Virus record (IMG/VR): IMGVR_UViG_3300045988_149624 | Length of the DNA stretch: 64,000 nt | Source of the DNA: a virus | Strand: one strand, 5' to 3' | Shown: piece after piece, positions 1 through 64,000 of the stretch | How the letters are laid out: the number at the start of each line of letters is the position of its first letter | Numbering within the stretch: position 1 is the stretch's first letter | Position numbers and translations under genes: made by a program | Notes under the pieces: model-generated | What the model was told of the DNA's origin: nothing | The model's input: the letters and a program-made list of their open reading frames with translations, nothing else | Database searches by the model: none

Positions 1-2
1 AC

Positions 3-227
3 GATATAATTAATACTATAGAAATCAATGATATGACTTTAAAGCTACAACTAAATGAACCTGTGTCTGTAGATAATAAAATGCTTACAGTCTTAAATGC
101 TAATGGCGAAAATAGGTTATCTTATTGTAATAGAAAATGGATTAAATTATTACCCGGAAGTAATAATTTAAAATTATATGGTTATGGTAAGGTTAAAATA
201 AAAGCAGAATTTCCAGTAATATTATAG
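3..227 (+). CDS. C-terminal end of a tail structural protein whose gene starts upstream of the window (distal-tail-protein-like by position)
   Basis: Frame 3 is open from nt 3 to TAG 225-227, so the listed 64-aa ORF is only the tail of a longer gene. It directly abuts a Tal-like gene, the usual Dit-Tal order in siphophages of Firmicutes. Function is assigned by position only. Confidence 0.4.
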   Translation, partial: DIINTIEINDMTLKLQLNEPVSVDNKMLTVLNANGENRLSYCNRKWIKLLPGSNNLKLYGYGKVKIKAEFPVIL

Positions 228-236
228 GTGATGAAT

Positions 237-1961
237 ATGGGTATAATTTTAAAAGAAATGAAACAAGGATACACTGATTTACTACTGCACAAAACTAATA
301 AAGAGATAATATGTGCTATGCCTATTGATTTTTTATCGAGTGTCACAAGAGGAATTAAAGATATTGATTCAATAACAATTATAGTTAATAAAATTATAGA
401 TAATAATAAAGAATATCCTTTTTATGACGAGTTTAAAATTGAAAGACTTATATCTTTAGATGGAGAATTTTTTATAATTAAAGAATGTACAGAGAATAAA
501 GATGAAAAATCTAAGACAATTAAAGCATATGGATTCCAAAAAAAATTAGAGAAAAATAATATTGTTTTAACTAATATAGGAATAATGCTTAATAATTCAG
601 ACTACTCTGATGGGGATAATATAATTATTAATTTAAATGAATATATGTATCAAGAAACAGGGTGGAAATTTGGTCATATAGACGAAGAAGTTTTGTATTC
701 AAATTACACAAAAGGTAGCACTTATTTAATGGATAAGGCAGGAAATTATATTTTAACAAAAAGTGCAGAATTAATAGAGATAAAACAACACTTTGAACCA
801 CGCATGAGATGGTTAGAAGATATAGATACTGATTGGTTTACTTTTATATCTGAAAATATATCAGAAGAATTTGAATGCGTTCCTGTATTTGATAATACAA
901 AACAAGAGATTAATTTATATTACATAGATAATTTTGGAGACAACCTAGGATTAATATTATCTTATGATAATTATATTAAAAGCTTAGAAGTTACTGATAA
1001 TTCTTCTGACATAGTCACAAGACTTACATTAATAGGGAACGAAGACAAATGTATAGTTAGTGATTATATCCCTACTGGGAAAAATTATATAGAAAATTAT
1101 TCTTATTTTATTAAAAATAAAGAAATGAGTGATGAGCTAATTGCCGCATTACAAAAACATGATTCTATACTTTCTTCCACAAGTCTTCAATTAAGAGATT
1201 TAAGAACAGAAAGAAATGAAGTAGATAGTCAATTAACAGATTATAAAAATCAATGGTTTTTCTATATAGAATACAATAAACAATTAAAAGAAATAGAATC
1301 AAATTATAAAACCGCAGGCAATACAGAAAGAGCAATGGAAGTAGCTCTTCAATTAAACGAGGGCATGGATAAAGAAGCTGTTTATATGGCAAATACAATA
1401 AAATGTGAAAAAAGATTAGAAGAAATAAAAGAAGAGATAAAACAATTAGGACTTCAATGTAATAGAGAAAGTTGTGTAATAGATGGAAAAAGATTATTTA
1501 GCGATAAATTATTAGATGAATTAAAGAACTTTATATATCATGATACATATTCTAATGATGCATTTTATGATGCTCAAGAAATAATATCTTGTGGAAAAAG
1601 AGAACTTGAGATGAGATGTTGTCCTACAAGAGATATATCTATAGATATAGAAAGTTTTTTAGACAGACTTATAGATAATGAATTCAGACAACATTGGAAC
1701 GGAGTTCTAGGGTTAGGAGATATAATTGCAATATATGACAGAGACAAAGAATTAGAGGAATGGTTTTATTTAGTTGGATATGATTATTCTTTGAAAGAAG
1801 GAACATTACAAATTAGGTTATCTAATAAAAAATTAGAAAGTAATACTAAAAAAGTTATTTTAGATGTATTGAAGAATGCAAAACAAAATAATAAACAAAT
1901 GTTAAAAAATAGAAGATTATGGACTCTATTAAAAGAAAATAAAATTAACATTGACGAATAG
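237..1961 (+). CDS. tail-associated (Tal-like) minor structural protein with coiled-coil segment
   Basis: Long ORF. ATG 237 is preferred over GTG 228 because AGGTGA lies 5 nt upstream. Its size, its position after the Dit-like gene and a heptad-rich segment (about aa 300-420) fit a baseplate hub protein. No catalytic motif was recognised. Confidence 0.5.
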   Translation: MGIILKEMKQGYTDLLLHKTNKEIICAMPIDFLSSVTRGIKDIDSITIIVNKIIDNNKEYPFYDEFKIERLISLDGEFFIIKECTENKDEKSKTIKAYGFQKKLEKNNIVLTNIGIMLNNSDYSDGDNIIINLNEYMYQETGWKFGHIDEEVLYSNYTKGSTYLMDKAGNYILTKSAELIEIKQHFEPRMRWLEDIDTDWFTFISENISEEFECVPVFDNTKQEINLYYIDNFGDNLGLILSYDNYIKSLEVTDNSSDIVTRLTLIGNEDKCIVSDYIPTGKNYIENYSYFIKNKEMSDELIAALQKHDSILSSTSLQLRDLRTERNEVDSQLTDYKNQWFFYIEYNKQLKEIESNYKTAGNTERAMEVALQLNEGMDKEAVYMANTIKCEKRLEEIKEEIKQLGLQCNRESCVIDGKRLFSDKLLDELKNFIYHDTYSNDAFYDAQEIISCGKRELEMRCCPTRDISIDIESFLDRLIDNEFRQHWNGVLGLGDIIAIYDRDKELEEWFYLVGYDYSLKEGTLQIRLSNKKLESNTKKVILDVLKNAKQNNKQMLKNRRLWTLLKENKINIDE

Positions 1962-1973
1962 GACGGTGAGTAT

Positions 1974-4900
1974 ATGGCTTGTTTATCTAATACTCCTTCC
2001 TTTACTTATGTAAGTGTTCAAAACATGGTAATAGGATATAGAAATATATATTATAATATTAAAAATATGTATAGTAGTGATAAATATTTTTATTGGGATA
2101 AAAATGAATCCCCTTTTGAACTTATAACATCTAACACTACATTAGAAAGTAAAGAAGGATTATTTTTAATAGTAGTAAATAATAAGGGAACGTTTATACT
2201 CCCAAATCAAACAGAAATAACAATAAATTTTGATAATACTTCCGGAACTGATAGTAGTTCTAATTTACTCAATATGGTTGAAAAAATAAGCGATATAGAG
2301 AAAAAATATACCAACATTACTCAAACAGTAGATGGAATAACTAAAGTGGTAGGAATATTAAGAGATGATTTAAAAGGTAGTGCTGATATATATGCGAAAA
2401 TACAACAAACAGCAAAACAAATAGAATTATTAGTTCAAGAAGTAAATAAAGGATATTCTGACACTAATATAGAAAACGATTTAAGACAAAAAATAATCTC
2501 ATATACTATAAAAATGAATACTATGTTTTCAGATTTCATTACAACAATGAGAAATGTATTTGCTGATAGCTTTGTATCAGGGGAAGAAAATTATCAGTTG
2601 ATTAATGAAATGAATAAATTAGATACAGAAATGAAAGAATATTTTAATTATATAGATGAATTAATAGATGTTATGAGTCAAAAAAAAGAAACAGAAAATG
2701 CTAATTTATTAAAAAGCCAAAAAGAGGCATTAGAAGGTGCTTTTAATAATTTTCAAATGACACTTTGGGATTCTACAGAAGACCGAGCAGTAACTCCTAG
2801 TGAAACTTCTATCCTTATTGGATTTGCAACAACTTGTCAGGCTAGACTAGATGACTTAAAGAAAACTTGTGATGATTTCTTATTTATAGGTATCGGTGGT
2901 GCTATTTATGAAGAAATTGCAAAATTAAATGTAGAAAAAAATAGAATAATAATGTCTTTAAATGCAATAACAACTACAATGAAAAGTTCTTTGAGTTTAG
3001 AAAAATCAGAACTTCAAGCACAATATGATGATATATTGGCTCAATTAAATCTACTTGAAAATTGGATTAAAGAAGCTTCAGAAGACGGAACTATTACAGT
3101 TATAGAAAGAAATATTTTAAAGGAAAGAATGACTAATTTAGAAAATGAAAGTAATGATTTAGTAGAAAAATATGAAGAATATTTAGAAACTTTAAGTTTA
3201 GACGAAGATGAATTTTCTGAAATGAGGTCGCAATTCCTAGAGTATTCTAATAATTATAATTCTCTGGTAGAAAATATTAATCAAGTAACTAAAGACAATT
3301 ATTTTAATGAAGCAGAAAAGGCTCAAGTAATTACTGCCTTAGAAGAATATAGGGTTACAGTAAATAAATTTTTTAAATATTTAGGGTCAAAATTAGCTAA
3401 ATCAGAAGACAACAGATACTCCGAAGAAATAGAAAATGCCAAGGGTGAAGTAGCACTTCAAATACAAAATGTTTCAGATGCATTAGATAATTTAGATGTT
3501 AATATAGACGAAACTTTTAAAAATAATATAATAGATAAAGTAGAAAGAGCAGCTATCGAAACGAATTTAAGCTCATTATCTTTCCAAAAAGAAGAGGTAG
3601 ATAGCCAATATAATAGAATTATATTAAAAGCAAGTATGAGCGATACAACTTTAGCAGAAAGAAAAAATTTAGATGAAAAATATAACGCTTTCGTAAATGC
3701 TTATACTTCTATAGTAAATGAGGTTACCAGAATTTTAAATAAAAAAGATTTAGTGTCTGATGAAGATAAAGCTTCTATGGATTCTTTATACAATGTAGTG
3801 CGAGAAGCTATTAGTAATTATACAACTGCGGCAAATGGTGCTTTAATTTATATTTCTGAAAATGAAGCAAAAGTTATAAACACAACATTAGCTAAAGACA
3901 TTGAAAATTTAAAAACTAGAGTTGACAATATAGAAGTTGGATATGATGATACATTTGCGAATAATGTAATAGATAAAGCAGAGAGAAAAGAAATTAAATC
4001 AAAAAGAAATATATTAGATGTTCAAAATGCGGATATAAAAGCACAATATAATACACTTAGCTCTTCGACATATATTACTCCCGAAGATAAAACAAATTTA
4101 ACTAATTCGTATAATGCATATACAAATAAATATGCAATCTTAAATAAAGCAATAGACGATGCATTAAATAAAACTACTTTACTTGATGACCCAGACGTAG
4201 AAAAAATAGATAATGCTATGAAAGAATTTAGTAATTCCTTATCTGATTTTATTGCGGTTGCAAATAAAGTGATAGAAAATATAGCCAATGAGCAAACAAA
4301 AAAATACACTTCTAGTTTCAATACTAGAATTACAAAATTAGAAGATAGTTTAAATAATATAGATACTGTGATAGATGCAACTCTTTCAGATAGTATAGTC
4401 AGTAAAGCAGAAAGAAAAACTTTAAAAGCAGCTTTAAAAGCTTTAGAAACATCAAAACTCAATGTAGATAACCAATATAAAGAATTATATAAAAATAAAA
4501 AATTATCTGCATCTGTTAAATCAAAATATAAAAAAGCTTATAATAATTATATTACTTCTTATAACGCTTATGTGAAAAGTATAAACAATATTATAAATAC
4601 GAGTGGAACAATAGATAATTCTTTAAAAGAAATATATGAAAGAGCTTATGAAACATATAAAACTAACTTAGATGCTTTTTCAAAACAACATCAACTAGCA
4701 GTAGATGATGTTACTAATAATATATCTAGTGAAATGAAAGCTGATATGACTAAGGAAACAAGAGAAGTTATGGAAGCTCTAAAAACATTAGATAGTAGTA
4801 TGGAAGATATATTTAATGATTCTAGGTTAACAGATGCTGAAAAGGCAACAATAAGAAGTTATTTAAATGCTTTTAAGGCAAAAAAAGAAACCATTGATAC

Positions 4901-7382
4901 AAAATATAATAGCATTTTAAATGATTTAACAACTCAAACTAGTAAAACTCGTTTAACTAATGCATATAATGATTATAACACTGCATATAACTCTTTATAT
5001 AATGCTGTAGATACATTATTAAACAGAACAGATATGCTTAGTGATGATGATAGAAATATTTTAGATGGTTATATATCTGCACATAACAGTGCTTTAGAAA
5101 AATATAGTTTAGTGTATAAAGATATGGTTGATGAAAGCACTAGAAACTTTGTAGAAAAAACAAAAGAAGAATTAGAGAATAGTTTAAATAGTATTAATAA
5201 AACAATATCTGACTTACAAACAAATTTAGATGGCGTTTTTAGAGATGGGATATTAACAGAAGCAGAAAAAAATTCTATTAAACAAGCTCTTCAAATTCTT
5301 CAAAATGAAAAAACAAAAATGAAAGCAGACTATCTTTCTATTTATTCAAATAATGATTTGGTAGATAAAAATTCTAATGACCAACCTAAAACAGACTTAA
5401 AAAACGCTTATGATAGTTATGAATCTGCTCATACTAACTTAGTTAATGTTATAAATGAAATGCTTAATAAAGACGGAATAATAGATAGTAATGATAAACA
5501 AAAATTAGACGATGCGTTTGCTGATTATAGAAGTAGACTACAAAGTCTTAAAATATATATTAACTTTGCGATAGATGCTATATCAGGGAAAAAAGTAGAC
5601 GATGAACGTAGTGAGAGAATAGAACAATATCAAAGAATAGAAGTTTTAGTCGGAGAAATTAAAACTACTGTTGGTAAAACAACGGAAGATTTAAATACTT
5701 TAAAAACGATAACAGGAGAGTCTTTTCAAAGTATAAAACCAGAGGGAATAGTAAATGTCGTTAAAGAATCAACGGAGCAAGATGGGACTAAAACATTTGC
5801 AAGACAATCAGAAGTAACACAAACAGTAAATTCGTTAAAATATGAATTCTCTAGTATGAATAATAAAATAGAAAATAATATTACTGTAATCTCCGAAGAA
5901 GGGGTTACAGTTAAAATGTATGATGATTCTTCTTTTGATGAGAATGGAAAGGTTATAAGTGGTTCTACTCCTGTTGCTACTACAAATATAAATGGACAAG
6001 GAATGTATATATATAAGAATGATGATGGTTCTCCTATAGCTTATTTTACTATGAATGGATGCTATGTGGCTAACTTAAAAACAGACGGCATGACTGGGTC
6101 AGACTTTGTAATGTCAACAGAAAACAAAGGTCTCCCTACAACTTGGTATGTTGCCCCTAATGAGACTGGTGATGGAACAGGAAGAAATTCTAGTAATAAA
6201 GCCAGTACAGTCAATAGGGTTATTAATGAAATTAAAGATAGATATGGAACATATTTTGATGACGAGGATATAACTATAAACGTATCTTATGGAGAATATA
6301 ATGAAGAAATTGCAATTAATGGGTTTTTAGGAAGTGGAAATTTAAATGTAGTGTTTGATACTTCTGCTGTATTATATGGACAAATTCAGGTAGAAAATAA
6401 TACAGTTGATGTTTCTTTAAATGGACAAAAAACAAATTCTTCTACATCAGGTGCGACAATTTATTCTTATCAATCAAAATCACAAGATGCAATAGTGGTA
6501 AAAAATTCATATTGCTCAATAAATGGATTTAAAGCTAAAAATATATCTAGTAGTGGTACAACTTATTACGGGGCTTTTGCTAGATTTACAAGTGGAGCAA
6601 GAGGTGGCGTAGGAAATTGCGATGTTATATATTATGAAACTCCGATTAAAAGTGAGTATGGCTCACAGGTAGGATTTTGGAATGTAAAAGGTAAGACAAA
6701 ATACAGAAGAGCAGTTGAAAATGGTGGAATTATTATATCAGGTGGGACTATACCTGAAACTACTAGCTCACAAGATGATATTAATAGAGGTCTTATTCAT
6801 CAATCCGGAACATTAAAAGAAACTACTACTATGGGATGGTATAGCAGTAGTGGTAGTGGTGGTAGTGGAGGACAAGACGGGTCTTCATCAAATACTCAAA
6901 CTATTACAAAAACATTTAGTTTAATTAATTTAAGAAGTATTCCTGAAGGAAGTGGTAGTGCTACTTCAGGATTTAAAGGAAAAATGGCTCAAGGTAAATA
7001 TGGTTCTTATAAACTTCATAGGGGTAAAGCTGATTTACCTACGTCTGCTTTAAGTTTTATTAAATCTGCATCTTCTATTACATCTGTATCAATAACTTGT
7101 CATAGATTGAATACAAGTCACGGATATGCTGGAGCAATCCCATATCCAAGATTAAGATTTAAAAATACAAGCACAGGGTCTTATTCAAGTTACTATACTG
7201 ATAGTAGTATTAAATTTGCTAGAGGGGACACTAAAACGATTCCTATTAATGATAGTTCTATTAGAACATTCTTACTAAACGGAGGAGACGAATTACAATT
7301 CTATGTTGAAAGTGGTGGAAATCCTACACAACAATATTCTCATTACGATAATGTAAAAATAAAAATAACTATTAAAAAATAA
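1974..7382 (+). CDS. 1802-aa repeat-rich tail fibre/structural protein with C-terminal beta-helix-like domain
   Basis: RBS GACGGTGAG is present. Six tandem ~142-146-aa units begin near nt 3081, 3507, 3945, 4374, 4803 and 5229, each containing D-x-(T/I/V)-(F/L)-x-(D/N)-x3-(D/S/T)-K/E-A/V-E-R/K followed by Y-N/K-x-(I/L). The C-terminal part has WYVAPNETGDGTGRN...INVSYGEYNEEIAING, like the N-cap of right-handed beta-helix proteins. A Gly/Ser linker SGSGGSGGQDGSSS is also present. Confidence 0.65.
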   Translation: MACLSNTPSFTYVSVQNMVIGYRNIYYNIKNMYSSDKYFYWDKNESPFELITSNTTLESKEGLFLIVVNNKGTFILPNQTEITINFDNTSGTDSSSNLLNMVEKISDIEKKYTNITQTVDGITKVVGILRDDLKGSADIYAKIQQTAKQIELLVQEVNKGYSDTNIENDLRQKIISYTIKMNTMFSDFITTMRNVFADSFVSGEENYQLINEMNKLDTEMKEYFNYIDELIDVMSQKKETENANLLKSQKEALEGAFNNFQMTLWDSTEDRAVTPSETSILIGFATTCQARLDDLKKTCDDFLFIGIGGAIYEEIAKLNVEKNRIIMSLNAITTTMKSSLSLEKSELQAQYDDILAQLNLLENWIKEASEDGTITVIERNILKERMTNLENESNDLVEKYEEYLETLSLDEDEFSEMRSQFLEYSNNYNSLVENINQVTKDNYFNEAEKAQVITALEEYRVTVNKFFKYLGSKLAKSEDNRYSEEIENAKGEVALQIQNVSDALDNLDVNIDETFKNNIIDKVERAAIETNLSSLSFQKEEVDSQYNRIILKASMSDTTLAERKNLDEKYNAFVNAYTSIVNEVTRILNKKDLVSDEDKASMDSLYNVVREAISNYTTAANGALIYISENEAKVINTTLAKDIENLKTRVDNIEVGYDDTFANNVIDKAERKEIKSKRNILDVQNADIKAQYNTLSSSTYITPEDKTNLTNSYNAYTNKYAILNKAIDDALNKTTLLDDPDVEKIDNAMKEFSNSLSDFIAVANKVIENIANEQTKKYTSSFNTRITKLEDSLNNIDTVIDATLSDSIVSKAERKTLKAALKALETSKLNVDNQYKELYKNKKLSASVKSKYKKAYNNYITSYNAYVKSINNIINTSGTIDNSLKEIYERAYETYKTNLDAFSKQHQLAVDDVTNNISSEMKADMTKETREVMEALKTLDSSMEDIFNDSRLTDAEKATIRSYLNAFKAKKETIDTKYNSILNDLTTQTSKTRLTNAYNDYNTAYNSLYNAVDTLLNRTDMLSDDDRNILDGYISAHNSALEKYSLVYKDMVDESTRNFVEKTKEELENSLNSINKTISDLQTNLDGVFRDGILTEAEKNSIKQALQILQNEKTKMKADYLSIYSNNDLVDKNSNDQPKTDLKNAYDSYESAHTNLVNVINEMLNKDGIIDSNDKQKLDDAFADYRSRLQSLKIYINFAIDAISGKKVDDERSERIEQYQRIEVLVGEIKTTVGKTTEDLNTLKTITGESFQSIKPEGIVNVVKESTEQDGTKTFARQSEVTQTVNSLKYEFSSMNNKIENNITVISEEGVTVKMYDDSSFDENGKVISGSTPVATTNINGQGMYIYKNDDGSPIAYFTMNGCYVANLKTDGMTGSDFVMSTENKGLPTTWYVAPNETGDGTGRNSSNKASTVNRVINEIKDRYGTYFDDEDITINVSYGEYNEEIAINGFLGSGNLNVVFDTSAVLYGQIQVENNTVDVSLNGQKTNSSTSGATIYSYQSKSQDAIVVKNSYCSINGFKAKNISSSGTTYYGAFARFTSGARGGVGNCDVIYYETPIKSEYGSQVGFWNVKGKTKYRRAVENGGIIISGGTIPETTSSQDDINRGLIHQSGTLKETTTMGWYSSSGSGGSGGQDGSSSNTQTITKTFSLINLRSIPEGSGSATSGFKGKMAQGKYGSYKLHRGKADLPTSALSFIKSASSITSVSITCHRLNTSHGYAGAIPYPRLRFKNTSTGSYSSYYTDSSIKFARGDTKTIPINDSSIRTFLLNGGDELQFYVESGGNPTQQYSHYDNVKIKITIKK

Positions 7383-7396
7383 GGGAGAGGATTTTA

Positions 7397-7570
7397 ATGG
7401 ATAAAAAACAAGTTAAACCAGAATTTGTCTATGTTGTGGCTATGGAAAGAGTTTTGGAATTACAACAAAACATACTTCTAAAAGAAGCATTAATTAGGCA
7501 ACAAGAAAAGGAAATAGAAAAATTAACAACGTTATTAAATAAAGCGTTAAATGATTCGGAGGTGGAATAA
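7397..7570 (+). CDS. small 57-aa coiled-coil protein (below the ORF-track cutoff)
   Basis: The ATG is preceded by AAGGGAGAGG at 7 nt. It translates as MDKKQVKPEFVYVVAMERVLELQQNILLKEALIRQQEKEIEKLTTLLNKALNDSEVE. Its TAA overlaps the next ATG (TAATG), suggesting translational coupling. Confidence 0.5.
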   Translation: MDKKQVKPEFVYVVAMERVLELQQNILLKEALIRQQEKEIEKLTTLLNKALNDSEVE

Positions 7571-10500
7571 TGGCTTTTATTGAAGATTTAACGGAAAAAA
7601 GTATTCCGAGTGATTCTGATTATCTTATAGTTGAAGATAGTGAGAGTACTAAAAAAATACAATTTAGAAATTTGGCTAAAAAAACACCAATTGATATAAA
7701 AGTAAATGGGAACAATAAAATTTACCTTATTTCATCAGATGGTACACAAATCGGAGATGGAGCAGTTTTATCTATCTCCGATGAAAAAGCAAAACAAATA
7801 GAAATGGTTTTTGACGGAGTATGGGTAAAATGGAGATACCAAGGAGATACCTCTTGGAAAAACTTATTTTCAGTGGCAGAAATAGGTGGTTCAGGTGGTG
7901 GAAGTGGCGGTAGTTCAGGTTCAGGTGGCGGAAATACTGATGTTAATTTTACAATAGGCACTGTTACAACTCTACCAACAGGAAGTGACGCTACGGCAGT
8001 TATAGAAGAGCCAACAGATAACAACTTTATTTTAAGCTTAGGATTGCCTAGAGGTGAAGCAGTTACTGTAGATGGAGAAGGAGTAGATATTACAAATCAG
8101 ATTAAAACAAACACCGATAAAACTTCTTCTAAAGTTTCTGTAATAGTTAGAACAAATAATAGATACGTGTATGGAACATTAAATTCGCTTACATTGTTAA
8201 CAAATACGGCAGAAGCCTCTTTGCCTAATTATAATGTTACGGTATCTTTTAGAACTCAAGATAATACTCCTATAAAATTTTCACAATCTAATAATCTTTA
8301 TATGGTTGGAGACGATTGCCTATTTGGAGCATTAATACCTAGAGTATCAACAGATTATAGGATAGAAATTACTTATGGTGGAACAAGACTACTAGGGAAA
8401 GTTTATGGTGCTAATTATGGATATGTAGCTAATTTATCTAACTTTTCTGGTGGGGCAAATATTTCAGCCGTAGCAAAAACATATTTTGATGCATCTTCTG
8501 ATTTTTGTTATGGGTCAACTACAATATTATCTGGTAACGCTACTTCAAAATCAAGCGTAACAGATTCTAGTGGGAAATATTATATTGATTGTTCTACTCT
8601 TACTTCACTAGCTTATAGAGGAATAACTTATTCCGATTCAAAATATAGTGATTGGTCAAAAACTAACTCTGCGAGAACATCTAAATACTCTTACGCTATA
8701 GAATTACCTAGAACCTCAGCAGAACAAGCTAGATATTGTATTGAAAAAGGATGGATTTTACCTAAAGAATATTGGGGAGAAAACTTCTCCAACTTACAAG
8801 CAGGAGATTTAATATTCTATTCTGAAAGACCTGTTAGTAAAGCTAGTACATGGGGAACAAGATTTATGAGAGCAGGGCACGTAGCTTTAGTATCAGGGGT
8901 AGAAGGAGGTACTGTTTATGTATATGAATCAACAAGTAGTTCTTCTGTTGACGGACTAAGAAAAATAAACATACTAGATAATACCCCTGAAAAAATAAGT
9001 ATAATTGCTAGACCGCAGTTAACAGTAGGTTCTTCTGGAGGACAAGACGGTTGGGATATTGAGGATGACCCTTCTGAAAATATGTTAGAAAATGGTGGGA
9101 TATCTACTTCTACAGGAAATAATATAGCTTCTTCTATTTATGTTAGAAATAGAGGATATATTAATTTAGGAAATGTAAAAGGTGTAAAGCTATCTGTCTC
9201 TAATAAAAATATGGTAATAGCTAATGTTTATTATTATAATTCAAACAATAGCTTAGTGTCTTATCAAAATGTGGGTGATACTTCTTATAATGGAACAGTA
9301 CCATCAGGTGCTACTAAGATTAGATTTACTTTTAGAAAAACAGATAATAGTACTATAAATTATTATGAGGTAGATTATGATATTACTTATACTATGAATG
9401 AAAACGTAGATGTTAAACCAACTCCTTCTATTATGGGATTTAGAGATTTTCCAAGAGTAACAGGAAAAATAACTAACCAATATGAACTTGTAGCAAAATT
9501 AAATGAACTAATTGAAGATTACAATACAATGTATGTTTATGGAGCAATAGGACAACATTTAACTGCTTCATTAATTTCTGACAGAGCAAAGGCTTATCCT
9601 AATTTTTATACCTCTTCAAGACTAAGAGTATACGAAAAGGCTATATCAAGCGGAAAATATATTTGGGGATTTGACTGTGTAAACGTTATAAAATCTGTCC
9701 TTTGGGGTTGGAATGGAGATAAAAGTAAGTCTTATGGTGGAGCGGTTTATGGTAGTAACGGAGTTTCTGATGTAAGTGCAGATGGATGTATTAAAATTTG
9801 TAAAAACGTAAAAAGTTATTATGGCTCAAATGACAATGTAGACCCTTGGGATGATATACAAATAGGAGAAGCAGTTTGGACGAATGGACATATAGGAGTC
9901 TATGTAGGAGAAGGTTTAGCAATAGAATGTACTCCTAAATGGGATAATAAACTCCAAATAACAGGCATAGGGAATAAACCTTTTAATAAAGCTTATGATG
10001 GCAAAAAAAGAACATGGAAAAAACATGGTAAATTACCTTGGATTACTTATCTTGATAAATGTCCTTGGGGAGAAACATCAGGAGATAATCAGGTTTCCGA
10101 ATTTAAAAGTAAAACATATAATGCGAGTATATCTACATATTATCCTACTGCAACTTCAACAGATACAACTTCTAAATCAGGGGCAAAAAAAATTCTTACC
10201 GATTTAAACATGGGGAAAGGATTAACTTATTCAAATTATAAAAATGCTATAAAATGGCAGTCTTTAGTTGATGAAATTGCTCCTAAATTTGGAGTAGACC
10301 CTGCTGTAGCAATAATGATAATTGCTGCAGAAAGTGGAGGAGACCCTAATCAAAAAACTGGTTCAAATGGTGGTTATGGGTTAATGCAATGTGAGAGAAG
10401 TGTATATATAAAAGGATTTAAAAACCCAAATACAGGTAAAACAAATTCCGGAGTACATACTATAAAATATTTAGATGGAACAACTAAAAGGGTAACGTTA

Positions 10501-11445
10501 TCTATGACCACAATGGATGGGAACACAGAAAGTGGTAGAAGACTACAGGTAGAATTCGGTTGTCATGAACTTAGAGATAGAGCTAGAAATTATTATTGGA
10601 ATATTATACACTCTTTAGTCGCTTATAATATGGGAGCAGGAGCATTTAATCTTATATGTAGTAAATATATCTGTGAAAAATATGGATACAAATTAGTTCG
10701 TAGTGGTTCTTTATCTAAACAAAGTTCTCAGGTTCAAAAGAAAGTTAAAGAAATGCTTAAACAAGGAGACTTGGGATATTTAAAATATAGAAAATGGTAT
10801 ACAACAACAGGACATAATTATCTTAATGCTGGTCCGGGAACTGCTAATAATATAGAACTTTATTTGCAATATTATAAATCAGTTAATGGGCAATTACCAT
10901 ATTTCTATGACGATGATAATAAAAAATTAAATTTTGAAGATGTAATATCTGTAACTACAAGTTCAACAACTTCTTCAACTACTACTTTAACCGATGCTAT
11001 GGGAAATACTTGTATAGGATATCCTACTGAATTAATTTGTTCTGCTCCTGAAAGTATTCCTTTGGGTAGCAAAGTATTTGTGCAAGGAACAGGGTCAGAT
11101 TTAGATGGCAAAATGTTTACTGTAGTAGACAGATGTGACGAATTAAATGATTCGTTAAATATAAAATTATGTATGGAAAACAAAACTATTGCAGACACCT
11201 ATGATGAAATGACAGGAAATGTTCTAGTTGGAGATATTGTAAATGATGGAAAGATAGTAGTTACAACAGCAGGAGTTAATATAAGAACTGGCACAAGTAG
11301 TTCTTATCAAAAAGTTGGTCATGCAATAAAAGATTGCCACTTTACATGGTTGAAAACATTTAAAAATGGGTGGCATAAAATAGATTTTAAAGGAAAAGAA
11401 TGTTATATGTCAGGAATGTATTCAGAAGTTAAGGATGTGAGCTAA
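7570..11445 (+). CDS. virion-associated multidomain peptidoglycan hydrolase (2x NlpC/P60-like, lytic transglycosylase, 3D-like, SH3b-like)
   Basis: NlpC/P60-type Cys...His pairs occur twice: YIDCSTLTSLAYRG...AGHVALVSG (about nt 8580-8900) and GFDCVNVIKSVLWG...NGHIGVYVG (about nt 9665-9910). The SLT signature AAESGGDPN...GGYGLMQ lies at about nt 10320-10390. A 3D/RlpA-like segment PLGSKVFVQGTGSDLDGKMFTVVDRC lies at about nt 11050-11140. The C-terminus is SH3-like (VNIRTGTSSSYQKVGH...WHKIDFKGKECYM). The N-terminal linker is poly-Gly/Ser. Confidence 0.8.
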   Translation: MAFIEDLTEKSIPSDSDYLIVEDSESTKKIQFRNLAKKTPIDIKVNGNNKIYLISSDGTQIGDGAVLSISDEKAKQIEMVFDGVWVKWRYQGDTSWKNLFSVAEIGGSGGGSGGSSGSGGGNTDVNFTIGTVTTLPTGSDATAVIEEPTDNNFILSLGLPRGEAVTVDGEGVDITNQIKTNTDKTSSKVSVIVRTNNRYVYGTLNSLTLLTNTAEASLPNYNVTVSFRTQDNTPIKFSQSNNLYMVGDDCLFGALIPRVSTDYRIEITYGGTRLLGKVYGANYGYVANLSNFSGGANISAVAKTYFDASSDFCYGSTTILSGNATSKSSVTDSSGKYYIDCSTLTSLAYRGITYSDSKYSDWSKTNSARTSKYSYAIELPRTSAEQARYCIEKGWILPKEYWGENFSNLQAGDLIFYSERPVSKASTWGTRFMRAGHVALVSGVEGGTVYVYESTSSSSVDGLRKINILDNTPEKISIIARPQLTVGSSGGQDGWDIEDDPSENMLENGGISTSTGNNIASSIYVRNRGYINLGNVKGVKLSVSNKNMVIANVYYYNSNNSLVSYQNVGDTSYNGTVPSGATKIRFTFRKTDNSTINYYEVDYDITYTMNENVDVKPTPSIMGFRDFPRVTGKITNQYELVAKLNELIEDYNTMYVYGAIGQHLTASLISDRAKAYPNFYTSSRLRVYEKAISSGKYIWGFDCVNVIKSVLWGWNGDKSKSYGGAVYGSNGVSDVSADGCIKICKNVKSYYGSNDNVDPWDDIQIGEAVWTNGHIGVYVGEGLAIECTPKWDNKLQITGIGNKPFNKAYDGKKRTWKKHGKLPWITYLDKCPWGETSGDNQVSEFKSKTYNASISTYYPTATSTDTTSKSGAKKILTDLNMGKGLTYSNYKNAIKWQSLVDEIAPKFGVDPAVAIMIIAAESGGDPNQKTGSNGGYGLMQCERSVYIKGFKNPNTGKTNSGVHTIKYLDGTTKRVTLSMTTMDGNTESGRRLQVEFGCHELRDRARNYYWNIIHSLVAYNMGAGAFNLICSKYICEKYGYKLVRSGSLSKQSSQVQKKVKEMLKQGDLGYLKYRKWYTTTGHNYLNAGPGTANNIELYLQYYKSVNGQLPYFYDDDNKKLNFEDVISVTTSSTTSSTTTLTDAMGNTCIGYPTELICSAPESIPLGSKVFVQGTGSDLDGKMFTVVDRCDELNDSLNIKLCMENKTIADTYDEMTGNVLVGDIVNDGKIVVTTAGVNIRTGTSSSYQKVGHAIKDCHFTWLKTFKNGWHKIDFKGKECYMSGMYSEVKDVS

Positions 11446-11829
11446 ATGAAAAAATGGCTTAAAAAAGAATTTTTTATTTTTATAATATTTGGTATATCTT
11501 ATTTTACATTAGAAATTCTTTATAGAGGATATTCGCATTGGACTATGATATTTTTAGGTGGAATAGTAAGCGTTCTTATAGGATTAATTAATGAAATAAC
11601 TCCAAATATGAGAATGTGGAAACAAATGCTTTTAGGAACAATACTTATTACTGTTTTTGAATTTATACTTGGATATATTCTGAATATAAAATTAGGATTA
11701 GGGATATGGGATTATTCTAATATCCCTTTTAACATTATGGGACAAATATGTTTGCCGTTTTCTTTTTTATGGTTTGTATTATCTTATTTTATAATTATGT
11801 TAGATGATATATTAAAGGAAACATTTTAA
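11446..11829 (+). CDS. small polytopic membrane protein (about 4 TM)
   Basis: The ATG directly follows the previous stop, with RBS AAGGATGTGAG. There are four hydrophobic segments. The FTLEILYRGYSHW region loosely resembles the small CmpB-type (PF06541) membrane family; this comes from memory and is unverified. Confidence 0.55.
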   Translation: MKKWLKKEFFIFIIFGISYFTLEILYRGYSHWTMIFLGGIVSVLIGLINEITPNMRMWKQMLLGTILITVFEFILGYILNIKLGLGIWDYSNIPFNIMGQICLPFSFLWFVLSYFIIMLDDILKETF

Positions 11830-11886
11830 ACATATCAAATATAATATAAATTAACAAGGTATTTTAAGAAAAAGGAGATGGTCAAG

Positions 11887-12378
11887 ATGGCAATATTTGT
11901 AGGCGTTGGAAGAACAGATGAGTGTTCTAACAGTAAAAAAGAAGAAAAAGAAAAAAAATGGAAACTTTTATCGGAAATTAAATTAACAGCGAATAATCCA
12001 AAAATACTTATAAAACAAGATGCAGAAGGAAATGGATTTAGCTGTGAAAGAATAATAATTATTGGTAAAATTGTTTCTAACACAACAAGTAAACCTATGT
12101 GTAAAATAAATAATACTATGGAATTTTCAGGAGTAAATTCGACTTATGTGAATGGGACTAGATATATTTATGAGACATATGAAGACAAAGGTTTTTTTAT
12201 AGAAAGAGACACCAAATATCTTACTCAAGACATACTTGAAAGTTCAGTCTTATTTGATAATGGATTCTTTAGGGTAGTTAAAGGTCAAGCTAATGGTATA
12301 AAATCTATTGAATTATATGGAGATTCACCTTCTTTTGTATTTAAAGCAGGAACAGAGTTGGAAATTTATGGATTCTAA
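11887..12378 (+). CDS. hypothetical structural-module protein
   Basis: ORF in the late gene array. ATG 11887 is preferred over 11878 because AAGGAG then lies 9 nt upstream, whereas 11878 gives 0 nt spacing. Confidence 0.5.
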   Translation: MAIFVGVGRTDECSNSKKEEKEKKWKLLSEIKLTANNPKILIKQDAEGNGFSCERIIIIGKIVSNTTSKPMCKINNTMEFSGVNSTYVNGTRYIYETYEDKGFFIERDTKYLTQDILESSVLFDNGFFRVVKGQANGIKSIELYGDSPSFVFKAGTELEIYGF

Positions 12379-12694
12379 TACATATACAATATCTTTGGAA
12401 TTAGTATTTTCATGTATAGCCATGATAATAGGAGTTGGGTCATTTTTAGCTTCTAGAAGTAAAGAAAGTGACAAAATTGGAAGAGAACGAGCGACTGTTG
12501 AAGTTAAATTAGATTATATAGCCCAATCATTAGATGATTTAAAAGCTCAAATAAATGAATCAAGAGAAGAAGATGAAAGAAATAAAAACAAAATATCCGA
12601 AATGGAAAAGATAATGCTTAAACATTCAATGAGATTAAATACAATAGAAAATGAATTAAATATTGACTATAAAGAATTTAAAGAAGATGAATAA
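12368..12694 (+). CDS. 108-aa single-pass membrane / coiled-coil protein
   Basis: Internal ATG 12368 (MDSNTYTISLELVFSCIAMIIGVGSFLAS...) overlaps the previous gene by 11 nt. It has one TM segment followed by a charged heptad region, and a strong terminator follows it. Confidence 0.5.
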   Translation: MDSNTYTISLELVFSCIAMIIGVGSFLASRSKESDKIGRERATVEVKLDYIAQSLDDLKAQINESREEDERNKNKISEMEKIMLKHSMRLNTIENELNIDYKEFKEDE

Positions 12695-12698
12695 TATG

Positions 12699-12728
12699 AC
12701 GAGGGGTTTCCCCTCGTTATTTTTTTTA
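12699..12728 (+). terminator. rho-independent terminator
   Basis: ACGAGGGG-TTT-CCCCTCGT is a perfect 8-bp GC-rich stem (12699-12717), followed by a T-run. Confidence 0.8.
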
Positions 12729-12745
12729 TAAGGAGGTGATTTCGT

Positions 12746-13168
12746 ATGGCAATATTTTATGACTATACGATAACCGTAGATGGAGATAAAGCTAAATTAG
12801 ATAAAAATATATATTTATACAAAAATAATAAAAATATAACTTATTATTTTAAGATACAAAATGCTCCCTTTAAATTTATTAATGCAGTAGATATGGTAGA
12901 AAGCTTAAATGCTTCTACGGCAGATATAAAAATATTAAAGCCTAACGGAGTAAAGAAAAGAATAAAAAATATTCCTATTGAAAATGGGAAAGTAAAATTA
13001 GAAATAGATGATAGTTTTATGGATGAGATATCTGAAATAGGCAAATATACTTTTCAAATAGATTTATATGATAACGCTACAAATAAAGGTAGGGTAACAA
13101 TACCTCCTGTTATAGAACAATTTTGTGTACTTGCACCTATCTTTGAAGATAATGAAGCGACAGAATAG
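12746..13168 (+). CDS. 140-aa structural protein, paralogue of the N-terminus of the next gene
   Basis: RBS TAAGGAGGTGA is present. MAIFYDYTITVDGDKAKLDKNIYLYKNNKNITYYFKIQNAPFKF aligns with MAIFYNYTITVNGNKASMDKNIYLYRKNKNVDYYFEIKNACFKF of ORF 13179. Both also share FQIDLYD...ITIPP...F-VL-P-F-ED. Confidence 0.65.
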   Translation: MAIFYDYTITVDGDKAKLDKNIYLYKNNKNITYYFKIQNAPFKFINAVDMVESLNASTADIKILKPNGVKKRIKNIPIENGKVKLEIDDSFMDEISEIGKYTFQIDLYDNATNKGRVTIPPVIEQFCVLAPIFEDNEATE

Positions 13169-13178
13169 GTGATATTGT

Positions 13179-14345
13179 ATGGCTATTTTTTATAATTATA
13201 CAATAACAGTTAATGGTAATAAAGCTAGTATGGATAAAAACATTTATTTATACAGAAAAAATAAAAATGTAGATTATTATTTTGAAATTAAAAATGCTTG
13301 TTTTAAATTTGAAGATGAAATCAATTATATAATTAGTTATAACGCTAAATATGCTAGATTCAGAGTTATAAAACCCGATGGAACAAAATTTTTTACAGAA
13401 AAAAGAGAAGTAGAAAACGGATATGCAAAATTTTCTGTCACAGAAGACTTAATAGATGAAAGAGCAGAGGTTGGTACATACGTTTTTCAAATAGACTTAT
13501 ATGACGGAAGCAATGGATTTATTACTATACCTCCTATCTATAATCAATTTCATGTTTTAGAACCATTATTTGACGAAGACGAATCAGGAGCAGGACAAGT
13601 AGACATATCTAGCGTAGATGTAGCGTACATAGGAGATACACTAGAGAAGGTTACAATTTTTGATGAAAACGGTGTATATGTTAAAACGTTTTGGAAACCA
13701 AAAGAGATAATTTCGTCTGTAAGAATGAATAAAATAGAAGAAGGAATATATTCTTTAAGTCAAAAAGTCGCAGATTTAACATTCAAACCGATATCTATTA
13801 CTTCCTTTAAGAGTAATTTATCTAAAACAGTATATGAAAAAAATATAGAAACTATAAATAGTTGCAAGTTTACATGGAGTACAAGTATGATTCCAAAATC
13901 AATTAGTCTAACCGATTGTACTGTTGAGACTAGCGATACAAGTTATACATACAATAAGACAATTTCAGACACAAAGACCTTTACACTATCGGTGACTGAT
14001 AGTAAAAATAATGTAAGAAGTTCTAGTATTACTTTTACATTTGTTTATCCTTTTTATTATGGAACATTTACCAACTCACTAACAGAAGCAGATATAAAAA
14101 ATGAAGTTAAATTAGTTGAATTAAAAAACAACAAAACATTAACTTTAACATATAATGACATGAAAGTTTTTTATGCTTATCCCAAGGCTTATGGAGAATT
14201 AAAAAGTATAAAAGATGGAAATGGGTTTGAATATTTAAACGACTTTAATAAAGAAGAGATGAATATTAATAGTATTCCTTATTATGTTTATAAAATAAAA
14301 AATAAAGCAAGTGTATCTCAAATAAAATATACATTTAGCTTTTAG
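13179..14345 (+). CDS. 388-aa baseplate/receptor-binding-type protein (N-terminal domain paralogous to ORF 12746)
   Basis: Carries the shared ~140-aa N-domain (see ORF 12746) plus a unique ~250-aa C-terminal extension. A BppU-like role is inferred only from position and architecture. Confidence 0.6.
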   Translation: MAIFYNYTITVNGNKASMDKNIYLYRKNKNVDYYFEIKNACFKFEDEINYIISYNAKYARFRVIKPDGTKFFTEKREVENGYAKFSVTEDLIDERAEVGTYVFQIDLYDGSNGFITIPPIYNQFHVLEPLFDEDESGAGQVDISSVDVAYIGDTLEKVTIFDENGVYVKTFWKPKEIISSVRMNKIEEGIYSLSQKVADLTFKPISITSFKSNLSKTVYEKNIETINSCKFTWSTSMIPKSISLTDCTVETSDTSYTYNKTISDTKTFTLSVTDSKNNVRSSSITFTFVYPFYYGTFTNSLTEADIKNEVKLVELKNNKTLTLTYNDMKVFYAYPKAYGELKSIKDGNGFEYLNDFNKEEMNINSIPYYVYKIKNKASVSQIKYTFSF

Positions 14346-14360
14346 AAAGGAGAGATATAA

Positions 14361-14936
14361 ATGATTATTGGTAGCAATTTTGATTTGTCTTCAAGGTTAT
14401 ATTTAGACTCGAGACAGTTATGTGATAGTTATGCAGACCTTATAGAGAACAAAAATAATATCTTATATCCTCCCGGATTTGAAGTTTATTGTTTTAAGGA
14501 AAAAACAAAGTATTATAATGCTTGTGAAAATATAGAAGATAAACCAGTATGGAAAGAAGCAGCACGAGGTAGTATTGCAGAAGTTTTTATAGAAAGTGAT
14601 ACTATTCCGGAGAATAAAGACCTTTATTGGATTGATACAGGAACAGTAGATACTTTAGGGAATCAATCTGCTCACGAAGGAATAATTAAAGAGCTTTTAG
14701 AAACAGTTAGAAATCTTCAAAAAAGAATATTAGTTTTAGAAGAGAAAGTTGGCTCAGGAATAATTTCTCCAACAACAGGAGACTATTTACAATTAGCAGA
14801 TGGAACAAATTTACAATTAGCAGACGGAACATTTTTAGAACTATCTTCAGGAGATTCTTCGAGTAAAAAATATTTACAATTAGCAGATGGAACATTCTTA
14901 GAATTAGCAAATAATACTTTCTTAGAAATAAATTAG
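14361..14936 (+). CDS. 191-aa protein with C-terminal LQLADGT-F/N-LEL repeats
   Basis: RBS AAAGGAGAG is present. The C-terminus reads YLQLADGTNLQLADGTFLELSSGDSSSKKYLQLADGTFLELANNTFLEIN, encoded by near-identical 24-nt units at about 14784, 14809 and 14871. Confidence 0.65.
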   Translation: MIIGSNFDLSSRLYLDSRQLCDSYADLIENKNNILYPPGFEVYCFKEKTKYYNACENIEDKPVWKEAARGSIAEVFIESDTIPENKDLYWIDTGTVDTLGNQSAHEGIIKELLETVRNLQKRILVLEEKVGSGIISPTTGDYLQLADGTNLQLADGTFLELSSGDSSSKKYLQLADGTFLELANNTFLEIN

Positions 14937-14946
14937 AGGTGATAAG

Positions 14947-16860
14947 ATGACTAAATTTAATGAACTTAATAAAACTATTGTCATTAATGACACAGACTAT
15001 TTATTGTTGGGAACAAATTTAGATAGTGGATTTGAAAATAAAATAGCTAGTATAGAAACTTTAAAAAAAGCATTATTAGGAGATACTTCTAATCAATATT
15101 TAAACTTATTATCTTCTGACGGGAAGAAAGAATTTAGATTAACATTAGATGGAAATGGTAAAATGCATATTTTTCCTATAGAAGCTTATACTAGCACTCC
15201 TTATACAGAAGGACAGAATTTAGAATCCCCTTTAAAAATAGTTCCAAGTAATAAAATAGATTCGGAAAACAATAGTGGCTTAGTTATTCAACAAATATAC
15301 GGCGGTGGTTCATTAACCACAAAAGAAACAGCAGTAAGTCATAATTTTGTTGAGTTATATAATTGTAATACCGTTGATATAAATTTAAATGGTTTATATC
15401 TTTGGTATAAACCTAATGGTGGAAGTTGGAGTTCTTTAGCTTTAAGAGGAATAGTCCCTGCCGGACATTCTTTTTTAATTAGGGGTAATGCACTTTATAA
15501 TATAAATAGTGATATAGTTAGATGTAAAATAACAGAGTATGACCAAGAATGGAATATATCTTTTTCGGAAAATGGATTCACAATATATTTATGTGTAGGA
15601 GAAAAAGAACCCGAGGCAACGCCAGTTAAATATATAAAAAATGAATTAGGAGCAATAACATCTACTGACCAAAGATGGGTTGATATGCTTGGTGGTGGCG
15701 GAGCAGAAGATTCTCACACTATCGCAGTATATGAAGGCGGATATTATAATATGGGAATGAGTAGATATTGTTCTTTAAGAAGAATGAATTTTAATAATGG
15801 TAAAAATAATAGAGACGATGCAAGTATTATAGATTATCAAACTTGTGAAGTTGAAAAATTTAGACCAAGAAGTTTAGCAGACGGATATTGGAACTCAAGT
15901 GCAGAAACAATACAATTTAATAAATATAGTCCTTCAATGGTTAATATGTGTTATGGGGAAAATGGTGATACTTCAAGAACTTTTACTTTTGAAACTCCAG
16001 TAACAGATTATGATGGAATTATTAAATACAGAAAACAAGGAGAAACAAAGTGGATAAAGAAAAAAACAACTAAAGATATTGTAAATCTTTATGACCAAGT
16101 AGTTAATATTCATAGAGTAATTATACATGATTTAACTTATGGAACTTACGAATATCAACTAGGCGTAGAAGGTATGCTTACAGATATAGAAACATTTGAA
16201 ATAAAACAATATAACCAATCTAATAGCTTAAAGATGCTATGGACTACTGATGAACAGGGATTTACAGAATATGAATACAATGCAGTAAGAACAGCCCGTG
16301 ATGCTATTGAGCATTATGAATATTCAAATAGCACTCCTAATTTTGATTGTCATTTAAACACAGGCGATATTTCACAAAATGCAAACAGACCACAGGAATG
16401 GCGATACTATTATAAATATCATGAAAATAATCTTAAAACTATGCCACATATACTTAATTGCGGAAATAACGATTTAATAGATAAAAAATTTGGTACAGCT
16501 TTTGAATATTACGGCACTTTTGAAAATCAACCATTACTAAATACCTATGAACCTCATACAGAAGGAGAAAGAGCAGTTCCAATGGTTTCTAGTTATAGCT
16601 TTGATGTTGGTTTTGTACATTTTGTAGTGATTAATTCTAATACAGAATATATGTACCCAGAAGTAAATACAGATGAATTTTTAAGAAAACAAATAGAATT
16701 CTTAGATGATGATTTAACTAAGGTTGAAGCAAGAGCGACTAAACCTAGATGGGTAGTTGTTACTTGTCATTTAAGTCCTTTTACAATAGTTAGAACTAAG
16801 AGATTACAACAATGGATTCCTTATATAGAAAAACATAAAGTGGATTTTGTATTATGCGGG
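14947..16860 (+). CDS. exon 1 of a tail-module protein with lamin-tail-domain-like and metallophosphoesterase-like domains
   Basis: RBS AGAGGTGA is present. The LTD-like segment is VIQQIYGGGS...VSHNFVELYNCNTVDINLNGLYLWY...IVPAGHSFLIRG (about nt 15260-15520). MPE-like motifs are TGDISQN, CGNND and VTCHLSP. The ORF stops at TAA 16861 right after ...KVDFVLCG, in the middle of the GHxH motif. Confidence 0.75.
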
Positions 16861-18365
16861 TAATGTTGCCCTAGTTATCGAGTAATCGGTTTCAAAAAAT
16901 TACAAATTTAATTGCAGGTAATTCCTAAAGCCTTACACCACAATAACCCTGAAAAGAGGTTATGAAGGTACGAAAGTAGAAAAAACGTAAGGATAAGTAT
17001 ATGGTTAAACCCTAAGTACTTGGATATAATGATAATAAGTAAGTTATATCAAAATGGATGTTCATGCAGGTAAGATTCTAAATTTATTTATTTAAGCTCG
17101 AATAATTTTACGAGGTGAGTAAAATAGGAAAAAAATTAAATTATAATAACGTAAAAGAATATATAAATTCTCATGGTTATATATTATTAGATAATGAATA
17201 TATCAATATACATAAAAAAATGAAAATCAAATGCCCAGAAGGACATATTTTTGAAATGTCTTTTAATAATTTTAAGAAAGGACAAAGATGTTCGATTTGT
17301 TCCTTAAATAAACAATATAAATATACATATTCTCAAATTAAAAATATTTGTAAAAATAACAACTTGATACTTTTAAATGAAAAGAAAAATTTAAATATGC
17401 GAGATATAATTAAATTTAAAAACGAAAAAGGAAATATCGAACAAGTAACACTATACACTTTTGAAAGAAGATACATCAATACAAATAAATCAGCATCAAA
17501 ATCAAAATATTCTAATAAAAAACATTCTCAAGAATATATACAATCTTTGGTAAAAAAAAGAGGGTATAAGTTGTTAGAGCCATATAAAAATAAAAAAACT
17601 AAATTAAAATTGCAATGCCCTAATGGTCACTATCACGAGATTCGTTTAGATAGTTTTATAAAAGGGAGTGGATGCAAACAATGTATGATTGAGAATATGA
17701 CTAACGATGTAAAAGATGTGATTACAAATCTTCAAAAAAAAGGATTTCATTTATTATCTAAATATAAAAATAATCAAGAAAAAATTGTTTTACAATGTGA
17801 AAAAGGACATATATTTAACGCCACCTACGATAATGTAGTTAATAACAATAGTGGATGCCCTGTTTGTAATGAAAGCAAAGGAGAAAAGAATATAAGAAAA
17901 ATATTAAAAAAATATAATATTAAATATATTCCTCAATATAAATTTGATAATTGTAAATTCTATAAATGTTTGCCTTTTGATTTTTATTTGCCTGATTATA
18001 ATTGTTGTATTGAATATGACGGAATACAACATTATAAAATAATAAAGCATTTTGGAGGCTATGAAACATTTATAGATAGAAAAATAAGAGACACAGTTAA
18101 AACCAAATTCTGTGTAGACAACAATATTAAAATAATAAGAATTTCTTATTTGGAATTTAATGATATTGAAAAAATATTAAAAAATGAGCTTAAAATAAAA
18201 GAATAAGAATAAACTTCAAAGACTATCTCGCAAGAGAGTACGACAAAGTATGTCGGATAAGGTTTGCCCCTATATAGGGTGAAGAAATAGTCTAATATCC
18301 TAATGAAAGTTAGGGCGAGAGAAATTCTCGATTTATGAAGTAACGTTCATAAAAACAATATAATG
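16861..18365 (+). mobile_element. group I intron (IA-like) carrying an endonuclease ORF; boundaries +/- a few nt
   Basis: Structured non-coding arms of 254 nt and 159 nt flank an internal ORF. Hairpins with GNRA loops include ATCGA-GTAA-TCGGT, TAC-GAAA-GTA and TCTC-GCAA-GAGA. AGACTAT (18220-18226) pairs with ATAGTCT (18287-18293), resembling the P7 of the Tetrahymena intron. P7.1/P7.2-like hairpins are TCTCGCAAGAGA and CGACAAAGTATGTCG. P9-type hairpins are CCTAATGAAAGTTAGG, CGAGAGAAATTCTCG and TATGAAGTAACGTTCATA. The element ends in G at 18365, and removing it fuses ...VLCG to HNHTYSRS. Confidence 0.75.
17115..18206 (+). CDS. intron-encoded putative homing endonuclease: three zinc-ribbon repeats + PD-(D/E)XK (Vsr/DUF559-like) nuclease domain
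   Basis: Starts at GTG; this is the only start upstream of repeat 1, as the frame opens at 17106. The three repeats are GY-LL-x9-12-K-(I/L)-(K/Q)-CP-x-GH-x-(F/H)-x9-12-C-x2-C. The C-terminus is LPFDFYLPDYNCCIEYDGIQH...DRKIRDTVKTKF, typical of PD-(D/E)XK Vsr-like endonucleases. Confidence 0.7.
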   Translation: MSKIGKKLNYNNVKEYINSHGYILLDNEYINIHKKMKIKCPEGHIFEMSFNNFKKGQRCSICSLNKQYKYTYSQIKNICKNNNLILLNEKKNLNMRDIIKFKNEKGNIEQVTLYTFERRYINTNKSASKSKYSNKKHSQEYIQSLVKKRGYKLLEPYKNKKTKLKLQCPNGHYHEIRLDSFIKGSGCKQCMIENMTNDVKDVITNLQKKGFHLLSKYKNNQEKIVLQCEKGHIFNATYDNVVNNNSGCPVCNESKGEKNIRKILKKYNIKYIPQYKFDNCKFYKCLPFDFYLPDYNCCIEYDGIQHYKIIKHFGGYETFIDRKIRDTVKTKFCVDNNIKIIRISYLEFNDIEKILKNELKIKE

Positions 18366-18902
18366 CACAACCATACATACAGTAGAAGTATTCCACTATA
18401 CACAGGATATAAAGGAGCGACATATGATTCTTCTACTAGAAAGTTCACACTTGCACCATATAACAATTATGTAGATGTTGTATCTACTGGTTCTACTCAA
18501 TTAAAAATAGTAGATGAAAGTATAACAAGAACAGCTAATAAGGCTGATGGAACGTATTATATAATGTGTCAAGCGACAGGCTATAAGCAAAAGGGTAAGG
18601 AAAAAGCTATTAATTTACCTAGTGGACAAAATTTATTAAAAACTGAAAATCCAAGCTCTATACATGACAATGGTAATGGTCAACCTTGGTGGTATGCTTA
18701 TACAGGTACTCTGCCAGTACAACCAACATACATTATGGTGGACTTTGGATATGATAAAGTCACATTTAATATGTATTATATTAAAGATGTACTTACTAAA
18801 GATTTAGAAGAAAAAATTACAGTAAATGATTTTGACCCTACTAAGAATGAAAGAGTTTTATTTGATACACTTACTGTTAATTATTCAGACAGAAATAAAT
18901 AA
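18366..18902 (+). CDS. exon 2 of the LTD/metallophosphoesterase-like tail-module protein
   Basis: The frame opens at 18339 and reads HNHTYSRS from 18366. Joined to exon 1 it gives VDFVLCGHNHTYSRS, which matches purple-acid-phosphatase-type GHVHAYERS. The ATG at 18363 has no RBS. Confidence 0.7.
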   Translation, partial: HNHTYSRSIPLYTGYKGATYDSSTRKFTLAPYNNYVDVVSTGSTQLKIVDESITRTANKADGTYYIMCQATGYKQKGKEKAINLPSGQNLLKTENPSSIHDNGNGQPWWYAYTGTLPVQPTYIMVDFGYDKVTFNMYYIKDVLTKDLEEKITVNDFDPTKNERVLFDTLTVNYSDRNK

Positions 18903-18913
18903 GAGGTGATTAA

Positions 18914-21900
18914 ATGCCTACAATAAGAAAATATAATAAAGAAACAGAGAAATATAAAAGAATAGCTACCTCCGATGCGTTGGAGGTGGCTATTTTAGAC
19001 GCAGAAGGAAATTTTGAATCTGATAATGTAGAAGGTGCTTTAAGAGAATTAGGAGACGCTAAGGGGCAAATAGAAGTTAATAGAGGCATTATAGACGCTG
19101 TTAATTCTACTCTTACTGACCATATTAAAAATCACCCAAGTGGTGGGGGTGGCGGAGGCACAATGCCTACTATAAGCACCGACTGGAACGAAACTTCTAT
19201 TGACGGAGATAAAGACTTTACAATTCCTATTTATTTTACATCTCCCAATTTAGGAGAAGGTACTTTATATGTCTTAATTAATAATGTAGAAACATCTATA
19301 CAGACAATTTCTCAAGGTAACAATACTATTAAAATACCTGCTTTAGGGAGTGGTAAAAAAAGACTTTCTATTTATGTAAGAGATAGAGGACAACTTATGT
19401 CTAATCAATTAACATGGGATATTGTTTGTGGTGGTATCAAACTAACTGTAACGATGAACACAGATATAGATTATACTCTTAAAGATAGAATATTATTAAC
19501 TTACAATATAGACTGTGATTTACAAACTGATATAAATACGATTATTACTATTGACGGAACAGAATATACAGTTAAATCCAATAAAGGGTATAACTCTTAT
19601 GAAATTAAGGGTTTAACAGTAGGGGTTCATAAAGTTGAAATATATGCAACCGCTGATGTTTATTCTACTCCTTCTCAAGTATTTAATGTTATAGTTGTTG
19701 CTACAGAACAATTGTTTATAACCTCAACATTTGACACAACTAAACAATATGAAAAGGGTCAGCCTATGAATATTAATTACAGAGTCTCTATAGCAAACAC
19801 AGATTATTATACTATTAATATGTATGTTGATGATTTTGAAAAACCTATTAAGACATTATCTCAACAACCCGGAAACTACTATTGGACTTTTACTCCTGAA
19901 TTTGAGTTAGGAAAACATACTTTAAGAATAGAAGCTTATAACTCTGATAAGAGTAAAACTGCCACATTAGATTTGCCTTTTGAATTAGTTGCTTCTAGTT
20001 ATCAAGCTATGGAATATGTTAGTACAGGTCTAATAGCTTCTTTCAATGCGAAAAATAGAACTAATTCAGATGTTGACAGAGGGTATTGGGTAGACGATAT
20101 AAATGGATATATAGGAAGATTGTATAATTCAAATTATGGTACTAACGGTTGGATAGACGGAGAATTAGTATTAAATGGTAACACATATGTAGAGATTGAT
20201 ATGACTCCTTTTAGTGATAATGTAACTAGAGGATTCACTTTAGACATGGTATTTAGTGTGGAGGATATAGGTAATCCTTTAGCTAGAGTTATAGACTGCA
20301 CAAGTCTTTCTGCTCCTTATCCGGGGCTATATGTTAATCCTTATAAGGCTAATTTGGCTACTGTATCTCATAAGACAGAATTAGATATAGGGCAAGGAGA
20401 AGATATACAGATTACTTTTATGATTGATAGGGTTTCTAAATTTGGTAAGGTATTCATCAACGGAGTATGTTGTGACCCATTCCAATTATCAGATTCATCT
20501 TCTGGTAGCCAAATAATATATGAGCAAATTAAACACGAAGAAAAAATATATTTAAATAGTGAAAAAGGGACAAGTAATTTTGGCTCTTGCAAAATAAAAA
20601 GAATAATGATGTATGAAAGAGAATTATCAGACGAAGAGGTTCTTCAAAATAGAATAGCAGATATGAAAATAGAAGAGCAAGAAGAAGAATATAACAAAAA
20701 CTATAATGATGCTTATATGCCTTGTATGTACATTTATGGAGATATAAGCAATATGACTTTAACAAATAAAAAAGAAGTTAGAATAAAATATGTTTCACCT
20801 AATGCTGATTTATATGGGTCATCTTTTGAATATCCTAGATGTAAAATGTATTGGCAAGGGACTTCTTCTATTCAATATGCTAATAAGAATTTTAATATAG
20901 AACTAGGAGATAGTGACGGAAATCAAGTATTTTATACTCCTTTTAAGAATGGTATTTTAGAATATTTATTCTGTTTAAAATGTAATCAAATGGAATCTTC
21001 TAATGTTATGAATACAGGGTCTGCTATGTTTGTTAATGACAACTTATATGTAGAAAAGAATCCTGCCCAATTAAAGAATGATAAAGTTAGACAGGCTATT
21101 GAAGGTTTCCCTATACTTTTATATATAAATGATGAATTTGTCGGACTGTATGATTTCAACTTAGATAGATATAGTTATCGTTCTTATGGATATAACTTAT
21201 TTGATAAGTGTTTAGCTTATGAAGTATCAGCCAACTCTGACACAACAGCAGGTGCTTTTAATTCTTGGACTTCTTCTAGTGGTAAGACAGAACAAAATTA
21301 TTATGCTTCTGATTTTGAATGTTTATATCCTCCAAGTAGACAAAATGGTAATGACAACTTTGCAGAATTAAAAACATTAGTTGATTTCGTAAGTGGTGCA
21401 GATGAAGATTTATTTAAAGAACAGTTTGATACTTATTTTGATAGACAGTCTGTATTTAGATATTATTTATTTGTACAAGTATTTGGGGGAATAGATTCTC
21501 TGGGAAAAAATATGAAAATAGTTACATTTGATGGTATAAAATGGTATTTGCAAGTATATGACTTAGATAGTTTAATGGGGTTAGACAATACTGGTGCATT
21601 AACGTTTGATGTTGACATAGAAGTTGAAAGTGGAGTATTTAATACATCTAATTCTAAACTATGGAGTAAAATTAGACTTTATTTTGCTAATGAATTAAAA
21701 CAAGAATATATTAATATGAGAAATGGTGTATTCACACTTGAAAATATGTATAAATATTTTTACGATAATCAGATGGATAAAATACCTGTAAGATACTATA
21801 ATAAATCTACTGAATATAAATATTTAAGATTTGGTGCAAAATATTTATATGCCTGTCATGGTAATAGATATTTCCAAATAAAAAGATGGTTAAAAGAAAG

Positions 21901-24900
21901 ATTGTTATATTGTGATACTTTATTCGGATATGAACCTTCTACTTCTAATTTTGTTACTGTTCGTTGTAATAAACAAGGTAAGGTTTCGATGAACATATCG
22001 ACTTATAGTCCTATGTATTTATCTGTAAAATGGAGAGACGAAGCAGATGGCAGCGGAACACAAACATTAAAAATACCTAGAAATAAATCAGTTAAATTTA
22101 GTTATACGATTCCTACTGCTACAGATCAGGAAGTTATTATATATGGGGCAGAATACATCAAGTCTTTAGGAGATTTAAGTACCTGCAATCCAACTCACTT
22201 ACTTTTATCAAATGCTACGAGAATAAATGAGGTAATATGTAGAAACAGTTCAAAATTAGTAAATGCAGAAATAAATGGTTGCAGCTATTTACAAAAAATA
22301 GATTTTAACGGCTGTTCTAATTTAGGTAGTTTAACCAGTTATCAGGTTATGGAATTAGCTACCTGTCAAAACTTGAAATATTTAGATATAAGAGGAACAA
22401 AAATGACAGGGGTAAACTTTGATAATAATGGTGGTAACTTAGAGGAAATATATCTTCCTAAAACAATAACATCATTATACTTGAGAAACCAATATGCTTT
22501 AAAAATTGTAGGTTTGACAAGTGTTAGTTGGTATTCTCCATTTCATACAGAAGCTTTAAGTGGAGCAAGTGATATAACATCATTTACATTAATTAATTGT
22601 CCTTTAGTAGAAAGACTTACTACCCGTTCAGATATAAGTATGAGTGGATGGAATCAAACATTTTATGATTTTAATGGGAATGCAAGGAATGTGGATACAT
22701 TAGGAGATTATGAAGACGCTACTAAGTTTAGAAAGATGGCTCTTTTTGGACTAGGATTATGTAATGCAACTTCTATTCATATAGAAAACAGTATGTTATC
22801 TACTAGATATATGTCTTTTAGATTTAATTATAGACTAGAAGAATTAACATTAAAATACCTACCTAATCTTCAAGAGTTGACTATTGGAGAAACTCAAACA
22901 GGACATAGATGGAATGTAACAGATGATATGTGTGGTTCTTTTGATTTTAATAATATTAATATCACAGAATGTCCTAATATAAAAACATTTAGAATACATC
23001 AATATGATGAGAGACAACCTAAATGGTTTAATAGTGGAACTAATGTAATAGATTTAACTAAGTTTGAAAATCTTGAAACATTTACTTGTAATATTACTAC
23101 TCAAGATTTAAACACGATAATTCTTCCTTCTACATTAAAGATGATATGGATTAAGCCGATGTGTGGATTCTCTAGTACTAATTATCCTAATAATTGTTTA
23201 AAATCAAAATGCACTCTAAAGAATATATATTTTAAGGAAGACCATCCAAACGGATATGAAGGAATAGACTTTGGAAATAGGGAATTAACAGAATTATGTT
23301 TATCTGGGGTAATACAGTCAACAGGAACAATAACTGGGGTAAATACTAAAAATACTTATGTTAGTCCTGTATTTAATAATATGAATGAAAAAGAAAGAGG
23401 TTCTGAATCTTATCCTGAAGTAAAAGTCCAAGGGAAAATAGACTTATCTAATTATGATTGGACGGAAGCATACTGGTGGTTCACAAATGTTAATTTTACT
23501 TCTGATAATTTAGAATTTATTATGCCTAATGACTGGGATTATCTAATAGATACTCGCTTGAAAAGAGTAAGAGGGGTATTCTTTGATTGTACAAACCCAA
23601 ATTTTACTTGGGAATTTGCAGGTAGATTTTTTAAATTATTACAAGACAGAGATGATTTAGGAAAAACATATAAATATGCAACACTTCAAGAACAATCTTC
23701 TTATGAAGAACAGGCAGTTACAATAGAAAATAATTATGATATAGCAGATTATAACTATGGAGACACACCTTTTGTTGGTTCTAATCTTAAATACATTAGA
23801 GAATGTAATTTTAAAGGAAATGCTATAGCATATGGTACTTTCAGAAATTCAAATCTTGTAAAAGTTGGAACAATTACTTGTAGTGGCTCAAATGTATGGT
23901 GGAGTTCCGAAAGTTTATTCCAAAACAGTAAAAACTTAGAAGAAGTAGAGTGTATCAATATGACTGGAGCTAATAGTACTACAAACTGGTTTGCTAGTTG
24001 TCCTAAATTAAAAAGAGTTGGAACAGTAAATGTAAATGCTAAGAATATAAATCAAATGTATGCTTATTGTCCTCAGCTAACAGAATTAGCATTACCTACT
24101 TTAACTAATTTAGAGAGAATGAGTGGGTTTGTTAGAGGGTGCACTTCTTTAACTGAATTACATCTTAATGAAATAACAGAAAACACTCCTTTAGAATATA
24201 TGGACTGGGCATTTAGAGATTGCCCTAATTTAACTTCTGTAACTATTGGAGGAACTACTCTACCCCCAACATTGGTAACAATGGAGGGAGCGTATTATGG
24301 AGATAAAAAGCTTACAAAAGTAATTCCTTTACCTAATGATTTTAGTAATAAATGTAGTATGCGTTCTTGTTGTTATGGTTGTTCTTCATTAACAGATGAT
24401 AATATATATAAAACTCTTCCATATAATGTAAGTAATATGGATTATATTTATTATGCTTGTCATGGATTGACAAATCCGTCTATAGTAGTCAATTCTGACA
24501 GAACAAGTTCTCAATCTTGTTTTGAGGGGTGTGCAAACATAAAATCTGTTAGAGCAGAATTTAATGGTACATATTCTTATGGATTTAATAATTTCTGTAA
24601 TAACTGTGGAGAACTCACAGATGCTTATATTAAATTCCCTTATTCTCTATATTTTAATGATGATGCACAGACTTGCTCTGAAAATGGGAATATATTTGCT
24701 TATTGTAAAAAGCTTATAAACGTAGAGTTGAATATGACTAGATTAGAAAGTAAATCAGATTTTAGAGCAATGTTTAGACAGGATAAATATATAGAATCTA
24801 TAAAAGGATTTGATTTAAGCAATCTTCATAGAGATGATAGAAGACCAAATGATAACGCTTGGTATTTTACTTATGATACATCTTTTGAATTTATGAAGGA

Positions 24901-25120
24901 TTGGGTATTTGCGACAGACGAAAATGGTAATACTAAAAAATTAACAAATTCATATAAGATGTATAATTTAGAATTAACTCCTGCTGCTACTATAGAATCT
25001 CTTATGAATGGGTTAGGAACAGTACAAGCAGAAACATTAACATTAGGTCAAGCAACCTTAAATAGGCTATCGGAAGAACAAAAAGCTAATGCAGTAGCAA
25101 ATGGTTGGACTTTAGCGTAG
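18914..25120 (+). CDS. 2068-aa host-interaction protein: LamG-like + CotH-like + two leucine-rich-repeat regions
   Basis: RBS AAGAGGTGA is present, and PSGGGGGGT forms an N-terminal linker. A LamG-like block (LVLNGNTYVEIDM...GFTLDMVFSV...GKVFINGV...IMMYERELSDEEV) spans about nt 20100-20640. CotH-like motifs (KNFNIEL, FPILLYINDEFVGLYDFNLDR, FRYYLFVQVFGGIDSLGKNMKIVTFDGIKWYLQVYDLDSLMG) span about nt 20700-21630. LRR and BspA-type repeats (CxNLxxLxL, CPxLxxV, CTSLTELHL) span about nt 22030-24600. Confidence 0.8.
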   Translation: MPTIRKYNKETEKYKRIATSDALEVAILDAEGNFESDNVEGALRELGDAKGQIEVNRGIIDAVNSTLTDHIKNHPSGGGGGGTMPTISTDWNETSIDGDKDFTIPIYFTSPNLGEGTLYVLINNVETSIQTISQGNNTIKIPALGSGKKRLSIYVRDRGQLMSNQLTWDIVCGGIKLTVTMNTDIDYTLKDRILLTYNIDCDLQTDINTIITIDGTEYTVKSNKGYNSYEIKGLTVGVHKVEIYATADVYSTPSQVFNVIVVATEQLFITSTFDTTKQYEKGQPMNINYRVSIANTDYYTINMYVDDFEKPIKTLSQQPGNYYWTFTPEFELGKHTLRIEAYNSDKSKTATLDLPFELVASSYQAMEYVSTGLIASFNAKNRTNSDVDRGYWVDDINGYIGRLYNSNYGTNGWIDGELVLNGNTYVEIDMTPFSDNVTRGFTLDMVFSVEDIGNPLARVIDCTSLSAPYPGLYVNPYKANLATVSHKTELDIGQGEDIQITFMIDRVSKFGKVFINGVCCDPFQLSDSSSGSQIIYEQIKHEEKIYLNSEKGTSNFGSCKIKRIMMYERELSDEEVLQNRIADMKIEEQEEEYNKNYNDAYMPCMYIYGDISNMTLTNKKEVRIKYVSPNADLYGSSFEYPRCKMYWQGTSSIQYANKNFNIELGDSDGNQVFYTPFKNGILEYLFCLKCNQMESSNVMNTGSAMFVNDNLYVEKNPAQLKNDKVRQAIEGFPILLYINDEFVGLYDFNLDRYSYRSYGYNLFDKCLAYEVSANSDTTAGAFNSWTSSSGKTEQNYYASDFECLYPPSRQNGNDNFAELKTLVDFVSGADEDLFKEQFDTYFDRQSVFRYYLFVQVFGGIDSLGKNMKIVTFDGIKWYLQVYDLDSLMGLDNTGALTFDVDIEVESGVFNTSNSKLWSKIRLYFANELKQEYINMRNGVFTLENMYKYFYDNQMDKIPVRYYNKSTEYKYLRFGAKYLYACHGNRYFQIKRWLKERLLYCDTLFGYEPSTSNFVTVRCNKQGKVSMNISTYSPMYLSVKWRDEADGSGTQTLKIPRNKSVKFSYTIPTATDQEVIIYGAEYIKSLGDLSTCNPTHLLLSNATRINEVICRNSSKLVNAEINGCSYLQKIDFNGCSNLGSLTSYQVMELATCQNLKYLDIRGTKMTGVNFDNNGGNLEEIYLPKTITSLYLRNQYALKIVGLTSVSWYSPFHTEALSGASDITSFTLINCPLVERLTTRSDISMSGWNQTFYDFNGNARNVDTLGDYEDATKFRKMALFGLGLCNATSIHIENSMLSTRYMSFRFNYRLEELTLKYLPNLQELTIGETQTGHRWNVTDDMCGSFDFNNINITECPNIKTFRIHQYDERQPKWFNSGTNVIDLTKFENLETFTCNITTQDLNTIILPSTLKMIWIKPMCGFSSTNYPNNCLKSKCTLKNIYFKEDHPNGYEGIDFGNRELTELCLSGVIQSTGTITGVNTKNTYVSPVFNNMNEKERGSESYPEVKVQGKIDLSNYDWTEAYWWFTNVNFTSDNLEFIMPNDWDYLIDTRLKRVRGVFFDCTNPNFTWEFAGRFFKLLQDRDDLGKTYKYATLQEQSSYEEQAVTIENNYDIADYNYGDTPFVGSNLKYIRECNFKGNAIAYGTFRNSNLVKVGTITCSGSNVWWSSESLFQNSKNLEEVECINMTGANSTTNWFASCPKLKRVGTVNVNAKNINQMYAYCPQLTELALPTLTNLERMSGFVRGCTSLTELHLNEITENTPLEYMDWAFRDCPNLTSVTIGGTTLPPTLVTMEGAYYGDKKLTKVIPLPNDFSNKCSMRSCCYGCSSLTDDNIYKTLPYNVSNMDYIYYACHGLTNPSIVVNSDRTSSQSCFEGCANIKSVRAEFNGTYSYGFNNFCNNCGELTDAYIKFPYSLYFNDDAQTCSENGNIFAYCKKLINVELNMTRLESKSDFRAMFRQDKYIESIKGFDLSNLHRDDRRPNDNAWYFTYDTSFEFMKDWVFATDENGNTKKLTNSYKMYNLELTPAATIESLMNGLGTVQAETLTLGQATLNRLSEEQKANAVANGWTLA

Positions 25121-25128
25121 GTGATTAT

Positions 25129-25710
25129 ATGAATAATATAGAAATAATAGAAAAAAAAGGTTATAGAATATTAAGACCAAAAGAGGGTTATATCCTTTAT
25201 AAAGATGGAGAAATCTTTGAAGGAGATGTGATACTAGGAGTCAATGCGACTCCTAGTGCTTATTCTACTATAGAGGATGTAAATTATAAAGAAATACAAA
25301 AGAAAATTGAAGAATTAGACCCTCTTAAAGAATTAAAAGAACAGAGAATTGAGTTGAGCAAAAATAATTTAGCACAATATCTTAAAGATAATCCATTATT
25401 TTCTACTGTTAAGTATGAAGAAGGAAGATATTATAATGTGACAATGGAGAAACAACAGTTGTTAACAAGTACTTTGCTTTCATATCAGTTAGATAATATC
25501 TTTGGAACAGAATCAAACTTGAAATGGAATGACACCAAAAATGTATGCGAACCTTATTCTTTTGAACAGTTAGGGAGATTGTCTAAAGAAATAAAATTAT
25601 ATGTTGAGCCATTAGTAGAAAAACAACAACAAATGGAAGTTAATATTAGAAATTGCAAAACAGAAGAAGAAGTGTTTAGTATTAAATTAGATTTTGAAGG
25701 AGTTGATTAG
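25129..25710 (+). CDS. tail-fibre accessory/assembly-type protein (DUF4376/XkdW-like pattern)
   Basis: ATG 25129 is preferred, with AGGTGA 4 nt upstream. The C-terminal half (NLAQYLKDNPLF...LKWNDTKNVCEPYSFEQLGRLSKEIKLYVEPLVEKQQQMEVNIRNCKTEEEVFSI) follows the pattern I recall for DUF4376 fibre-associated proteins. Confidence 0.45.
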   Translation: MNNIEIIEKKGYRILRPKEGYILYKDGEIFEGDVILGVNATPSAYSTIEDVNYKEIQKKIEELDPLKELKEQRIELSKNNLAQYLKDNPLFSTVKYEEGRYYNVTMEKQQLLTSTLLSYQLDNIFGTESNLKWNDTKNVCEPYSFEQLGRLSKEIKLYVEPLVEKQQQMEVNIRNCKTEEEVFSIKLDFEGVD

Positions 25711-26508
25711 ATGAAAGAGTTAATTGATTATTTTAATGAAAAATATACTAAAAAGAAAGAGTATATTTGTAAAGATTTAAACCCTATTAAATTATTAAAT
25801 AGCGATGAATACGATAATTTTAGGGGTGAAGCTGGTTTAATAATCCTACAAAAACTTCAATATTATCCATTATTTAAAGTGCCGAAGATAAAAAATAATA
25901 GACCAGCATCTATTGGTTATATTTTAAAAACGGATAATGAAGAATATAAAGGGAGCATGAAACAAGTTGTAAGAAACGGGCATAAACTAAATGCATATAG
26001 CAATCCTTATATTAGAATTGCAATAAACGGAGACGAGGTTGCTTTAGATAAAAATAATATATCTATAAACGTAAATAACTGTTCTTTAACATTATATATA
26101 GATTCTCCTGAGCTACCTAAATTAGAATATCCTAAAAATAAAATGGATATGTATAGAGCGTTAAATTTTATAGAGGCAGTATGCTATTCTATTTATGACA
26201 TTAATTTATTTGGGCTTTTTAATGAGGCAATGAATGATATCTTCTCCCCTAATAATATAGATGAAATTGATTTATTTTTAGAAAATTCTCTATTTTGTGT
26301 TGGTTTTAACATTAGAAACAATGCTTATTTTGTAAATCCTGATAAAGATAATTACTATACAATATTAGATGCAATCAAAAAAGGAAAAGCAATATATAAA
26401 GATTTAGAGACACCCCTTGTTAATTGGAAGATAAATAAAGAAGAAAAAGTAATATATTTAGGAGAGCTAATGGCTACCGAAAAAGGTTTAGGACTACCAC
26501 CAAACTAG
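25711..26508 (+). CDS. 265-aa protein, divergent member of the shared-N-terminus family
   Basis: It starts MKELIDYFNEKYTKK, like the family leader (M-N/K-E/K-L-I-x-Y/F-F-N-E-x-Y). The YP-x6-YR-x3-I element is displaced to about aa 140 (EYPKNKMDMYRALNFI). Confidence 0.6.
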   Translation: MKELIDYFNEKYTKKKEYICKDLNPIKLLNSDEYDNFRGEAGLIILQKLQYYPLFKVPKIKNNRPASIGYILKTDNEEYKGSMKQVVRNGHKLNAYSNPYIRIAINGDEVALDKNNISINVNNCSLTLYIDSPELPKLEYPKNKMDMYRALNFIEAVCYSIYDINLFGLFNEAMNDIFSPNNIDEIDLFLENSLFCVGFNIRNNAYFVNPDKDNYYTILDAIKKGKAIYKDLETPLVNWKINKEEKVIYLGELMATEKGLGLPPN

Positions 26509-26521
26509 AAAGGAGTTTAAA

Positions 26522-26869
26522 ATGAACGAATTAATTAAATTATATAACAATAAATATTCTAAAATAGAATATCCAAAAACTAAATTAGATTTTTACTATG
26601 TTTATTTATTTTTACAAAATAAAATAAATGAATATGATGATGGTGAATTAAGAAAATTATTTGAAAAAATAGAAATTCCAAAACCAACAACTCTTAAAGA
26701 ATTGGATATATATAGAGAGTGTGTTGACTTTATTAATGGTATTAGAATTTCTAAAACAGGAAACAAAAGTACTCATTCTCTTAGTGATACTTCCTATAGA
26801 TTGGGGTTTCATGAAGTTTATGAAGAAAATGGATATTTATATTATTATCTTGAAGGGGGAATGGAGTAA
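26522..26869 (+). CDS. 115-aa member of the shared-N-terminus family (short form)
   Basis: MNELIKLYNNKYSKIEYPKTKLDFYYVYLFLQ...LRKLFEKIEIPKPTTLKELDIYRECV aligns over about 70 aa with the N-termini of ORFs 28166, 30824 and 35945. Confidence 0.7.
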   Translation: MNELIKLYNNKYSKIEYPKTKLDFYYVYLFLQNKINEYDDGELRKLFEKIEIPKPTTLKELDIYRECVDFINGIRISKTGNKSTHSLSDTSYRLGFHEVYEENGYLYYYLEGGME

Positions 26870-27285
26870 TGAAAAAAATAATAGATAAATATAATGAAAA
26901 GAATCTTTTACCATTTCCACTGCCATATCCAAAAACAGATTTACAAATATTAAAAACATATAAATTTTTATCTATGATTCAAGATGATGAAATACAAAAA
27001 ATGTTAAAAGATATTAAATTGCCTAAAATAGATTCTTGGAAAGATTATTTTTCTTTAAATGAAGATGGGAACGAATATTATACTATAAGTGTGCCAAAAG
27101 AAACAAATGAGTGGGAAAATGAAATAGACGAGATAGAAGAAGCTATAAGAAAAGGTAAGATTATTCTAGTAGAAAACGATGAGGGTATAATATGTACTGC
27201 TGAAAGTGTGGAAATAAAATTGGAGACCAAAAAGATACAGATTACAACTAAAGATTCTGATTATGGGAATATGGGACCCGTATAA
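26869..27285 (+). CDS. 138-aa member of the shared-N-terminus family (short form)
   Basis: MKKIIDKYNEKNLLPFPLPYPKTDLQILKTYKFL...IQKMLKDIKLPKIDSWKDY matches the family. Its start overlaps the previous stop (TAATG). Confidence 0.7.
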   Translation: MKKIIDKYNEKNLLPFPLPYPKTDLQILKTYKFLSMIQDDEIQKMLKDIKLPKIDSWKDYFSLNEDGNEYYTISVPKETNEWENEIDEIEEAIRKGKIILVENDEGIICTAESVEIKLETKKIQITTKDSDYGNMGPV

Positions 27286-27323
27286 AGAACTAATTAAATT
27301 AATTAAACACTTATAAATAATTT

Positions 27324-27352
27324 AGAGTAGGGGTTGCCCTACTCTTTTTTTA
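27324..27352 (+). terminator. rho-independent terminator (cassette copy 1)
   Basis: AGAGTAGGG-GTTG-CCCTACTCT is followed by T7. The same stem sequence recurs at 30170. Confidence 0.8.
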
Positions 27353-27371
27353 ATATAAAGGAGATGGTTTT

Positions 27372-28157
27372 ATGGTATCAAAACCAAAAATGATAGAAAG
27401 TTTTATTACAAAAAATAAATATAGTAGACCCGGAACAAAACGTTCAAGAACTACTAAAATAGCATGGCATTATACTGGTGCGCATGATGTATCTGCTAAA
27501 GCAACCATGAATTACTTTAAAAACTTAGCAACAACACATACAACTTATGCAAGTTCTCACTTTGTATGTGGACTTGATGGAGAAATATATTATATAGTTC
27601 CTATGAGTGAAATAGCATATACAACTAACAGTGCAAACTATTATTCTATCGGTATAGAATGTGCAACTACTGGAACTGATGACCATTATTCAGATAAAGA
27701 ATACGTGTCTATGGTTAAATTAGGAGCTTGGTTGGCTCAATATTACGGATTAGACCCTAGAAAAGACTTTATAAGACATTATGATGTAACTAGAAAGGTA
27801 TGCCCAAGATACTTTGTTAATCATAAAGATAAATGGAATCAGTTTAAATTAGATTGCTATAATCTTAAAGAAGGTAAAATAAAAGTATCTGATATTGTGA
27901 ATTGTACTAATGGAAAAAAACATACTTCTAAAGTCCCTAGCACTACAACTAAAAAACAATATTTAAGAGTGCTTCAAGATGTTAATGTACATAGCACTCC
28001 TGACTTTAAGTCTAGTTCTGTTTGTGGTAAAGCAGAAAAAGGAGAAGCGCTTACTATTGTTAAAAAGATAGAGAGACCCGGAACAGATATGTATTTAGTG
28101 AAGGCAGGTTATTATATAACTGCTAGTAGTAAATATGTAGAAGTATTTGAGAGATAG
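27372..28157 (+). CDS. endolysin: N-acetylmuramoyl-L-alanine amidase (Amidase_2/PGRP type) + SH3-like wall-binding domain
   Basis: Amidase_2 signatures are IAWHYTGA, SSHFVCGLDGEIYYIVP, SIGIECA and IRHYDVTRKVCPRYF. The C-terminus YLRVLQDVNVHSTPDFKSSSVCGKAEKGEALTIV...YITASSKYVE is SH3b-like. Confidence 0.8.
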   Translation: MVSKPKMIESFITKNKYSRPGTKRSRTTKIAWHYTGAHDVSAKATMNYFKNLATTHTTYASSHFVCGLDGEIYYIVPMSEIAYTTNSANYYSIGIECATTGTDDHYSDKEYVSMVKLGAWLAQYYGLDPRKDFIRHYDVTRKVCPRYFVNHKDKWNQFKLDCYNLKEGKIKVSDIVNCTNGKKHTSKVPSTTTKKQYLRVLQDVNVHSTPDFKSSSVCGKAEKGEALTIVKKIERPGTDMYLVKAGYYITASSKYVEVFER

Positions 28158-28165
28158 GTGATTAA

Positions 28166-29737
28166 ATGAATAAATTAATCAAATATTTTAATGAAAATTA
28201 TGGGAAAGAATATGGAAAAATCTCTTATCCAAGAACAACAATTCAAATATATAGAGCGTATCAAGCCATAAAGAGTTACGGTATAGATGATGAAAAGTTG
28301 ATAAGTTTATTACACGACATTAAACTTCCTCAGCCTAAAACAATAGAAGAAAAAGAATTATATGCCGATTGTTTATATGATTTAGATGATAGCGAATTAT
28401 TAATGGGAGTCCCTTATACACAAAAGATAAAAATTTTGGAAAATTCAATTCCTGTAGAACAATATAATGGGAATTATGGTTATCGCTCTAATACTTTTGA
28501 TTATAATATAAAAAATTTAAATATTAAAAATCCATCACATATAGAAATAGATATTTATTATGGGGAAAATTTAAATACAGAAATAGAAGAAAGCGATTAT
28601 CATTTCAACGGAGTTTTACTTTTGAAAGAAAGTAACGATAGTACTTATGACTTTTGGTTTCCTGCGTTAGAAATAAAAAATGATGACTATGGGGATTCTT
28701 CAATATATTTAGTATTGTGGATATATAAACATGGAGGGAAAATAGCAGTAAGTCATAGACTTCATGATGATACATATATTTCTATGTTTTTTATTAAAAA
28801 AATATCTTTAAGTTTTTACGAAAATAAAGGAGGCACAATTCAAGCACCTCAAATTGGAAGCGTAGATGCCAGAGCTTTAATTAACAAAGAAGATGGATTG
28901 AGTGATTACGCCACATCTTCTAATCCTGTATTTACAGGAAAAGTAGTTCAATATAAGGATAATGCCCAATCTTATGAGGGAGGGAATGGTAGTGCTAGAT
29001 TTGGATATAGTAGTTCAGGAGAAAACAGTTTCTCAAGTAACTGGGGTTCTGCATCTGAAAAGTATAGTTTTGCAGCAAATACAGCGTGTGCTTTTGGAGA
29101 AGGTTGCTTTGCTATTGGTAAGGGCACTCATGCTTGGGGAGAGAATCAATTTGTATTTGGTTCTAATAATATATATGATAAAAAAAATAAATATATGTGT
29201 ATAGCAGGGAATGGAATAGATGCAGATAATACCAGTAATGCTTATACGTTAGACTGGAATGGTAATGCTTGGTATAAAGGTAATATAAGTATAGATGGCG
29301 CTCCAACTAATGACAAAGATTTAACTACAAAAAAATATGTAGATGATTATTTAAGTCCTTTAGTGAAAAAAGTCGGAGAAGTTACAACTCAAGTAGCACA
29401 AGAACACGTTCCAACTGCAACAACTACATATCTAAATAATATGTTTAATTTAGTTGAAATACCTATAACAAATTCTACTTTAACATTAACTTCTGCTAGA
29501 AATCAAACTCCTACTGGTGGAGTAATGGTTGATGGAACTACTATTGTATTACCTGAAATAGATTATTTTACAGAAATACATTTATTTTTTAAAGCAGATG
29601 CAAATATGAATTTAACATTACCCGATATTAAATATCAAATGACTACGGATATAGTTGGAGGTAAAATATATGAATTTATCTTTACTCATTTGAATGGATT
29701 AAATGAATGGATAGGAGGATATGTAGCTTATGTGTAG
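28166..29737 (+). CDS. 523-aa tail fibre with shared N-terminal module and YadA-head-like (Hep_Hag-type) repeats
   Basis: Family N-terminus is MNKLIKYFNENYGKEYGKISYPRTTIQIYRAYQAIKSYGIDDEKLISLLHDIKLPQPKT. It also has NPVFTGKV, the repeats GENSFSSNWGSASEKYSFAANTACAFGEGCFAIGKGTHAWGENQFVFG, and NAYTLDWNGNAWYKGNISIDGAPTNDKDLTTKKYVDD, which is shared with ORF 35945. Confidence 0.75.
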   Translation: MNKLIKYFNENYGKEYGKISYPRTTIQIYRAYQAIKSYGIDDEKLISLLHDIKLPQPKTIEEKELYADCLYDLDDSELLMGVPYTQKIKILENSIPVEQYNGNYGYRSNTFDYNIKNLNIKNPSHIEIDIYYGENLNTEIEESDYHFNGVLLLKESNDSTYDFWFPALEIKNDDYGDSSIYLVLWIYKHGGKIAVSHRLHDDTYISMFFIKKISLSFYENKGGTIQAPQIGSVDARALINKEDGLSDYATSSNPVFTGKVVQYKDNAQSYEGGNGSARFGYSSSGENSFSSNWGSASEKYSFAANTACAFGEGCFAIGKGTHAWGENQFVFGSNNIYDKKNKYMCIAGNGIDADNTSNAYTLDWNGNAWYKGNISIDGAPTNDKDLTTKKYVDDYLSPLVKKVGEVTTQVAQEHVPTATTTYLNNMFNLVEIPITNSTLTLTSARNQTPTGGVMVDGTTIVLPEIDYFTEIHLFFKADANMNLTLPDIKYQMTTDIVGGKIYEFIFTHLNGLNEWIGGYVAYV

Positions 29738-30146
29738 GCTAAATTTAATGATGTATAACCCTAAAAGAGTTCCTAAAATGAGTGCCAAACTTGAAGCAGA
29801 TGGAAATAAAATATATTTCTATGGTATATTTAATGACTTTAAAAATAAAGATAAATATTATTTTAAAGAAGTTAAGCATGGAATAATTTATATTAATTCT
29901 ACAAGAATCACTGATAAAGGAAGCTTAACTGACGAGACTGAAGGTAGGACAAGAGTAAATTTTGGAACATATAAAGAAGATGGAAGTGTTAAATATAGTA
30001 TGAAACCTTATAATAAATCGTTGAATTATTTGGCAGTTGCTTTTTGTTCTTATGTAGATGAAGATGGTAAAACAAAATATGCCTATTCGGATGTGGTAGA
30101 AGGTAATGCAACAGATGGATTCGTTCAAAGATATCCTCATAAATAA
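29730..30146 (+). CDS. 138-aa hypothetical protein
   Basis: The ORF overlaps the fibre gene end by 8 nt, with GGAGGA 10 nt upstream. No motif was recognised. A terminator follows. Confidence 0.5.
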   Translation: MCRLNLMMYNPKRVPKMSAKLEADGNKIYFYGIFNDFKNKDKYYFKEVKHGIIYINSTRITDKGSLTDETEGRTRVNFGTYKEDGSVKYSMKPYNKSLNYLAVAFCSYVDEDGKTKYAYSDVVEGNATDGFVQRYPHK

Positions 30147-30169
30147 AATTTTATAAAATATAATAATTT

Positions 30170-30197
30170 AGAGTAGGGACTTCCCTACTCTTTTTTA
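30170..30197 (+). terminator. rho-independent terminator (cassette copy 2)
   Basis: AGAGTAGGG-ACTT-CCCTACTCT is followed by T6. Its stem is identical to that at 27324. Confidence 0.8.
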
Positions 30198-30220
30198 TTA
30201 AATACAAGGAGATGTAAAAT

Positions 30221-30484
30221 ATGGATAACAAAAATAAGGTTAAGAAAAAACGTAGTACTAGAAAGTGGGTAATACCTTTAGTAATCACATCTATATTTGC
30301 TTTCACAGGTATTGCGATATGGTTACAATATGCTACTAGCACAGAGTTATCTTCAACTTTAATAACTTGTTTCTACGGATTTTGTGGTGGTGAGCTTTGG
30401 CTATTAGCATCTATCACAAAAACAAAAACAAAGAATAATAATAGTGAAAATATAAATACTGATGATTCAGAAGGAGAGGAATAA
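30221..30484 (+). CDS. putative holin (2 TM, charged C-terminus)
   Basis: An 87-aa protein with a basic N-terminus (KVKKKRSTRK) and two TM segments (WVIPLVITSIFAFTGIAIWLQY and LITCFYGFCGGELWLLASI). The tail is acidic (DDSEGEE). RBS CAAGGAGA is present. Confidence 0.55.
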   Translation: MDNKNKVKKKRSTRKWVIPLVITSIFAFTGIAIWLQYATSTELSSTLITCFYGFCGGELWLLASITKTKTKNNNSENINTDDSEGEE

Positions 30485-30487
30485 AAA

Positions 30488-30823
30488 ATGGATGTTCAAA
30501 CTATTTTAATATCATTTATAATATCTATAGCTGTTATATATACAGTATACAAATTTATTAGTTTAAGTAAAGAAAGACAAGTAGAAAATATCAAACAATG
30601 GCTTATATTTGCCTGTCTTGAAGCTGAAAAAATGTTAGGCAGTAAAACAGGTAAAGTAAAATTAAGATATGTGTATGATTTATTTGTTAGCAAATATAAA
30701 TTTATATCTTGTCTTATCCCATTTGATACTTTTAGTAAATGGGTAGATGACTCATTAATAGATATGAGAAATATGATAAACACTAATAAAGCTATCAAAA
30801 AGATAGTAGAGGGAGTTGATTAA
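30488..30823 (+). CDS. LL-H-family-like holin / lysis accessory protein
   Basis: N-terminal TM segment is ILISFIISIAVIYTVYKFI. It is followed by WLIFACLEAEKMLGSKTGKVKLRYVYDLFVSKY, the pattern I recall for the LL-H holin family (PF09682). Confidence 0.5.
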   Translation: MDVQTILISFIISIAVIYTVYKFISLSKERQVENIKQWLIFACLEAEKMLGSKTGKVKLRYVYDLFVSKYKFISCLIPFDTFSKWVDDSLIDMRNMINTNKAIKKIVEGVD

Positions 30824-33800
30824 ATGAATGAATTAATAAAATATTTTAATGAAGAATATAGTAAAGAATACGGAAAGGTTTCTTATCCTAGAACTACTCT
30901 ACAAATATATAGAGTATATCAAGCTATAAAATCTTATGGAATAAATGATGATAAATTGGTTGAGTTGCTACATAACGTAAAATTACCTAAACCTAAAAAT
31001 ACAGAAGAATGGGAGTTATATGTTTATTGTTTATATAATATGGATGATAGTGAATCAGAAAGAAAGATTAAAGATATTTCGAACAAACTAGAAATACTTC
31101 CTGTAAAAAATACACATCAGGTTATCCGAGATGGAGTACCAGTTTCTCAACAAAATATAACTTTAGATGGAAATAACTATAAAGCATATATATTTAATGA
31201 CGAACAAATAACAATACCAGACAGCTTAGTATTAGAAGATTTTGAAAATAAGTTTTTAGCCATAGCTTCTCACTCTAAAGGAGTGTTAAATGCCGTCATT
31301 TCATATAATGATGGTGTAAATGATATAACAAAAGAAATAGAATTGACACGTGACGAAAATTTTACTTCAAACTATTTTGATTATAGTGACTATACTGAAT
31401 CTAGTATATTGAATATAACATTTGGATTTGACTATGGTATTAACAAATTTTTTATATACGTTTATTATATGAAACAACCTATGAAATCTCCGATTTTTTA
31501 TGAGGTGAAAAAAGTTTCACTTTCATATTCGTATATTACCAACTTACTAGATGACGATTATTTAAAAAGTATTGATTATTCTAAAATTAATAATGTCCCT
31601 TATAAGTTAACTGCTCTTGTAGAGGGTTCAACAAAAACACTAAAGACTGGGGAATATGCATCTTTATTCGATAATTTATTTATTTGGGATGCCAATAAAA
31701 TAAATGAACGATTAGATGATACAAGTGGAGTAAAAAAGAATGAATATTATGAGCATAATATAAAAGTTAAACAAAAAGATAGTGAAGGAATAGGTTACGG
31801 TCAATATATTCCAGCCGAGTCCATGTCTGAATATAAATTATTTATTAAAGCTGGTCCCGATGTTATAGTAAGGGTTTACCAACATAAAACAAAACAATTA
31901 TTAAATAAAATAAAAGATTTCCCTCTTGGAGAATACAAAGAAATTATGGTAAGAGACGGCTTAAATAGAAGTGACGGAATATTTATTGCTTTTACTGTCA
32001 AAGATGATGTAACAGATTTTTATGCTAATACTTATGTTAGTGATTTAGTTTTATGTAAATCAGATGGATTTTTAACTAAACAAGAAGTAGATAATAAAGT
32101 TGATAAAGTAGAAGGCAAAGGATTATCTACAGTAGATTTTACTACTGCTTATGAAACTAAACTTAAAGGATTGTCTAATTATAATGATACAATTATTAAA
32201 AACGATATACAAACAATTAATACACAATTAGGAGATATTGCGAACACAGGTAAATTGACAGATTTAAATACAACTGAAAAATCTAGCATTGTCGGTGCAA
32301 TAAATGAGGTTTTTCAAAATGCCAGTAATGGTAAAACTTTAATTGCTCAAGCTATTACTGGCAAAGGTGTATCAACGAGTAATACAGATACATTTCAAAC
32401 TATGGCAACTAATATAAACAGTATACAGACAGTTTCTGATGCGAGTGGCATTATATTTACTTTAAATAATAAAAAATACAAGCTATCCAAAAACGATAAA
32501 GGAGAATATATTGCCACTTTATTAGCTTATTCCGTAACAAGTAATTTAACTCACTGCACTTTAGATAATACTAATACTTCTATTGATTATGGAAATAAAT
32601 ATACTTGTAATATTTCGGTAAACAAAGGTTTTATTATAGATTCTGTCGTTATTACTATGGGTGGAACAGATGTAACCAGTACTGTTTTAAAAGGTAACAT
32701 TATTACTATAAATTCTGTTACAGGGGATGTTATTATAACTGTGAATTGTGTTGAAGAACCAGCTAACCCTGTTTATGGAAATATAAAGGCAACTCCTAAC
32801 TATACTTTTAAAATAAATGAAATTAAAGGAAAACTTGACCCCGATTTACAGGTTAGCTTAGCAACAGCTCCTAACTTAAACCAAACAATTACTATAACAA
32901 ATAATACTCCCGAATATATTACAATATCTCCTAACACTCTTACTTTTACTCCCGATAATTATTCAGTACCACAAAAAGTTAGTATTTCACCTATAAGAAA
33001 AAATAATGATTATTTAGATAGACGTGGTGAATTAGTATTAAGTAGTAAGGGGGTTACTGATTATACAGCTAAATGTACTATAATTAATACAGATAATTAC
33101 ATCCATCCCTCAAATTGTACTTTAAGTGATAAAGTACTTGATATACACGCTTATGGATTAAATAGTGTTCCTACAACATTGGAATCAAGTGTTAATAATA
33201 TTTCCTGTGCAGTTACACCAATTTCCAATGAAGGTGACGATAATGTTAGTAAAGCTACAGCTAATGGATTACAATATGTAACTATTGATGTTCCTAGTTT
33301 AAAACCATATCTTAATGAGTCTAAAGGCATAACTGCTATTTATGTTAGTATGGGGTATCCTTTTGTAGATAAGAATTTAAACTCTTATCTTAATTTGTTA
33401 GGTATTAATTCTACTAAAATGAATAATTCATCATATCTATTTGGTTATACAAAAAAACCTTCTACAAAAGGGTATGAAGCTTTAAACTCATATTTTTATA
33501 CTTCATTTAATGAAAAGACTACAAGTGCCGATTTACATTTTAATGTATTTATGTTTAATCCTTCTGATGCACCTGTCGGAATTACTTATATGATTGATGA
33601 TACTAATTATACAAGCATAGGAAGTACTGGTTGGTTTGATTATGGTAAGGATTTAACTAGCAAAATTAGTTCTTATAAAAATGTATCTAAAGAATCGAAC
33701 ACAACTTTTGTTGCATATCAAGTATATAACGGAATACTTAGTTTAGATGATATAAATACTATTAAAAATGGGATATTGGAAAATTTAGTTCCTAGTGAGG

Positions 33801-35839
33801 TTACAAATACAATAGACAACATGACTGTAAACGTTGGCGATACTATATTATCTACAGCTACTGTTCTTCCTACTGCATTAGAACCGATGTGTACTAAATC
33901 TATAACATTAAAGGATGATAAACTTATAAAAAATAAAAATGAGGTAATTGCCAAAGCAGAGGGTCAATCTTCTTTTACTACAACTATTTCTAAACCTCTC
34001 GCAGGTGGAAAAACTTATGATTATAATTTTGATACTAATGTAACTATAGCCCCAAGTTATATAAAGGATTTAACTGTTACCAAAGCAGAAGAAGGTGTAG
34101 TTATATCTAATCCTATTAGTGAATTAACTGTAGGGCAAGAATATTTATTGATTGGAACAACACTTCCACCTCGTTTTGATGAAGAAAATATTGTTTATTA
34201 TGAATCATCTAATATAGAAGTTGCTAGAGTTAGATATGGGCTTGTAGAGGCGTTAAAGGAAGGTTCTTGCACTATAACTGCTTATAATCATGATAAGACA
34301 TATAGTTACCAAATGCCTCTTACTATAAAACCTAAAAAAGAACGTATTTTTACAAATATAAAAACTATCAATCCTTCTGATTATTCTTTTAGTGCTACTG
34401 ATTATGAAGGTAATTATAGATTAATGAAACAAATTATAGAAGAGGATAGTGCTGGTTATGATAAAGTTGTTTTTCCTAAAGGTTCTGTTTTTAAATTAAA
34501 AATGCCTCTAGGTACTACATATAATGAAGATGGTAGTGTTAATAGTTATCAAGCAGAAAGTAGTATAATTCCTAACAGTAATACGGTTTATGATTTTAAT
34601 AATTCTCGTATCGAAATGCAATTCTCTGAATATTTATCATTGGATTCAGTTTATAAAGATGGAATAAAAGTTACGCGTGGATATAATTTGTTTAATTTTA
34701 CAACCAAAGATAACCCAGAATCTTCTATTGGACAATATCAAACGGTTCTTGAAGACTCCGAAATACGAAATTTAACTATAGTAGGTGAAAGACAATTATT
34801 CCCCGAACAATATAATGATAGTGATGGTGGTTGGCAAATACGTTATGTGAATTTTGCTACTTGTAAAAGATGTGGTATAGTTAATTGTGACATTGGTTGG
34901 TGTACTGGATTTAATATAGGAAGTGTTCATGGGCAACAATCATGGTCACCTATTATACAGGGAAGTCATATTGAATGGGGAGCAATAAATTATGAAACTG
35001 GTGAAGATGATACTACAACTTATACAGATAGGGTTAGAATTAAAAAGGCTAATATTTGTCAGTTACATAAACGAGTTATAAATAAATATACTAATGACAA
35101 TAGTTATTCTGTCGGCATATGGGCTGGATATTTAGGTTATGATTATATGGGAGCTAGATTTTATGATATATTCTTTTATAAACATGATGAGGCTACTGAT
35201 ACATATGAGTATCTTGGTTGTCATAAATATGAATATTTATATGGTATATATGAATTTCCTAAAGATGCTACTCATTGTAGACTTGTGTTTTATCAAAAAC
35301 GTCTACCCCCTAGTGGTGGATTAAATTATTTAGGTGGTGGAATAATGATGATAACACATCTTCCAACAAGTGTTGATTGTTATATTGAGAATTGTTATAT
35401 ACACGATAATTATGCTAGTGGATTTGCTTGTTGTGGTGGACAGAGATTCTTAGTTAAAAATTGTAAATTTGAACGTAATTATGGAAGAGATGGATTAGGT
35501 TGTCATGTAGATTTTGAAGATGGTAGAGAAGGTGCAAACTGTTGTATAGTTAGTAACTGTACTTTTGACGATAACTATTACGGATTTATAATGCCTTCGG
35601 GATTATACGAAGTATTACATGATAATGAATTTAATGGTTGTGGTGTAAAAACAACAACTGAAAGTATTTTGATGTTTAATAATATTCATAAAAATACGCA
35701 TTTTACTAGACAAGAAATAGGCGAGGCTATTGTAGCAAATAGTATTTTTAGTAATGTTACTATGAATGAAGTTGCTAGAAGTGATTGGGAAAAGGATTAT
35801 AAGTGGAAAATGCACATGATTAATAATCATATGATATAA
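30824..35839 (+). CDS. 1671-aa tailspike/depolymerase-type protein with shared N-terminal module, Big_2-like domains and C-terminal right-handed beta-helix
   Basis: Family N-terminus is MNELIKYFNEEYSKEYGKVSYPRTTLQIYRVYQAIKSYGINDDKLVELLHNVKLPKPKN. Fibre motif KVDKVEGKGLSTVDFTTAYETKLKGL is present. Big_2-like segments (MTVNVGDTILSTATVLP..., LTVGQEYLLIGTTLPP...VEALKEGSCTITAYN) span about nt 33800-34320. Beta-helix repeats (NCYIHDNYASGFACCGGQRFLVKNCKFERNYGRDGLGCHVDFEDGREGANCCIVSNCTFDDNYYGF) span about nt 35380-35600. Confidence 0.8.
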   Translation: MNELIKYFNEEYSKEYGKVSYPRTTLQIYRVYQAIKSYGINDDKLVELLHNVKLPKPKNTEEWELYVYCLYNMDDSESERKIKDISNKLEILPVKNTHQVIRDGVPVSQQNITLDGNNYKAYIFNDEQITIPDSLVLEDFENKFLAIASHSKGVLNAVISYNDGVNDITKEIELTRDENFTSNYFDYSDYTESSILNITFGFDYGINKFFIYVYYMKQPMKSPIFYEVKKVSLSYSYITNLLDDDYLKSIDYSKINNVPYKLTALVEGSTKTLKTGEYASLFDNLFIWDANKINERLDDTSGVKKNEYYEHNIKVKQKDSEGIGYGQYIPAESMSEYKLFIKAGPDVIVRVYQHKTKQLLNKIKDFPLGEYKEIMVRDGLNRSDGIFIAFTVKDDVTDFYANTYVSDLVLCKSDGFLTKQEVDNKVDKVEGKGLSTVDFTTAYETKLKGLSNYNDTIIKNDIQTINTQLGDIANTGKLTDLNTTEKSSIVGAINEVFQNASNGKTLIAQAITGKGVSTSNTDTFQTMATNINSIQTVSDASGIIFTLNNKKYKLSKNDKGEYIATLLAYSVTSNLTHCTLDNTNTSIDYGNKYTCNISVNKGFIIDSVVITMGGTDVTSTVLKGNIITINSVTGDVIITVNCVEEPANPVYGNIKATPNYTFKINEIKGKLDPDLQVSLATAPNLNQTITITNNTPEYITISPNTLTFTPDNYSVPQKVSISPIRKNNDYLDRRGELVLSSKGVTDYTAKCTIINTDNYIHPSNCTLSDKVLDIHAYGLNSVPTTLESSVNNISCAVTPISNEGDDNVSKATANGLQYVTIDVPSLKPYLNESKGITAIYVSMGYPFVDKNLNSYLNLLGINSTKMNNSSYLFGYTKKPSTKGYEALNSYFYTSFNEKTTSADLHFNVFMFNPSDAPVGITYMIDDTNYTSIGSTGWFDYGKDLTSKISSYKNVSKESNTTFVAYQVYNGILSLDDINTIKNGILENLVPSEVTNTIDNMTVNVGDTILSTATVLPTALEPMCTKSITLKDDKLIKNKNEVIAKAEGQSSFTTTISKPLAGGKTYDYNFDTNVTIAPSYIKDLTVTKAEEGVVISNPISELTVGQEYLLIGTTLPPRFDEENIVYYESSNIEVARVRYGLVEALKEGSCTITAYNHDKTYSYQMPLTIKPKKERIFTNIKTINPSDYSFSATDYEGNYRLMKQIIEEDSAGYDKVVFPKGSVFKLKMPLGTTYNEDGSVNSYQAESSIIPNSNTVYDFNNSRIEMQFSEYLSLDSVYKDGIKVTRGYNLFNFTTKDNPESSIGQYQTVLEDSEIRNLTIVGERQLFPEQYNDSDGGWQIRYVNFATCKRCGIVNCDIGWCTGFNIGSVHGQQSWSPIIQGSHIEWGAINYETGEDDTTTYTDRVRIKKANICQLHKRVINKYTNDNSYSVGIWAGYLGYDYMGARFYDIFFYKHDEATDTYEYLGCHKYEYLYGIYEFPKDATHCRLVFYQKRLPPSGGLNYLGGGIMMITHLPTSVDCYIENCYIHDNYASGFACCGGQRFLVKNCKFERNYGRDGLGCHVDFEDGREGANCCIVSNCTFDDNYYGFIMPSGLYEVLHDNEFNGCGVKTTTESILMFNNIHKNTHFTRQEIGEAIVANSIFSNVTMNEVARSDWEKDYKWKMHMINNHMI

Positions 35840-35886
35840 ATTCGTAATTTAAAAATATTACGAAATTATTTATCAAACTGAAATTC

Positions 35887-35912
35887 AAGAGTGGTAACAA
35901 ACTGCCACTCTT
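35887..35912 (+). terminator. weak terminator-like hairpin
   Basis: AAGAGTGG-10 nt-CCACTCTT is an 8-bp stem with no clear T-run. A second hairpin, TTCGTAAT-N8-ATTACGAA, lies at 35841-35864. Confidence 0.35.
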
Positions 35913-35944
35913 ATCATACAAAAATCAATAAAGGAGTTGATTAA

Positions 35945-36874
35945 ATGAATAAACTAATTGAGTTTTTCAATGAAAAATACGGAGACAAATATGGGAAGAT
36001 TCCTTATCCAAGAACAACAATGCAGATATATAGAGTATATCAGTCTATAAAAAGTTATGGGATAAAGGATGAAGAGTTAGTTAAATTGTTACATAATATT
36101 AAATTACCTAAACCAAAATCTATAGAAGAAAAAGAGTTATATACAGATTGTTTATACAACAAAGATGATAGTGAGATGGTAATAGATACAAGTAATTTAA
36201 TTTCTAAAGAAAACCCTGTATTTACTGGTAGTATGAGTATGAATAGGAAAGAAGGGGCAACTATAGGAGAATATAGCGTTGCTATCGGGAAAACTGTTGA
36301 AGCGTCAGGAGAATGTTCTTATGCAGAAGGTAAGAATACAACTGCTAGTGGATGGAGTTCTCATGCAGAAGGAGAGGAAACGAAAGCTAAGGGGCAAACT
36401 TCCCACGCAGAAGGAGATAATTCAATCGCTGAAGGCATAAGTTCCCACGCAGAAGGCAGTTATGCAGTTGCCAGTGGAATAACTTCTCATGCAGAAGGAG
36501 AGGGAACAAAAGCTTATGGAAAATCATCTCATGCAGAAGGTAGTTTTACAACTGCCTCTTCAAATTATCAACACGTTCAGGGTAAATATAATATAGAAGA
36601 TAAAAGTAATAAATATGCCCATATAGTTGGTAATGGTAAAAGTGGTATGGAAAGAAGTAATGCACATACATTAGACTGGGAAGGTAATGGTTGGTATGCT
36701 GGTAAATTATCTCAAGAAGGTACGCCTACCGAAGATAAAGATTTAGTTACTAAAAAATATGCAGATGCTTCTTTAGAAAATAAAGTAGATAAATCTCAAT
36801 TATCATTTAATTCTGACGGAGAACTTGTTGTAACTATAGATGGAATTAGTAAAACATTCGTACCTAAAGCCTAA
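35945..36874 (+). CDS. 309-aa tail fibre with shared N-terminal module and Hep_Hag-type heptad repeats
   Basis: Family N-terminus is MNKLIEFFNEKYGDKYGKIPYPRTTMQIYRVYQSIKSYGIKDEELVKLLHNIKLPKPKS. NPVFTGSMS is followed by SSHAEGEETKAKGQTSHAEGDNSIAEGISSHAEGSYAVASGITSHAEGEGTKAYGKSSHAEG. NAHTLDWEGNGWYAGKLSQEGTPTEDKDLVTKKYAD is also present. Confidence 0.8.
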   Translation: MNKLIEFFNEKYGDKYGKIPYPRTTMQIYRVYQSIKSYGIKDEELVKLLHNIKLPKPKSIEEKELYTDCLYNKDDSEMVIDTSNLISKENPVFTGSMSMNRKEGATIGEYSVAIGKTVEASGECSYAEGKNTTASGWSSHAEGEETKAKGQTSHAEGDNSIAEGISSHAEGSYAVASGITSHAEGEGTKAYGKSSHAEGSFTTASSNYQHVQGKYNIEDKSNKYAHIVGNGKSGMERSNAHTLDWEGNGWYAGKLSQEGTPTEDKDLVTKKYADASLENKVDKSQLSFNSDGELVVTIDGISKTFVPKA

Positions 36875-36906
36875 TTTAAATTCACAATTTTAAAAAAAAT
36901 AAACAC

Positions 36907-36935
36907 TTGACAACGTTATTACAAAGTAATATAAT
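36907..36935 (+). promoter_or_regulatory. consensus sigma-A-type promoter
   Basis: TTGACA (36907-36912), an exact 17-nt spacer, then TATAAT (36930-36935). The spacer sequence resembles that of the minus-strand promoter family. Confidence 0.75.
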
Positions 36936-36962
36936 ATTCTTATAAGATTGGAGGATATTAAA

Positions 36963-37016
36963 ATGAATAATAAAAAAATGATAAAAGAAATACTAAAGAA
37001 AATATTGAAGGCATAA
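36963..37016 (+). CDS. 17-codon ORF (MNNKKMIKEILKKILKA) between a consensus promoter and a terminator
   Basis: GGAGGA lies 7 nt upstream of the ATG. The peptide is basic and amphipathic. The unit is closed by the terminator at 37097. It may be coding or may be part of a small RNA. Confidence 0.35.
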   Translation: MNNKKMIKEILKKILKA

Positions 37017-37096
37017 TTTTTAAATATAATAAATATTTTAATATATAAATGCGAATAATATAGATAAGTTATTCTATTTGTATTATTTATGGATTA

Positions 37097-37130
37097 CCCT
37101 CTAGTCTTATGGCTAGGGGGTTGTTTTTAT
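37097..37130 (+). terminator. rho-independent terminator
   Basis: CCCTCTAG-8 nt-CTAGGGGG (one G.U pair) is followed by TTGTTTTTATTT. Confidence 0.65.
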
Positions 37131-37135
37131 TTATA

Positions 37136-37228
37136 GTCCATTTTAAGTGGAAAATTTTTAAAAAGTAGTTGTATTTTTGTAATATTTATCATATAATAAT
37201 ATCAGAAAGGGCAAAAAGTCCACTTTAA
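37136..37228 (+). promoter_or_regulatory. parM promoter flanked by two GTCCAYTTTAA boxes (candidate parC/ParR operator)
   Basis: GTCCATTTTAA (37136-37146) and GTCCACTTTAA (37218-37228) bracket TTGTAT (37169-37174), a 17-nt spacer and TATAAT (37192-37197). Confidence 0.5.
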
Positions 37229-37246
37229 ATGATATGGAGGGTTAAT

Positions 37247-38167
37247 ATGAATAATGTAAGTATATGCAGTGCTGACATAGGCAATATCACAAGTATCTTC
37301 ATGGGAGATAAAAGTAGTGACATTTTAATAATTGAAAGTAGAATAGAAAAATATTCTACGATTAAAGAACTTGGAGATAATGAAATATTTGAAACAGATG
37401 AAAAATGGATAGTAAATCAAGGAGAATTTAAAAACGAACATTTAAAATTTAAAAAAGATAACTTCTTTAATTTACTTTATTATGGATTGGCTAAAGTAAG
37501 TAAAAATAATAGAATCAAACTTGTATTAGGAATTCCCGCAGGACAATATAATGAATACAGTCAGGAATTAAAAGCATTAATAAAACAAAATAATATGAAA
37601 AAGATAACTCTTGGATCAGGTAAAGATAGAGGAACTAGAACAATTTATATTGAAGATGTGATAATTCGTCCTGAAAGCTATGGAATTAAAAATTTAAAGT
37701 CCGTAAATAAGGCACAAGTAGAAGCAAAAACTCTTATCGTAGATATAGGTGGAGGAACAACAGATATAGCTATATTTAATGAGAAGAATAAATTTATAGA
37801 CGGAGAATCTTTAGACATAGGACTATTAGAGTTATATCATAATGTAAAGAAGTATATCTCTATGAAATATTGTAAGATTAGTCTTGAAGATGCTAAAAAA
37901 GTATTTGACGGAGAAATTAAAATGATTAATATACAAGATTATTCTTTTCTTAAAGAGTTCCAAGATGACTTTATGAATAAATTATTAAATGAATTTAAGG
38001 GGAGTTTCCCAAGTGCTATTTCATGTAATTTAATTCTTGCAGGGGGTGGGGGAGAAATAGGTATCGACTACTTTAAGGAAGAATATCCTCAAACTATTTT
38101 AGTAAATGATATTGGAGTAAATGCAAAAGCCTTTCGTTTAATGGGGTTAAAGAAATGGCAAAAATAA
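37247..38167 (+). CDS. parM: actin-like segregation ATPase (ParM/Alp family)
   Basis: ATG 37247 has GGAGGG 5 nt upstream. Phosphate-1-like motif is CSADIGNITS, phosphate-2 motif is LIVDIGGGTTDIAIF, and the adenosine-type motif is LILAGGGGEIG. Its size and its pairing with a small RHH gene fit a type II partition locus. Confidence 0.75.
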   Translation: MNNVSICSADIGNITSIFMGDKSSDILIIESRIEKYSTIKELGDNEIFETDEKWIVNQGEFKNEHLKFKKDNFFNLLYYGLAKVSKNNRIKLVLGIPAGQYNEYSQELKALIKQNNMKKITLGSGKDRGTRTIYIEDVIIRPESYGIKNLKSVNKAQVEAKTLIVDIGGGTTDIAIFNEKNKFIDGESLDIGLLELYHNVKKYISMKYCKISLEDAKKVFDGEIKMINIQDYSFLKEFQDDFMNKLLNEFKGSFPSAISCNLILAGGGGEIGIDYFKEEYPQTILVNDIGVNAKAFRLMGLKKWQK

Positions 38168-38445
38168 AAGAGATTAGAATTAGATTTTATGAAAATGAAA
38201 TAGCACTATATGACTATGTAATCTCTAAAAGAAGTGCATCAGGGTTTCTTAAAGATTTAGCAGAAGTAGAAAGGAAACGTGAACAAAATTATGTAAACAA
38301 CAATATAAATATAGATATGTTATTGGGGAAAATAGCAGGATTAAATACTTCTAATAGTATACAAAAATCTTCTCAAATAGAAAATGAAGTAGAGAATAAT
38401 TTAGACGATTTTATAGATAATTTTGATGATGAGTTTGATGATTGA
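38155..38445 (+). CDS. parR: ParR-like ribbon-helix-helix adaptor with acidic C-terminus
   Basis: It overlaps the parM end by 13 nt. The N-terminus KEIRIRFYENEIALYDYVISK has a beta-strand-helix pattern. The C-terminal tail DDFIDNFDDEFDD is acidic, as in ParM-interacting adaptors. Confidence 0.55.
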   Translation: MAKIKEIRIRFYENEIALYDYVISKRSASGFLKDLAEVERKREQNYVNNNINIDMLLGKIAGLNTSNSIQKSSQIENEVENNLDDFIDNFDDEFDD

Positions 38446-38470
38446 CAAACTGTTTACAATATTGTATAAT
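38442..38470 (+). promoter_or_regulatory. consensus sigma-A-type promoter with extended -10
   Basis: TTGACA (38442-38447), a 17-nt spacer, then TATAAT (38465-38470) preceded by TG. The -35 box overlaps the parR stop codon. Confidence 0.75.
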
Positions 38471-38577
38471 ATAAATATAGTTCGATATTTTTATATATAT
38501 GACCACCGTAACCCTAATTATAAGCTCAACTTAATAGTCTTATTACGGTGGTTATTTTATTAAAGGAGGAAATACAA

Positions 38578-38859
38578 ATGGAGGAAAGAAATCCTTATGA
38601 ACTCCCTATTGTTCCTCGACAACATCAGATTAAAGTAGAGGAAGCTAGAGAATTAAGGCTTATTGATTTATTTATTGATGAAGGGAATCACGAGAAGCAA
38701 CTAAGTAGAGCAGACCTTATACTTATTTATTCCCTATATGAAGATGGATTAAAGGAATTTTTAGATGATTATTTGGACTATGTAGAGAGAGAAGTAGACA
38801 CAAAGGGATATAAAGTTGTTAATAAACCTCACTTCTATCTCAAATCAACAGTAGGATAA
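38578..38859 (+). CDS. 93-aa acidic hypothetical protein (monocistronic unit)
   Basis: ATG 38578 has AAAGGAGGA 7 nt upstream. The gene sits between a consensus promoter plus long 5' hairpin and a strong terminator. No motif was recognised. Confidence 0.6.
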   Translation: MEERNPYELPIVPRQHQIKVEEARELRLIDLFIDEGNHEKQLSRADLILIYSLYEDGLKEFLDDYLDYVEREVDTKGYKVVNKPHFYLKSTVG

Positions 38860-38890
38860 TCACTCTTAGTAGGGTGATTATTTTTTTTTA
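38857..38890 (+). terminator. rho-independent terminator
   Basis: TAATCACTC-TTAGTA-GGGTGATTA forms a 9-bp stem followed by T9. Confidence 0.8.
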
Positions 38891-38960
38891 TATATTTTTA
38901 ATAAAAAGTGTAATATTTTCCATACTTTTTCATATAATGAAGTAAAAGGAGGGAAAAATA

Positions 38961-39140
38961 ATGAAAGGAAATAAAACAGTTATACCTGTAAGTTTTAAAA
39001 ATAATATGGAGGATAAATTACTATTCTCTTGGTTAGAAGATAAATTCGAAGAATATGGTAATAAAAGTAATTATATAAAATATATTTTAAGAAAACAAAT
39101 GTTATCTGAATCAAATCAATTTACTCAAAAGGTCAAATAA
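38961..39140 (+). CDS. 59-aa ribbon-helix-helix-like protein (below the ORF-track cutoff)
   Basis: AAAAGGAGGG lies 8 nt upstream. MKGNKTVIPVSFKNNMEDKLLFSWLEDKFEEYGNKSNYIKYILRKQM has the beta-strand plus two-helix pattern of CopG/Arc-type proteins. Confidence 0.55.
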   Translation: MKGNKTVIPVSFKNNMEDKLLFSWLEDKFEEYGNKSNYIKYILRKQMLSESNQFTQKVK

Positions 39141-39178
39141 CATTGCAAGTCCAAACCAAAATAAAGCTTCATTCATTT

Positions 39179-39207
39179 TTGTCACCTCGGTTATTCATAA
39201 TTATATT
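39179..39207 (+). promoter_or_regulatory. possible promoter for the membrane-protein/ATPase genes
   Basis: TTGTCA (39179-39184), a 17-nt spacer, then TATATT (39202-39207). Confidence 0.35.
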
Positions 39208-39238
39208 ATTAGTGTTAACTAAAAGGAGGATATTATAC

Positions 39239-39619
39239 ATGAAATCTTATACTTTCAAGGAATATAGACAAATGACAGAGAATAAATGTACAGTTGTAGA
39301 AAAATGCTTAAATGTTTTAAAGAAAAATAAAAAAGAATATAAAAAGATGGTTATACTAATAGCAATACTAATGCACAAAGGATTATTTTGTTATGCAGCT
39401 ACTACGGAAGCAGAAATATCTAATGTAGCAACACAAATCTTAAACCTGCTAATGATATTTGCACGATATGGATGTATGTGTATGGGCATAAAAAGTATTA
39501 TAGAAAATGCATTACAAGGAGCGAACTTCCGTCAAGCTACTAATTCAGGTGTTCAATATTTTTTAATCTATATACTTTTAACATTCTACCCAAAATTATT
39601 CACAATGATTAAATTATAG
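39239..39619 (+). CDS. 126-aa secreted/membrane protein (signal-like segment + two hydrophobic helices; VirB2/TrbC-like topology)
   Basis: ATG 39239 has AAAAGGAGGA upstream. MVILIAILMHKGLFCYAATTEAE looks like a signal peptide with an A-A-T site. Hydrophobic stretches ILNLLMIFARYGCMCMGI and VQYFLIYILLTFYPKLF follow. Confidence 0.55.
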   Translation: MKSYTFKEYRQMTENKCTVVEKCLNVLKKNKKEYKKMVILIAILMHKGLFCYAATTEAEISNVATQILNLLMIFARYGCMCMGIKSIIENALQGANFRQATNSGVQYFLIYILLTFYPKLFTMIKL

Positions 39620-39630
39620 GAGGGTTTATT

Positions 39631-39903
39631 ATGGAAGAGAAAATAGATAAATTAATAGGTGTCATGGATAAACTGACAGATATAGGAGATAATCTTTTAC
39701 ATCCGATAGAATTTCTACAAGAAGCTGGTTATAAACTATTAGTAGCCATACAAGATTATTCATTTAATATATGTCTAGTCGCAGGATTTATTGCTCTTAT
39801 ATTATATGTGTTCGGTTATGACAAAGGAAAACGTTGGGCGTTTGTTATACCTTGCATATATTTAATTTTAAATATTATAGTAGGAGTCCTTACAAATGCT
39901 TAA
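39631..39903 (+). CDS. 90-aa membrane protein (two C-terminal TM helices)
   Basis: RBS TAGGAGGG is present. TM segments are FNICLVAGFIALILYVFGY and WAFVIPCIYLILNIIVGVL. Its stop overlaps the next ATG by 8 nt, suggesting coupling. Confidence 0.6.
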   Translation: MEEKIDKLIGVMDKLTDIGDNLLHPIEFLQEAGYKLLVAIQDYSFNICLVAGFIALILYVFGYDKGKRWAFVIPCIYLILNIIVGVLTNA

Positions 39904-42148
39904 AAGTATACCTATCTCAAAGTATTTTGAGATTAAAAATCAAGAATATATATATTTAAAATTAATCCCAACAAAATCTATCAGAAATAATCGAACATTT
40001 TCAATTCTATATCTTGTGAATAAGATGTTTGTAAACTTAAATAACCTTATACAAATCGAAAATAAAAAAGTTATTCTAAAAACACAATTCAAAGCAAGTT
40101 ATTATATACACATCACAAATGATAAAATTAATTTTTATTTTATCGTACCTAAATTATTCTATTCTAAATTCAAAGTTAAATTCAAAGAAATATGGAAGTC
40201 TGTAGAGATAAAAGAAGTTGATAATATTCCTTTAATAGAAGGCGGATCTAAATATCAACTTGTCTATAAAAATAGAGACTTTTTATCTAGCGATACAGAT
40301 ATGAGAAATAATGATTTATTAAATGCAAATATGAATGTAATTGAATTACTTCAAGATGAAGAAGAGGCAGGGATATTTTATAACTTCATTCCTGTATCAG
40401 AAAAGCAATCAAATTATTTTAGAGCATCTTGTCAAAAGTTTATAAAAGAATACAGAAACACTTCTGTCAAATATACTTCAAATAAAATGATGAATATTGT
40501 TATTAAGATATTAGATTTTACTGTGGATTTTTTTAATTCAACTTTAGACTTAATGTTTGGAGTTAAACAAAATAAATCAGAAAAAGTTGTTAATTTTGAT
40601 TCTTTAAGTAACAATACTTTAAAAAAGGGAATGAGTGATTTATGCAAAACCCAAATCCTAATTTCTACAAAAGGAGAAAATAAGAGAAGAGATAAGATTA
40701 TAGCAGATGCTATTGTTGGTTCTTATGGAGAAATAAAAGATGATAATGAATTTATATGTAGGAGAGTGAAAAAAGAAATGGATATTTTGAAACCTGTGTT
40801 AAGCAATATTAATCAATTAAATACATCTGTACTTGAATGTAGTAATTTTATTGCACTTCCGGGAGAAGAATTAATTCAACAATTCCCTAATATAGAACAT
40901 AATAGTGTATATAATAAAAAATTCCCTAGATGTTTGGCTAATGGTGATATACTTATAGGAACATCTTTAAAGAATGAACCTATCTATTATTCTACAGATA
41001 AAGAATTAAGCCGTCTAGGAAGGATTCTAATGGGTGGTATGGGTTGTGGTAAAACTTACTACATGACAAACCTTGCTAAATCTATAATAGCTAAAGGAGA
41101 TGGATTAGTAGTATTAGATATTATTAGAGATTGTAGTCTGTCAGAAACCATAAAAAGGGTAATTCCTAAAGATAGGCTTATAGAAATTGATTGCAGTAAT
41201 TATAATCAACTACAAGGATTCTGTTTTAATGAATTAACTTGTGATGATAGTGAGGATAAATATAAGAAATTAGCTAAATGTATGGAAAAGGCTACACAAT
41301 TACACATCTTATTAAACACTATTAATGCAGATACTAAATTAACTCCTAGAATGCTAAGATATTTTTATTCTGCTTGTACGGTAGCCTTTTATAAAAATTT
41401 TAATGCCAGTTTTAAAGATATAATAGGTATACTTATGTATCCTAATGCAAGAAGAAAAGCCTTAGAATGGCTTACAGAAGGTCAAAAAAAATTACTTGAA
41501 GATGAAATAAACGATTTAAGTGAGTTAGATAAAGAAAATAAAGATGGGGAAGTGGAAAATTACGATAGCAAGATAGATGGCATAATAGATAGAGTGAGCT
41601 TATTAAAAACTAATTTATATACTAAACTAGCCTTCAATAAGTCAGCAGAAGAGAATATAAATTTTGTGAAAGCATTAGATGAAAATAAAGTTATATTAAT
41701 AAAGGCTAGAGAAGAGGATTTTACTAACAGAAATATAAGAGACTTAATTGCTACATTTTATTTAAGTAAAGTTTGGTTGTCAAAACAAATCAGTTCAAAT
41801 ACTAGAACAGAAATATTCTTTGATGAAATCAATCTATTTCCAACGGCACAGACAATTCTTCAAGATATATTAACTGAATGTAGAAAGTATTCTTTTATAC
41901 CTACGATATCTTTACACTTCTTAAATCAATGTAATAAAAAATGCAAAGACGCAATTTTGAGCAGCGGTTGCAGTTTTATCCTCCTTGCAGGAGCTGATGT
42001 AAAGTGTTTTGAAGAACTAAGGGGATTATTCTATAAAGAAGGGTATACAGAGACGGATATGCTTAATTTGAAGCGATTTCATGCATTGTGTTTAATCAGA
42101 AATGAAGAGAAAGGATATTCGGCATTTATTGTAAAGTTGCCAAAATAA
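39896..42148 (+). CDS. 750-aa P-loop ATPase of the VirB4/VirD4/HerA/FtsK superfamily
   Basis: Walker A is GGMGCGKTYYM, followed by GLVVLDIIRD. Walker B is EIFFDEINLF, about 255 aa downstream. The C-terminus CRKYSFIPTISLHFLNQ...SSGCSFILLAG has the R-K...Q pattern of T4SS/HerA-type ATPases. I could not assign the N-terminal ~370 aa. Confidence 0.6.
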   Translation: MLKSIPISKYFEIKNQEYIYLKLIPTKSIRNNRTFSILYLVNKMFVNLNNLIQIENKKVILKTQFKASYYIHITNDKINFYFIVPKLFYSKFKVKFKEIWKSVEIKEVDNIPLIEGGSKYQLVYKNRDFLSSDTDMRNNDLLNANMNVIELLQDEEEAGIFYNFIPVSEKQSNYFRASCQKFIKEYRNTSVKYTSNKMMNIVIKILDFTVDFFNSTLDLMFGVKQNKSEKVVNFDSLSNNTLKKGMSDLCKTQILISTKGENKRRDKIIADAIVGSYGEIKDDNEFICRRVKKEMDILKPVLSNINQLNTSVLECSNFIALPGEELIQQFPNIEHNSVYNKKFPRCLANGDILIGTSLKNEPIYYSTDKELSRLGRILMGGMGCGKTYYMTNLAKSIIAKGDGLVVLDIIRDCSLSETIKRVIPKDRLIEIDCSNYNQLQGFCFNELTCDDSEDKYKKLAKCMEKATQLHILLNTINADTKLTPRMLRYFYSACTVAFYKNFNASFKDIIGILMYPNARRKALEWLTEGQKKLLEDEINDLSELDKENKDGEVENYDSKIDGIIDRVSLLKTNLYTKLAFNKSAEENINFVKALDENKVILIKAREEDFTNRNIRDLIATFYLSKVWLSKQISSNTRTEIFFDEINLFPTAQTILQDILTECRKYSFIPTISLHFLNQCNKKCKDAILSSGCSFILLAGADVKCFEELRGLFYKEGYTETDMLNLKRFHALCLIRNEEKGYSAFIVKLPK

Positions 42149-42151
42149 CTA

Positions 42152-42180
42152 TTGACAAAATATGTAATTTATTATATCAT
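42152..42180 (+). promoter_or_regulatory. sigma-A-type promoter
   Basis: TTGACA (42152-42157), a 17-nt spacer, then TATCAT (42175-42180), starting 4 nt after the ATPase stop codon. Confidence 0.6.
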
Positions 42181-42186
42181 ATAATT

Positions 42187-42280
42187 GCAATGGACATTTA
42201 TATGTGCCTATATGAATAATTCGTATAGGTTAATTAACCCAAAATAAGAGTTGAAATATCTCCAACTCTTATTTTTTTTT
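42187..42280 (+). ncRNA. candidate ~95-nt small RNA (promoter-to-terminator unit with no credible ORF)
   Basis: It lies downstream of the promoter at 42152. It contains the hairpin CCTATA-N11-TATAGG (42207-42229) and the palindrome GGTTAATTAACC (42228-42239). The terminator AAGAGTTG-N9-CAACTCTT plus T9 spans 42242-42280. The only ORF has 9 codons and no RBS. Confidence 0.35.
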
Positions 42281-42491
42281 ATACATTTTTATGTAATTTT
42301 ATTTATTTTTATATACTTTTAAAAAAGGGGCGTATTTCACCTAAATTGCTATAACCGATATGAACATTCCGCATATATTTCAGTTAGCTATTTTATAGCT
42401 ATTACATATATGCTACATATATCATAGCATATGCAAATTGGTATTAAAAATATTCCAATTTAACAAAGTTTTAATAATTTTAATAATGTTG

Positions 42492-42716
42492 TTAACTGTT
42501 TTGCTTTTCATATTCTAGTATTTTATTGAGTATATCTATCTGCATTTCTTGAGAAATATCTAATCTAATTTTTAACTTCTCTATTTCTTTATTTAAACAT
42601 TCTCTTAATTCACTCGATATACTATAACCTAAAAGATTCTCCATAGCCCTTATTTTGTTTTCTATTGGACTGTGTTTCCTCTCAAATAAACTACTCATTT
42701 CGTTATATAAATTCAT
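42492..42716 (-). CDS. 74-aa hypothetical early protein
   Basis: ATG 42716 has AGGTGA 5 nt upstream. The GTG at 42725 was rejected because it lies inside the RBS. Confidence 0.5.
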   Translation of the reverse strand: MNLYNEMSSLFERKHSPIENKIRAMENLLGYSISSELRECLNKEIEKLKIRLDISQEMQIDILNKILEYEKQNS

Positions 42717-42725
42717 ATTATTCAC

Positions 42726-42923
42726 CTATCCATTATACTGTTGTTCCAGTATTTCTTTTATTTTTAATAATTCATTATATAAATCTTGATTTAATTTCAT
42801 TCTAAATTCCTCTGCATCAGATACAAGAGAGCCAGTAGAAGTAATCAAATGTTCTTCTGCTTTAATTGAACGTAACTCGCTAACTACTAGCTCAATCAAT
42901 ATAAGAAGCTGTTCTTTATTCAT
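42726..42923 (-). CDS. 65-aa hypothetical early protein
   Basis: RBS AGGAGA is present. The protein is helical and charged. Confidence 0.5.
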   Translation of the reverse strand: MNKEQLLILIELVVSELRSIKAEEHLITSTGSLVSDAEEFRMKLNQDLYNELLKIKEILEQQYNG

Positions 42924-42932
42924 ATTATTCTC

Positions 42933-43505
42933 CTATCTAGTACCAGTACTACCAAAGCCGCCTCTGTCTTCATTTTCTAAAGAATCTACTTCTATAAATG
43001 TTGGCATTTTCATAGCATCTACAATTTCAAATTGTGCTATTTTATCACCTTTTCTTATCCAAGTGCCAAATACAGTTTCAGAACATAATTCATCAACAGG
43101 CATTGATTCACTATTTTTAGGGTTAATACATACAAGAGGTGCTAACCATTCATCATTATCTCCACAATATGTATCATCTATAATACCAACGGAATTAGTT
43201 AACATACAACCCCAAGTTTTAAATGTACTACTTCTAGGATATAATTTAGCTATTTTACCTTTGGGTAACTCCATAGCAAATCCTAAATGTACTAATCCCA
43301 TTTCAAATTGAGGTATAAATATATCTTCTCTCGAATAAACATCAATTAAATTTCCTTTTGGGTTTATTTTTAATTTAGTTGCTCCTTCAAAATATTTAAT
43401 CTTTATATCCATACTACCACTCCATTCTATTTTATTCATATATTTTAAAAATTTATTTTTATATTTTGTTATATAATCATAATTTTCAAATTCAAATTTA
43501 CTCAT
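42933..43505 (-). CDS. dut: dUTP diphosphatase (trimeric dUTPase) with ~30-aa N-terminal extension
   Basis: Motifs are LYPRSS, GIIDDTYCGDNDEW and the C-terminal DRGGFGSTG (motif V). The ATG overlaps the upstream stop. Confidence 0.85.
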   Translation of the reverse strand: MSKFEFENYDYITKYKNKFLKYMNKIEWSGSMDIKIKYFEGATKLKINPKGNLIDVYSREDIFIPQFEMGLVHLGFAMELPKGKIAKLYPRSSTFKTWGCMLTNSVGIIDDTYCGDNDEWLAPLVCINPKNSESMPVDELCSETVFGTWIRKGDKIAQFEIVDAMKMPTFIEVDSLENEDRGGFGSTGTR

Positions 43506-43725
43506 ATTTATTCACTCCAACTACTGCATCTGCATACCAATAATATCTACCCATATCTAAATCTATTTTAAACTTTACTATAGGATTAGAACTACACATT
43601 TTTGTTATAGTAGCAGTTTTACCTGCATACTGAAACATACCTTCTGTTAAATCAGTATATCTACCATAATCTAAATTACAGGCTATTCTAATCTTGTCTC
43701 CTACTTTAAGTCTTCTTATTTTCAT
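43498..43725 (-). CDS. 75-aa hypothetical protein
   Basis: ATG 43725 has AAGGGTGA 5 nt upstream. Confidence 0.5.
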   Translation of the reverse strand: MKIRRLKVGDKIRIACNLDYGRYTDLTEGMFQYAGKTATITKMCSSNPIVKFKIDLDMGRYYWYADAVVGVNKYE

Positions 43726-43730
43726 ATTTA

Positions 43731-44153
43731 TCACCCTTTCCTTTCAATATTATCAAACCCTTCAATTATACAAGGTGGTTCAATATTTTCAGATTCATTT
43801 AGTAACCAATGTGAAGATACAAATTTCTTCTTAAAATAAACACAATCAATTTCTACATCTTTTACATCTTCCTTAACATAAGAAATTATATTTTTCCTTC
43901 CTTCTCTAGTAAGATTACGCCCATCATATATAACAGAGCAACCTTTCTTTAAGTTATCAACTATTTCTTGTTTTGCTTTATCTATTATAACACTAGATTT
44001 GCCATCAGTAAGTCTTTTTAAATAACCAAATTCTTTTACTTCTAAAACATCATAAGAAACAATTACCGTATCTTTATTTCCAAATACATATTGTTTAGCA
44101 TAAGTAGTTTTACCAGTGTTCGGTAATCCTACTAACATTATAAATTTATTCAA
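43731..44153 (-). CDS. P-loop kinase (AAA_33 / polynucleotide-kinase-like)
   Basis: Walker A is MLVGLPNTGKTT, followed by IVSYD and VIYDGRNLTREGRKNI. The TTG start at 44153 has GGAGGGG upstream; ATG 44138 is an alternative start. Confidence 0.6.
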   Translation of the reverse strand: MNKFIMLVGLPNTGKTTYAKQYVFGNKDTVIVSYDVLEVKEFGYLKRLTDGKSSVIIDKAKQEIVDNLKKGCSVIYDGRNLTREGRKNIISYVKEDVKDVEIDCVYFKKKFVSSHWLLNESENIEPPCIIEGFDNIERKG

Positions 44154-44154
44154 A

Positions 44155-44394
44155 TTATCCCCTCCTATAGAAATTGCAAGAGACTGAATGAAAACTTCTA
44201 TTTTTACCTTTAGTGCATATCTGCCCTGAAGGCTTAGAGAAATCATAATATTCACAAAATCCACAACATTTAGTATTTATATTCCATTCTTTAGCCTTCA
44301 AGCAGATACCTAAAGCATCTATTATTTCGCAATCATTACACTTTCTTCTCTCACAATATTCTTTAATTTCTGAAAGTGATTGATAAATGCTCAT
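44155..44394 (-). CDS. 79-aa Cys-rich protein
   Basis: Contains EYCERRKCNDCEIIDALGICLKAKEW...CCGFCEYY. It shares the EYC-x4-C-x2-C...C...W pattern with the C-terminus of ORF 60208. Confidence 0.5.
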   Translation of the reverse strand: MSIYQSLSEIKEYCERRKCNDCEIIDALGICLKAKEWNINTKCCGFCEYYDFSKPSGQICTKGKNRSFHSVSCNFYRRG

Positions 44395-44397
44395 ATT

Positions 44398-44556
44398 TTA
44401 ATCCATATCCTCACAATGTTCACAATCATTACAGTTTAAATATCTCCCATGAGTATCAACAAATATATTTTCGTCACATTTATGGAATATGGTTTCTTCA
44501 TCGTAAATATCAAATAGGTCGTCAATCCAACAGTCAAAGTAGTTACACCATTTCAT
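44398..44556 (-). CDS. 52-aa Cys-rich protein (below the ORF-track cutoff)
   Basis: It translates as MKWCNYFDCWIDDLFDIYDEETIFHKCDENIFVDTHGRYLNCNDCEHCEDMD. AAGGGTGA lies 6 nt upstream, and it is the first gene after the promoter at 44586. Confidence 0.5.
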   Translation of the reverse strand: MKWCNYFDCWIDDLFDIYDEETIFHKCDENIFVDTHGRYLNCNDCEHCEDMD

Positions 44557-44585
44557 ATTCATCACCCTTTCCTTATTATATTTAT

Positions 44586-44614
44586 ATTATATCATATTTT
44601 AATATTGTTGTCAA
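44586..44614 (-). promoter_or_regulatory. early promoter module copy (TTGACA-17-TGnTATAAT)
   Basis: On the minus strand: TTGACA (44614-44609), a 17-nt spacer, then TATAAT (44591-44586) preceded by TGA. Confidence 0.75.
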
Positions 44615-44631
44615 GTAATTTTATAAACTTT

Positions 44632-44904
44632 TTATCTCCTTCTTTCATACTTACGCTGAACATTAACTCCATCTATGAGTGCCCATTGATATATTCTTGC
44701 TAAATATATTTCTTTATATTCATTTAGGTCAATATTATTTTTTTCTATATATTTATCTATTACTTCTTTTTGCTCTGAAATTTTCTTTTCATTTTCTTTC
44801 ATCTTTTTCTTCCTGCCTTGAATACAAAACATCAAACCGTCAGATAATAATTGACATAAATCATCAAGCATAGATGTTATTTCTCCGTAATGTTCCGTTT
44901 TCAT
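44632..44904 (-). CDS. 90-aa hypothetical early protein
   Basis: RBS AAAGGAG is present. It is the first gene after the promoter at 44929. Confidence 0.55.
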   Translation of the reverse strand: MKTEHYGEITSMLDDLCQLLSDGLMFCIQGRKKKMKENEKKISEQKEVIDKYIEKNNIDLNEYKEIYLARIYQWALIDGVNVQRKYERRR

Positions 44905-44928
44905 ATTATTACTCCTTTCTATATTTAT

Positions 44929-44957
44929 ATTATATCATATTTTATTAATGTTGTCAA
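44929..44957 (-). promoter_or_regulatory. early promoter module copy
   Basis: TTGACA (44957-44952), a 17-nt spacer, then TATAAT (44934-44929) with TGA upstream. Confidence 0.75.
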
Positions 44958-44962
44958 CCTTA

Positions 44963-45069
44963 CTACTTAAAAATTTTAAGTAGGCTTATTAAAAGTTTTA
45001 AGTAACTCACTTAATTTTTTTAAAACTATAAATACTTATATAAATACTTATATATAAATACTTATATAC
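44963..45069. repeat. palindromic boxes plus three tandem AAATACTTATAT repeats (operator/iteron-like)
   Basis: CTACTTAAAA-A-TTTTAAGTAG is a palindrome at 44963-44983. A second box, TTAAAAGTTTTAAGTA, lies at 44988-45003. AAATACTTATAT occurs three times in tandem at 45030-45069. Confidence 0.6.
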
Positions 45070-45105
45070 TCACACAAGAAAACTTGTATGAAACTAAATT
45101 TCATT

Positions 45106-45546
45106 TTATTCTTCTTTATTAAAAGTAAACGTATAAATTTTCCCTTCTGTTTCTTTAACTATAGAATCCAAAACTTCTCTTATTTCTTTTTCTTCTTGGT
45201 CTTCCATTTCATCTTGAACTATTATAGGAATAAAAATTTTATAAATATTATTTGTATATTTACTAAGTTTACATTCAAATTTGCTTATTTTTATTAATCC
45301 CAATTCTTCTAAATTTTTAATACATTTTGTAACTGTAGGGATGCTCATATTAATATTTTTAGAAATAGTATTAAGACTAGGAAAGGCATATCCCAGTTCT
45401 CTGTTGTAATTACTACATAGATAACAGTAAACCTTAAATTCGTTTCCGTTGGTTAATTTAAAAATATCATTACTTATTTGTGTAAAATTTCCATCTAACC
45501 TATCGTACCTTCTTAAAGAATATTTAATGCAACCTGCCCTTTTCAT
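45106..45546 (-). CDS. winged-helix DNA-binding protein (replication-initiator/DnaD-like HTH_36 type)
   Basis: ATG 45546 has AAAGGAG 8 nt upstream. FTQISNDIFKL...FKVYCYLCSNYNRELGYAFPSLNTISKNINMSIPTVTKCIKNLEELGLIKISK is the pattern of wHTH replication/regulator proteins of Firmicute phages and plasmids. Confidence 0.6.
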   Translation of the reverse strand: MKRAGCIKYSLRRYDRLDGNFTQISNDIFKLTNGNEFKVYCYLCSNYNRELGYAFPSLNTISKNINMSIPTVTKCIKNLEELGLIKISKFECKLSKYTNNIYKIFIPIIVQDEMEDQEEKEIREVLDSIVKETEGKIYTFTFNKEE

Positions 45547-45571
45547 ATCTATCACTCCTTTCTATACACTT

Positions 45572-45600
45572 ATTATATCATATTTTACTAATGTTGTCAA
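45572..45600 (-). promoter_or_regulatory. early promoter module copy
   Basis: TTGACA (45600-45595), a 17-nt spacer, then TATAAT (45577-45572) with TGA upstream. Confidence 0.75.
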
Positions 45601-45606
45601 GTATTT

Positions 45607-45843
45607 TTATAAAATTTCTTCAAATTCAAATTTATTAAGTGTATTGCTTATAACAGTAAAATATTTATAATCTTCTTCTCCAGTAGCAAGATTTTTTACC
45701 TTTAGCATCTTTTGATAACCTGCATAGTTATCAAGGGTAGAAGATAAAAGAATTTCATCTCCTACTTTTAAGTCTTTAAAAACTTTTGCTTGTGTTCTTT
45801 TCTTAATTTTTGTAACTCTTAATTTTAATTTTAATTCAAGCAT
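45607..45843 (-). CDS. 78-aa hypothetical protein
   Basis: RBS AAAGGAG is present, and it is tightly packed after recU. Confidence 0.5.
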   Translation of the reverse strand: MLELKLKLRVTKIKKRTQAKVFKDLKVGDEILLSSTLDNYAGYQKMLKVKNLATGEEDYKYFTVISNTLNKFEFEEIL

Positions 45844-45846
45844 ACC

Positions 45847-46338
45847 TTACTCCTTTATATATTTTAAAATATCCAAGTCATTAACCTTAATACAGTTATC
45901 TTGTAACCATTTTAAAGGAATACTCTTTCTGTTATAGACTTCTTCAAAATTTAAAAGCAATTTAGCATTAAATAAAAAGATTTCGTTCGTTTGTCTCATT
46001 TCTACAATCATATAAACTCTATCTGTATAGTTTAGATATTCCTCTATTAATTCAAATTGATAAGGTTTTATATTGGATAGAGGGAAAGAGGTGCTATTAT
46101 TACAACTTTTAGCTTCAATAAATACTACTTCTCCATTCTTTAAGCAACCACAATAATCAAGGAAATGAGACTTATCCTTAGGATAAGCCGTAACTATTTT
46201 TCCTTTTGCCCCTCTAATAACTACCCAATCAGTAGGTACTTTAGATATAAAAGCTAATTTATTTTTTCTATATTCATTAAATTTATCTGATAATCTTATT
46301 TCAAAATTTTTACCTATTTTATTACTATTTTTTGCCAT
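45847..46338 (-). CDS. recU: RecU-type Holliday junction resolvase
   Basis: GKNFEIRLSDKFNEYR...ISKVPTDW...FLDYCGCLKNGEVVFIEAKSC...FPLSNIKPYQFELI matches the RecU pattern (DY-G...FEAK...F.l.ni..hQ). Confidence 0.7.
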   Translation of the reverse strand: MAKNSNKIGKNFEIRLSDKFNEYRKNKLAFISKVPTDWVVIRGAKGKIVTAYPKDKSHFLDYCGCLKNGEVVFIEAKSCNNSTSFPLSNIKPYQFELIEEYLNYTDRVYMIVEMRQTNEIFLFNAKLLLNFEEVYNRKSIPLKWLQDNCIKVNDLDILKYIKE

Positions 46339-46651
46339 TAAAATTCTCCGTTTCTTTTAATTCTTTTGATATTTCTTTTATCACTTCAGGGTTTTTCTTT
46401 TCATATATAATACAAAGAATCATCATTACTGCTAAATAACAATGATATATAGGTATAAAGCATTTTAGAATTTCTTTTAAACATGGATTTGCCATCTCTT
46501 TTACGGCTTCCTTTGCTAATTCTTCTGTCATATAAAGTGAAAAAATATCTTTAGAATAAATATTTTTAGATAACTTTACAGTGAATATTTTCAACAAAAC
46601 TAAAGCTATTAACGATACTAAAAGATAAATTAAAAATATTGTTCTTATCAT
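46325..46651 (-). CDS. 108-aa membrane protein
   Basis: ATG 46651 has AAAGGAGAG upstream. The N-terminal TM segment is IRTIFLIYLLVSLIALVLL and a second hydrophobic helix is present. Confidence 0.5.
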   Translation of the reverse strand: MIRTIFLIYLLVSLIALVLLKIFTVKLSKNIYSKDIFSLYMTEELAKEAVKEMANPCLKEILKCFIPIYHCYLAVMMILCIIYEKKNPEVIKEISKELKETENFNGKK

Positions 46652-46652
46652 A

Positions 46653-46964
46653 TTACTCTCCTTTCGCAGCACTTAAAATACAAGTTTTATAATAACCATA
46701 ATCCTTTTTCATCATTATGAACCCCCATGTAAAACCAACTAAGGGAACAAAATGAACAAGAGGTATCATACAAGTAAGGGCTATACTAAAAGTATTCCCA
46801 AAAGATAAGATTAAATCTTTACCTCTTTCTGTTTTTATTAATTCCTCTATAAAGTCTCTATCACTGGCAGTTTTTCTTATAACATATTCTCCTATAAAGA
46901 AACTAACAATACTTATTATTATCCATACAGCTACAAGTACTTTAATTATCACCATTTTTATCAT
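46653..46964 (-). CDS. 103-aa membrane protein
   Basis: An ATGA overlap with the upstream stop suggests coupling. There are 2-3 hydrophobic helices. ATG 46955 is an alternative start. Confidence 0.5.
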   Translation of the reverse strand: MIKMVIIKVLVAVWIIISIVSFFIGEYVIRKTASDRDFIEELIKTERGKDLILSFGNTFSIALTCMIPLVHFVPLVGFTWGFIMMKKDYGYYKTCILSAAKGE

Positions 46965-47536
46965 TCTCCTTTTAAAATATTTTCTATTACTTTATCTATA
47001 TTATTAAAAACCTCTTCTAAAGGTTTATTAGTATCTATTTCATAATCTGTTTTAGGTCTTCTTTCTATAAAATCGAGTTCATCTCTAATTTCTCTATCCA
47101 AAACCTCTTTTACATTGACATTTTCGTCCCTATTTAAGCTTCTAATTAATCTAACTCTAGCATCGCAATTAAGCATAATTGATACTAAATTATCTTTATA
47201 TTGAGATTTATTAAATTGATATAACCCATGAGGATTTAATATTGTCAGTATATAGTCGCCTTTTTCAAACTCTCCTACAACATTTGCATATGTATAAGAT
47301 ACATCTTCTGATTGAATATAATAAGAAGTATATTCAATAACTTCTCCGTTTTTAAATTTTTCGTGCATTTCATCATCAGATATAAAAAAATACTCTACCC
47401 CTTGGGTTTCGTTTGACCTCATAGGTCTTGTAGTATAAGATATTGCTATTGGTATATTATATTTTTCAGATATGTGTTTGGCTACTGTATCTTTTCCAGT
47501 AGCAGATGCTCCTAATAAAACTATTATTTTTTTCAT
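46961..47536 (-). CDS. guanylate-kinase-family nucleotide kinase
   Basis: The P-loop is LLGASATGKDT, followed by SYTTRPMRSNETQGVEYFFISDDEM, which matches the Gmk signature s.TTR.pR.gE.dG.dY.Fvs. Confidence 0.7.
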   Translation of the reverse strand: MKKIIVLLGASATGKDTVAKHISEKYNIPIAISYTTRPMRSNETQGVEYFFISDDEMHEKFKNGEVIEYTSYYIQSEDVSYTYANVVGEFEKGDYILTILNPHGLYQFNKSQYKDNLVSIMLNCDARVRLIRSLNRDENVNVKEVLDREIRDELDFIERRPKTDYEIDTNKPLEEVFNNIDKVIENILKGE

Positions 47537-47550
47537 ATCATCACCCTTTC

Positions 47551-47727
47551 TTAATCATCAACGGTTAATGTATATAATATAAAAGCCAACATTGTGCAAG
47601 TTATTGAAATTATTAGTATATTATCGGAATAAGGAAGTATAGTTGGGAAAAAGATTAATCCCAACGTATAGATTCCTAATAAAATTGCAATTATTAAATA
47701 TATACTTGATAATTTTATTTTCTTCAT
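47551..47727 (-). CDS. 58-aa membrane protein
   Basis: ATG 47727 (MKKIKLSSIYLIIAILLGIY...) has AAAGGA upstream. It has two TM helices. Confidence 0.45.
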   Translation of the reverse strand: MKKIKLSSIYLIIAILLGIYTLGLIFFPTILPYSDNILIISITCTMLAFILYTLTVDD

Positions 47728-47731
47728 ATCT

Positions 47732-48070
47732 TTATCCTTTCTTAACAAATTCATACAACATACATATTAATTCTTCTCCAAGTTCCCAAGAAACATTTAT
47801 TGCAATATAATTTTCTACCTCTTTATTGATTCTACAATTTATACCATCATTTGCTAATAATCTTCTTGCGACTCTACCTAACTCGCCACATATTGCAGTT
47901 TTACTCTCTGTTGCAAAAGGGTGTGACCATAAGCTCATTTCTGTTATAGAAAGAGGCAAAGAGGTATGAGTACTTTTAACTTTTCTAACTTCAATTTTTG
48001 TGACTAAAGTCCACTCGTTTAAATCTATTCCTACGGCTTCGTTAAATACATTTCTTATGCCATAAAACAT
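47732..48070 (-). CDS. 112-aa hypothetical protein
   Basis: RBS AAAGGAGAG is present. No motif was recognised. Confidence 0.5.
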   Translation of the reverse strand: MFYGIRNVFNEAVGIDLNEWTLVTKIEVRKVKSTHTSLPLSITEMSLWSHPFATESKTAICGELGRVARRLLANDGINCRINKEVENYIAINVSWELGEELICMLYEFVKKG

Positions 48071-48072
48071 AT

Positions 48073-48312
48073 TTACTCTCCTTTTAAATTATTGTTATTC
48101 ATATCTTTAAGAATAAATATACTATCTTCGTCTCTTAAAACCGCATATTCTCCTGTATACACTAAGTCTCCACTCTTTTTTAATTTGATATATTTTTCAC
48201 TTCTAAAGAAATGTAGCAATATTCTCCCGTCTTTATCAAAATTAAAGAAACAGCGTTCTCCTATCAATTCTTTAAAGTATTCATGTTTGCTATCTACAAA
48301 TAATAAAACCAT
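48073..48312 (-). CDS. 79-aa hypothetical protein
   Basis: RBS AAAGGAGTGA is present. Confidence 0.5.
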   Translation of the reverse strand: MVLLFVDSKHEYFKELIGERCFFNFDKDGRILLHFFRSEKYIKLKKSGDLVYTGEYAVLRDEDSIFILKDMNNNNLKGE

Positions 48313-48324
48313 AAAATCACTCCT

Positions 48325-48828
48325 TTATATATCTAATAAAACAACCTTATGTTCTTTTAAGGTTTTTGGTACATCTATAATTCTTTGATTAGACGACCCT
48401 CTTAATTTTAAGGTTACATCTTTCTCTTTCATTTCAAATCTTCCATCTATTAATACATCTATATTCTTAAATATTTTTTCTCCATATTTTTTTAATAAGT
48501 CTTCATATAAATATCCAGTCCATACATATATCTTTATAGAATTGTCAAATGTTTTAATCTCATTTATTATAGTTGTTACTTCTTTTATATTATTAGAATG
48601 TAACGGCTCTCCACCTAAAATACTGAAATTTCTTTTTATTCCATTAGCAGTTAATGAACGTTTAATATATTGTAATTCTCTACCACCAAAAGGCTTTCCA
48701 CCATTAAAATTCCAAGCTTCTTTATTAAAGCAATCTGGACATTTCCCCTCACATCCTTGAACAAATAATGAAACACAAACTCCTTCTCCATTTATTGAGT
48801 CATTAGGTTTAATACTTGAATATCTCAT
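48325..48828 (-). CDS. nrdG: anaerobic ribonucleotide reductase activating protein (radical SAM)
   Basis: GEGVCVSLFVQGCEGKCPDCFNKEAW carries the NrdG Cys cluster, and GGEPL is present. It lies immediately downstream of nrdD. Confidence 0.85.
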   Translation of the reverse strand: MRYSSIKPNDSINGEGVCVSLFVQGCEGKCPDCFNKEAWNFNGGKPFGGRELQYIKRSLTANGIKRNFSILGGEPLHSNNIKEVTTIINEIKTFDNSIKIYVWTGYLYEDLLKKYGEKIFKNIDVLIDGRFEMKEKDVTLKLRGSSNQRIIDVPKTLKEHKVVLLDI

Positions 48829-48865
48829 TTTATCACCTCCTTAGAAGGGACGAATCCCTTCTAAT

Positions 48866-51052
48866 TTATAAATGTTTAACTCTATTTAATATATCCAATA
48901 CTCTTCCCTTAGTCCATTGATTTTCTCCAAGATAGCCACAAGTTCTTCTTACAACAGAAAGTTTATTTTGATTGCTATTATGACATTGAGGACACACCCA
49001 TATATCGTTATCTAAATCATACTCCATAACTCCCCTATAATGGCACTCTCCACAAACATCAGATTCAAAATTTACTTCTGCATATATATTATGAAGATAC
49101 ATAAAATCAACTAATTGCTCTAATGCTTTTGGATTTTTGCTCATATTATAAGTTTCTACATATGACACAACTCCACCTAATGAATGGTCTTGTAGAGTTC
49201 CTTCTAATTCTAGTTTGCTAAAGGCATCAATTTCTTCCCTAACATCTACATGATAAGAATTTGTAATAAAACCTTTATCTGTTATATCTTTTATTTCTCC
49301 GAACTGTTGTTTAATTTTATTAGCGAATAATCCACCTGTTGATTCTTGAGGACTTCCATATAAAGCAAATAATAAGCCTGTTTCCTCTTTCCATTCTTTT
49401 ACTTTGTTTTCTAAATGTTTCATTATTTCTAATGCTAATACATATCCTTTATATGTTGTATGTGATTCCCCTGTAAGATATTTAACTGTTTCATATATTC
49501 CACTATATCCTAAAGATACTGTAAAATTTTTCTTTATAGTTGGAAGAACTTCATCTTCAGGATTTAATCTTGCAAATACTCCATGTTGCCACAAGATAGG
49601 AGCGACACTTGCTTTAACCCCTTTAAACTTATCATATCTTAATATACCCATTCTTTTACATAAGTCTAATTTTTCATCTAATATTTTCCAAAATTCATCT
49701 ATATCTCCATTGGAAAGTATAGCTATATAAGGTAAATTTATTGTTTGGACTCCAACATTACCTCTACCATAAAAGAAAGGTTTTCCTTTTTCATCAAATA
49801 TAGGAGATAAGAAGGAGCGACATCCCATGCATGGAAAGGCATATCCGTATTTTTCTTTCATTTTTTTTACAGAAATATAATCCGGAGCCATTCTTAAAGA
49901 TGTAGATTTAATTGCTAATTGTTTTAAATAATAATATTCAGAAGTAGGGTACATATTATCTTCATCTAAAAAGAATAATAATTTAGGGAAAGTGGGTGTG
50001 CTTTTAACCCCAAATTCATTTTCCATTCCTTCTATTCTTTGATTTAAAAATTCTTCAATTAACATAGCAGTTTCTTTTTTATATTCAGGGTTTTCATCTA
50101 AATACATACAAAGAGATATAAATGGAGACTGTCCATTAGTGGAATTCATTGTAGATATTTGATAATTAAATGTCTGTACGCTATCTTTGATTTCTTTTTT
50201 TAATCTTTTTTCTACTATTTTATTAATTTCATCATCAGATAAAACTTTATGTATTAAATTCATTTCTTCTAAAAGTTCTTCTTTTATTTTTTTTTCACTT
50301 ACTCTAACATAAGGTGCTAAATGGGATAAACTCATTGTTTGCCCTCCATAAGTGAAAGAACTTATCTGTGTAGCTATTTGTGTTGCTAACGTACTAGCAG
50401 TTCTTAGAGATTTCGGAGTTCTTATTAGCTTTTTATTTATTACTGTTCCTTCTTCAAACATCTTATCTAATGGTACAAGTTCGCAATTTGAGATATTTTG
50501 TACATAATAATCCAAATCATGTATATGAATGACACCTTCATCATGTGCCTTTACTATATCTTGAGGTATCATTTGTGTTTTTGCTATATACTTACTTATT
50601 TCACCTGCAATTAAATCTCTTTGAGTACTAACTATTTGCCCTTGTTTATTAGAGTTTTCTGTTAAAACCTCTTTATTAGAATAATCTATTAAACCTAAAA
50701 CACTTTTATCTAATGGATGTTGATTTCTAATTCTGTTTCTCTCTGCTCTGTAAAGTATATAGGCTTTTGCAGTATTCTTTAATCCTCTTTCCATAAGTTT
50801 AAATTCAACTAAATCCTGTATATCTTCTATTCCTATATATTCATCATCAATTTCTTCACAAACATCATCTGCTACCAATTTTGATAAAGCCACTATTTGT
50901 GAGTTTTTACATTCCTTTGTCTCAACTAATGCTTTTCTTATAGCTACCTCAATTTTTTCTTTATCAAATTCTTCAATAGAACCATTTCTTTTAATCACAA
51001 ACATTGATAATTTCATTTCCTTTCTACTTATTTTATTTATTTTAGCCTTCAT
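48866..51052 (-). CDS. nrdD: anaerobic ribonucleoside-triphosphate reductase (class III)
   Basis: An ATP-cone (VIKRNGSIEEFDKEKIEVAIRKAL) is present. The C-terminal Zn motif is CGECHY...CPQCHN and the glycyl-radical motif is RRTCGYLG. ATG 51052 is preferred because GGTGGAG lies upstream; 51070 is possible. Confidence 0.9.
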   Translation of the reverse strand: MKAKINKISRKEMKLSMFVIKRNGSIEEFDKEKIEVAIRKALVETKECKNSQIVALSKLVADDVCEEIDDEYIGIEDIQDLVEFKLMERGLKNTAKAYILYRAERNRIRNQHPLDKSVLGLIDYSNKEVLTENSNKQGQIVSTQRDLIAGEISKYIAKTQMIPQDIVKAHDEGVIHIHDLDYYVQNISNCELVPLDKMFEEGTVINKKLIRTPKSLRTASTLATQIATQISSFTYGGQTMSLSHLAPYVRVSEKKIKEELLEEMNLIHKVLSDDEINKIVEKRLKKEIKDSVQTFNYQISTMNSTNGQSPFISLCMYLDENPEYKKETAMLIEEFLNQRIEGMENEFGVKSTPTFPKLLFFLDEDNMYPTSEYYYLKQLAIKSTSLRMAPDYISVKKMKEKYGYAFPCMGCRSFLSPIFDEKGKPFFYGRGNVGVQTINLPYIAILSNGDIDEFWKILDEKLDLCKRMGILRYDKFKGVKASVAPILWQHGVFARLNPEDEVLPTIKKNFTVSLGYSGIYETVKYLTGESHTTYKGYVLALEIMKHLENKVKEWKEETGLLFALYGSPQESTGGLFANKIKQQFGEIKDITDKGFITNSYHVDVREEIDAFSKLELEGTLQDHSLGGVVSYVETYNMSKNPKALEQLVDFMYLHNIYAEVNFESDVCGECHYRGVMEYDLDNDIWVCPQCHNSNQNKLSVVRRTCGYLGENQWTKGRVLDILNRVKHL

Positions 51053-51308
51053 ATTTCTCCACCAATTCATCGAAGTCCCTCTCTAAAATGTCATAATTTC
51101 CTTTTAACTCGTCATAATCTTCTTTCAGTCTATCATAATTCCATTTTAAGTCATCATACCTTTCCTCCAATTCACCATGTACTTCTTCTAAAGATTGCAT
51201 TTCATAACTTAAATCTATATAGTCTTTCTCCATCTCTTTGTATTCGTCTAATTCAATATATAGCTCATTAAGTTTTTCTAATAGCTGCTCTCTTGATAAT
51301 CCGTTCAT
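51042..51308 (-). CDS. 88-aa acidic coiled-coil protein
   Basis: Heptad-like ERYDDLKWNYDRLKEDYDELKGNYDILERDFDELVEKY is present. It is the first gene after the promoter at 51332. Confidence 0.55.
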   Translation of the reverse strand: MNGLSREQLLEKLNELYIELDEYKEMEKDYIDLSYEMQSLEEVHGELEERYDDLKWNYDRLKEDYDELKGNYDILERDFDELVEKYEG

Positions 51309-51331
51309 ATCATCACCCTTTCTATATTTAT

Positions 51332-51360
51332 ATTATACCATATTTTAATAATGTTGTCAA
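51332..51360 (-). promoter_or_regulatory. early promoter module copy
   Basis: TTGACA (51360-51355), a 17-nt spacer, then TATAAT (51337-51332) with TGG upstream. The -35 box overlaps the methyltransferase stop codon (51357-51359). Confidence 0.75.
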
Positions 51361-52220
51361 CTATTTTTTATATTTGTTATTAATACTTCTTTGATACTTT
51401 TAACGCCTTTTCTATTTTGACCTGTCCCTGTTGTGTTAGATAATTCTATTACTTGATAATCATTCTTATTGATTATATCATTTAGCTCTTTATACATAAC
51501 ACCATCTCTTTCAAGATAATTAAAATATATAAAATCACATTTATTTTCATCTAATAGAGTTAGTAAATAATCATTATGTTTTTTGCTAAAGTCCATATTA
51601 TACATTTCATCCATTAAAATATATGGCGGATCTAATATAAATAAATCTTTCTCATTAGGAGAAATATTTAATATGTCTTCTGTAAAAAATTCATAATTAT
51701 TTTTATTTAATTCTATATTCAAATCATTTAATCCATTTACTATTATTTTCTTCATAGTATCTGTAAAAAATTCAGTCTTTTTACCCAATCCTCTAAATCC
51801 TTGGTTAAATTCTCCTTTAGAATTAAATCTAACCATAGAATTACTACACATTTTTAATAATAAGGCTGTTTCATATATAAAAGCATCATCAAACCTGTTA
51901 TTTTTATATTTTTTATTCCAGTATTCTCTAAAGTTATAATAATCCTCTTTGCTACTAAATCTATTCCATTGATTCAATGTAATTTCAATTTGATGTATAT
52001 TAAAATTATCTATAACTCTAATACGTTCATATATATATGGTAATAACCTATTTTTATCATTTCCAATAAATCTATTAGCAGTACATTCTAAATTTAAAAG
52101 TATATTCCCTGACCCCATAAAACAATCTACAACATCATTATACTTTTTATCTCTTACTAAATCATTTATTGTCCCTATATATTTATATTTATTCCCTACC
52201 CAATTAAACGGTGATTTCAT
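51357..52220 (-). CDS. N6-adenine DNA methyltransferase (D12/Dam class)
   Basis: ATG 52220 has AGGAGGA upstream. FNWVGNKYKY matches the D12-class N-terminal motif. FMGSGN is the SAM-binding motif and LDPPY the catalytic motif. Target specificity cannot be read from the sequence. Confidence 0.8.
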   Translation of the reverse strand: MKSPFNWVGNKYKYIGTINDLVRDKKYNDVVDCFMGSGNILLNLECTANRFIGNDKNRLLPYIYERIRVIDNFNIHQIEITLNQWNRFSSKEDYYNFREYWNKKYKNNRFDDAFIYETALLLKMCSNSMVRFNSKGEFNQGFRGLGKKTEFFTDTMKKIIVNGLNDLNIELNKNNYEFFTEDILNISPNEKDLFILDPPYILMDEMYNMDFSKKHNDYLLTLLDENKCDFIYFNYLERDGVMYKELNDIINKNDYQVIELSNTTGTGQNRKGVKSIKEVLITNIKNS

Positions 52221-52287
52221 AGTAAGTCCTCCTATTAACATTATATTTATTTTTATAATATAATTTATCACCTCCTTTCTTATTTAT

Positions 52288-52316
52288 ATTATATCATAAA
52301 TTAATACTATTGTCAA
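52288..52316 (-). promoter_or_regulatory. early promoter module copy
   Basis: TTGACA (52316-52311), a 17-nt spacer, then TATAAT (52293-52288) with TGA upstream. Confidence 0.75.
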
Positions 52317-52318
52317 CC

Positions 52319-54199
52319 CTAAATAACAAAACAATTATTTTTCTTATTTATGATTCCTATTTTTTTACTTATCCCACTAAATAAGAAATCCTCTTCTGCC
52401 GTAAATTTTAGTTGAGCCTTTGCATCCTCTGAGCCGTGATGAACGAATATTCTACTACAATTCATACCTTTCATATAAGAAATTAATTCTTTTCTTTGTA
52501 TATGTCCCGTAAAGCTATTATATACATTAACTTCACATCTTATAGGAACGCTCTTATTCTCTATTGTTACAGATTTAGCACCTCTTTGAATTTTGCCACC
52601 TAGAGTCCTGTCAGAACAATATCCTATAAAACATATGCAATCTTGTTTTCTAGGAAGAATATGTTTAGCATATGCAACAGAATGCCCACCTGCCAACATA
52701 CCTGAAGAAGATATTATAACACAAGGATTCTTCGTTTGTCTTGCCATCAATTCTGTTTTCTTATATTCATCAATAAATATGAAATTATCCCAAGACACTA
52801 CTTCTTTCCAACGGTTTAATAATTCTCCTTGTAGCGTCTTTTCGTATACTTTATTAATCTCATTTGTTAACCTTGAATCTACTATAACTTTAATATTTTT
52901 AAATTCTTCTTCATCTTTAAAAGTATGATACAATAAATCCATTATAGACTGACTTCTGTCAAAGCTAAAACAAGGTATAAGTATTCTATTTCCTTTATAA
53001 GTAACTTCTCTAATCTTATTAAGCAACCCTTCTACATCTTTTTCTACATCCTTTTTTGAAAACCCTCTATCTCCATAAGTACTTTCAAAGATTGCGATAT
53101 TTGCCTTAGAAACATTTCTTCTTTCATCACAATAAGGTTTATACTGTTGATTATAGCTAGAACCTAAATCAGATGAATAAAATATTTTTACTATTCGACC
53201 ACTTGGCTTTTTAATAAATATCTCTAAGGAAGTGCTACCAAAACAATGGTTATTAGAAACAAACCTAAAAGATAAATTAGAATTAATTTTATGCATTACT
53301 TCCTTATCATATATTTTAATTTTATCTAAAATTCTAAATACATCAGATTCGTCATATAACATTTCGTATTTTTTACCTTTGTTATTCATACTTATTATGT
53401 TTCTTTTTTGTATAAAAGCCGAGTCAAGCAACATAGGACTTAATAGTTGAGCAGTTTCATAAGTAGTAACAACATTTCCGTCAAACCCTCTTGTAATCCC
53501 ACTAGGTATATTGGCAACATGATCAGCATGACAATGACATACAAATATATTACTTGCTAGATTAAAAGGTATGTTATCTACCATTTTTTTATTGGCATTA
53601 AAATCTTCTACCATTCTATTTGTTTGTATACTTCCACACTCTAACAGAATTAGGTCTCTTCCTCCGTTATCTAATGGATATTCTATGGCAAAACATGAAC
53701 CTGTAACATCTTCTGTTGAGCCACCTAAAGAAGTAATAATTATTTTATTTTTATATTTTTTGTTATTAGCAAAATGATGCTTGAATTTTTTCTTTTCAAC
53801 TATCATTAAATTTTCTTTTCTATTGTCCAATATATTTCCGTTTACATATTCAATTTTATTATCTGTATCCATTAAAAGGCTAGGCAAATCAAATGTATAT
53901 CTATCTGTAGAACCAACTATATGTTTGCCTACCTTTTTCCAAACCACATTCTTTACTATATCTATATCTTCAATATCTATTAAGATTTTTTCTTCTATCT
54001 CTTCTTGATAAATATCGTATAGAACAATTTCTGCATAATCATTGTGGATTCTAATTTCATTAGGTTCATTTTCTGTTCTATCACTTGTTGTTATACAGAA
54101 CCCAAATTCATTATATTCATTTAAATGTTTGGCGCATAACATCTTTTTATTTTTATGTTTTAACTCTCTTCCACAAACTTTACATACTAATTTGTTCAT
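52319..54199 (-). CDS. fusion of a degenerate HNH_3-like module with a metallo-beta-lactamase / beta-CASP nuclease
   Basis: The N-terminus has CKVCGRE...CAKH and IEYVNGNILDNRKENLMIV, which is HNH_3-like but has Y where the catalytic H is expected. The MBL motif is VCHCHADH (about nt 53520-53545). The beta-CASP end motifs are FTGHIQRKELISY and FVHHGSEDA. Confidence 0.7.
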   Translation of the reverse strand: MNKLVCKVCGRELKHKNKKMLCAKHLNEYNEFGFCITTSDRTENEPNEIRIHNDYAEIVLYDIYQEEIEEKILIDIEDIDIVKNVVWKKVGKHIVGSTDRYTFDLPSLLMDTDNKIEYVNGNILDNRKENLMIVEKKKFKHHFANNKKYKNKIIITSLGGSTEDVTGSCFAIEYPLDNGGRDLILLECGSIQTNRMVEDFNANKKMVDNIPFNLASNIFVCHCHADHVANIPSGITRGFDGNVVTTYETAQLLSPMLLDSAFIQKRNIISMNNKGKKYEMLYDESDVFRILDKIKIYDKEVMHKINSNLSFRFVSNNHCFGSTSLEIFIKKPSGRIVKIFYSSDLGSSYNQQYKPYCDERRNVSKANIAIFESTYGDRGFSKKDVEKDVEGLLNKIREVTYKGNRILIPCFSFDRSQSIMDLLYHTFKDEEEFKNIKVIVDSRLTNEINKVYEKTLQGELLNRWKEVVSWDNFIFIDEYKKTELMARQTKNPCVIISSSGMLAGGHSVAYAKHILPRKQDCICFIGYCSDRTLGGKIQRGAKSVTIENKSVPIRCEVNVYNSFTGHIQRKELISYMKGMNCSRIFVHHGSEDAKAQLKFTAEEDFLFSGISKKIGIINKKNNCFVI

Positions 54200-54227
54200 A
54201 TAATTATCAACTCTTTCTTATTTATAT

Positions 54228-57200
54228 TTATGCTACTTCAAAATCTGTAATATAATAATCAACAATATTGTTTTTCTTTCTTTTCTTAGGGATAAACCCA
54301 TATAAATATAACACCTCTCCCATTACAAATGGGCATTGGTTATATAATTGCTTATCCATTTTAAATATTTTTGCATTTCCACTATAGAAACAAAACAATT
54401 CAACTTCAATATTATATTTAAAGATTTTTAAATCAGATATAAAACAAGCATTTTTATCCATTTGTTTATAAGCTACTTTGTTAAATCCACCTGTATATTC
54501 TATTTCGTTTTTTATTAATTCTATAACATCATCTTCTACATCTTCTAAAGATAATTCTACATCTCTTATGAATGAATGATAGTCCATATTTAAGACTTTG
54601 GCAGTCTCTTTAGTTGCATTTCTTTCTGCTAATTCCTTATAAGTCATATATAATTCAATATCTTTAGTTTTAGACATTGTTTTTTTATTACCTTTATCTT
54701 TATATAATTCAAATACTTTAAGAAGTTTGCTTATACAACCAAATTCAGAAAAATATCCTAATTTAATTAAAATTTCAAGACATCTATTACCTATTTCTTT
54801 AGTATCAAATAATACATCTGTAAAGGTTTCGTATTTTTTACTTTGACTTAATTCATATAATATATTAGCTTTTTGTCCATTTAGATATTTAATAGAGCCG
54901 ACACCTTTATATATTGTATTAGTTTCTTTATTGAAGAAATATTCTGCTTTAGAATACCCAAATTTAGGAGATTGTAATTTAATACCAAGTAACTTTGCTA
55001 ATTTTTCTCCATTAACAAAGTCTTCATTATTGGCTGCATTATTTAAGTAGGCACAAGTAAACTCTAGTGGATAATAATATCTTAAATAAGCACAGTAATA
55101 TCCTATCATAGAATACCCTGTAGCATGATTTTTACCAAATTGATAGTTGGCTGAATCTTCTATTATTTGTAAAAATTCTTGTGCTTCTTTTTCAGCTACA
55201 TCTCTTGGTTTATTTGATTTAGAACAATATCCTTCTAATATTTGTGGCATAGCTTTTTCTAGTCTATCTCTTTGTTTTCTTCCTATCGCCCTTCTTATAT
55301 TATCTGCATCTGACCCACTTAAACCACATATATCTTGAAGAAACGCTATGGTGTCTTCTTGAAAAACAAGATATCCATTATTTTGTTTTAATAAATTATC
55401 TATGATTTCAGATGGGTTTTTGTTAGGAATTCCTGCAATTAAATTATCTCTATAACTTTCACCACTAGGACGAAGACTTGCATTAACTAGATTCATGTCA
55501 TTTATTCTATGAGGATTAAATTGTCTTAATAATTTATTAGCATAATCACTTTCAAATTGAAATATACCATAGGGATATTTAACCATGTCTTCCCATACAT
55601 TATCATCATTAAAATCTATATTATATGACTTAGGATATGGAATATTTGCATATTCACAGCAATCTTTTATTATTCCAATATTTTTTAATCCTAAAATATC
55701 ATATTTTACTAAAGATACTTCATGAACTTCTTCCATGTCAATTTGTAATATCTTCATTCCGTCCTTCCAAAACGTACCATAATTATCTGTCAAGGTTACT
55801 GGACTTGCTACAATACCCGCAGGATGAACTGATTGAGATACAACTGAATTTAAAATTCCATCAAAGTAATAAAATAACTCACTATATTTCAACCTTGTTT
55901 CTTCGGGATTTTCTTCATATTCTTCTTTTATTATCTTTACTTGGTCTAAAGAATATGGAGATTCTAAACCCTTGTCTTTATATTTTTTATCTAAGGCTCT
56001 GCCTATATCATCTATTGTCCCTTTATCTGATACAGTTCCTATAGATAATATATATGCCGTTTTCTCTTGTCCAAATCTGTTAATTATATAATTATAAACA
56101 AGCTCCCTTTGATCAGGTGAGAAATCTACATCTATATCCCCAATTTCTAACCTATCTTCATTTGCAAATCTTGAGAATATAGTTCCCCATCTAATTGGGT
56201 CAACATCTGTAATACCTATTATATAAGCTAATGTACTTCCTCCGACCGACCCTCTGCAAGGGCAAGTCGGGATATTATTTTTTTCACACCACTCCATCAT
56301 TTCGCTCATAAACAACATAAATGATATCATATTAAGTTTTTTAAATACTCTTAATTCTTCTTTTAAATTTTCCTTATACTTTTCATTGTTTCCATCAATT
56401 ATTCCTCTATCTACTTTATCTTTATACATTTTTTCAATTCTATCTATCAAAGTTTTTTCATCATCTTTACTAAGTATAGGATATTTAAAAGATGTATCTA
56501 GCTTAATTTCTTCACACATATCTGCTATTTTATTAGTATTTTCTATCGCTTCTAATACTACATCCATAGGTAAACAATTTTGTTCTTTAAACATTTTTAC
56601 TAATTCTTCATAGCTTTTAAATGTTAAATCAAAAGTGTCTTCATTAGAAAATGTTATATTTTTAGATAATTGTCTAATATATCTGCATTCAGCTTTATAT
56701 TCATTTATACTATGTGTATCTGTTCCTACTATAAGAGGCTTGTTGTATTTTTTTGATAATTTATATAGTTTTCTATTAAATTCTTTTTGTTCTTCACAAT
56801 TATGATATTGTATTTCAAAAAAGTCATAATGTTTTGCTAACTTATCATAATATGGGTTACCTTCGTCAAGTTTCTGTAAAGGACTCGCCAAACAGGCTGA
56901 TGTTTTTATTATATTATCAGATATATTTAAAAATTCATCAAATGAGATTCTATTTTTATAATATACATGAGAAGGATGAGTTGATAAGTCTAATAAAGTA
57001 TGCAATTCTTTTAATCCTTCTTGATTTTTTGCTAATAATACAGTGTGGTAATTATCTCTTATTTTTTCATCTAGCGTTTCAGTTAAATATACTTCGCACC
57101 CATGAATATATTTAATTCCTTTTTCTTTACAATATAAAAACCTTTCTATCCATTTATAAACATTTCCGTGATTAGTACAAGCAATAGCCTTCATATTATA

Positions 57201-57293
57201 TTCAACTGCCTTATCAACATATTCTTTAAAGTCTGTTACGCTATCTAATAAAGATAATTGGTCGTGTATATGATATGGAACATAATTATTCAT
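54228..57293 (-). CDS. dnaE: DNA polymerase III alpha subunit (DnaE-type, PHP domain)
   Basis: PHP motifs are YVPYHIHDQLSLLDS, CTNHGNVY and GTDTHS. The palm motif is IGDIDVDFSPDQRELV. At 1021 aa it has a size typical of phage-encoded DnaE. Confidence 0.85.
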   Translation of the reverse strand: MNNYVPYHIHDQLSLLDSVTDFKEYVDKAVEYNMKAIACTNHGNVYKWIERFLYCKEKGIKYIHGCEVYLTETLDEKIRDNYHTVLLAKNQEGLKELHTLLDLSTHPSHVYYKNRISFDEFLNISDNIIKTSACLASPLQKLDEGNPYYDKLAKHYDFFEIQYHNCEEQKEFNRKLYKLSKKYNKPLIVGTDTHSINEYKAECRYIRQLSKNITFSNEDTFDLTFKSYEELVKMFKEQNCLPMDVVLEAIENTNKIADMCEEIKLDTSFKYPILSKDDEKTLIDRIEKMYKDKVDRGIIDGNNEKYKENLKEELRVFKKLNMISFMLFMSEMMEWCEKNNIPTCPCRGSVGGSTLAYIIGITDVDPIRWGTIFSRFANEDRLEIGDIDVDFSPDQRELVYNYIINRFGQEKTAYILSIGTVSDKGTIDDIGRALDKKYKDKGLESPYSLDQVKIIKEEYEENPEETRLKYSELFYYFDGILNSVVSQSVHPAGIVASPVTLTDNYGTFWKDGMKILQIDMEEVHEVSLVKYDILGLKNIGIIKDCCEYANIPYPKSYNIDFNDDNVWEDMVKYPYGIFQFESDYANKLLRQFNPHRINDMNLVNASLRPSGESYRDNLIAGIPNKNPSEIIDNLLKQNNGYLVFQEDTIAFLQDICGLSGSDADNIRRAIGRKQRDRLEKAMPQILEGYCSKSNKPRDVAEKEAQEFLQIIEDSANYQFGKNHATGYSMIGYYCAYLRYYYPLEFTCAYLNNAANNEDFVNGEKLAKLLGIKLQSPKFGYSKAEYFFNKETNTIYKGVGSIKYLNGQKANILYELSQSKKYETFTDVLFDTKEIGNRCLEILIKLGYFSEFGCISKLLKVFELYKDKGNKKTMSKTKDIELYMTYKELAERNATKETAKVLNMDYHSFIRDVELSLEDVEDDVIELIKNEIEYTGGFNKVAYKQMDKNACFISDLKIFKYNIEVELFCFYSGNAKIFKMDKQLYNQCPFVMGEVLYLYGFIPKKRKKNNIVDYYITDFEVA

Positions 57294-57308
57294 GTAACCA
57301 CTCCTATC

Positions 57309-57902
57309 TTATTTCTCTAATGCTTTTATCTCTGTTCCTAAAGACATTAAAAGTTGCATTGTTTTTATTAAATCATCTGCTTCTTCAAAACTATAAATTC
57401 TTCTTTCATCTTGAATCCCTTTATTATGTTGTGCCGTCATTAATAAATCCATTCCATATGGGTTATGTAAACTCCATTTTTCGAGATTGTCTAAATTATC
57501 ATCAATTAAAACATCTCCACTTATAACATATTTTTCTTTGCAAGGTATAAAATGAGATAAATCAAATTTTGGAATATAAGTTTTTAACCATTTAAGCTTA
57601 TCTCTGTAGGACTGATAACGATTACAACAATCTGATACTATAAATACATCATATCCCTCATCAATCCATTTATTTATATACTCTATACTATCTAACTTGG
57701 GGGTAATCATAGTTAAAATATTTGTTAATTCAAGTACTGAAAATAATCCATATTCAAAACTACTAGGTATAACCCATTCAGTAACTTCATCTATTGAATG
57801 ACTTGTTCCGTATGTTTTATTATATTCATTAATGACTTCTTCTAAGAAATTAGTTATTGTATCATCCATATCAATTAAAATTCTAAATTTTTTATTTTCC
57901 AT
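57309..57902 (-). CDS. HAD-family 5'(3')-deoxyribonucleotidase-like protein
   Basis: Contains the DxDxT motif ILIDMDDTITNF and a later LIDDN motif. Its size fits the NT5C family. Confidence 0.65.
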   Translation of the reverse strand: MENKKFRILIDMDDTITNFLEEVINEYNKTYGTSHSIDEVTEWVIPSSFEYGLFSVLELTNILTMITPKLDSIEYINKWIDEGYDVFIVSDCCNRYQSYRDKLKWLKTYIPKFDLSHFIPCKEKYVISGDVLIDDNLDNLEKWSLHNPYGMDLLMTAQHNKGIQDERRIYSFEEADDLIKTMQLLMSLGTEIKALEK

Positions 57903-57933
57903 ATTTTTTCTCCTCTCCTGTTTCTATATTTAT

Positions 57934-57962
57934 ATTATACCATATTATAACAATGTTGTCAA
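57934..57962 (-). promoter_or_regulatory. early promoter module copy
   Basis: TTGACA (57962-57957), a 17-nt spacer, then TATAAT (57939-57934) with TGG upstream. Confidence 0.75.
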
Positions 57963-57967
57963 GTACT

Positions 57968-59662
57968 TTATTTAATTTTTTCCCAATCTTTAATAATAAT
58001 TTTTCTTCCAAATTTATATCTAAATTCTACTAAAGCATCTAAAGTAACATAATCATTATCTTGTTTTTCTTCTACTAATTCCTCAAATGCTTTTTTGCTA
58101 CAGAAATATTTAGTTATTTTTATATCTTTATTTTCAAACTCATAAGTACTATTACCTATCTTTTTAATATCTCCTACTTTAAACATAGCATTTTTAATTA
58201 GGTATAGAGGTGGCTTAATATCATGACTCCATAAGTTTTCATAACTAACTATCTTTTTAACATCATCTTTAGGAACAAATTCATCATAAATTTTTTCCAC
58301 ATTGATACTTTTTTCTTTTATGGTAATATTGTCATTAACATATTTTAAAAATTCTTCTACTTTTCCTTCCTCAATACTAAAACCAAAACTATTATCATGA
58401 CCTTTTGTATATTCAAATAATCCTGTTCTTTCACATATATCCTTGAAATCCATTTCTCCATATCCTCTAGCACTACCACTTATAAATCCATTCTTATCAA
58501 TACTTCCAAGCAATATAGGTCTTTCATAATAATCTAATAATTGATTACAGGTTAATCCTCTTAAAGATTTATCTATCTTTTTCTCTCTGTCTATATATAT
58601 GATAACAGTGTTATTTTGAGAACCTTCTTCCTCAATTTCTTTTTTAATCATTTCTGCTATTTTAACTTTTCCTTCTTTTTGTTTCTTTTGAAGGTTAGCA
58701 CCAATTAATCTAGCTTTAGAGGGATAAGATATTGCCTTCCCTCTATGTGCTATTAAATCATTAACACCTATTAAGGCGTTAAACAGATTTTCTTTATCTT
58801 CTTTTTTTCCTATTCTAATAGTAGCATTTATAATGGGAGCTATAGAAAACCCAAAATCTTCAATAGAAAACCTATCTTTTTTACTTTTCTTCATGCTTCT
58901 AGCCATTTCTGTTAAAAAAGGATTGGTTATATTATCTATTTTAGAACCAATATTTAAATAATATCTATTCTCATAAGAATATTTCATATCGCACATATCA
59001 GATATTAATGAAGCCGCTACCAAATCTAAATATTTATTTCCTATTGCCCCTTCACAACATTCTACGAGTTCCTTGCAGAATTTATAACTAACTCCACAAC
59101 CACTTAAATAAATATTTTCAACACTTCCATCTTGATTGTTAATAAGTGCTACGTTTTCTTCTATCTCTTTTAGCTCTTCCCCTATTTCTATAATATGGTG
59201 GTCTAAGATTAATACTTTGATACCTTTATCCGTAACCTGTTTTAAAGGTTCAAACTCAACACTTCCGCCATCAGGAATTATTAACAATTTAATATCATTT
59301 TCAATTAAAGTATCTAAATTTTTAAGTTGAAAGCCATGCTCTCTTCCTTCGTTTAAAATAAATGTTACGTTTTCATATTCAAAGTCATCATATATAACCT
59401 GATATACTAATGAACCCGAGAAATAACCGTCAGCATCCGAATCTACTTGTATTGATATATTTTCATCATTAGCCATAGCATTTAATAAGAAGTCAATACC
59501 TTTGTTTAAATTCTTATAATGCTCTACACTCTCTTCAAATTCTCCACTCGCTAAAAGTAAACTAAGGGCTTCTTTTTTAGTTAAATCTCTTATTTCTAAC
59601 ATATTCTTTTCTACATCTTCTGAAAAACTGTTTAAAAATACCTTATTTCTTATATTTTTCAT
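57968..59662 (-). CDS. DHH/DHHA1 phosphoesterase (RecJ-like exonuclease)
   Basis: Motifs are VDSDADGYFSG, IIPDGGS, LILDHHI, and DHHA1-like GHDNSFGFSI. Confidence 0.75.
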   Translation of the reverse strand: MKNIRNKVFLNSFSEDVEKNMLEIRDLTKKEALSLLLASGEFEESVEHYKNLNKGIDFLLNAMANDENISIQVDSDADGYFSGSLVYQVIYDDFEYENVTFILNEGREHGFQLKNLDTLIENDIKLLIIPDGGSVEFEPLKQVTDKGIKVLILDHHIIEIGEELKEIEENVALINNQDGSVENIYLSGCGVSYKFCKELVECCEGAIGNKYLDLVAASLISDMCDMKYSYENRYYLNIGSKIDNITNPFLTEMARSMKKSKKDRFSIEDFGFSIAPIINATIRIGKKEDKENLFNALIGVNDLIAHRGKAISYPSKARLIGANLQKKQKEGKVKIAEMIKKEIEEEGSQNNTVIIYIDREKKIDKSLRGLTCNQLLDYYERPILLGSIDKNGFISGSARGYGEMDFKDICERTGLFEYTKGHDNSFGFSIEEGKVEEFLKYVNDNITIKEKSINVEKIYDEFVPKDDVKKIVSYENLWSHDIKPPLYLIKNAMFKVGDIKKIGNSTYEFENKDIKITKYFCSKKAFEELVEEKQDNDYVTLDALVEFRYKFGRKIIIKDWEKIK

Positions 59663-59666
59663 TTAA

Positions 59667-59942
59667 TCACTCTCCATAATTTATCCCACGATGTTTTTTT
59701 CTTAAATGATTTGCCCAACAAACATAACAAGATGCAACTTCTTCTTCATTTATTTCACACTCACATTCGGGGTTTTCTCCATTAAATTTATATGCAGATA
59801 TACAATAGCAACTATCTGCTATTAGTAAATATAATAAATCATCTAATTCATAAATTTTATGTTTATAATGACTAATTATTACCTTAAAGTATTCATTTTC
59901 TTCCATTAATTGTCTGACATTTTTATCAATTATATTTTTCAT
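59667..59942 (-). CDS. 91-aa Cys-rich hypothetical protein
   Basis: RBS AGGAGTGA is present. Cys-rich stretches are CYCISAYKFNGENPECECE and SCYVCWANH. Confidence 0.5.
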   Translation of the reverse strand: MKNIIDKNVRQLMEENEYFKVIISHYKHKIYELDDLLYLLIADSCYCISAYKFNGENPECECEINEEEVASCYVCWANHLRKKHRGINYGE

Positions 59943-59965
59943 TTAATCACTCCTAAAATAGTTTT

Positions 59966-60205
59966 TTATTTCTTCTTTAAACTTATTTCTAAATCTCTAT
60001 TTTTATAATGGTTTAAAATATTTCTCTTTTCTAACAACTCTTCTATAGAACTATAATAAGATGTTGTAGTCTGACCTTCCATATTTATTAAATAATAGTG
60101 ATTATTACTATTATTTTTTATTATCATTCTAAATCCAAATCCACTAATTTCTAATAAATCTCCAACCTCATAAGGTTCTCTTTTACTATTTATATTAACT
60201 TCCAT
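59966..60205 (-). CDS. 79-aa hypothetical protein
   Basis: RBS CAGGAGG is present. Confidence 0.5.
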   Translation of the reverse strand: MEVNINSKREPYEVGDLLEISGFGFRMIIKNNSNNHYYLINMEGQTTTSYYSSIEELLEKRNILNHYKNRDLEISLKKK

Positions 60206-60207
60206 AT

Positions 60208-60804
60208 TTATACCTCCTGTTTAGGCGAAACATTATAATTATCTAATACCCACGCCAATATACAAGATAAACTTCCATAGTAACCACATTCAGTCGCACA
60301 TCTTTTACCCTTACAGTATTCTGCAAATTGGTTCTCTATATCTTCTATGTTTTCGTTTTTTACTTTTTTATTTTCTACTAATTTAGCATATTTCCAAGAG
60401 ACTAAAATAGGATTATTTGAACGAGAAGTACTCCAAGAAGTCATTCCATTTGAAAAGGTTGTAACTTCTCCATTTATGAATCCAGCAAAGTATCTTCTAT
60501 TCCATTCTCCATTTTCGCCATTCTTTACTAAAACTTTTGTATCGACTGGTATTTTACTCCAATCTATTTCTTCTCTTTTCCATATTAATTTATTATCACA
60601 ATCATATATCTCCATAATATCCCATTTTTTATTGCTACTCCATTTAAAATCTTCATCATAATATTCTAACTCTTGATATAATTCTCTATGGTAACGTAAT
60701 GTAATTATATCTGCTTTAACAAATACTTTATCATTTATTATATAAAATATTTCATCATCCCTGTTTTTATAACTCATACCATTTTTTAAATCTTCAAGTC
60801 TCAT
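60208..60804 (-). CDS. 198-aa hypothetical protein with C-terminal Cys-rich module
   Basis: RBS TGGAGG is present. The C-terminus is EYCKGKRCATECGYYGSLSCILAWVLDN. Confidence 0.55.
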   Translation of the reverse strand: MRLEDLKNGMSYKNRDDEIFYIINDKVFVKADIITLRYHRELYQELEYYDEDFKWSSNKKWDIMEIYDCDNKLIWKREEIDWSKIPVDTKVLVKNGENGEWNRRYFAGFINGEVTTFSNGMTSWSTSRSNNPILVSWKYAKLVENKKVKNENIEDIENQFAEYCKGKRCATECGYYGSLSCILAWVLDNYNVSPKQEV

Positions 60805-60861
60805 ATTTATACCTCCATTCCATTCTTATTTATATGATTTAATTTATTTTTATTCATATTA

Positions 60862-61317
60862 TCATTCTCCTTTTATATCATCTATATGGATTATGTGTAT
60901 ATTTGTGGGATTTTCTATACTTATATATCTAGCGTAACCATAATACCATTCTGTATCAAAATCATATAATTCTATATTTTCTCCATCTTTAAAATCCAAT
61001 ATAGTATAAATTCTATTTTCATTTCTTTTATATTTTCCGATAACAGGAAATTCATCTTTAATATACATTTTTCTCTCTTTAGGCTTGTACTCTAAAGCCT
61101 TTTCCCAACATTTTTTACAATCTGAATCACAATAATCATCTTTACTTATAATAGGACAATTATTCCCTACATTCTCTATAAGTTTTTTAAAAGATATTTT
61201 ACCTTCAAAATAAAGTTTTAAATTTATATATTGATTAATTACATCAGATATATATTCTAAATCATCTTTAACCGTAAAAACTATGTTTTCATATTCCTCT
61301 AATAAAATTTTATTCAT
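60862..61317 (-). CDS. 151-aa hypothetical protein with internal Cys-rich module
   Basis: The start overlaps the primase stop. Contains NCPIISKDDYCDSDCKKCWEKALEY. Confidence 0.55.
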   Translation of the reverse strand: MNKILLEEYENIVFTVKDDLEYISDVINQYINLKLYFEGKISFKKLIENVGNNCPIISKDDYCDSDCKKCWEKALEYKPKERKMYIKDEFPVIGKYKRNENRIYTILDFKDGENIELYDFDTEWYYGYARYISIENPTNIHIIHIDDIKGE

Positions 61318-62387
61318 ATTACTACCTCAAAGTCCTTAAAATCTATTCTATCATTAAACAATTCTAAATATATTTCTTTACCTTTATCGGTAGGAGAATC
61401 TTTATAGTCTAATAATCCATTCTCTAAAGAATCCCATATAACCGATACTTTTACACTAGGGGGAATTCTATAAGCTAATTTCATTATTTTAGCTCTCCAC
61501 TGCAACTCTTCTTGTTTATTCTCATATTGCTTATCGAATGCAAATACTATTTCTTCAACTCCTAAAGATATAAGCATTTTAATTTGTTCATAACTTAAAT
61601 TAGAACCACATACTGCAACAGAATTATTATCTTTAAGATAACTATTAAGTTGCATAGTCCCCTTTTCTCCTTCGAAAAGTACTGCCACTTTCATTTTTTT
61701 TATTGATTCTTTATTCTGCCAATAACCATACAAATTATACTTCAAGCTATGAGAATACATTTGTCCTTTAAAATAAAATGGAACGTATTTACCAAATTTT
61801 TCTGCAACTTCTTTATCTAAATTCCTAACTCTTACCCCTACAATTTCTCCTGTGTCCCAAGCAAAATGAGGAATAATAATTTTTTCTCCTATTTCGTCAT
61901 ACCTTATATCATATTTTTTTAATGTTCTGAAAGTTATTCCTTCATCCTCCCACATAGGCAATCTTTTAATAGGAAATCTTCTATAAGCAAACGGCTTCTT
62001 TTGTTTAGGTAAGGACGGAACTTCAAGTTTATCTATATCTATTTCTCTTCTTTGTGGTCGATTTCTTGATTTTCTACCAACTCCATGTCTGTGATACTTA
62101 CCATTAACACCAAAGTAAGAATTTATTATATTCATAGCCTCTTTAAAGTCGCATTCTTTAATTTTCATAGTTAAATCAGCTAAACTATTAATTGCACCAC
62201 AGTGAGAGAAGCAATAAAAATTATGAGTATCTTCGTTATAATATAATTTAGGGGAAGTGCTACCATGACAAAATGATTCAAATATAGCGTTATTATTATA
62301 ACCTTCACGAGTTACACATTTACCTTGAAGAATTTCCTCCACAAAATTTATTACTTGGTCTTTATTTAAATCTTGTAAGATACTCAT
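61314..62387 (-). CDS. dnaG: DNA primase (zinc-finger + Toprim)
   Basis: The CHC2-like finger is FCHGSTSPKLYYNEDTHNFYCFSHCGA. The Toprim Glu lies in VLFEGEKGTMQL, and the DxD-like motif is FAFDKQYEN. Confidence 0.7.
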   Translation of the reverse strand: MSILQDLNKDQVINFVEEILQGKCVTREGYNNNAIFESFCHGSTSPKLYYNEDTHNFYCFSHCGAINSLADLTMKIKECDFKEAMNIINSYFGVNGKYHRHGVGRKSRNRPQRREIDIDKLEVPSLPKQKKPFAYRRFPIKRLPMWEDEGITFRTLKKYDIRYDEIGEKIIIPHFAWDTGEIVGVRVRNLDKEVAEKFGKYVPFYFKGQMYSHSLKYNLYGYWQNKESIKKMKVAVLFEGEKGTMQLNSYLKDNNSVAVCGSNLSYEQIKMLISLGVEEIVFAFDKQYENKQEELQWRAKIMKLAYRIPPSVKVSVIWDSLENGLLDYKDSPTDKGKEIYLELFNDRIDFKDFEVVI

Positions 62388-62401
62388 AACTTTCTCCTTT
62401 C

Positions 62402-62611
62402 TTATACTATTTCTTCAACCAATCTTTTGAGTTCATTAAAATTTTTTTCTATACAGTCTATATCCATTTGTATAATACATTCTTCATTTATCTCGTTTAA
62501 GCAATAATCACAAGAGTAGAATACTCTCATATAACAATTTTCAATGTCTACAAGTTTAATAGTTTCTTTTTTTAACTTCTCAAGATTGTCTAATATTTCA
62601 TTTTTATTCAT
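62402..62611 (-). CDS. 69-aa hypothetical protein
   Basis: RBS TGGAGGG is present. Contains the Cys-rich stretch SCDYCLNEINEECIIQMDIDC. Confidence 0.5.
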   Translation of the reverse strand: MNKNEILDNLEKLKKETIKLVDIENCYMRVFYSCDYCLNEINEECIIQMDIDCIEKNFNELKRLVEEIV

Positions 62612-62625
62612 ATTATCCCTCCATT

Positions 62626-62709
62626 TTAAGAATCACCTTTAAAAATGATTTTCTCAATTATAAATAATATTAAATAGACCACTAATAAAATGCATATTAA
62701 ACCTATCAC
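62626..62709 (-). CDS. possible 27-aa hydrophobic peptide (GTG start)
   Basis: (M)IGLICILLVVYLILFIIEKIIFKGDS is the first reading frame after the promoter at 62738. AAGGTGA lies 4 nt upstream of the GTG. It is very short, so coding is uncertain. Confidence 0.25.
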   Translation of the reverse strand: MIGLICILLVVYLILFIIEKIIFKGDS

Positions 62710-62737
62710 ATCATCACCTTTTCTTTATTATACTTAT

Positions 62738-62766
62738 ATTATATCACACTTTAATAATGTTGTCAA
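62738..62766 (-). promoter_or_regulatory. early promoter module copy
   Basis: TTGACA (62766-62761), a 17-nt spacer, then TATAAT (62743-62738) with TGA upstream. Confidence 0.75.
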
Positions 62767-62772
62767 GTACTT

Positions 62773-63990
62773 TTAGTAAAATAATCCTGTATAAACGTTA
62801 TCTACATATGCAACATCTTTAATTCTACCATAGTCTCCGTTGAATTCTTGCAAAATAATTATATTTGAATCACTGGCTTCCCTACACTTATCTAAGAAAG
62901 CCAATATATAATGTTTATTTTTATCTAGTGTAAGTTCATCATCAAAATCTCCTTCTAATCTTCTTCTAGTAGGAGCAGTTTTATCTACTATCTTAAAATA
63001 TTTTTTCTTAAAGTTGCCATTCCTATCTTTTCTCCAAACATACGGCTTTAAAAACATTCTATCATCTTCTTCGTCTAATTCTTTTGGATTTACTTTCCTA
63101 GTTAATAAAAGAAGTCCTGCAACATCTTTAACGTGTTTTGACCCTGCTAGTAAACTAGATGTTAAGAAACTTGCTTTGCCAGTCATAGAACCCATAAGTT
63201 GCATAGGTAATAATATTTTACAATTCATTTCTTTTCCAAATTTATCTAAGGCAACTGAATTAGCCATTAATTCTTTAACACTATCCTCTTGTGATTCGGC
63301 TTTAAACGTTTCTACAATTAATGTTGAGAAACCTTCTGCTAGAATTAACTTCTTAGCCTCTCTCATTATTTTATCAACAGAAAACTCACTAACACTATAA
63401 AATGCAATAGTATCTTTATATCTTTCTTTAATAAATTTATTGGCTTTTAAAAAAACTTTCTTTTCTTCATCGTTAAAATTAAAATGTTTAATCTTTGTTC
63501 TATTTAATGTGAAACAACCAAATACATATGCAGAAATATAAGATAATAACATTGTTCTAAAATATTTAATCTGTTGTTCATTACTTACTAGAATTACTTT
63601 TTCTCCATTCTCTACAAGGGACATAGCGATATTTGTTATAAGCGTAGTTTTTCCGACTCCACTAAAAGCTCCAAATATAGCTACACCATTTCCGCTACTT
63701 AATCCATCAGTACTTTTACTAAGAAGTGGAAAATTCTTATGATATTTAAACTCTCCATTTTCTGTCTCCCAAGTTAAAGTAGTATCATAATAAGTTGTGT
63801 CATCATCTACTTCTCCTTCTTCAATTTGCTCAAGTTCTTCATCAGAATAAAATAAATATTCTCTTATCATATCTGTTGCAACACTTCTTACATTTACACT
63901 TGATAACTGCATATCAAAGAAATCTAAAACTTGTTGACTGCTCATAGAAGTAAATTTATCGGCAGGTACAATTTTCTTATCTCCTACCAA
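62773..63990 (-). CDS. RecA-fold replicative helicase-like ATPase (DnaB/AAA_25 type)
   Basis: Walker A is GAFSGVGKTTLITNIA and the Walker-B-like strand is STLIVETFKAE. The TTG start at 63990 is preceded by AAGGAG. The frame stays open to the window edge, so the true start could lie beyond nt 64000. Confidence 0.6.
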   Translation of the reverse strand: MVGDKKIVPADKFTSMSSQQVLDFFDMQLSSVNVRSVATDMIREYLFYSDEELEQIEEGEVDDDTTYYDTTLTWETENGEFKYHKNFPLLSKSTDGLSSGNGVAIFGAFSGVGKTTLITNIAMSLVENGEKVILVSNEQQIKYFRTMLLSYISAYVFGCFTLNRTKIKHFNFNDEEKKVFLKANKFIKERYKDTIAFYSVSEFSVDKIMREAKKLILAEGFSTLIVETFKAESQEDSVKELMANSVALDKFGKEMNCKILLPMQLMGSMTGKASFLTSSLLAGSKHVKDVAGLLLLTRKVNPKELDEEDDRMFLKPYVWRKDRNGNFKKKYFKIVDKTAPTRRRLEGDFDDELTLDKNKHYILAFLDKCREASDSNIIILQEFNGDYGRIKDVAYVDNVYTGLFY

Positions 63991-64000
63991 TATCTCCTTA

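What the first reader, a model, noticed from the sequence alone, without database searches (positions are those of the whole stretch)
16861..18365. Group I intron with a nested endonuclease gene splits a tail-module metallophosphoesterase gene inside its GHxH motif
ORF 14947 stops at TAA right after ...HKVDFVLCG, and the next long ORF reads (M)HNHTYSRS. Fusing them gives VDFVLCGHNHTYSRS, the last metal-binding motif of calcineurin-like or purple-acid phosphoesterases (compare GHVHAYERS). The ~1.5 kb between them has 254-nt and 159-nt non-coding arms dense with hairpins. These include GNRA-loop hairpins, an AGACTAT...ATAGTCT pairing like P7 of the Tetrahymena intron, P7.1/P7.2-like hairpins as in phage IA introns, three P9-type hairpins and a terminal G. 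An endonuclease ORF sits in a peripheral loop. Phage group I introns are best known in DNA-metabolism genes, so one in a host-recognition or structural gene would be unusual.
Basis: partly seen in the sequence, partly recalled or inferred. Interest (0 to 1): 0.72.

Follow-up and report, generated by a model that had tools for sequence, protein, structure and literature searches.

The report
Mobile self-splicing intron in phage phosphatase gene
A 1.5-kb group I intron carrying its own homing-endonuclease gene interrupts a phage phosphoesterase gene exactly inside a catalytic motif; this is a familiar kind of selfish element, with one odd detail: the exon ends in G where such introns normally need U.

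Summary
Window 16861-18365 is a 1505-nt insertion between codon GGG (Gly) and CAC (His) of an LTD / purple-acid-phosphatase-N / metallophosphoesterase gene. About 20 uninterrupted homologues read ...LCGHNH... across this point. One of them is a 99%-identical intron-less allele.

The insertion is a group I intron of IA (T4 td / Twort) architecture with a 360-aa endonuclease ORF in the P6 loop. The evidence:
- Rfam gives no hit on the window. It does score ORF-less introns in the same gene of relatives at 94.6 and 71.1 bits.
- A profile built from those relatives hits the 5' arm (E 1.5e-14). A covariance model built only from other introns hits the 3' arm (36.6 bits, E 5.5e-6).
- 94 proposed pairs are 99.5% paired. 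Five show compensatory changes, including P3, which pairs across the ORF.
- The non-coding arms evolve 7-30 times slower than synonymous sites.
- The ORF has zinc-finger repeats and a Vsr-like nuclease fold, and its dN/dS is 0.05-0.09.

Introns in phage structural genes are already known, so novelty is modest.

One point is unexplained. The exon ends in G16860, paired G-C with the guide sequence, and the U.G wobble uses the first intron base. All ten copies at this site show this, as do the introns at two other sites of the gene.

The parts
14947..16860 (+). Exon 1 of the phosphoesterase gene (638 codons; LTD, purple-acid-phosphatase N-terminal and Metallophos domains). Ends ...GTA TTA TGC GGG (V L C G).
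16861..18365 (+). Group I intron, 1505 nt. Starts UAAUGUUGCCC (in-frame stop UAA) and ends ...AAUAUAAUG (terminal G 18365).
   Evidence: Boundaries from collinear homologues and intron-less alleles. The same insertion occurs in L002, L008/9, L037, L038, L048-50 and L074.
16858..16871 (+). P1 hairpin: G16858-G16859-G16860-U16861 pairs with G16868-C16869-C16870-C16871 (internal guide sequence). The U.G wobble involves the first intron base. The last exon base G16860 pairs with C16869.
   Evidence: invariant in 4 sequences; junction table
16877..16890 (+). P2: AUCGA-GUAA-UCGGU. The loop is GCAA in L037, L038 and L074, so it stays GNRA.
16903..16909 (+). P3 5' strand CAAAUUU. Pairs with 18260-18266 across the ORF.
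   Evidence: 7 of 7 paired in all 4 sequences; C-G changes to U-A in L002 (compensatory)
16913..17070 (+). P4-P5-P6 domain:
- P4 16913-18 / 17062-68, with a bulged A
- P5 16923-25 / 17056-58
- P5a 16931-36 / 16987-92
- P5b 16943-48 / 16958-63
- P5c 16969-71 / 16976-78 (GAAA loop)
- P5d 16995-99 / 17017-21
- P5e 17023-29 / 17044-50
- 5' strand of P6 at 17069-70
   Evidence: nhmmer profile of site A/E introns hits 16907-17081, E 1.5e-14, the only hit in the window. blastn shows 72-86% identity to introns of Staphylococcus, Clostridium and Enterocloster phages. Compensatory changes in P5 and P5b.
17075..18215 (+). P6a (17075-78 / 18207-10) and the P6 3' strand (18214-15). The endonuclease ORF sits in the extended P6 loop.
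   Evidence: comparison with the ORF-less L022 site-A intron
17115..18206 (+). Homing-endonuclease ORF. The mechanical start is GTG 17115. By homology the start is AUA 17124, 6 nt after the Shine-Dalgarno sequence GAGGUG 17112-17117. About 360 aa: repeated treble-clef zinc-finger / CapR modules and a C-terminal Vsr-like PD-(D/E)XK nuclease domain.
   Evidence: Pfam DUF4379 1.6e-13 and CapR 4.1e-10. phrog_559, phrog_9084 and phrog_7140. 1975 homologues. Invariant D289, E300, D302, Q305, H306, K329. AF2 pLDDT 89. Foldseek hit to Vsr, probability 0.98-0.99, TM 0.56. dN/dS 0.05-0.09.
18215..18318 (+). 3' catalytic core:
- J6/7
- P7 (18220-25 / 18288-93)
- P7.1 (18226-29 / 18234-37, GCAA loop)
- P7.2 (18241-45 / 18251-55)
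- P3 3' strand (18260-66)
- P8 (18268-71 / 18276-79)
- J8/7
- P9 (18299-304 / 18309-14, GAAA loop)
   Evidence: Custom covariance model R1, built from 14 introns none of which is from this site, scores 36.6 bits, E 5.5e-6; next best hit E 1.4. Compensatory change in P9.
18316..18365 (+). P9.1 (18316-20 / 18326-30), P9.2 (18334-39 / 18346-51), a 14-nt tail and the terminal G 18365.
   Evidence: compensatory change in P9.1. P9.2 is re-registered with compensating changes in L002.
18366..18902 (+). Exon 2 (178 codons plus stop). Starts CAC AAC CAT (H N H).
   Evidence: dN/dS 0.04-0.17 among intron-bearing alleles

Best explanation
Window 16861-18365 is a mobile group I intron of the IA type (P7.1/P7.2 between P7 and P3', three P9 hairpins). 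This is the architecture of the T4 td and Twort orf142 introns. It sits between the Gly and His codons of the last metal-binding motif (GHNH) of a virion-module metallophosphoesterase gene.

The pre-mRNA folds into the ribozyme core. P3 closes across the 1.1-kb ORF, which sits in the P6 loop. The intron is excised, joining G16860 to C18366. This restores one 816-aa protein.

The intron ORF encodes a site-specific endonuclease with zinc-finger / CapR DNA-binding repeats and a Vsr-like PD-(D/E)XK nuclease domain. The endonuclease presumably cuts intron-less alleles near TGC GGC|CAC AAC during co-infection, so the intron is copied in by repair (homing).

Shown here:
- the exact insertion point
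- homology of both arms to validated group I introns
- covariation in the proposed helices
- purifying selection on the arms, the ORF and both exons

Inferred:
- actual splicing
- endonuclease activity and target
- the chemistry at the 5' junction, where the exon's last base is G (G-C with the guide sequence) and not the canonical U of a U.G wobble
For: 1. One gene. 20 homologues are collinear with C-G-H-N-H invariant. Intron-less alleles L003-L005 are 95-99% identical in protein and read TGC GGC CAC AAC. The fused protein completes the Metallophos profile.
2. Related group I introns in the same gene. ORF-less insertions at CG|NND (L001) and NTG|D (L022) score 94.6 and 71.1 bits on Rfam Intron_gpI.
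3. Both arms of the window's insertion are recognised by models that exclude it. nhmmer gives E 1.5e-14 for 16907-17081. Covariance model R1 gives 36.6 bits, E 5.5e-6, for 18215-18318. The 5' arm is 72-86% identical to phage introns, including one annotated 'Group I catalytic intron'.
4. Structure. 94 pairs in 19 helices are 99.5% paired. Five pairs show compensatory double changes (P3, P5, P5b, P9, P9.1). Slid controls give 33-43% paired and 0-1 such pairs.
5. Constraint. Arm divergence is 0.016 (window vs L008) and 0.097 (vs L002), against synonymous divergence of 0.49 and 0.73 in exon 2.
6. Endonuclease.
7. Splicing is needed. In L002 the middle exon has a stop just upstream and no in-frame start, yet it is conserved. 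Exon 2 dN/dS is 0.04-0.17. No Shine-Dalgarno sequence precedes ATG 18363, whereas the endonuclease ORF has GAGGUG.
8. Differences from intron-less L003 cluster in the 300 nt downstream of the junction (19 of 47), as expected from co-conversion.
Against: - Rfam Intron_gpI gives no hit on the window, even at E <= 10 in an 1.8-kb search.
- The 5' exon ends in G, not U. Canonical cleavage after the U.G wobble (U16861) would add one U and shift the frame. Experiments on the Anabaena intron report that -1 must be a pyrimidine (PMC12355055).
- The covariation rests on only four sequences, three of them close, and the structure was drawn from these same sequences.
- An in-frame ATG sits exactly at the 3' junction in every copy at this site, so separate translation of exon 2 is not formally excluded here.
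- No RNA data are available.
Confidence: 0.85

Rival explanations
1. Genes in pieces. The insertion is a homing-endonuclease cassette with a decayed or non-splicing intron. The phosphoesterase is made as two polypeptides: 638 aa ending at the TAA, and 179 aa starting at ATG 18363. The two associate, as with T4 gp39/gp60 or Aeromonas phage Aeh1 NrdA (the latter from general knowledge).
For: TAA follows the Gly codon directly, and an in-frame ATG directly precedes the His codon in every copy at this site. The non-U base at -1 would be expected to cripple a canonical group I ribozyme (PMC12355055).
Against: - No ribosome-binding sequence lies upstream of ATG 18363.
- The non-coding arms are 7-30 times more conserved than synonymous sites and show compensatory changes in long-range P3. 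A mere spacer would not behave this way.
- The homologous intron at NTG|D has the same G|U junction but no in-frame start for its downstream exon, so precise splicing must occur there.
- A stop at the intron start and AUG at the intron end are also features of T4 td (recalled, not tested).
Confidence: 0.08
2. Canonical cleavage after the wobble U16861 gives mRNA ...UGC GGG U CAC.... The frame is restored by a +1 ribosomal slip of tRNA-Gly from GGG to GGU.
For: P1 places the U.G wobble at U16861 / G16868 in all copies. A GGG-to-GGU slip would read Gly then His.
Against: The same trick cannot work for the site-A introns, where the extra U would fall inside the Asp codon (GGA G-U-AU). There is no slow codon or stimulatory element evident. 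This explanation is entirely speculative.
Confidence: 0.03
3. Two ordinary adjacent genes with a free-standing endonuclease gene between them. The VDFVLCG + HNHTYSRS fit is coincidental.
For: None beyond the ORF calls.
Against: Collinear single-ORF homologues exist, including 95-99% identical alleles without the insertion. The Pfam profile is completed only by fusing the two ORFs.
Confidence: 0.01

Closest known systems
Bacteriophage T4 td intron with I-TevI (subgroup IA2)
   Same: The endonuclease ORF is looped out of P6. P7.1/P7.2 lie between P7 and P3'. P1 is short and G-rich (td GGGU/GCCU; here GGGU/GCCC). The intron begins UAA and ends AUG. Mobility is by homing. The td details are recalled, not tested here.
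   Different: - The host gene is a virion-module phosphoesterase, not thymidylate synthase.
- The endonuclease is zinc-finger / CapR + Vsr-like PD-(D/E)XK, not GIY-YIG.
- There is a large P5 extension.
- The exon's last base is G, not U.
Twort-like Staphylococcus phage orf142 (tail tube) introns
   Same: The P4-P6 domain is 80-86% identical over about 57-70 nt to sequences next to the tail tube gene of Sepunavirus and Kayvirus genomes. The host gene is structural (PMC11878797).
   Different: The intron read here in phage BE06 (L042) has a canonical U.G junction (CUUUAGU|... GCUGAAG). The stretch between the tail tube gene and the next annotated gene there is only about 0.5 kb, too short for an ORF of this size.
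Group I introns of the same gene in related gut phages (sites A, B, D, E, F)
   Same: Same ribozyme family and same endonuclease family (36-41% identity). Most insertion sites lie at conserved metal-ligand motifs.
   Different: The insertion sites differ. Sites B and D have canonical U at -1, site E has C, and sites A, F and this one have G. ORF-less copies reach the Rfam threshold.
Group I introns of crAss-like and Jug gut phages
   Same: Many genes, including terL, are fragmented by group I introns with PD-(D/E)XK, HNH and other endonucleases. Some are validated by metatranscriptome reads (PMC12880540).
   Different: A different phage lineage. The relatives here look Firmicutes-associated: Shine-Dalgarno use, and intron similarity to Clostridium, Enterocloster and Staphylococcus phages. 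No RNA evidence is available here.

Membership tests
Group I intron (Rfam RF00028) | Reaches the Rfam gathering score (50 bits) | tested here: not met
   No hit on the window at the gathering score or at E <= 10. Homologous ORF-less introns in the same gene score 94.6 and 71.1 bits. An ORF-bearing one scores 38 bits.
Group I intron (Rfam RF00028) | Conserved core P3-P8 with the P3/P7 pseudoknot, the J8/7 strand and the P7 guanosine-site helix | tested here: met
   Independent covariance model R1 scores 36.6 bits, E 5.5e-6, on 18215-18318. nhmmer gives E 1.5e-14 on the P4-P6 domain. P3, P7 and P8 are fully paired, and P3 shows a compensatory change.
Group I intron (Rfam RF00028) | Terminal guanosine (omega-G) at the 3' end | tested here: met
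   G18365 is present in all copies. Its spacing from P9.2 is consistent across relatives.
Group I intron (Rfam RF00028) | 5' exon ends in U, forming a U.G wobble with the internal guide sequence in P1 | tested here: not met
   The last exon base is G16860, paired with C16869. The U.G pair uses intron base U16861.
Group I intron (Rfam RF00028) | Self-splicing with exogenous guanosine | not testable with these tools
   No RNA data. Indirect support only: exons are under purifying selection, and the middle exon of L002 lacks a start codon.
Subgroup IA (T4 / Twort type) | Extra helices P7.1/P7.2 between P7 and P3' | tested here: met
   Hairpins at 18226-37 and 18241-55 are fully paired in 4 sequences. 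No subgroup-specific model was available.
Homing endonuclease, Vsr-like PD-(D/E)XK class | Nuclease fold and conserved acidic / lysine catalytic residues | tested here: met
   Foldseek hits 1vsr and 1cw0 at probability 0.98-0.99 and TM 0.56, but with E about 0.2. D289, E300, D302 and K329 are invariant in 38 sequences. No Pfam nuclease domain and no PDB sequence hit.
Homing endonuclease, Vsr-like PD-(D/E)XK class | Cleaves the intron-less allele at or near the insertion site | not testable with these tools
   Indirect only. The ORF has dN/dS 0.05-0.09. Differences from the intron-less allele cluster next to the junction.
Calcineurin-like metallophosphoesterase (PF00149), host gene | Full set of metal-binding motifs ending in GHxH | tested here: met
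   The fused protein matches 19-191 of 191 profile positions at 35 bits, against a cut-off of 21.5. GD, GNND and GHNH are invariant or nearly so in homologues.

The most novel reading that the evidence does not exclude
This intron and its relatives at two other sites of the same gene form a lineage of natural group I introns. In this lineage the 5' splice site follows a purine (G) in a Watson-Crick G-C pair with the guide sequence, often with the U.G wobble displaced to the first intron base. That would relax the near-universal U(-1).G rule for 5' splice-site choice.
Probability: 0.5. Interest if true: 0.7.

Novelty: new member of a known kind. Interest (0 to 1): 0.42.

Why it matters
As an intron plus homing endonuclease, this is one more example of selfish elements targeting the most conserved (catalytic) codons of a phage gene. 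In practice it shows that two ORF calls, plus an unannotated 'hypothetical' nuclease, should be merged into one 816-aa phosphoesterase. It also shows that Rfam alone misses ORF-bearing introns of this family.

The gene is an unusually rich natural experiment. Relatives carry introns at six or more sites, most at metal-ligand motifs, with up to three per gene.

The point worth an experiment is the 5' junction. If these ribozymes really cleave after a G-C pair, they would be a natural exception to the U.G rule that underlies models of group I substrate recognition and the design rules for trans-splicing and circular-RNA ribozymes.

Tried and rejected
- Rfam scans of the window found no Intron_gpI hit at the gathering score or at E <= 10 on 16700-18500. 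The four weak matches to other families there are noise.
- megablast of the whole gene against phage genomes found no match. blastn of the 3' arm found no match.
- phmmer of the endonuclease against PDB sequences found nothing meaningful.
- I searched for a splice pair with U or C at -1 that still encodes C-G-H-N-H. None exists in the sequence. The only other in-frame option with a terminal G (G18345) would insert seven residues (GFHKNNIMHNH). It also lies in the P9.2 loop, and the invariant CGHNH of homologues contradicts it.
- Translational bypass of the T4 gene 60 type was rejected: there is no matching landing codon, and the gap is 1.5 kb.
- Sequencing error (an extra G in GGGT) was rejected. 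The same GGG|TAATG occurs in ten independent contigs.
- A proposed P10 pairing (CAAC with GUUG) is not supported, because L037 and L074 have GCUG.
- A hairpin that would sequester the endonuclease ribosome-binding site (17097-17114) is not conserved in L008 or L002.
- A search of viral contigs for an intron-less allele carrying GGG-CAC, a possible footprint of precise intron loss, found none.
- Literature searches found no description of this gene's introns, and no natural group I intron with G at -1. This is absence in the library searched, not proof.
Full report
**What is there**

ORF 14947-16863 ends …KHKVDFVLCG followed by TAA. ORF 18363-18902 begins ATG CAC AAC CAT = (M)HNHTYSRS. A 363-codon ORF (17115-18206) lies between them, leaving non-coding arms of 254 and 159 nt. 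Pfam finds LTD, Pur_ac_phosph_N and Metallophos in the upstream ORF. The Metallophos match stops at profile position 186 of 191 (25.6 bits). Fusing the two ORFs extends it to 191 of 191 and raises the score to 35.0 bits.

**One gene, interrupted**

- A protein search with the fused C-terminal half returned 57 homologues, many covering 97-100% of the query in a single polypeptide.
- In an alignment of 20 sequences, C216, G217, H218, N219 and H220 are invariant and contiguous.
- A scan of viral contigs found very close alleles. L003, L004 and L005 (95-99% amino-acid identity over all 816 residues) have no insertion and read TTA TGC GGC CAC AAC or TGT GGT CAT AAC.
- The 1505 nt at 16861-18365 are therefore an insertion between GGG (Gly) and CAC (His).
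- The same insertion, at the same point and with the same ends, occurs in L002, L008/L009, L037, L038, L048, L049, L050 and L074.

**The insertion is a group I intron**

Rfam gives no hit on the window, either at the gathering score or at E <= 10 on 16700-18500. That negative does not decide the question, for four reasons.

1. The same gene in relatives carries shorter, ORF-less insertions that are clear Rfam group I introns. L001 (361 nt, at CG|NND) scores 94.6 bits, E 1e-24. L022 (365 nt, at NTG|D) scores 71.1 bits, E 1.4e-17. An ORF-bearing intron in L022 reaches only 38 bits.
2. An nhmmer profile built from five introns at other sites of the gene hits the window once only, at 16907-17081, with E 1.5e-14. 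This P4-P6 region is also 72-86% identical to sequences in Staphylococcus (Twort-like), Enterocloster and Clostridium phages. One of these is annotated 'Group I catalytic intron'.
3. A covariance model of the 3' catalytic domain (J6/7-P7-P7.1-P3'-P8-J8/7-P7'-P9) was built from 14 introns, none from this site. It hits 18215-18318 end to end at 36.6 bits, E 5.5e-6. The next best hit in 64 kb has E 1.4.
4. A full secondary-structure model (P1 to P9.2, with the P3/P7 pseudoknot) was laid on four ORF-deleted copies from this site.
   - It has 94 pairs in 19 helices, 99.5% of cells paired.
   - Five pairs show changes on both sides: P3, P5, P5b, P9 and P9.1.
   - Sliding the partners by 1-3 columns drops pairing to 33-43% and compensatory pairs to 0-1.
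   - P3 pairs 16903-16909 with 18260-18266, across the ORF. It switches C-G to U-A in L002.
   - Caveat: there are only four sequences, and the structure was drawn from them.

The architecture is that of subgroup IA (T4 td, Twort): two hairpins between P7 and P3', three P9 hairpins, and the ORF in the P6 loop. The subgroup assignment rests on general knowledge of those introns.

**Functional constraint**

| Comparison | Arm divergence | Exon 2 dS | ORF dS |
|---|---|---|---|
| window vs L008 | 0.016 | 0.49 | 0.21 |
| window vs L002 | 0.097 | 0.73 | 0.76 |

- The non-coding arms therefore evolve 7-30 times slower than silent sites, as expected for a working RNA.
- Exon 2 has dN/dS 0.04-0.17 among intron-bearing alleles, so it is translated.
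- In L002 the same gene has a second intron at NTG|D. The exon between the two introns has a stop just upstream and no in-frame start, yet it keeps the essential Asp and the GNND motif. Precise RNA splicing, not separate translation, must express it.
- In the window no Shine-Dalgarno sequence precedes ATG 18363. The intron ORF is preceded by GAGGUG.

**The intron ORF**

- Pfam finds three DUF4379 treble-clef zinc-finger repeats and CapR modules.
- PHROGs places it in phrog_559 (4.8e-73), phrog_9084 'homing endonuclease' and phrog_7140 'intron encoded nuclease'.
- It has 1975 homologues at E < 1e-5. One source names one of them 'very-short-patch-repair endonuclease'.
- In 38 aligned sequences the zinc-ligand cysteines and D289, E300, D302, Q305, H306 and K329 are invariant.
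- An AlphaFold model (pLDDT 89) matches E. coli Vsr with probability 0.98-0.99 and TM 0.56 on the target. The Foldseek E-value is only about 0.2, because the query has several domains.
- dN/dS is 0.05-0.09.
- By homology with the L029 copy (GAGGUG, 6 nt, AUG), the start codon is AUA 17124, a weak initiator. This is inferred.
- The endonucleases of the introns at the other sites belong to the same family (36-41% identity).
- Differences between the window and intron-less L003 are concentrated just downstream of the junction (19 of 47 within 300 nt). This is consistent with co-conversion during homing. Homing itself is inferred.

**The unexplained point: the 5' junction**

- The only boundary that yields C-G-H-N-H and leaves a terminal G is 16861..18365, so the exon ends in G16860.
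- The P1 hairpin is GGGU (16858-61) with GCCC (16868-71). G16860 pairs with C16869, and the U.G wobble uses the first intron base.
- Cleavage after that U would give GGG U CAC and a stop seven codons on.
- This is not a sequencing error. Ten contigs share the junction.
- It is not peculiar to this site.
  - All site-A introns read GGAG|UAA…AGCUCC, including the Rfam-validated L022 copy.
  - L029 reads GGAG|AAAUUUCUCC, with no U.G at all.
  - L099, at another site, reads CGCAG|AAAU…CUGCC.
  - L031 has C(-1)-G.
  - Sites B and D are canonical: GGU|U…AGCCAC and GAU|UAA…GUCC.
- In the A, B and E introns examined, the terminal G lies 11 nt after the P9.2 stem, which fixes the 3' boundaries independently.
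- Work on the Anabaena intron reports that -1 must be a pyrimidine, and that swapping T-G to G-T abolishes activity (PMC12355055).

I therefore report an apparent natural G(-1) splice site as an inference that needs RNA evidence. The alternatives are listed as rivals.

**Context and novelty**

- Neighbouring ORFs carry SLT + NlpC/P60 (7570-11445) and CotH (18914-25120) domains. Homologues in isolates are Bacillus phage G gp352 and the 'phosphatase' of crAss-like phages. A virion or tail-module location is plausible but not shown.
- Introns in phage structural genes are known:
  - Twort orf142 is a tail tube gene (PMC11878797).
  - Cluster J mycobacteriophages splice introns in capsid and tail genes (PMC3706429).
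  - Jug phages average 18.5 introns per genome (PMC12880540).
- The finding is a well-supported new member of a known kind. The non-canonical junction, and the many independent insertions at catalytic motifs of one gene, are the parts worth following.

Noticed in passing
Loci L001, L002, L006, L007, L020, L022, L025, L029-L031, L045-L047, L059, L063, L088, L096, L098, L099, L101-L103: The same phosphoesterase gene carries group I introns at six or more different sites in related phages, most at metal-ligand motifs: WTTD|QQ, NTG|D, CG|NND, CG|HNH, plus QQAWT|VEE and NANRS|FEW. There are up to three introns per gene. All the endonucleases examined belong to one family.
   Followed up: partly
window 16855-16860 + 18366-18371, compared with window 16459-16473: The target sequences of the CG|NND and CG|HNH introns resemble each other (TGYGGN|NAYAAC). 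This could have allowed ectopic movement between two motifs of one gene.
   Followed up: no
window 17097-17127: By homology the endonuclease ORF starts at AUA 17124, 6 nt after GAGGUG. The GTG 17115 given by the ORF finder overlaps the Shine-Dalgarno sequence. A hairpin over the Shine-Dalgarno sequence (CUCG/CGAG) is not conserved in L008 or L002.
   Followed up: partly
window 18366-18665 vs L003: Nucleotide differences from the 99%-identical intron-less allele cluster in the 300 nt just downstream of the insertion site (19 of 47 in the whole gene), as a co-conversion tract would.
   Followed up: partly
L041 (Clostridium phage D-1873) 2448-4248: An annotated group I intron similar to the window's P4-P6 domain is followed by an IS605-type transposase gene. 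This arrangement resembles an IStron.
   Followed up: no
L020 ~12030 and L022 ~11617: Further group I 3' cores (J8/7 GAAGAAAUAGUCU, the same as in the window's intron) lie several kb downstream, in other genes of these relatives.
   Followed up: no
L103 879-1293: A 413-nt insertion at KPRWTI|IVVYAH has no terminal G in any in-frame parse. It may be a different element, or my boundaries may be wrong.
   Followed up: no
window 44264-45847, 29737-30824, 38167-39143, 26508-27372, 12378-13179: These are stretches of 0.8-1.6 kb without an ORF of 150 aa or more. The window has no tRNA genes and no Rfam hit at the gathering score. The stretches were not examined further.
   Followed up: no

Follow-up and report, generated by a model that had tools for sequence, protein, structure and literature searches.

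Why does a phage tail module encode a protein with a CotH kinase-like domain, and where would such a domain act? The question is raised by a gene for a 2068-amino acid (aa) protein in the viral record IMGVR_UViG_3300045988_149624, whose whole analysed stretch of 64,000 nucleotides (nt) is called the window here (Table 1). A first-pass annotation had read this giant protein as a combination of LamG-like, CotH-like and LRR/BspA-type regions. Pfam, the homologues and structure models supported this three-part reading: the protein unites a lectin domain, a CotH-type kinase domain and a long LRR arm, and on the strength of the models we count the domain folds as shown. The protein matched phrog_9915 (E=1.6e-110), and it has 154 homologues with sizes of 1900-3500 aa.

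Table 1. Features of the giant gene, its product and the neighboring genes (positions in the window)
Feature	Position	Strand	Basis or remark
Partner gene piece 1, LTD + Pur_ac_phosph_N + Metallophos, aa 1-638, end ...VDFVLCG	14947..16860	+	Pfam
Intervening sequence, 1505 nt, probable group I intron	16861..18365	+	holds homing-endonuclease ORF
HNH/CapR/DUF4379 homing-endonuclease ORF inside the insertion	17115-18206	+	phrog_559 HNH endonuclease, E=4.8e-73; Pfam matches
Partner gene piece 2, C-terminal remainder, start HNHTYSRS	18366..18902	+	aligns to gp352 residues 736-858
Giant tail-module protein gene, 2068 aa	18914..25120	+	ORF list and translation; ATG start; stop codon included
N-terminal segment, aa 1-85, Gly run at end; presumed virion-attachment region	18914..19168	+
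Ig-like beta domains, about three, aa 86-365	19169..20008	+	TIG, CE2_N, Big_13 matches, all sub-threshold
ConA/LamG-like lectin jelly roll and helical linker, aa 366-598	20009..20707	+	model pLDDT >90 here
CotH protein-kinase-like domain, aa 599-1010	20708..21943	+	Pfam, Foldseek, profile match
Catalytic loop D861-S-L-G-K-N866 (D-x4-N)	21494..21511	+	aligns to B. cereus CotH 'DGFVHN'
Y882-D883-L-D885 motif (YDxD)	21557..21568	+	aligns to B. cereus 'WDYD'
Beta-sandwich domain C-terminal to CotH, aa 1011-1095	21944..22198	+	DSSP strands, model residues 648-732
First LRR solenoid, aa 1096-1540	22199..23533	+	periodic short strands in model 2
Helical insert separating the two LRR blocks, aa 1541-1600	23534..23713	+	helices, model 2 residues 442-501
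BspA-type LRR block, variable distal part, aa 1601-2016	23714..24961	+	pLDDT 93-98
Small C-terminal alpha/beta cap, aa 2017-2068	24962..25117	+	helices, model 2 residues 925-963
Small downstream gene, about 193 aa	25129..25710	+	phrog_1348 'tail fiber protein', E=4.5e-5

The CotH call of the first-pass annotation was confirmed by a significant profile match and by the modeled fold. Pfam PF08757 (CotH) matched aa 649-958 over profile positions 5-285 of 322 (E=2.4e-10; 40.9 bits against a curated gathering cut-off of 23.8 bits), and the CotH segment scanned separately reached 45.5 bits. For the AF2 model of aa 366-1130 (pLDDT 92.1, pTM 0.90), the top PDB matches in Foldseek were the B. cereus CotH structures 5JDA and 5JD9 (E=1.7e-13, target-normalised TM 0.70-0.72), after which lectin-type jelly rolls ranked. 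A profile built from phage CotH domains also matched 5JD9 (E=9.8e-5). The motifs quoted earlier are all present, with KNFNIEL at aa 658-664, ILLYINDEFVGLYDFNLDR at aa 734-752 and GGIDSLGKNMKIVTFDGIKWYLQVYDLDSLMG at aa 858-889. The domain thus shares the atypical protein-kinase-like fold of Bacillus CotH (5JD9/5JDA and the B. subtilis protein), although the two are only 11-13% identical. Moreover, Bacillus CotH is a 360-aa stand-alone cytoplasmic enzyme, whereas here CotH is one domain of a 2068-aa phage tail-module protein.

Is the domain an enzyme? In the model, the order of secondary structures (helix, D-x4-N loop, two strands, Asp) is that of a canonical kinase core. An HMM alignment to B. 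cereus CotH paired D861 and D883 with the counterparts of B. subtilis D228 and D251, an equivalence based on a weak score (24.7 bits) and on motif spacing (in the B. cereus chain, D247 lies 23 residues after D224, the same distance as between D228 and D251). D883 would be the metal-binding Asp corresponding to D251; this Asp and the catalytic-loop Asp and Asn are shared with Bacillus CotH. The catalytic residues, which the first-pass annotation had proposed to look up in an alignment, are present and conserved: in 119 homologues, D861, K865, N866, Y882, D883, D885 and Q648-G-T-S-S652 show conservation of at least 98%. In the CotH proteins encoded by phage G, Hankyphage and phages of Lactobacillus and Klebsiella, at 23-34% identity, most of the conserved catalytic-centre residues are unchanged, D861 and N866 in every case. 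The domain is probably catalytically active.

A different reading is that the CotH fold performs no chemistry and is kept as a stiff spacer or to bind a ligand. It could be argued from K689: this residue is invariant among the homologues of the giant protein but is matched by Asn instead of Lys in B. cereus CotH, and the mode of nucleotide binding may therefore differ; a nucleotide donor would also be absent outside cells. Such a role has been proposed for the Mucorales CotH invasins, which bind GRP78, and fungal CotH proteins are described as invasins that bind receptors (PMC9973265). However, the conservation of D-x4-N and YDxD in the homologues and their invariance across divergent phage lineages argue against a purely structural role. 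In addition, CotH is the most conserved domain of the protein (mean identity to homologues of 52%, versus 29-43% for the other conserved-core domains apart from the short beta-sandwich that follows CotH), a pattern not expected of a pure spacer. We consider a scaffold or adhesin without catalysis improbable.

The LamG-like block, also proposed earlier, is borne out by the model and by a homologue, not by a Pfam match of its own: LamG was not matched when the 2068-aa protein was scanned as a whole and in separate segments. In Foldseek, the lectin region of the model matched BoNT Hc, trans-sialidase lectin domains and viral LamG proteins. In P0003, a collinear homologue with 50% identity, Laminin_G_3 scores above its cut-off (30.4 bits against 27.6) over aa 414-569, the position equivalent to the lectin region of the giant protein. 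On the C-terminal side of CotH, the beta-sandwich shows 49% mean identity to homologues.

For the LRR arm, the model and the homologues gave a span of about 850-900 aa, in line with the roughly 850 aa of LRR or BspA-type repeats claimed before. The model of aa 1100-2068 (pLDDT 88.2) matched TLR ectodomains and BspA-type LRR proteins in Foldseek. TLR and plant LRR ectodomains were matched by the first solenoid, which also showed sub-threshold Pfam matches to LRR_4, LRR_RPS2 and LRR_EndoS. The BspA-type block matched 4FS7 (target TM 0.57), 4FDW, 4FD0 and 4H09, and an F/Y..C..L motif is repeated across aa 1693-1928. The protein's own repeats had sub-threshold matches only and no above-threshold LRR match in Pfam or NCBIfam. 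LRR_5, DUF285 and LRR_EndoS were found in homologues, the first two above threshold; in P0003, LRR_5 lies at aa 1699-1819. The solenoid fold and the F..C..L signature are thus shared with the LRR_5/DUF285 surface proteins, in which such repeats form a bacterial surface adhesin, whereas here the repeats build the distal tip of a phage protein. Variability is greatest in the C-terminal third: past aa 1500, only 16-35% of homologue positions align. The cap ends in a conserved ..NGWT.. motif (family consensus end, 'KGWT').

At the other end, the N-terminal segment is conserved with phage G gp353, starting at residue 3, and is the presumed region of virion attachment; its aa 22-56 weakly match phrog_7154, a PHROG of unknown function. 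The Ig-like region is aligned in all 119 homologues used.

The tail-module setting described by the first-pass annotation was supported by the flanking genes and by the positions of homologues. The giant gene lies downstream of genes for a minor tail protein, a Tal-like GDPD protein and an SLT/NlpC-P60 tail lysin, and upstream of an amidase endolysin. The product of the small downstream gene is possibly a fibre-associated or assembly protein; its orthologue in the sister phage L001 has 193 aa and begins past the stop codon of the giant gene. Homologues take the place of a tail-fibre gene elsewhere: in Hankyphage the gene comes after those for the tape-measure protein, hub and minor tail protein, in a P2-like Klebsiella phage it follows gpI, and in Lactobacillus phage JNU_P11 the homologue carries BppU_N and CotH. 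The DnaE of the window has its closest relatives in C. difficile phages, and its endolysin is nearest to that of a Terrisporobacter phage; the phage is a large siphovirus-like one, probably with a low-GC Clostridia host. We are confident, if short of certain, that the giant protein is a tail-associated host-recognition protein.

T7 and 933W encode kinases that phosphorylate host proteins inside the cell. The giant protein could likewise be a nonstructural kinase that takes over the host from within. A likely host among spore-forming Clostridia, as the DnaE and endolysin relatives suggest, would fit this idea, and CotH-bearing targets of diversity-generating retroelements (DGRs) have been speculated to manipulate host signalling, division, dormancy or sporulation (Roux 2020, bioRxiv 10.1101/2020.04.01.020958). 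It is at odds with the location of the gene among late tail and lysis genes, which are encoded on the other strand from the replication and early genes, with homologues in tail-fibre slots, and with a length of 2068 aa in which Ig and lectin modules are combined with LRRs and a tip that is hypervariable. Furthermore, such proteins occur equally in phages of non-sporulating Bacteroides, Klebsiella and Lactobacillus. An intracellular role of this kind is very improbable.

The first-pass annotation had also pointed to a lamin-tail domain in the upstream gene. The domain is indeed present, with an LTD match in ORF 14947-16863 (27.6 bits, E=4e-6) that is below the cut-off of 34.3; physical adjacency did not hold, because an insertion and the second piece of the partner gene lie between. 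Joining the two pieces at HNHTYSRS restores a GHxH motif, the junction can be read off the translated frame, and Metallophos then spans the junction (35 bits, aa 454-643). The partner gene shares 35% identity with gp352 of phage G, annotated 'metallophosphoesterase' (E=3e-113), and its predicted product is a lamin-tail/purple-acid-phosphatase-like metallophosphoesterase. In L001, the same site is uninterrupted. The insertion is probably a group I intron, with an R-like TCAAAGACTA at 18216 and an S-like AAGAAATAGTC at 18282; an Rfam scan matched nothing, and the splice sites are those placed by protein alignment only. With the endonuclease insertion discounted, the lamin-tail gene is the functional upstream neighbor of the giant gene. 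The first-pass annotation had missed its metallophosphoesterase nature, its conserved pairing with CotH and its interruption by a homing endonuclease.

A Pur_ac_phosph_N/Metallophos gene, sometimes with LTD, lies directly upstream in 10 of 10 contexts (window, L001-L003, phage G, L023-L028). No phosphoesterase neighbor is present beside the CotH genes of Hankyphage and of Klebsiella and Lactobacillus phages, indicating that the pairing is specific to the clade of the giant protein. This conserved partner gene just upstream of the CotH giant gene is apparently new. CotH is also tied to LTD and to carbohydrate-oriented extracellular machinery in C. thermocellum CseP and Cthe_0239 (LTD-LTD-Fn3-CotH; PMC6083626), but there LTD and CotH are fused in dockerin-bearing proteins, whereas in the window LTD is on the separate metallophosphoesterase neighbor.

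These elements suggest a virion-borne protein that has, in this order, an attachment segment, about three Ig-like domains, the lectin domain, CotH with its full catalytic centre, the beta-sandwich and an LRR solenoid of about 900 aa. The BspA-type distal solenoid may be an exchangeable host-binding tip that, together with the lectin domain, would dock the protein on the host envelope. CotH would be catalytic, a phosphotransferase and not just a scaffold, and would act on phosphate esters at the host cell-wall surface jointly with the partner phosphoesterase and the tail protein that bears GDPD. Its targets during adsorption may be teichoic-acid-like polymers or surface proteins. This reading as a whole, a long modular tail fibre or baseplate-peripheral protein with a CotH phosphotransferase and a phosphoesterase at the host surface, has in our judgment even chances of being correct.

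The site of action is the critical point. Kinases draw on a nucleotide donor, and little ATP is available outside the cell. This scarcity counts against CotH acting at the host surface, a site of action that we propose over the cytoplasm only tentatively and with some doubt. The supply problem would disappear if CotH acted in the cytoplasm of the infected cell, phosphorylating virion proteins (perhaps the fibre itself or neighboring fibres) during tail assembly, while the partner phosphoesterase reversed or edited the marks or separately attacked the host wall. The only biochemically defined role of CotH is of this type, since it phosphorylates the structural coat proteins CotB and CotG as the spore coat forms (PMC7821199), and both the conserved catalytic residues and the conserved kinase/phosphoesterase gene pair are compatible with it. 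However, no CotB/CotG-like Ser/Lys/Arg-rich repeat substrates were noticed near the giant gene, and CotH lies between lectin and LRR modules in a protein with a variable tip, a placement that looks like that of an enzyme facing outward. Numerous CotH proteins of bacteria are also located outside the cell, CseP of the cellulosome and the LTD-LTD-Fn3-CotH protein among them (PMC6083626). An assembly kinase is a rather unlikely explanation.

The first-pass annotation had called CotH on a phage host-recognition protein unexpected. This was overstated, since the same architecture appears in DGR papers and several phage proteins already bear CotH names in databases: some are labelled CotH in UniProt, and entries of the viral structure library BFVD are titled 'Spore coat protein H kinase fold' or 'CotH kinase protein'. 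Giant CotH phage proteins were reported among DGR targets as category f1 (Wu 2018, PMC5758913), PC_00012 (Roux 2020) and domain group 3 (Macadangdang 2024, bioRxiv 10.1101/2024.11.15.621889), and their architecture was described in a DGR context by Benler 2021 (PMC8008677). In these four papers, the proteins have about 2000 aa or more and carry, alongside CotH, Laminin_G_3 or another motif for carbohydrate binding, in one paper also LRRs. The layout of LamG, CotH and LRRs is thus already known in phages and unstudied, the word used for such giants in the DGR literature itself.

The Hankyphage DGR target p00 is homologous to the giant protein over LamG, CotH, beta-sandwich and the start of the LRRs (24% identity, aa 372-1235, E=8e-38), and DGR giants of this type are similar in size (>2000 aa) and tail-fibre position. 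Their C terminus is a C-type-lectin variable region that the DGR rewrites, whereas the giant protein ends in BspA-type LRRs and a small cap; no template/variable repeat pair involving its gene was found within the window. The hosts also differ (Bacteroides there, Firmicutes here), and Hankyphage lacks the upstream metallophosphoesterase gene.

The closest isolate homologue is gp353 of Bacillus phage G (2055 aa), which is deposited under this plain name; gp352 and gp353 are functionally unstudied. The giant protein is 29% identical to gp353 over aa 3-1235 (E=4e-161), and gp353 is also its best structural match in BFVD (E=6e-63, rmsd 2.7 Å). The two-gene order gp352-gp353 is that of the window, but gp352 is uninterrupted, whereas the partner gene in the window is split by the endonuclease-carrying insertion. 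The C-terminal halves of gp353 and the giant protein are divergent.

The ORF at 18914-25120 (plus strand) is real and encodes a 2068-aa protein, here called the CotH giant, in a window that has a GC content of about 28% and carries a plus-strand late module (about 0.2-42 kb) followed by a minus-strand replication module. The three motifs by which the first-pass annotation had recognized a CotH-like region were all found in this ORF. In Pfam, residues 649-958 matched CotH (PF08757; E=2.4e-10; 40.9 bits with a gathering score of 23.8; matched over positions 5-285 of the 322-position profile), and the CotH segment scanned alone reached 45.5 bits against the same cut-off of 23.8. The two other families named in that annotation reached their cut-offs only in homologues. 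In the CotH giant itself, Laminin_G_3 (PF13385) gave no Pfam match even at E<=10, neither LRR_5 (PF13306) nor DUF285 (PF03382) exceeded its gathering score, and the LRR-type matches all stayed below their cut-offs (LRR_4, 12-15 bits; Liste_lipo_26, 12.7 bits). NCBIfam yielded no informative match to the LRR region or to the upstream gene. The homologue P0003, which is 50% identical to the CotH giant and collinear with it from end to end, contains above the cut-offs Laminin_G_3 (aa 414-569; 30.4 bits versus 27.6), CotH (60.4 bits), and LRR_5 (aa 1699-1819). LRR_5/DUF285 matches above the gathering score were detected in P0003 and two further homologues (P0004 and P0021) at positions equivalent to the LRR region of the CotH giant, and the homologue from Hankyphage has Laminin_G_3 at 36.2 bits, above the gathering score. 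A search of 5.8 billion proteins, with the hits aligned to the CotH giant, yielded 154 hits, each of 1900-3500 aa and containing CotH; many add LRR_5, DUF285, LRR_EndoS, or Laminin_G_3.

Structure prediction was performed with two overlapping pieces. The model of residues 366-1130 (pLDDT 92.1, pTM 0.90) had as its best two PDB matches the Bacillus cereus CotH structures 5JDA and 5JD9 (E=1.7e-13, target TM 0.70-0.72), followed by the lectin-type jelly rolls of botulinum toxin (BoNT) Hc and of a trans-sialidase lectin domain. Residues 366-598 were modeled as an all-beta jelly-roll beta-sandwich (pLDDT >90), which also resembles many viral proteins named "Concanavalin A-like lectin." The model of residues 1100-2068 (pLDDT 88.2, rising to 93-98 over aa 1600-2000) matched TLR ectodomains and the BspA-type LRR proteins 4FS7 (target TM 0.57), 4FDW, 4FD0, and 4H09. 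An F/Y..C..L motif occurs eight times across the whole LRR region, with six copies in the BspA-type block (aa 1693-1928). Together with the CotH match above the cut-off and the profiles of P0003, the jelly-roll and LRR models show that the original reading of LamG-like, CotH, and LRR regions was right.

Domains of the CotH giant and genes of the surrounding tail module (aa, residues of the CotH giant; nt, positions in the window; identity, mean identity to homologues)
Feature	Position	Identity	Remark
N-terminal segment	aa 1-85	40%	
About three putative Ig-like domains	aa 86-365	39%	weak profile matches
LamG-like lectin	aa 366-598	43%	
CotH	aa 599-1010	52%	
Beta-sandwich	aa 1011-1095	49%	
First LRR block	aa 1096-1540	29%	
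Helical insert	aa 1541-1600		
BspA-type LRR block	aa 1601-2016		
C-terminal cap, small alpha/beta	aa 2017-2068		
Minor tail protein	nt 228-1961		upstream of CotH giant
Tal-like protein, 1802 aa	nt 1974-7382		upstream; glycerophosphodiester-phosphodiesterase (GDPD) module phrog_2204
Tail lysin, 1291 aa	nt 7570-11445		upstream; SLT + NlpC/P60, weak SH3 match
Amidase endolysin	nt 27372-28157		downstream of CotH giant

Either D228Q or D251A abolishes the activity of Bacillus subtilis CotH (Freitas 2020, PMC7821199), and the corresponding residues were sought by alignment. Sequence searches of the PDB with the whole CotH giant, with a 14-sequence family profile, and with the CotH protein of a P2-like Klebsiella phage returned no CotH match. 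The only such search to reach 5JD9 (E=9.8e-5) used a profile in which five phage lineages were mixed: it combined the CotH giant and three proteins of its family with the CotH segments of gp353 of Bacillus phage G, Hankyphage p00, Lactobacillus phage JNU_P11, and a P2-like Klebsiella prophage. In this alignment, D861-SLGK-N866 lies on D224-GFVH-N229 of B. cereus CotH, and Y-D883-L-D885 lies on W-D247-Y-D249. The spacing between D224 and D247 is 23 residues, equal to that between D228 and D251 in B. subtilis. Because of the alignment and the equal spacing, we infer that D861 corresponds to the catalytic D228 and D883 to the metal-binding D251. The modeled order of a helix, the D-x4-N loop, two strands, and the Asp agrees with the canonical kinase core.

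The conservation of the catalytic residues, on which the CotH assignment had been made to depend, was borne out: the D-x4-N loop and the YDxD motif are present, and D861, L863, G864, K865, N866, Y882, D883, and D885, as well as Q648-G-T-S-S652 and K689, are conserved in at least 98% of 119 homologues. Most of these residues are also invariant across the distant phage lineages of the mixed profile. As judged from these alignments, purifying selection on the kinase centre is strong, and the intact state of this centre is evidence for a catalytically competent CotH domain. A purely structural role for the domain fits poorly, being at odds with this conservation pattern. Across the whole protein, residues 1-1500 are alignable in nearly all of the 119-120 homologues, and residues 1500-2068 in only 16-35% of them. 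The pattern is that of a conserved, putatively enzymatic core and an exchangeable tip that would serve in binding.

The CotH subtype is widespread. A second homologue search, word-indexed and based on the CotH profile, recovered 13 fragments only. When 1.84 billion representatives of clusters at 50% identity were scanned exhaustively with HMMER, 3068 relatives of the domain passed E<=1e-3 and 262 passed E<=1e-30. In most of the best-scoring relatives, the domain occupies about aa 600-1000 of a giant protein. A CotH domain on a phage protein had been called unexpected in the first-pass annotation, which was overstated, since four earlier papers describe such proteins and BFVD holds phage entries, some of them crAss-like, named "Spore coat protein H kinase fold," "CotH kinase protein," and "Spore coat protein-like protein." Wu 2018 (PMC5758913) reported 13 phage-linked targets of diversity-generating retroelements (DGRs), each about 2000 aa long and bearing CotH and Laminin_G_3 motifs, and Roux 2020 (bioRxiv 10.1101/2020.04.01.020958) modeled a viral target of 2284 aa that contains a CotH-like kinase domain. 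Benler 2021 (PMC8008677) pointed to CotH domains of phages that are joined to hypervariable C-type lectins and called them "currently unstudied." Macadangdang 2024 (bioRxiv 10.1101/2024.11.15.621889) described proteins of >2000 aa that combine LRRs and carbohydrate-binding motifs with the active-site motifs of CotH. The domain combination is thus of a known yet functionally unexplored kind. In contrast to the DGR-targeted class, which ends in a C-type lectin, the CotH giant ends in an LRR solenoid and a small alpha/beta cap. Within the 64-kb window, which covers part of a phage whose length is 97 kb or more, no direct repeat of at least 45 nt touches 18914-25120, and no reverse transcriptase was found among the larger ORFs scanned. 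With no template/variable repeat pair in the window and no C-type-lectin end, the CotH giant was discounted as a DGR target; it belongs to a non-DGR, phage-G-like branch.

Several small genes lie between the tail lysin gene and the phosphoesterase gene that precedes the CotH giant, and several genes separate the CotH giant from the endolysin gene, among them a small one matching a PHROG labeled "tail fiber protein"; further fibre-like genes are also present downstream. The mechanical ORF at 25105-25710 begins at a TTG that overlaps the end of the CotH giant. Its orthologue in contig L001 was called as 193 aa and begins 3' of the stop codon of the giant gene; therefore, the ATG at 25129 is probably the true start in the window. 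The near-identical contigs L001-L003 (97% identity in the giant protein) keep the gene order of the window. More distant CotH homologues also occupy tail-fibre slots: that of Hankyphage, a DGR target, follows the tape-measure protein, hub, and minor tail protein; that of the P2-like Klebsiella phage follows gpI and is already annotated as "spore coat protein"; and the JNU_P11 protein combines a weak BppU_N match with CotH at 87 bits. The DNA polymerase of the window is nearest to those of large Clostridioides difficile phages (45.6%) and the endolysin to that of a Terrisporobacter phage; therefore, a Gram-positive Clostridia host (Clostridia/Peptostreptococcaceae-like) is likely. Host labels from metagenome-assembled genomes (Melainabacteria, Clostridia, Bacilli) were set aside as unreliable, mis-binning of phage contigs being common.

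The lamin-tail gene noticed upstream of the CotH giant was confirmed as ORF 14947-16863, although its LTD match (27.6 bits) is below the cut-off; Pfam also detected Pur_ac_phosph_N and Metallophos. This ORF is 35% identical (E=3e-113) to gp352 of phage G, which is annotated as "metallophosphoesterase" and is encoded directly upstream of the CotH-giant homologue gp353. In six more diverse homologues (30-40% identity), the CotH giant is likewise immediately preceded by a gene for a Pur_ac_phosph_N/Metallophos protein of 787-952 aa, sometimes with LTD. In all 10 contexts examined, including the window, L001-L003, and phage G, the phosphoesterase gene is directly upstream, and no phosphoesterase neighbours the CotH gene in Hankyphage, the Klebsiella phage, or the Lactobacillus phage. 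LTD-CotH fusions are known among extracellular proteins of bacteria, for example Cthe_0239 of C. thermocellum (PMC6083626). We found no mention of a CotH-phosphoesterase pairing in the literature searched, and a literature search for gp353 returned nothing. A 203-kb relative (L023) encodes two more large Metallophos proteins just downstream of its CotH giant (14587-20582), one of 1174 aa and one of >900 aa with a faint Phage_tail_C match. Metallophosphoesterase modules may recur as tail components across this group of phages.

In the window, the phosphoesterase gene is split by a 1505-nt interruption (16861-18365). The first piece ends with ...VDFVLCG, exactly ahead of the GHxH motif, and a 179-aa ORF (18363-18902) opens with M-HNHTYSRS and carries on the gp352 alignment. 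The flanks are ...TGCGGG (5') and CACAATCAT (3'), and their join would give the predicted spliced product; when the pieces are joined into a protein of 816 aa, Metallophos scores 35 bits across the junction. The interruption contains an HNH/CapR/DUF4379 homing-endonuclease ORF (17115-18206), with R-like and S-like group I core elements 3' of it. From these elements and the protein junction, it is a probable group I intron. A search of 16500-19000 against Rfam was negative for group I introns; the likely cause is that the RNA core is broken up by the 1.1-kb endonuclease ORF. The residue preceding the 5' junction of a group I intron is usually U; here it is G. In L001, the gene is split after residue 506, following "HILNCG" of the GNND motif, by a related endonuclease element (7770-9044), and contig L024, one of the six more diverse contexts, provides a third case of a split by an endonuclease element (4486-5794). 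In sister phages, the insertion site used in the window is intact.

The CotH giant has traits of a tail fibre, namely a place in the tail module downstream of Dit/Tal-type genes, a conserved proximal part, and an exchangeable distal part. We propose that it would be a virion fibre whose LRR tip and lectin domain would dock on the host envelope, where the CotH domain would carry out phosphotransfer. Two phosphoesterases, the product of the upstream gene and the GDPD module of the Tal-like protein, would act alongside it. In B. subtilis, wall teichoic acid is degraded by two enzyme classes, GlpQ-type GDPD and PhoD/PAP-type; since GDPD and PAP-type modules are combined here too, a tail directed at teichoic acid is plausible by analogy. 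The main weakness of phosphotransfer at the envelope is that there is no obvious phosphate donor outside the cell. This keeps alive the alternative that the CotH domain is an assembly kinase whose targets in the cytoplasm are virion proteins, much as CotB/CotG are targets of CotH. Separately, the tail holds several wall-degrading or phosphoester-cleaving modules beyond the CotH-phosphoesterase pair (GDPD, NlpC/P60, and SLT).

For the large Firmicute phage clade that includes phage G-like phages and the window phage, we advance a tentative proposal that we consider rather unlikely to be right: a tail-borne unit, made up of an intact CotH phosphotransferase in a lectin/LRR fibre and an obligately adjacent LTD/PAP-like metallophosphoesterase, would write or erase phosphate esters on the host envelope or the virion during adsorption. 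If true, phage entry would include a virion-borne step of phosphorylation, for which we know of no characterized precedent. New here are the evidence for catalytic competence and the conserved kinase-phosphoesterase gene pair, testable in phage G. Metagenomic papers have drawn attention to phage CotH domains on four occasions, and the domains were termed "currently unstudied"; the about 3,000 cluster representatives that contain this CotH subtype are mostly giants. Purifying selection, an exchangeable tip, and constant pairing with a phosphoesterase in the clade turn a vague annotation into a testable hypothesis of enzymatic phosphotransfer at the phage-host interface or in tail assembly, with gp352/gp353 of Bacillus phage G as a cultivable model. 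Confirmation would add a new enzymatic class of phage receptor-binding proteins beside depolymerases and esterases, and would help account for the many extracellular bacterial CotH proteins that lack an assigned function.

Other features of the window were also observed. Genes of 523, 1671, and 309 aa share an N-terminal module of about 75 aa (28166-28397, 30824-31055, and 35945-36176; 75-77% DNA identity; MNxLIxYFNExYxKEYGKxxYPRTTxQIYRxYQxIKSYGI...), and only the first 13 residues of it (first ~40 nt of 25711) recur in a fourth gene, of 265 aa. These look like alternative proteins, possibly fibres, with one attachment or adaptor module; a sister phage has a 436-aa protein in place of the 1671-aa one. 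Tandem in-frame repeats, which are typical of fibrous phage proteins, occur at 36315-36540 inside gene 35945-36874 (42 nt, 14 aa, "SHAEG" type) and at 14760-14930 at the end of gene 14361-14936 (24 nt, 8 aa, "YLQLADGT"). On the minus strand, eight copies of an element of about 45-64 nt (44562-62807) lie upstream of minus-strand genes; the reverse complement contains TTGACA, a 17-nt spacer, and TATAAT, a perfect sigma-A/sigma-70-type promoter, and the copies presumably form an early or middle promoter set of the phage. A ParM/ALP-like partition protein (37229-38167; phrog_691; ALP_N in a sister contig) adjoins the tail/lysis module. Together with the DnaE polymerase, whose nearest relatives are those of the 130-kb C. 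difficile phages LIBA6276 and LIBA2945, this protein hints at a plasmid-like prophage lifestyle.

Follow-up and report, generated by a model that had tools for sequence, protein, structure and literature searches.

The window analysed here is a 64,000-nucleotide stretch of DNA from an uncultured phage of roughly 146 kb from the human gut, whose host is probably Gram-positive, as judged by its tail enzymes. Six same-strand open reading frames (ORFs) between positions 25711 and 36874 have in common an N-terminal module of ~70-77 aa. Every copy is encoded on the late-gene strand, immediately after tail genes that include matches to minor tail and tail-protein PHROGs, a 1291-aa SLT and NlpC/P60 protein and a 2068-aa CotH protein. 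The module genes and their mapped parts are as follows:

25711..26508, + strand: 265-aa small protein with a split module (module HMM, E 1.1e-7 in two pieces)
25711-25755 (aa 1-15), + strand: helix 1 of the module in the 265-aa protein (HMM)
26119-26283 (aa 137-191), + strand: rest of the module in the 265-aa protein (HMM)
26522..26869, + strand: 115-aa small protein, full module (aa 1-76) and a tail of ~40 aa (HMM, E 1.5e-32)
26869..27285, + strand: 138-aa small protein with a three-helix version of the module (HMM, E 1.9e-28)
28166..29737, + strand: 523-aa fibre in which the module (aa 1-77, nt 28166-28396) precedes a short stretch of YadA-like head end and neck, with a distinct domain at the C-terminus (HMM, E 1.8e-38)
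30824..35839, + strand: 1671-aa spike with the module at aa 1-77, nt 30824-31054 (HMM, E 2.1e-38)
35945..36874, + strand: 309-aa fibre with the module (aa 1-77, nt 35945-36175), a YadA head (aa ~105-236) and a neck (HMM, E 6e-40)
36800-36859 (aa 286-305), + strand: conserved C-terminal motif LSFNSDGELVVTIDGISKTF of the 309-aa fibre (sequence motif)

The HMM was built without the 265-aa ORF and then run on the window and locus ORFs. It matched the five ORFs in which a preliminary description of this DNA had placed the module, with E-values of the order of 1e-28 to 1e-40, and revealed no further copies in the 64-kb window, the other ORFs scoring no better than E about 1. The 265-aa ORF, said to carry the module more weakly, was recovered independently by the same HMM when all translated ORFs of the window and loci were searched. 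The two parts of its module are separated by an insertion of ~120 aa after helix 1, and the split match thus identifies a true copy with an insertion, not a weak one. The N-terminal motif originally ascribed to the module includes PKP; the 138-aa protein at 26869 has no PKP, and its model has no helix 4.

An AF2 model of the module, computed from a 49-sequence alignment (pLDDT 89.2, pTM 0.77), is a compact all-alpha four-helix domain with helices at residues 2-16, 25-37, 43-51 and 60-70. Beyond residue ~72 the model continues into a low-confidence linker (pLDDT ~58), as a tethered domain would lead one to expect. Among Pfam, NCBIfam and PDB sequences no family covers the module; PHROGs gave only scattered single matches at E>5e-4, BFVD gave none, a Foldseek comparison of the model with PDB, which includes the CBA120 TSP structures, returned nothing below E 3.8, and no copy was found in cultured phages. 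The module is a previously undescribed domain, without a sequence or fold relative in the databases searched. No known chaperone or non-structural domain matched it in Pfam, PHROGs, NCBIfam, PDB or Foldseek, and the kind of match that the preliminary description had named as grounds for refutation therefore did not arise.

The three long copies had been described as having mostly matching codons. They are indeed alike in DNA, with 76% identity over a 248-nt repeat (D1), but the matching of codons was overstated, as synonymous sites differ at 65-77% (pS 0.65-0.77, saturated; pN 0.13-0.16; dN/dS ~0.1). Saturation at synonymous sites indicates that the three long copies are old paralogues and, together with the low dN/dS, that selection acts on the protein. 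Recombinational swapping through dispersed repeats within this genome, as had been suggested, is unlikely given the same saturation and the 76% identity.

Genes and gene products of the array

The module genes are interspersed with, and flanked by, the following features:

25105..25710, + strand: conserved protein of 201 aa (193 if started at the ATG at 25129), immediately upstream of the array (phrog_1348 'tail fiber protein', E 4.5e-5)
27324..27345, + strand: terminator-like hairpin T1, closing the unit of tail genes and small module genes (9 pairs, then a T run)
27372..28157, + strand: endolysin, between module genes (Pfam Amidase_2 E 1.5e-22 and DUF5776 E 4.7e-7; PHROG endolysin E 4.7e-33)
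29730..30146, + strand: 138-aa ORF with an 8-nt overlap with the end of the 523-aa gene (overlap and co-occurrence)
30170..30191, + strand: terminator-like hairpin T2, a near-duplicate of T1 (hairpin scan and repeat D9)
30221..30823, + strand: two small membrane proteins of 87 and 111 aa (ORF translations)
36907-36935: consensus promoter, with a ParM-like gene following
37096..37121, + strand: terminator-like hairpin T3, ending the late-gene block (hairpin scan)

The 265-, 115- and 138-aa proteins form a trio whose genes close the tail operon, ahead of T1, the first terminator. All three are identical across eight related loci (L001-L008), the exact 138-aa sequence being present on 44 contigs and the exact 265-aa sequence on 40. 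Orthologues of the 265-aa protein in L009, L021-L025 and L027-L031 are 262-283 aa long and split in the same way, a split seen in all relatives and in the family proteins P0175, P0187 and P0214. The 115-aa protein has many orthologues of 114-116 aa, which vary only at aa ~83-95 and in the final residues. For the 138-aa protein, Foldseek found no PDB match to the AF2 model (pLDDT 82), which contains helices at residues 2-11, 24-36 and 40-46 followed by a beta/alpha/beta domain. Its three-helix module leads into a very conserved linker at aa 51-69, which is followed by a small alpha/beta domain at aa 70-133 and a hypervariable stretch of the last ~26 aa; column entropy is 0.09 bits over aa 51-69 versus 1.66 bits over aa 113-138. 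Thus the short module proteins, whose C-termini had been taken for stubs, are the most conserved members of the family and not degenerate remnants.

The long proteins carry very different C-terminal regions. Of the two that had been called YadA-head-like fibres, the 309-aa protein fits the description: its head matches Pfam YadA_head (31.4 bits, E 2.3e-7) and BpaC (7o23, E 1e-15), and the head repeats imply a trimer. This head is 52-56% identical to annotated tail spike or fibre proteins of cultured phages, and the protein is 52% identical to the annotated tail spike of Flavobacterium phage immuto. The 523-aa fibre fits less well, sharing with the 309-aa protein just 127 aa at the end of the head and the neck (47% identity) and having no Pfam YadA match. 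In the 1671-aa spike, the module is followed by a fibre shaft with GKGLSTVDFT..YETKLKGL repeats, by Ig-like domains and by a C-terminal right-handed beta-helix, and aa 452-599 match phrog_26419 'tail fiber'. The beta-helix, already noticed in the preliminary description, is corroborated by a match to PF13229 Beta_helix when the C-terminal 491 aa are scanned alone (29.7 bits, cut-off 25.9), with a borderline match to TIGR03804; searches by sequence yielded no solved homologue. The exact 1671-aa sequence is present on only 3 contigs.

Among the neighbouring genes, the 201-aa protein has a Pfam DUF4376 match of 15.4 bits, short of the cut-off of 25, and over its C-terminal 127 aa it shares 50% identity with a 207/216-aa ORF adjoining module genes in a distant phage group. 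As proteins with DUF4376 serve Alteromonas phages as tail-fibre chaperones (PMC10579305), these similarities make it a candidate tail-fibre chaperone or accessory protein. The 138-aa ORF at 29730, without a family match in Pfam, PHROGs or NCBIfam, accompanies the 523-aa gene in L001, L002, L007 and L008, both being missing from L003, L004 and L006, and is possibly a cognate fibre assembly factor. The 87- and 111-aa membrane proteins have no NCBIfam match; they appear holin-like from their position and hydrophobic segments, and every relative keeps their genes, placed between the endolysin gene and those of the variable fibres. Both the 111-aa and the 201-aa ORF end in EGVD-stop; in the 111-aa ORF this ending is part of the 15 conserved nt that precede the next module gene, and at four module genes repeat D3 spans the upstream Shine-Dalgarno sequence and stop codon. 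The T2 region (30162-30196) is 91% identical to T1 over 35 nt (D9).

Cassette exchange and the module family

All 19 related loci examined encode the invariant trio together with one to four long, highly variable module proteins, in sets of 1671+309, 497+306, 684+493, 537+721+306, 1598+492 and 1895 aa, among others. Swaps at the module boundary had been envisaged from the single sequence, and the comparison of related phages bears this out: fibre cassettes have been exchanged between genomes, at or within the module. Breakpoints between genomes lie inside the module or at its end, with identity to the window stopping at 31054 in L004 (codon 77, the module end) and at 31008 in L003 (codon 62), and chimeric modules are found among the relatives. 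Proteins of 497 and 721 aa related to the 1671-aa spike share only its first ~462-474 codons and then diverge. Where L003 and L004 are missing the cassette of the 523-aa gene and the ORF that follows it, the T2 hairpin stands directly after a vestigial module start, ATGAATGAATTAATTAAATAT (MNELIKY), and L005 has a different four-gene cassette. In L004, the head cassette of the 309-aa protein occupies the slot after the holin-like genes (94.5% identity), and fibres of 537 and 306 aa with near-identical modules occur in this one genome, so that an arrangement of one site per fibre cannot hold.

The module can also stand alone. A 108-aa module-only protein is encoded in L005, L009, L021, L030 and L031; in L005 it is followed by ORFs of 95 and 165 aa and then by a 519-aa fibre without the module, and L009 encodes, about 750 bp downstream of its module protein, a protein of 527 aa that has the C-terminal motif. 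A distant phage group (87-128-kb contigs; module identity ~28-30%) possesses an array of the same type, comprising several long module proteins, three small ones (78, 107 and 86 aa) and a tyrosine recombinase gene inside the array.

An exhaustive HMMER search of 1.84e9 representative proteins returned 126 at E<=1e-3. Two of these, P0192 and P0217, look spurious, with internal repeated matches. In the remaining ~124, the module starts at residue 1-13, in nearly all cases at residue 1, or, in three, is split after helix 1. The shortest of these proteins has 46 aa and the longest 1598. The modules of 43 representatives average 67% identity, and 556 of 903 pairs (62%) share nothing after residue 95, such that the module is conserved at the extreme N-terminus while the rest of the protein varies. 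A Pfam scan of the C-termini of 75 representatives found YadA_head (10), Phage_fiber_rpt (5), Pect-lyase_RHGA_epim (4), Laminin_G_3 (4), Big-like (4) and CotH (3), as well as BNR sialidase, Polysacc_lyase, GDSL (SGNH), NAGPA, GH16 and C1q. By these matches the C-termini are of typical receptor-binding or glycan-degrading types, which agrees with the earlier proposal of a common domain on unrelated receptor-binding or depolymerase-type modules.

Possible roles of the module

In phage fibres and spikes, the N-terminus is the particle-binding end (PMC10253068). We consider it fairly probable that the module is a new virion-attachment, or anchor, domain of a multi-fibre adsorption apparatus, docking being the part that we infer. 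The module would form the virion-proximal end of fibres and spikes and plug different C-terminal modules into one tail; all attachment information would reside in the first ~77 residues, ahead of a flexible linker, and a cassette acquired from a related phage would be immediately tail-compatible. Confinement of attachment to the module would explain why C-termini turn over rapidly while the N-terminus stays constant. With the trio genes last in the tail operon and one to four long module proteins around the lysis genes, the module proteins would presumably be virion components, the module would bind a tail or baseplate partner, and the trio would form or occupy part of the attachment site.

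Several RBPs with a shared N-terminus and differing C-termini in one genome, here the 523-, 1671- and 309-aa proteins, recall the branched multi-tailspike complexes of CBA120 (TSP1-4; Ackermannviridae) and of the Alcyoneusvirus phages RaK2 (gp526-534) and phiK64-1, in which paralogous conserved N-terminal domains mediate assembly, the enzymatic C-termini differ, and C-terminal modules are exchanged between phages (PMC10253068, PMC11414711). The D1/D2 domains of those spikes combine an alpha-helix with a beta-sandwich of six strands, and dock on T4 gp10-like XD domains of an organiser protein with its own anchor domain (PMC10253068). In contrast, the module described here is all-alpha, without a sequence or fold match; sequence profiles found no gp10-like domain or organiser in the array or tail ORFs of the window; and three small module proteins are conserved in this phage group. 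The array thus appears analogous to, rather than homologous with, these systems. More broadly, Pfam, PHROG and NCBIfam sequence profiles detected no known socket (T4 gp10-like, BppU-like or T7 gp17-like) near the array or in the upstream tail ORFs, and "branched" is therefore applicable by analogy only. The podophages KP32, K11 and KP34 of Klebsiella, with an anchor and branching domain on RBP1 and a docking peptide on RBP2 (PMC6872550, PMC13352976), likewise obtain plug-compatibility and modular depolymerase swapping from a short conserved N-terminal element. There, however, a short peptide docks on the T4 gp10-like domain of RBP1, whereas the element here is a folded domain of 70 aa, present on every fibre and on small proteins, with no branching domain identified.

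Attachment is separable from receptor binding in the gp37-type adaptor of SP6/K1-5 and in BppU/BppL of lactococcal TP901-1. The stand-alone 108-aa module protein ahead of a module-less fibre in L005 resembles such a separate adaptor subunit, although Pfam and PHROGs show no sequence match to these adaptor families and in most family genes the adaptor part is fused to the fibre. The resemblance to trimeric autotransporter adhesins (YadA/BpaC) is limited to the head repeats of the 309-aa protein, which has neither a signal peptide nor a C-terminal beta-barrel membrane anchor and scores far below the cut-offs of the NCBIfam TAA models; with the helical module at its N-terminal end and the 20-aa fibre motif at its C-terminal end, its YadA head appears to be one among many C-terminal modules that can be interchanged.

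In both phage groups, endolysin and holin-like genes stand between the long module genes, an arrangement that is unusual for structural genes, counts against the anchor reading and fits a lysis-linked role equally well. The module could accordingly be an oligomerisation or targeting domain, linked to the lysis cassette, of enzymes and adhesins that are soluble or sit on the cell surface and that leave the cell at lysis or by holin- and endolysin-aided export. Many C-termini are indeed glycan-degrading enzymes, and as the module proteins have no signal peptide, any export would be non-classical. This reading seems very improbable: the fibre-like C-termini (shaft repeats, trimeric YadA head, tip motif) match annotated tail spikes and fibres; the trio lies inside the tail operon, before the first terminator; and the interleaving can be attributed to cassettes gained and lost where the late operon ends, marked by the duplicated terminators and by the vestigial module start that a deletion left behind. 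The DUF4376-like protein adjoining module genes in both groups, given the chaperone role of DUF4376 proteins (PMC10579305), and the small co-inherited ORFs that follow fibre genes would suit a module that recruits a chaperone or aids folding or trimerisation of long fibres without holding them, and that may later be removed or dispensable. That the DUF4376 match falls below the Pfam cut-off and that the small proteins carry the module without a fibre to fold both argue against such a tag, which we regard as improbable. Moreover, the C-terminal end is where known fibre chaperones and intramolecular chaperones act, and the highly conserved C-terminal motif FSFNxxGELVVTINGVSKTF is the better candidate for a folding nucleus. 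The between-genome breakpoints in or at the end of the module, the recombinase in the distant-group array and the database protein P0128, in which module and shaft are fused to the C-terminus of an integrase, might instead point to a DNA recombination handle or a programmed switch of shufflon or Gin/Cin type, with a functionless peptide. This we hold to be exceedingly improbable, since the pS and pN values show the protein to be what is conserved and the module folds as a confident AF2 domain. Nor are the hallmarks of invertible or shufflon-type fibre switching (Gin/Cin, Rci) found in the window: every module gene is direct and on the + strand, the best flanking inverted repeat is an insubstantial 34 nt at 71% complementarity, and the ORFs scanned include no recombinase family.

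A further possibility refines the anchor reading rather than contradicting it. The module might mediate homotypic or heterotypic association, with the trio in the baseplate presenting module-fold surfaces on which the fibre modules co-assemble. In its favour, the trio stays constant as fibres are replaced, the distant group likewise has three small module proteins, two fibres with near-identical modules coexist in L004, and no other socket was detected by sequence profiles. In addition, the most conserved stretch of the 138-aa trio protein (aa 51-69) is modelled with low confidence, as expected of a segment that folds on a partner. Against this, the confident model of the module shows a closed monomeric domain, and the identity of the trio in L001-L008 despite differing fibre sets fits a generic hub and an unrelated conserved role equally well. 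We judge this arrangement unlikely; were it to exist, fibres would compete for the same generic sites, giving virions with mixed fibre sets.

The anchor reading, with attachment through the module to a tail or baseplate partner, is the one that we favour. Its boldest form, which we regard as doubtful, is that one generic fold serves as both plug and socket, the trio forming a baseplate hub to which fibres attach by module-module association. If so, any module-bearing cassette would be hot-swappable and a single burst would yield combinatorial fibre sets, which would give an abundant lineage of gut phages a bet-hedging device for host range.

The N-terminal module and its copies in the window

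Six open reading frames of the window, beginning at 25711, 26522, 26869, 28166, 30824 and 35945 and encoding proteins of 265, 115, 138, 523, 1671 and 309 aa, had been proposed in the preliminary description to share one N-terminal module. Translation confirmed that all six are present, and their initial ~75 residues could be aligned (alignment A1). A profile hidden Markov model constructed from five window copies and three database copies, with the 265-aa ORF left out, scored the five at E values from 1e-28 to 6e-40; when all ORFs of the window were searched with the same model, none of the others scored better than E about 1. The 265-aa ORF, previously regarded as a weaker copy, matched the model at E 1.1e-7 in two separate parts: residues 1-15 correspond to helix 1 and residues 137-191 to the remainder. 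It is therefore a genuine member, and its apparent weakness reflects an insertion of ~120 aa that splits the module. Every relative keeps the split arrangement, as do three further representatives.

The DNA of the three long copies (28166, 30824 and 35945) forms a 248-nt direct repeat of 75-77% identity, which starts 16 nt ahead of the ATG and so takes in the Shine-Dalgarno sequence. The impression that these copies have mostly matching codons overstates their likeness: the synonymous sites are saturated (pS 0.65-0.77; pN 0.13-0.16; dN/dS about 0.1 by the Nei-Gojobori method). Comparison of the sequences thus excludes recent duplicates and identifies the copies as old paralogues held similar by selection at the protein level. 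Copies of this age and identity offer homologous recombination a poor substrate inside this genome, which argues against the earlier suggestion that the dispersed repeats allow swapping.

An AlphaFold2 model of the module based on alignment A4 (49 sequences, whole family; pLDDT 89.2, pTM 0.77) predicts helices at residues 2-16, 25-37, 43-51 and 60-70, with a low-confidence segment after residue ~72. As modelled, the module is a compact domain with a flexible tether behind it. Foldseek searches of PDB and BFVD with this fold returned nothing below E 3.8, and sequence searches of Pfam, PHROGs, NCBIfam and a PDB sequence profile gave no family match; one hit in the last (WA20, E 0.024) was dismissed because it is a designed helical bundle. 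No match was found by tblastn in 50,697 phage records, with both divergent subtypes of the module included, or in plasmids, and megablast with positions 25000-37000 detected no DNA match in the cultured-phage or plasmid collections. A supposed copy in a Lachnospiraceae phage 'pre-neck appendage protein' was rejected on an HMM score of 0.1 bits. By sequence and predicted fold, the module is a new domain family matching no known family or fold; the preliminary description had not recognized it either.

Family breadth and the modules carried

When 1.84 billion representative proteins were searched exhaustively with HMMER, 126 were listed at E<=1e-3; two of these look like spurious repeats and were set aside. 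The remaining members (46 to 1598 aa) carry the module from their first residues or split after helix 1. Separate homologue searches with either alignment listed almost exclusively proteins of <=170 aa, the long members coming from the exhaustive search. In two divergent subfamilies, IDDS or IDDD replaces the YPRT loop ('MKKLIELFNKKYG..GVIDDS' and 'MKKLIKMYNEKYG..GVIDDDFNKEQMY'). Among 43 representatives of the close subfamily, module pairs share a mean identity of 67%, and 556 of 903 pairs have no detectable similarity after residue 95. The C-termini joined to the module are host-recognition modules, as the following domain assignments illustrate.

Table. Pfam domains among 75 representative module proteins
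YadA_head: 10 proteins
Phage_fiber_rpt: 5 proteins
Pectate-lyase-like beta-helix: 4 proteins
Laminin_G_3: 4 proteins
Ig-like domains: 4 proteins
CotH: 3 proteins
DUF285: 2 proteins
BNR sialidase, polysaccharide lyase, GDSL esterase, NAGPA, GH16, metallophosphoesterase, C1q: 1 protein each

Two of the long window proteins had been described as fibres with YadA-like heads. This holds for the 309-aa protein, which matches BpaC (7o23) at E 1e-15 and whose head shares 52-56% identity with annotated tail spike or fibre proteins of Flavobacterium and Verrucomicrobia phages; the 523-aa protein has only 127 aa in common with it. The proposed beta-helix of the 1671-aa spike was recovered as a C-terminal right-handed beta-helix (PF13229, over the cut-off), and the fibre-shaft region of this protein matches phrog_26419. 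In a separate observation, one representative (P0128) joins the module and a fibre shaft to the C-terminal catalytic part of a tyrosine recombinase; the fusion may be a chimera of the assembly or may reflect true integration into a fibre gene.

Of 122 family members, 32 (about a quarter) carry a nearly invariant C-terminal motif, FSFNxxGELVVTINGVSKTF(V)PK (FSFN..GELVVTINGVSKTF), located 4-6 residues from the end of the protein. The copy in the window is as follows.

36800-36859, + strand: C-terminal motif at the end of the 309-aa fibre; also present in loci L002-L020

The motif occurs in both close and distant subfamilies, is conserved far better than the N-terminal module between two phage groups, and is also found on module-less fibres (519 aa in locus L005; 527 and 210 aa in the metagenome-assembled contig L009). 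It had no tblastn match in cultured phages. From its position and beta-hairpin-like pattern, we suspect a foldon-like trimerisation nucleus.

Cassette turnover around a constant set of small proteins

We compared eight loci encoding an identical 115-aa protein (L001-L008), eleven IMG/VR relatives (L021-L031) and L009. Their common plan begins with a CotH protein, a 193/201-aa protein, an invariant trio of small module proteins (262-283, 115-128 and 135-155 aa) and an endolysin, and continues with an optional cassette, two small membrane proteins, one to four long module proteins (386-1895 aa) and a ParM-like gene. Throughout L001-L008 the trio is identical; the long proteins are wholly different, in sets of 1671+309, 497+306, 684+493, 537+721+306, or 721 with a disrupted 309-type gene (236-aa ORF).

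A comparison of related phages for swaps at the module boundary had been proposed as a check, and blastn alignments locate such breakpoints: identity to the window ends at 31054, the last codon of the module, in L004, and at 31008 (codon 62, the start of helix 4), inside the module, in L003. Chimeric modules exist, for example at L003:14425. The 497-aa and 721-aa proteins match the 1671-aa gene over its first ~462-474 codons and diverge at a repeated shaft motif, GKGLSTVDFT..YETKLKGL. In L004, a YadA cassette 94.5% identical to the one in the last module gene of the window fills the position behind the holin genes.

The optional cassette, consisting of the 523-aa gene and an overlapping 138-aa partner, is absent from L003, L004 and L006. 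At 11640-11721 of L003/L004, an 11-codon module-gene vestige, ATGAATGAATTAATTAAATAT (MNELIKY; MNELIKYNNLG*), is fused to a terminator and is the footprint of a cassette deletion at a short AAATAT microhomology. The terminator-like hairpins at 27324 and 30170 in the window are near-duplicates (91% identity, 27316-27350 versus 30162-30196). In L005, the slot of the 523-aa gene instead holds a protein of 108 aa made up of the module alone, followed by two small ORFs and the module-less 519-aa fibre with the C-terminal motif. The 108-aa protein recurs in L009, L021, L030 and L031, and in L009 the 527-aa ORF bearing the motif lies just downstream of it.

The small module proteins are not decayed stubs. 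For the 138-aa protein encoded at 26869-27285, the model (pLDDT 82) shows the module in a three-helix form, then a linker, then an alpha/beta domain; Foldseek found no significant PDB match. Its residues 51-69 (KLPKIDSWKDYFSLNEDGNEYY) are its most conserved stretch (0.09 bits entropy) yet have the lowest model confidence, as is typical where a segment takes up its fold on binding a partner. Its last ~26 residues are hypervariable (1.66 bits across 48 orthologues). The protein is identical in L001-L008 although the fibre sets differ there. A C-terminal resemblance to the 265-aa protein (YYTI...AI(R/K)KGK; BLASTP E 0.22) is suggestive only, and we do not claim homology.

A divergent subtype of the module was found on 87-128-kb IMG/VR contigs. 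One of these (L018) carries it on long proteins (155, 388 and 449 aa) and on three small ones encoded in succession (78, 107 and 86 aa). In this distant group, too, the array is interleaved with an endolysin and small membrane proteins, and a homologue of the window's 201-aa protein adjoins a module gene. The multi-copy array with small members is therefore ancestral and maintained, and is not an accident of this genome. A tyrosine recombinase gene also lies within the L018 array (11894-12895).

The window itself is AT-rich (26-33% G+C). Positions 228-42148 are read on the + strand, from tail genes, with PHROG matches to 'minor tail protein' and 'tail protein', through the ParM-like gene; the rest, on the - strand, encodes replication and nucleotide metabolism functions (DnaE-type polymerase, NrdD, Dam methylase, RecJ-like protein, primase). 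Tail-region products include a 1802-aa protein with glycerophosphodiesterase-like repeats, a 1291-aa protein with SLT and NlpC/P60 domains, and a 2068-aa protein (18914-25120) with a CotH kinase-like domain at aa 649-958 (E 2.4e-10) followed by many leucine-rich-repeat-like units recognized by eye. CotH is found as well as the C-terminal part of three module proteins. No cultured relative turned up; the best match to the 2068-aa protein was gp353 of Bacillus phage G (29.5% identity).

Window proteins have exact copies on 140-148-kb human-gut metagenome contigs, one of them named 'MAG TPA: hypothetical protein [Caudoviricetes sp.]' at NCBI. With 849 sequences in the 90%-identity cluster of the 2068-aa protein and the exact 138-aa sequence on 44 contigs, the lineage is common in such metagenomes. 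In 185,579 GTDB species genomes, the sole match for the 115-aa protein was L009 (CALEJY010000250.1), a contig of 81.6 kb that belongs to a CONCOCT bin bearing the name Candidatus Melainabacteria. We regard this host label as unreliable because the tail enzymes and endolysin are of Gram-positive type; the glycerophosphodiesterase-type tail domain and the Amidase_2+DUF5776 endolysin point to a Gram-positive host.

Two further features of the region were observed. A tail gene within 14947-18902 (LTD plus metallophosphoesterase) is split into 638-aa and 179-aa ORFs by a 1,506-nt insertion (16860-18365) that carries an HNH/CapR-type homing endonuclease ORF (17115-18206) and provides a stop codon and a new ATG; the gene is uninterrupted, at 816 aa, in L002, L003, L007 and L008. 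Rfam gave no match anywhere in the window, nor a group I intron near the insertion, so this is either an unrecognised intron or a true split gene. In L004, L005 and L006 (1-2400, corresponding to window ~16464), the same gene is interrupted at another position by an unrelated insertion of ~1.3 kb, which has its own CapR-type endonuclease ORF (308 aa), and two independent mobile insertions therefore target one tail gene across relatives. Downstream of the array, positions 36907-38445 comprise, in this order, a perfect sigma-70 consensus promoter (TTGACA-17-TATAAT, 36907-36935), a hairpin resembling a terminator, an actin-like gene of ParM/ALP type and a small ORF. The window ORFs that were scanned included no integrase, and the phage may persist as a plasmid prophage.

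Proposed role of the module

As a rule, phage fibres and spikes are attached to the particle by the N-terminus and bind the host through the C-terminus (PMC10253068). We infer that the module is probably the particle-binding domain of such proteins, with the docking step, its partner and virion incorporation all part of that proposal. The module fits such an anchor in five respects. It is always at the N-terminus, experiences strong purifying selection and has a flexible linker behind it; its genes lie where the tail operon ends; it heads C-terminal parts of many unrelated kinds, either receptor-binding or glycan-degrading; it stays the same while all that follows it is swapped between genomes; and it can also exist as a separate small subunit ahead of a module-less fibre. 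Its conservation would make foreign cassettes instantly compatible with the tail.

Other readings are less probable. In the main variant, which we regard as rather unlikely, the invariant trio would act as a hub, with attachment through module-module association at generic sites. That the module is an assembly tag seems to us improbable, and it is a little more improbable that the module proteins are non-virion proteins linked to lysis; the interleaving of module genes with lysis genes is the one fact in favour of the latter, but is better explained by gain and loss of cassettes at the operon end. A purely DNA-level role of the repeat, as a recombination handle or switch, is very improbable, being contradicted by the saturated synonymous sites, the direct orientation of the copies and the absence of substantial inverted repeats. 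Programmed inversion of the shufflon type was rejected on the same orientation and lack of inverted repeats.

If the module is an anchor, the known systems closest to it are of two kinds: the branched adsorption complexes found in CBA120 and in RaK2/phiK64-1, and the Klebsiella podophages with dual RBPs. In both, conserved N-terminal domains or peptides common to several RBPs mediate assembly on T4 gp10-like domains (PMC10253068, PMC6872550, PMC11414711). The likeness to branched multi-tailspike phages drawn in the preliminary description stands in principle but does not extend to membership. The module is modelled as all-alpha, in contrast to the helix plus beta-sandwich of the known systems, and sequence-profile searches of the array and upstream tail ORFs found no gp10-like socket or organiser protein here; moreover, one and the same module is present on all fibres, and small module-only paralogues are conserved.

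The module defines a new domain family, putatively for attachment, with a confidently predicted fold. Its HMM picks out the host-range genes of these phages, all of which are at present annotated 'hypothetical', and the C-termini (sialidase, polysaccharide lyase, GH16, SGNH esterase, YadA heads, CotH) hint at host surface glycans. If docking occurs as proposed, the module would offer a compact plug-and-play handle of about 77 aa for retargeting gut phages, and a single anchor for all fibres of a phage would raise the question of whether virions of the same genotype carry uniform fibre sets.
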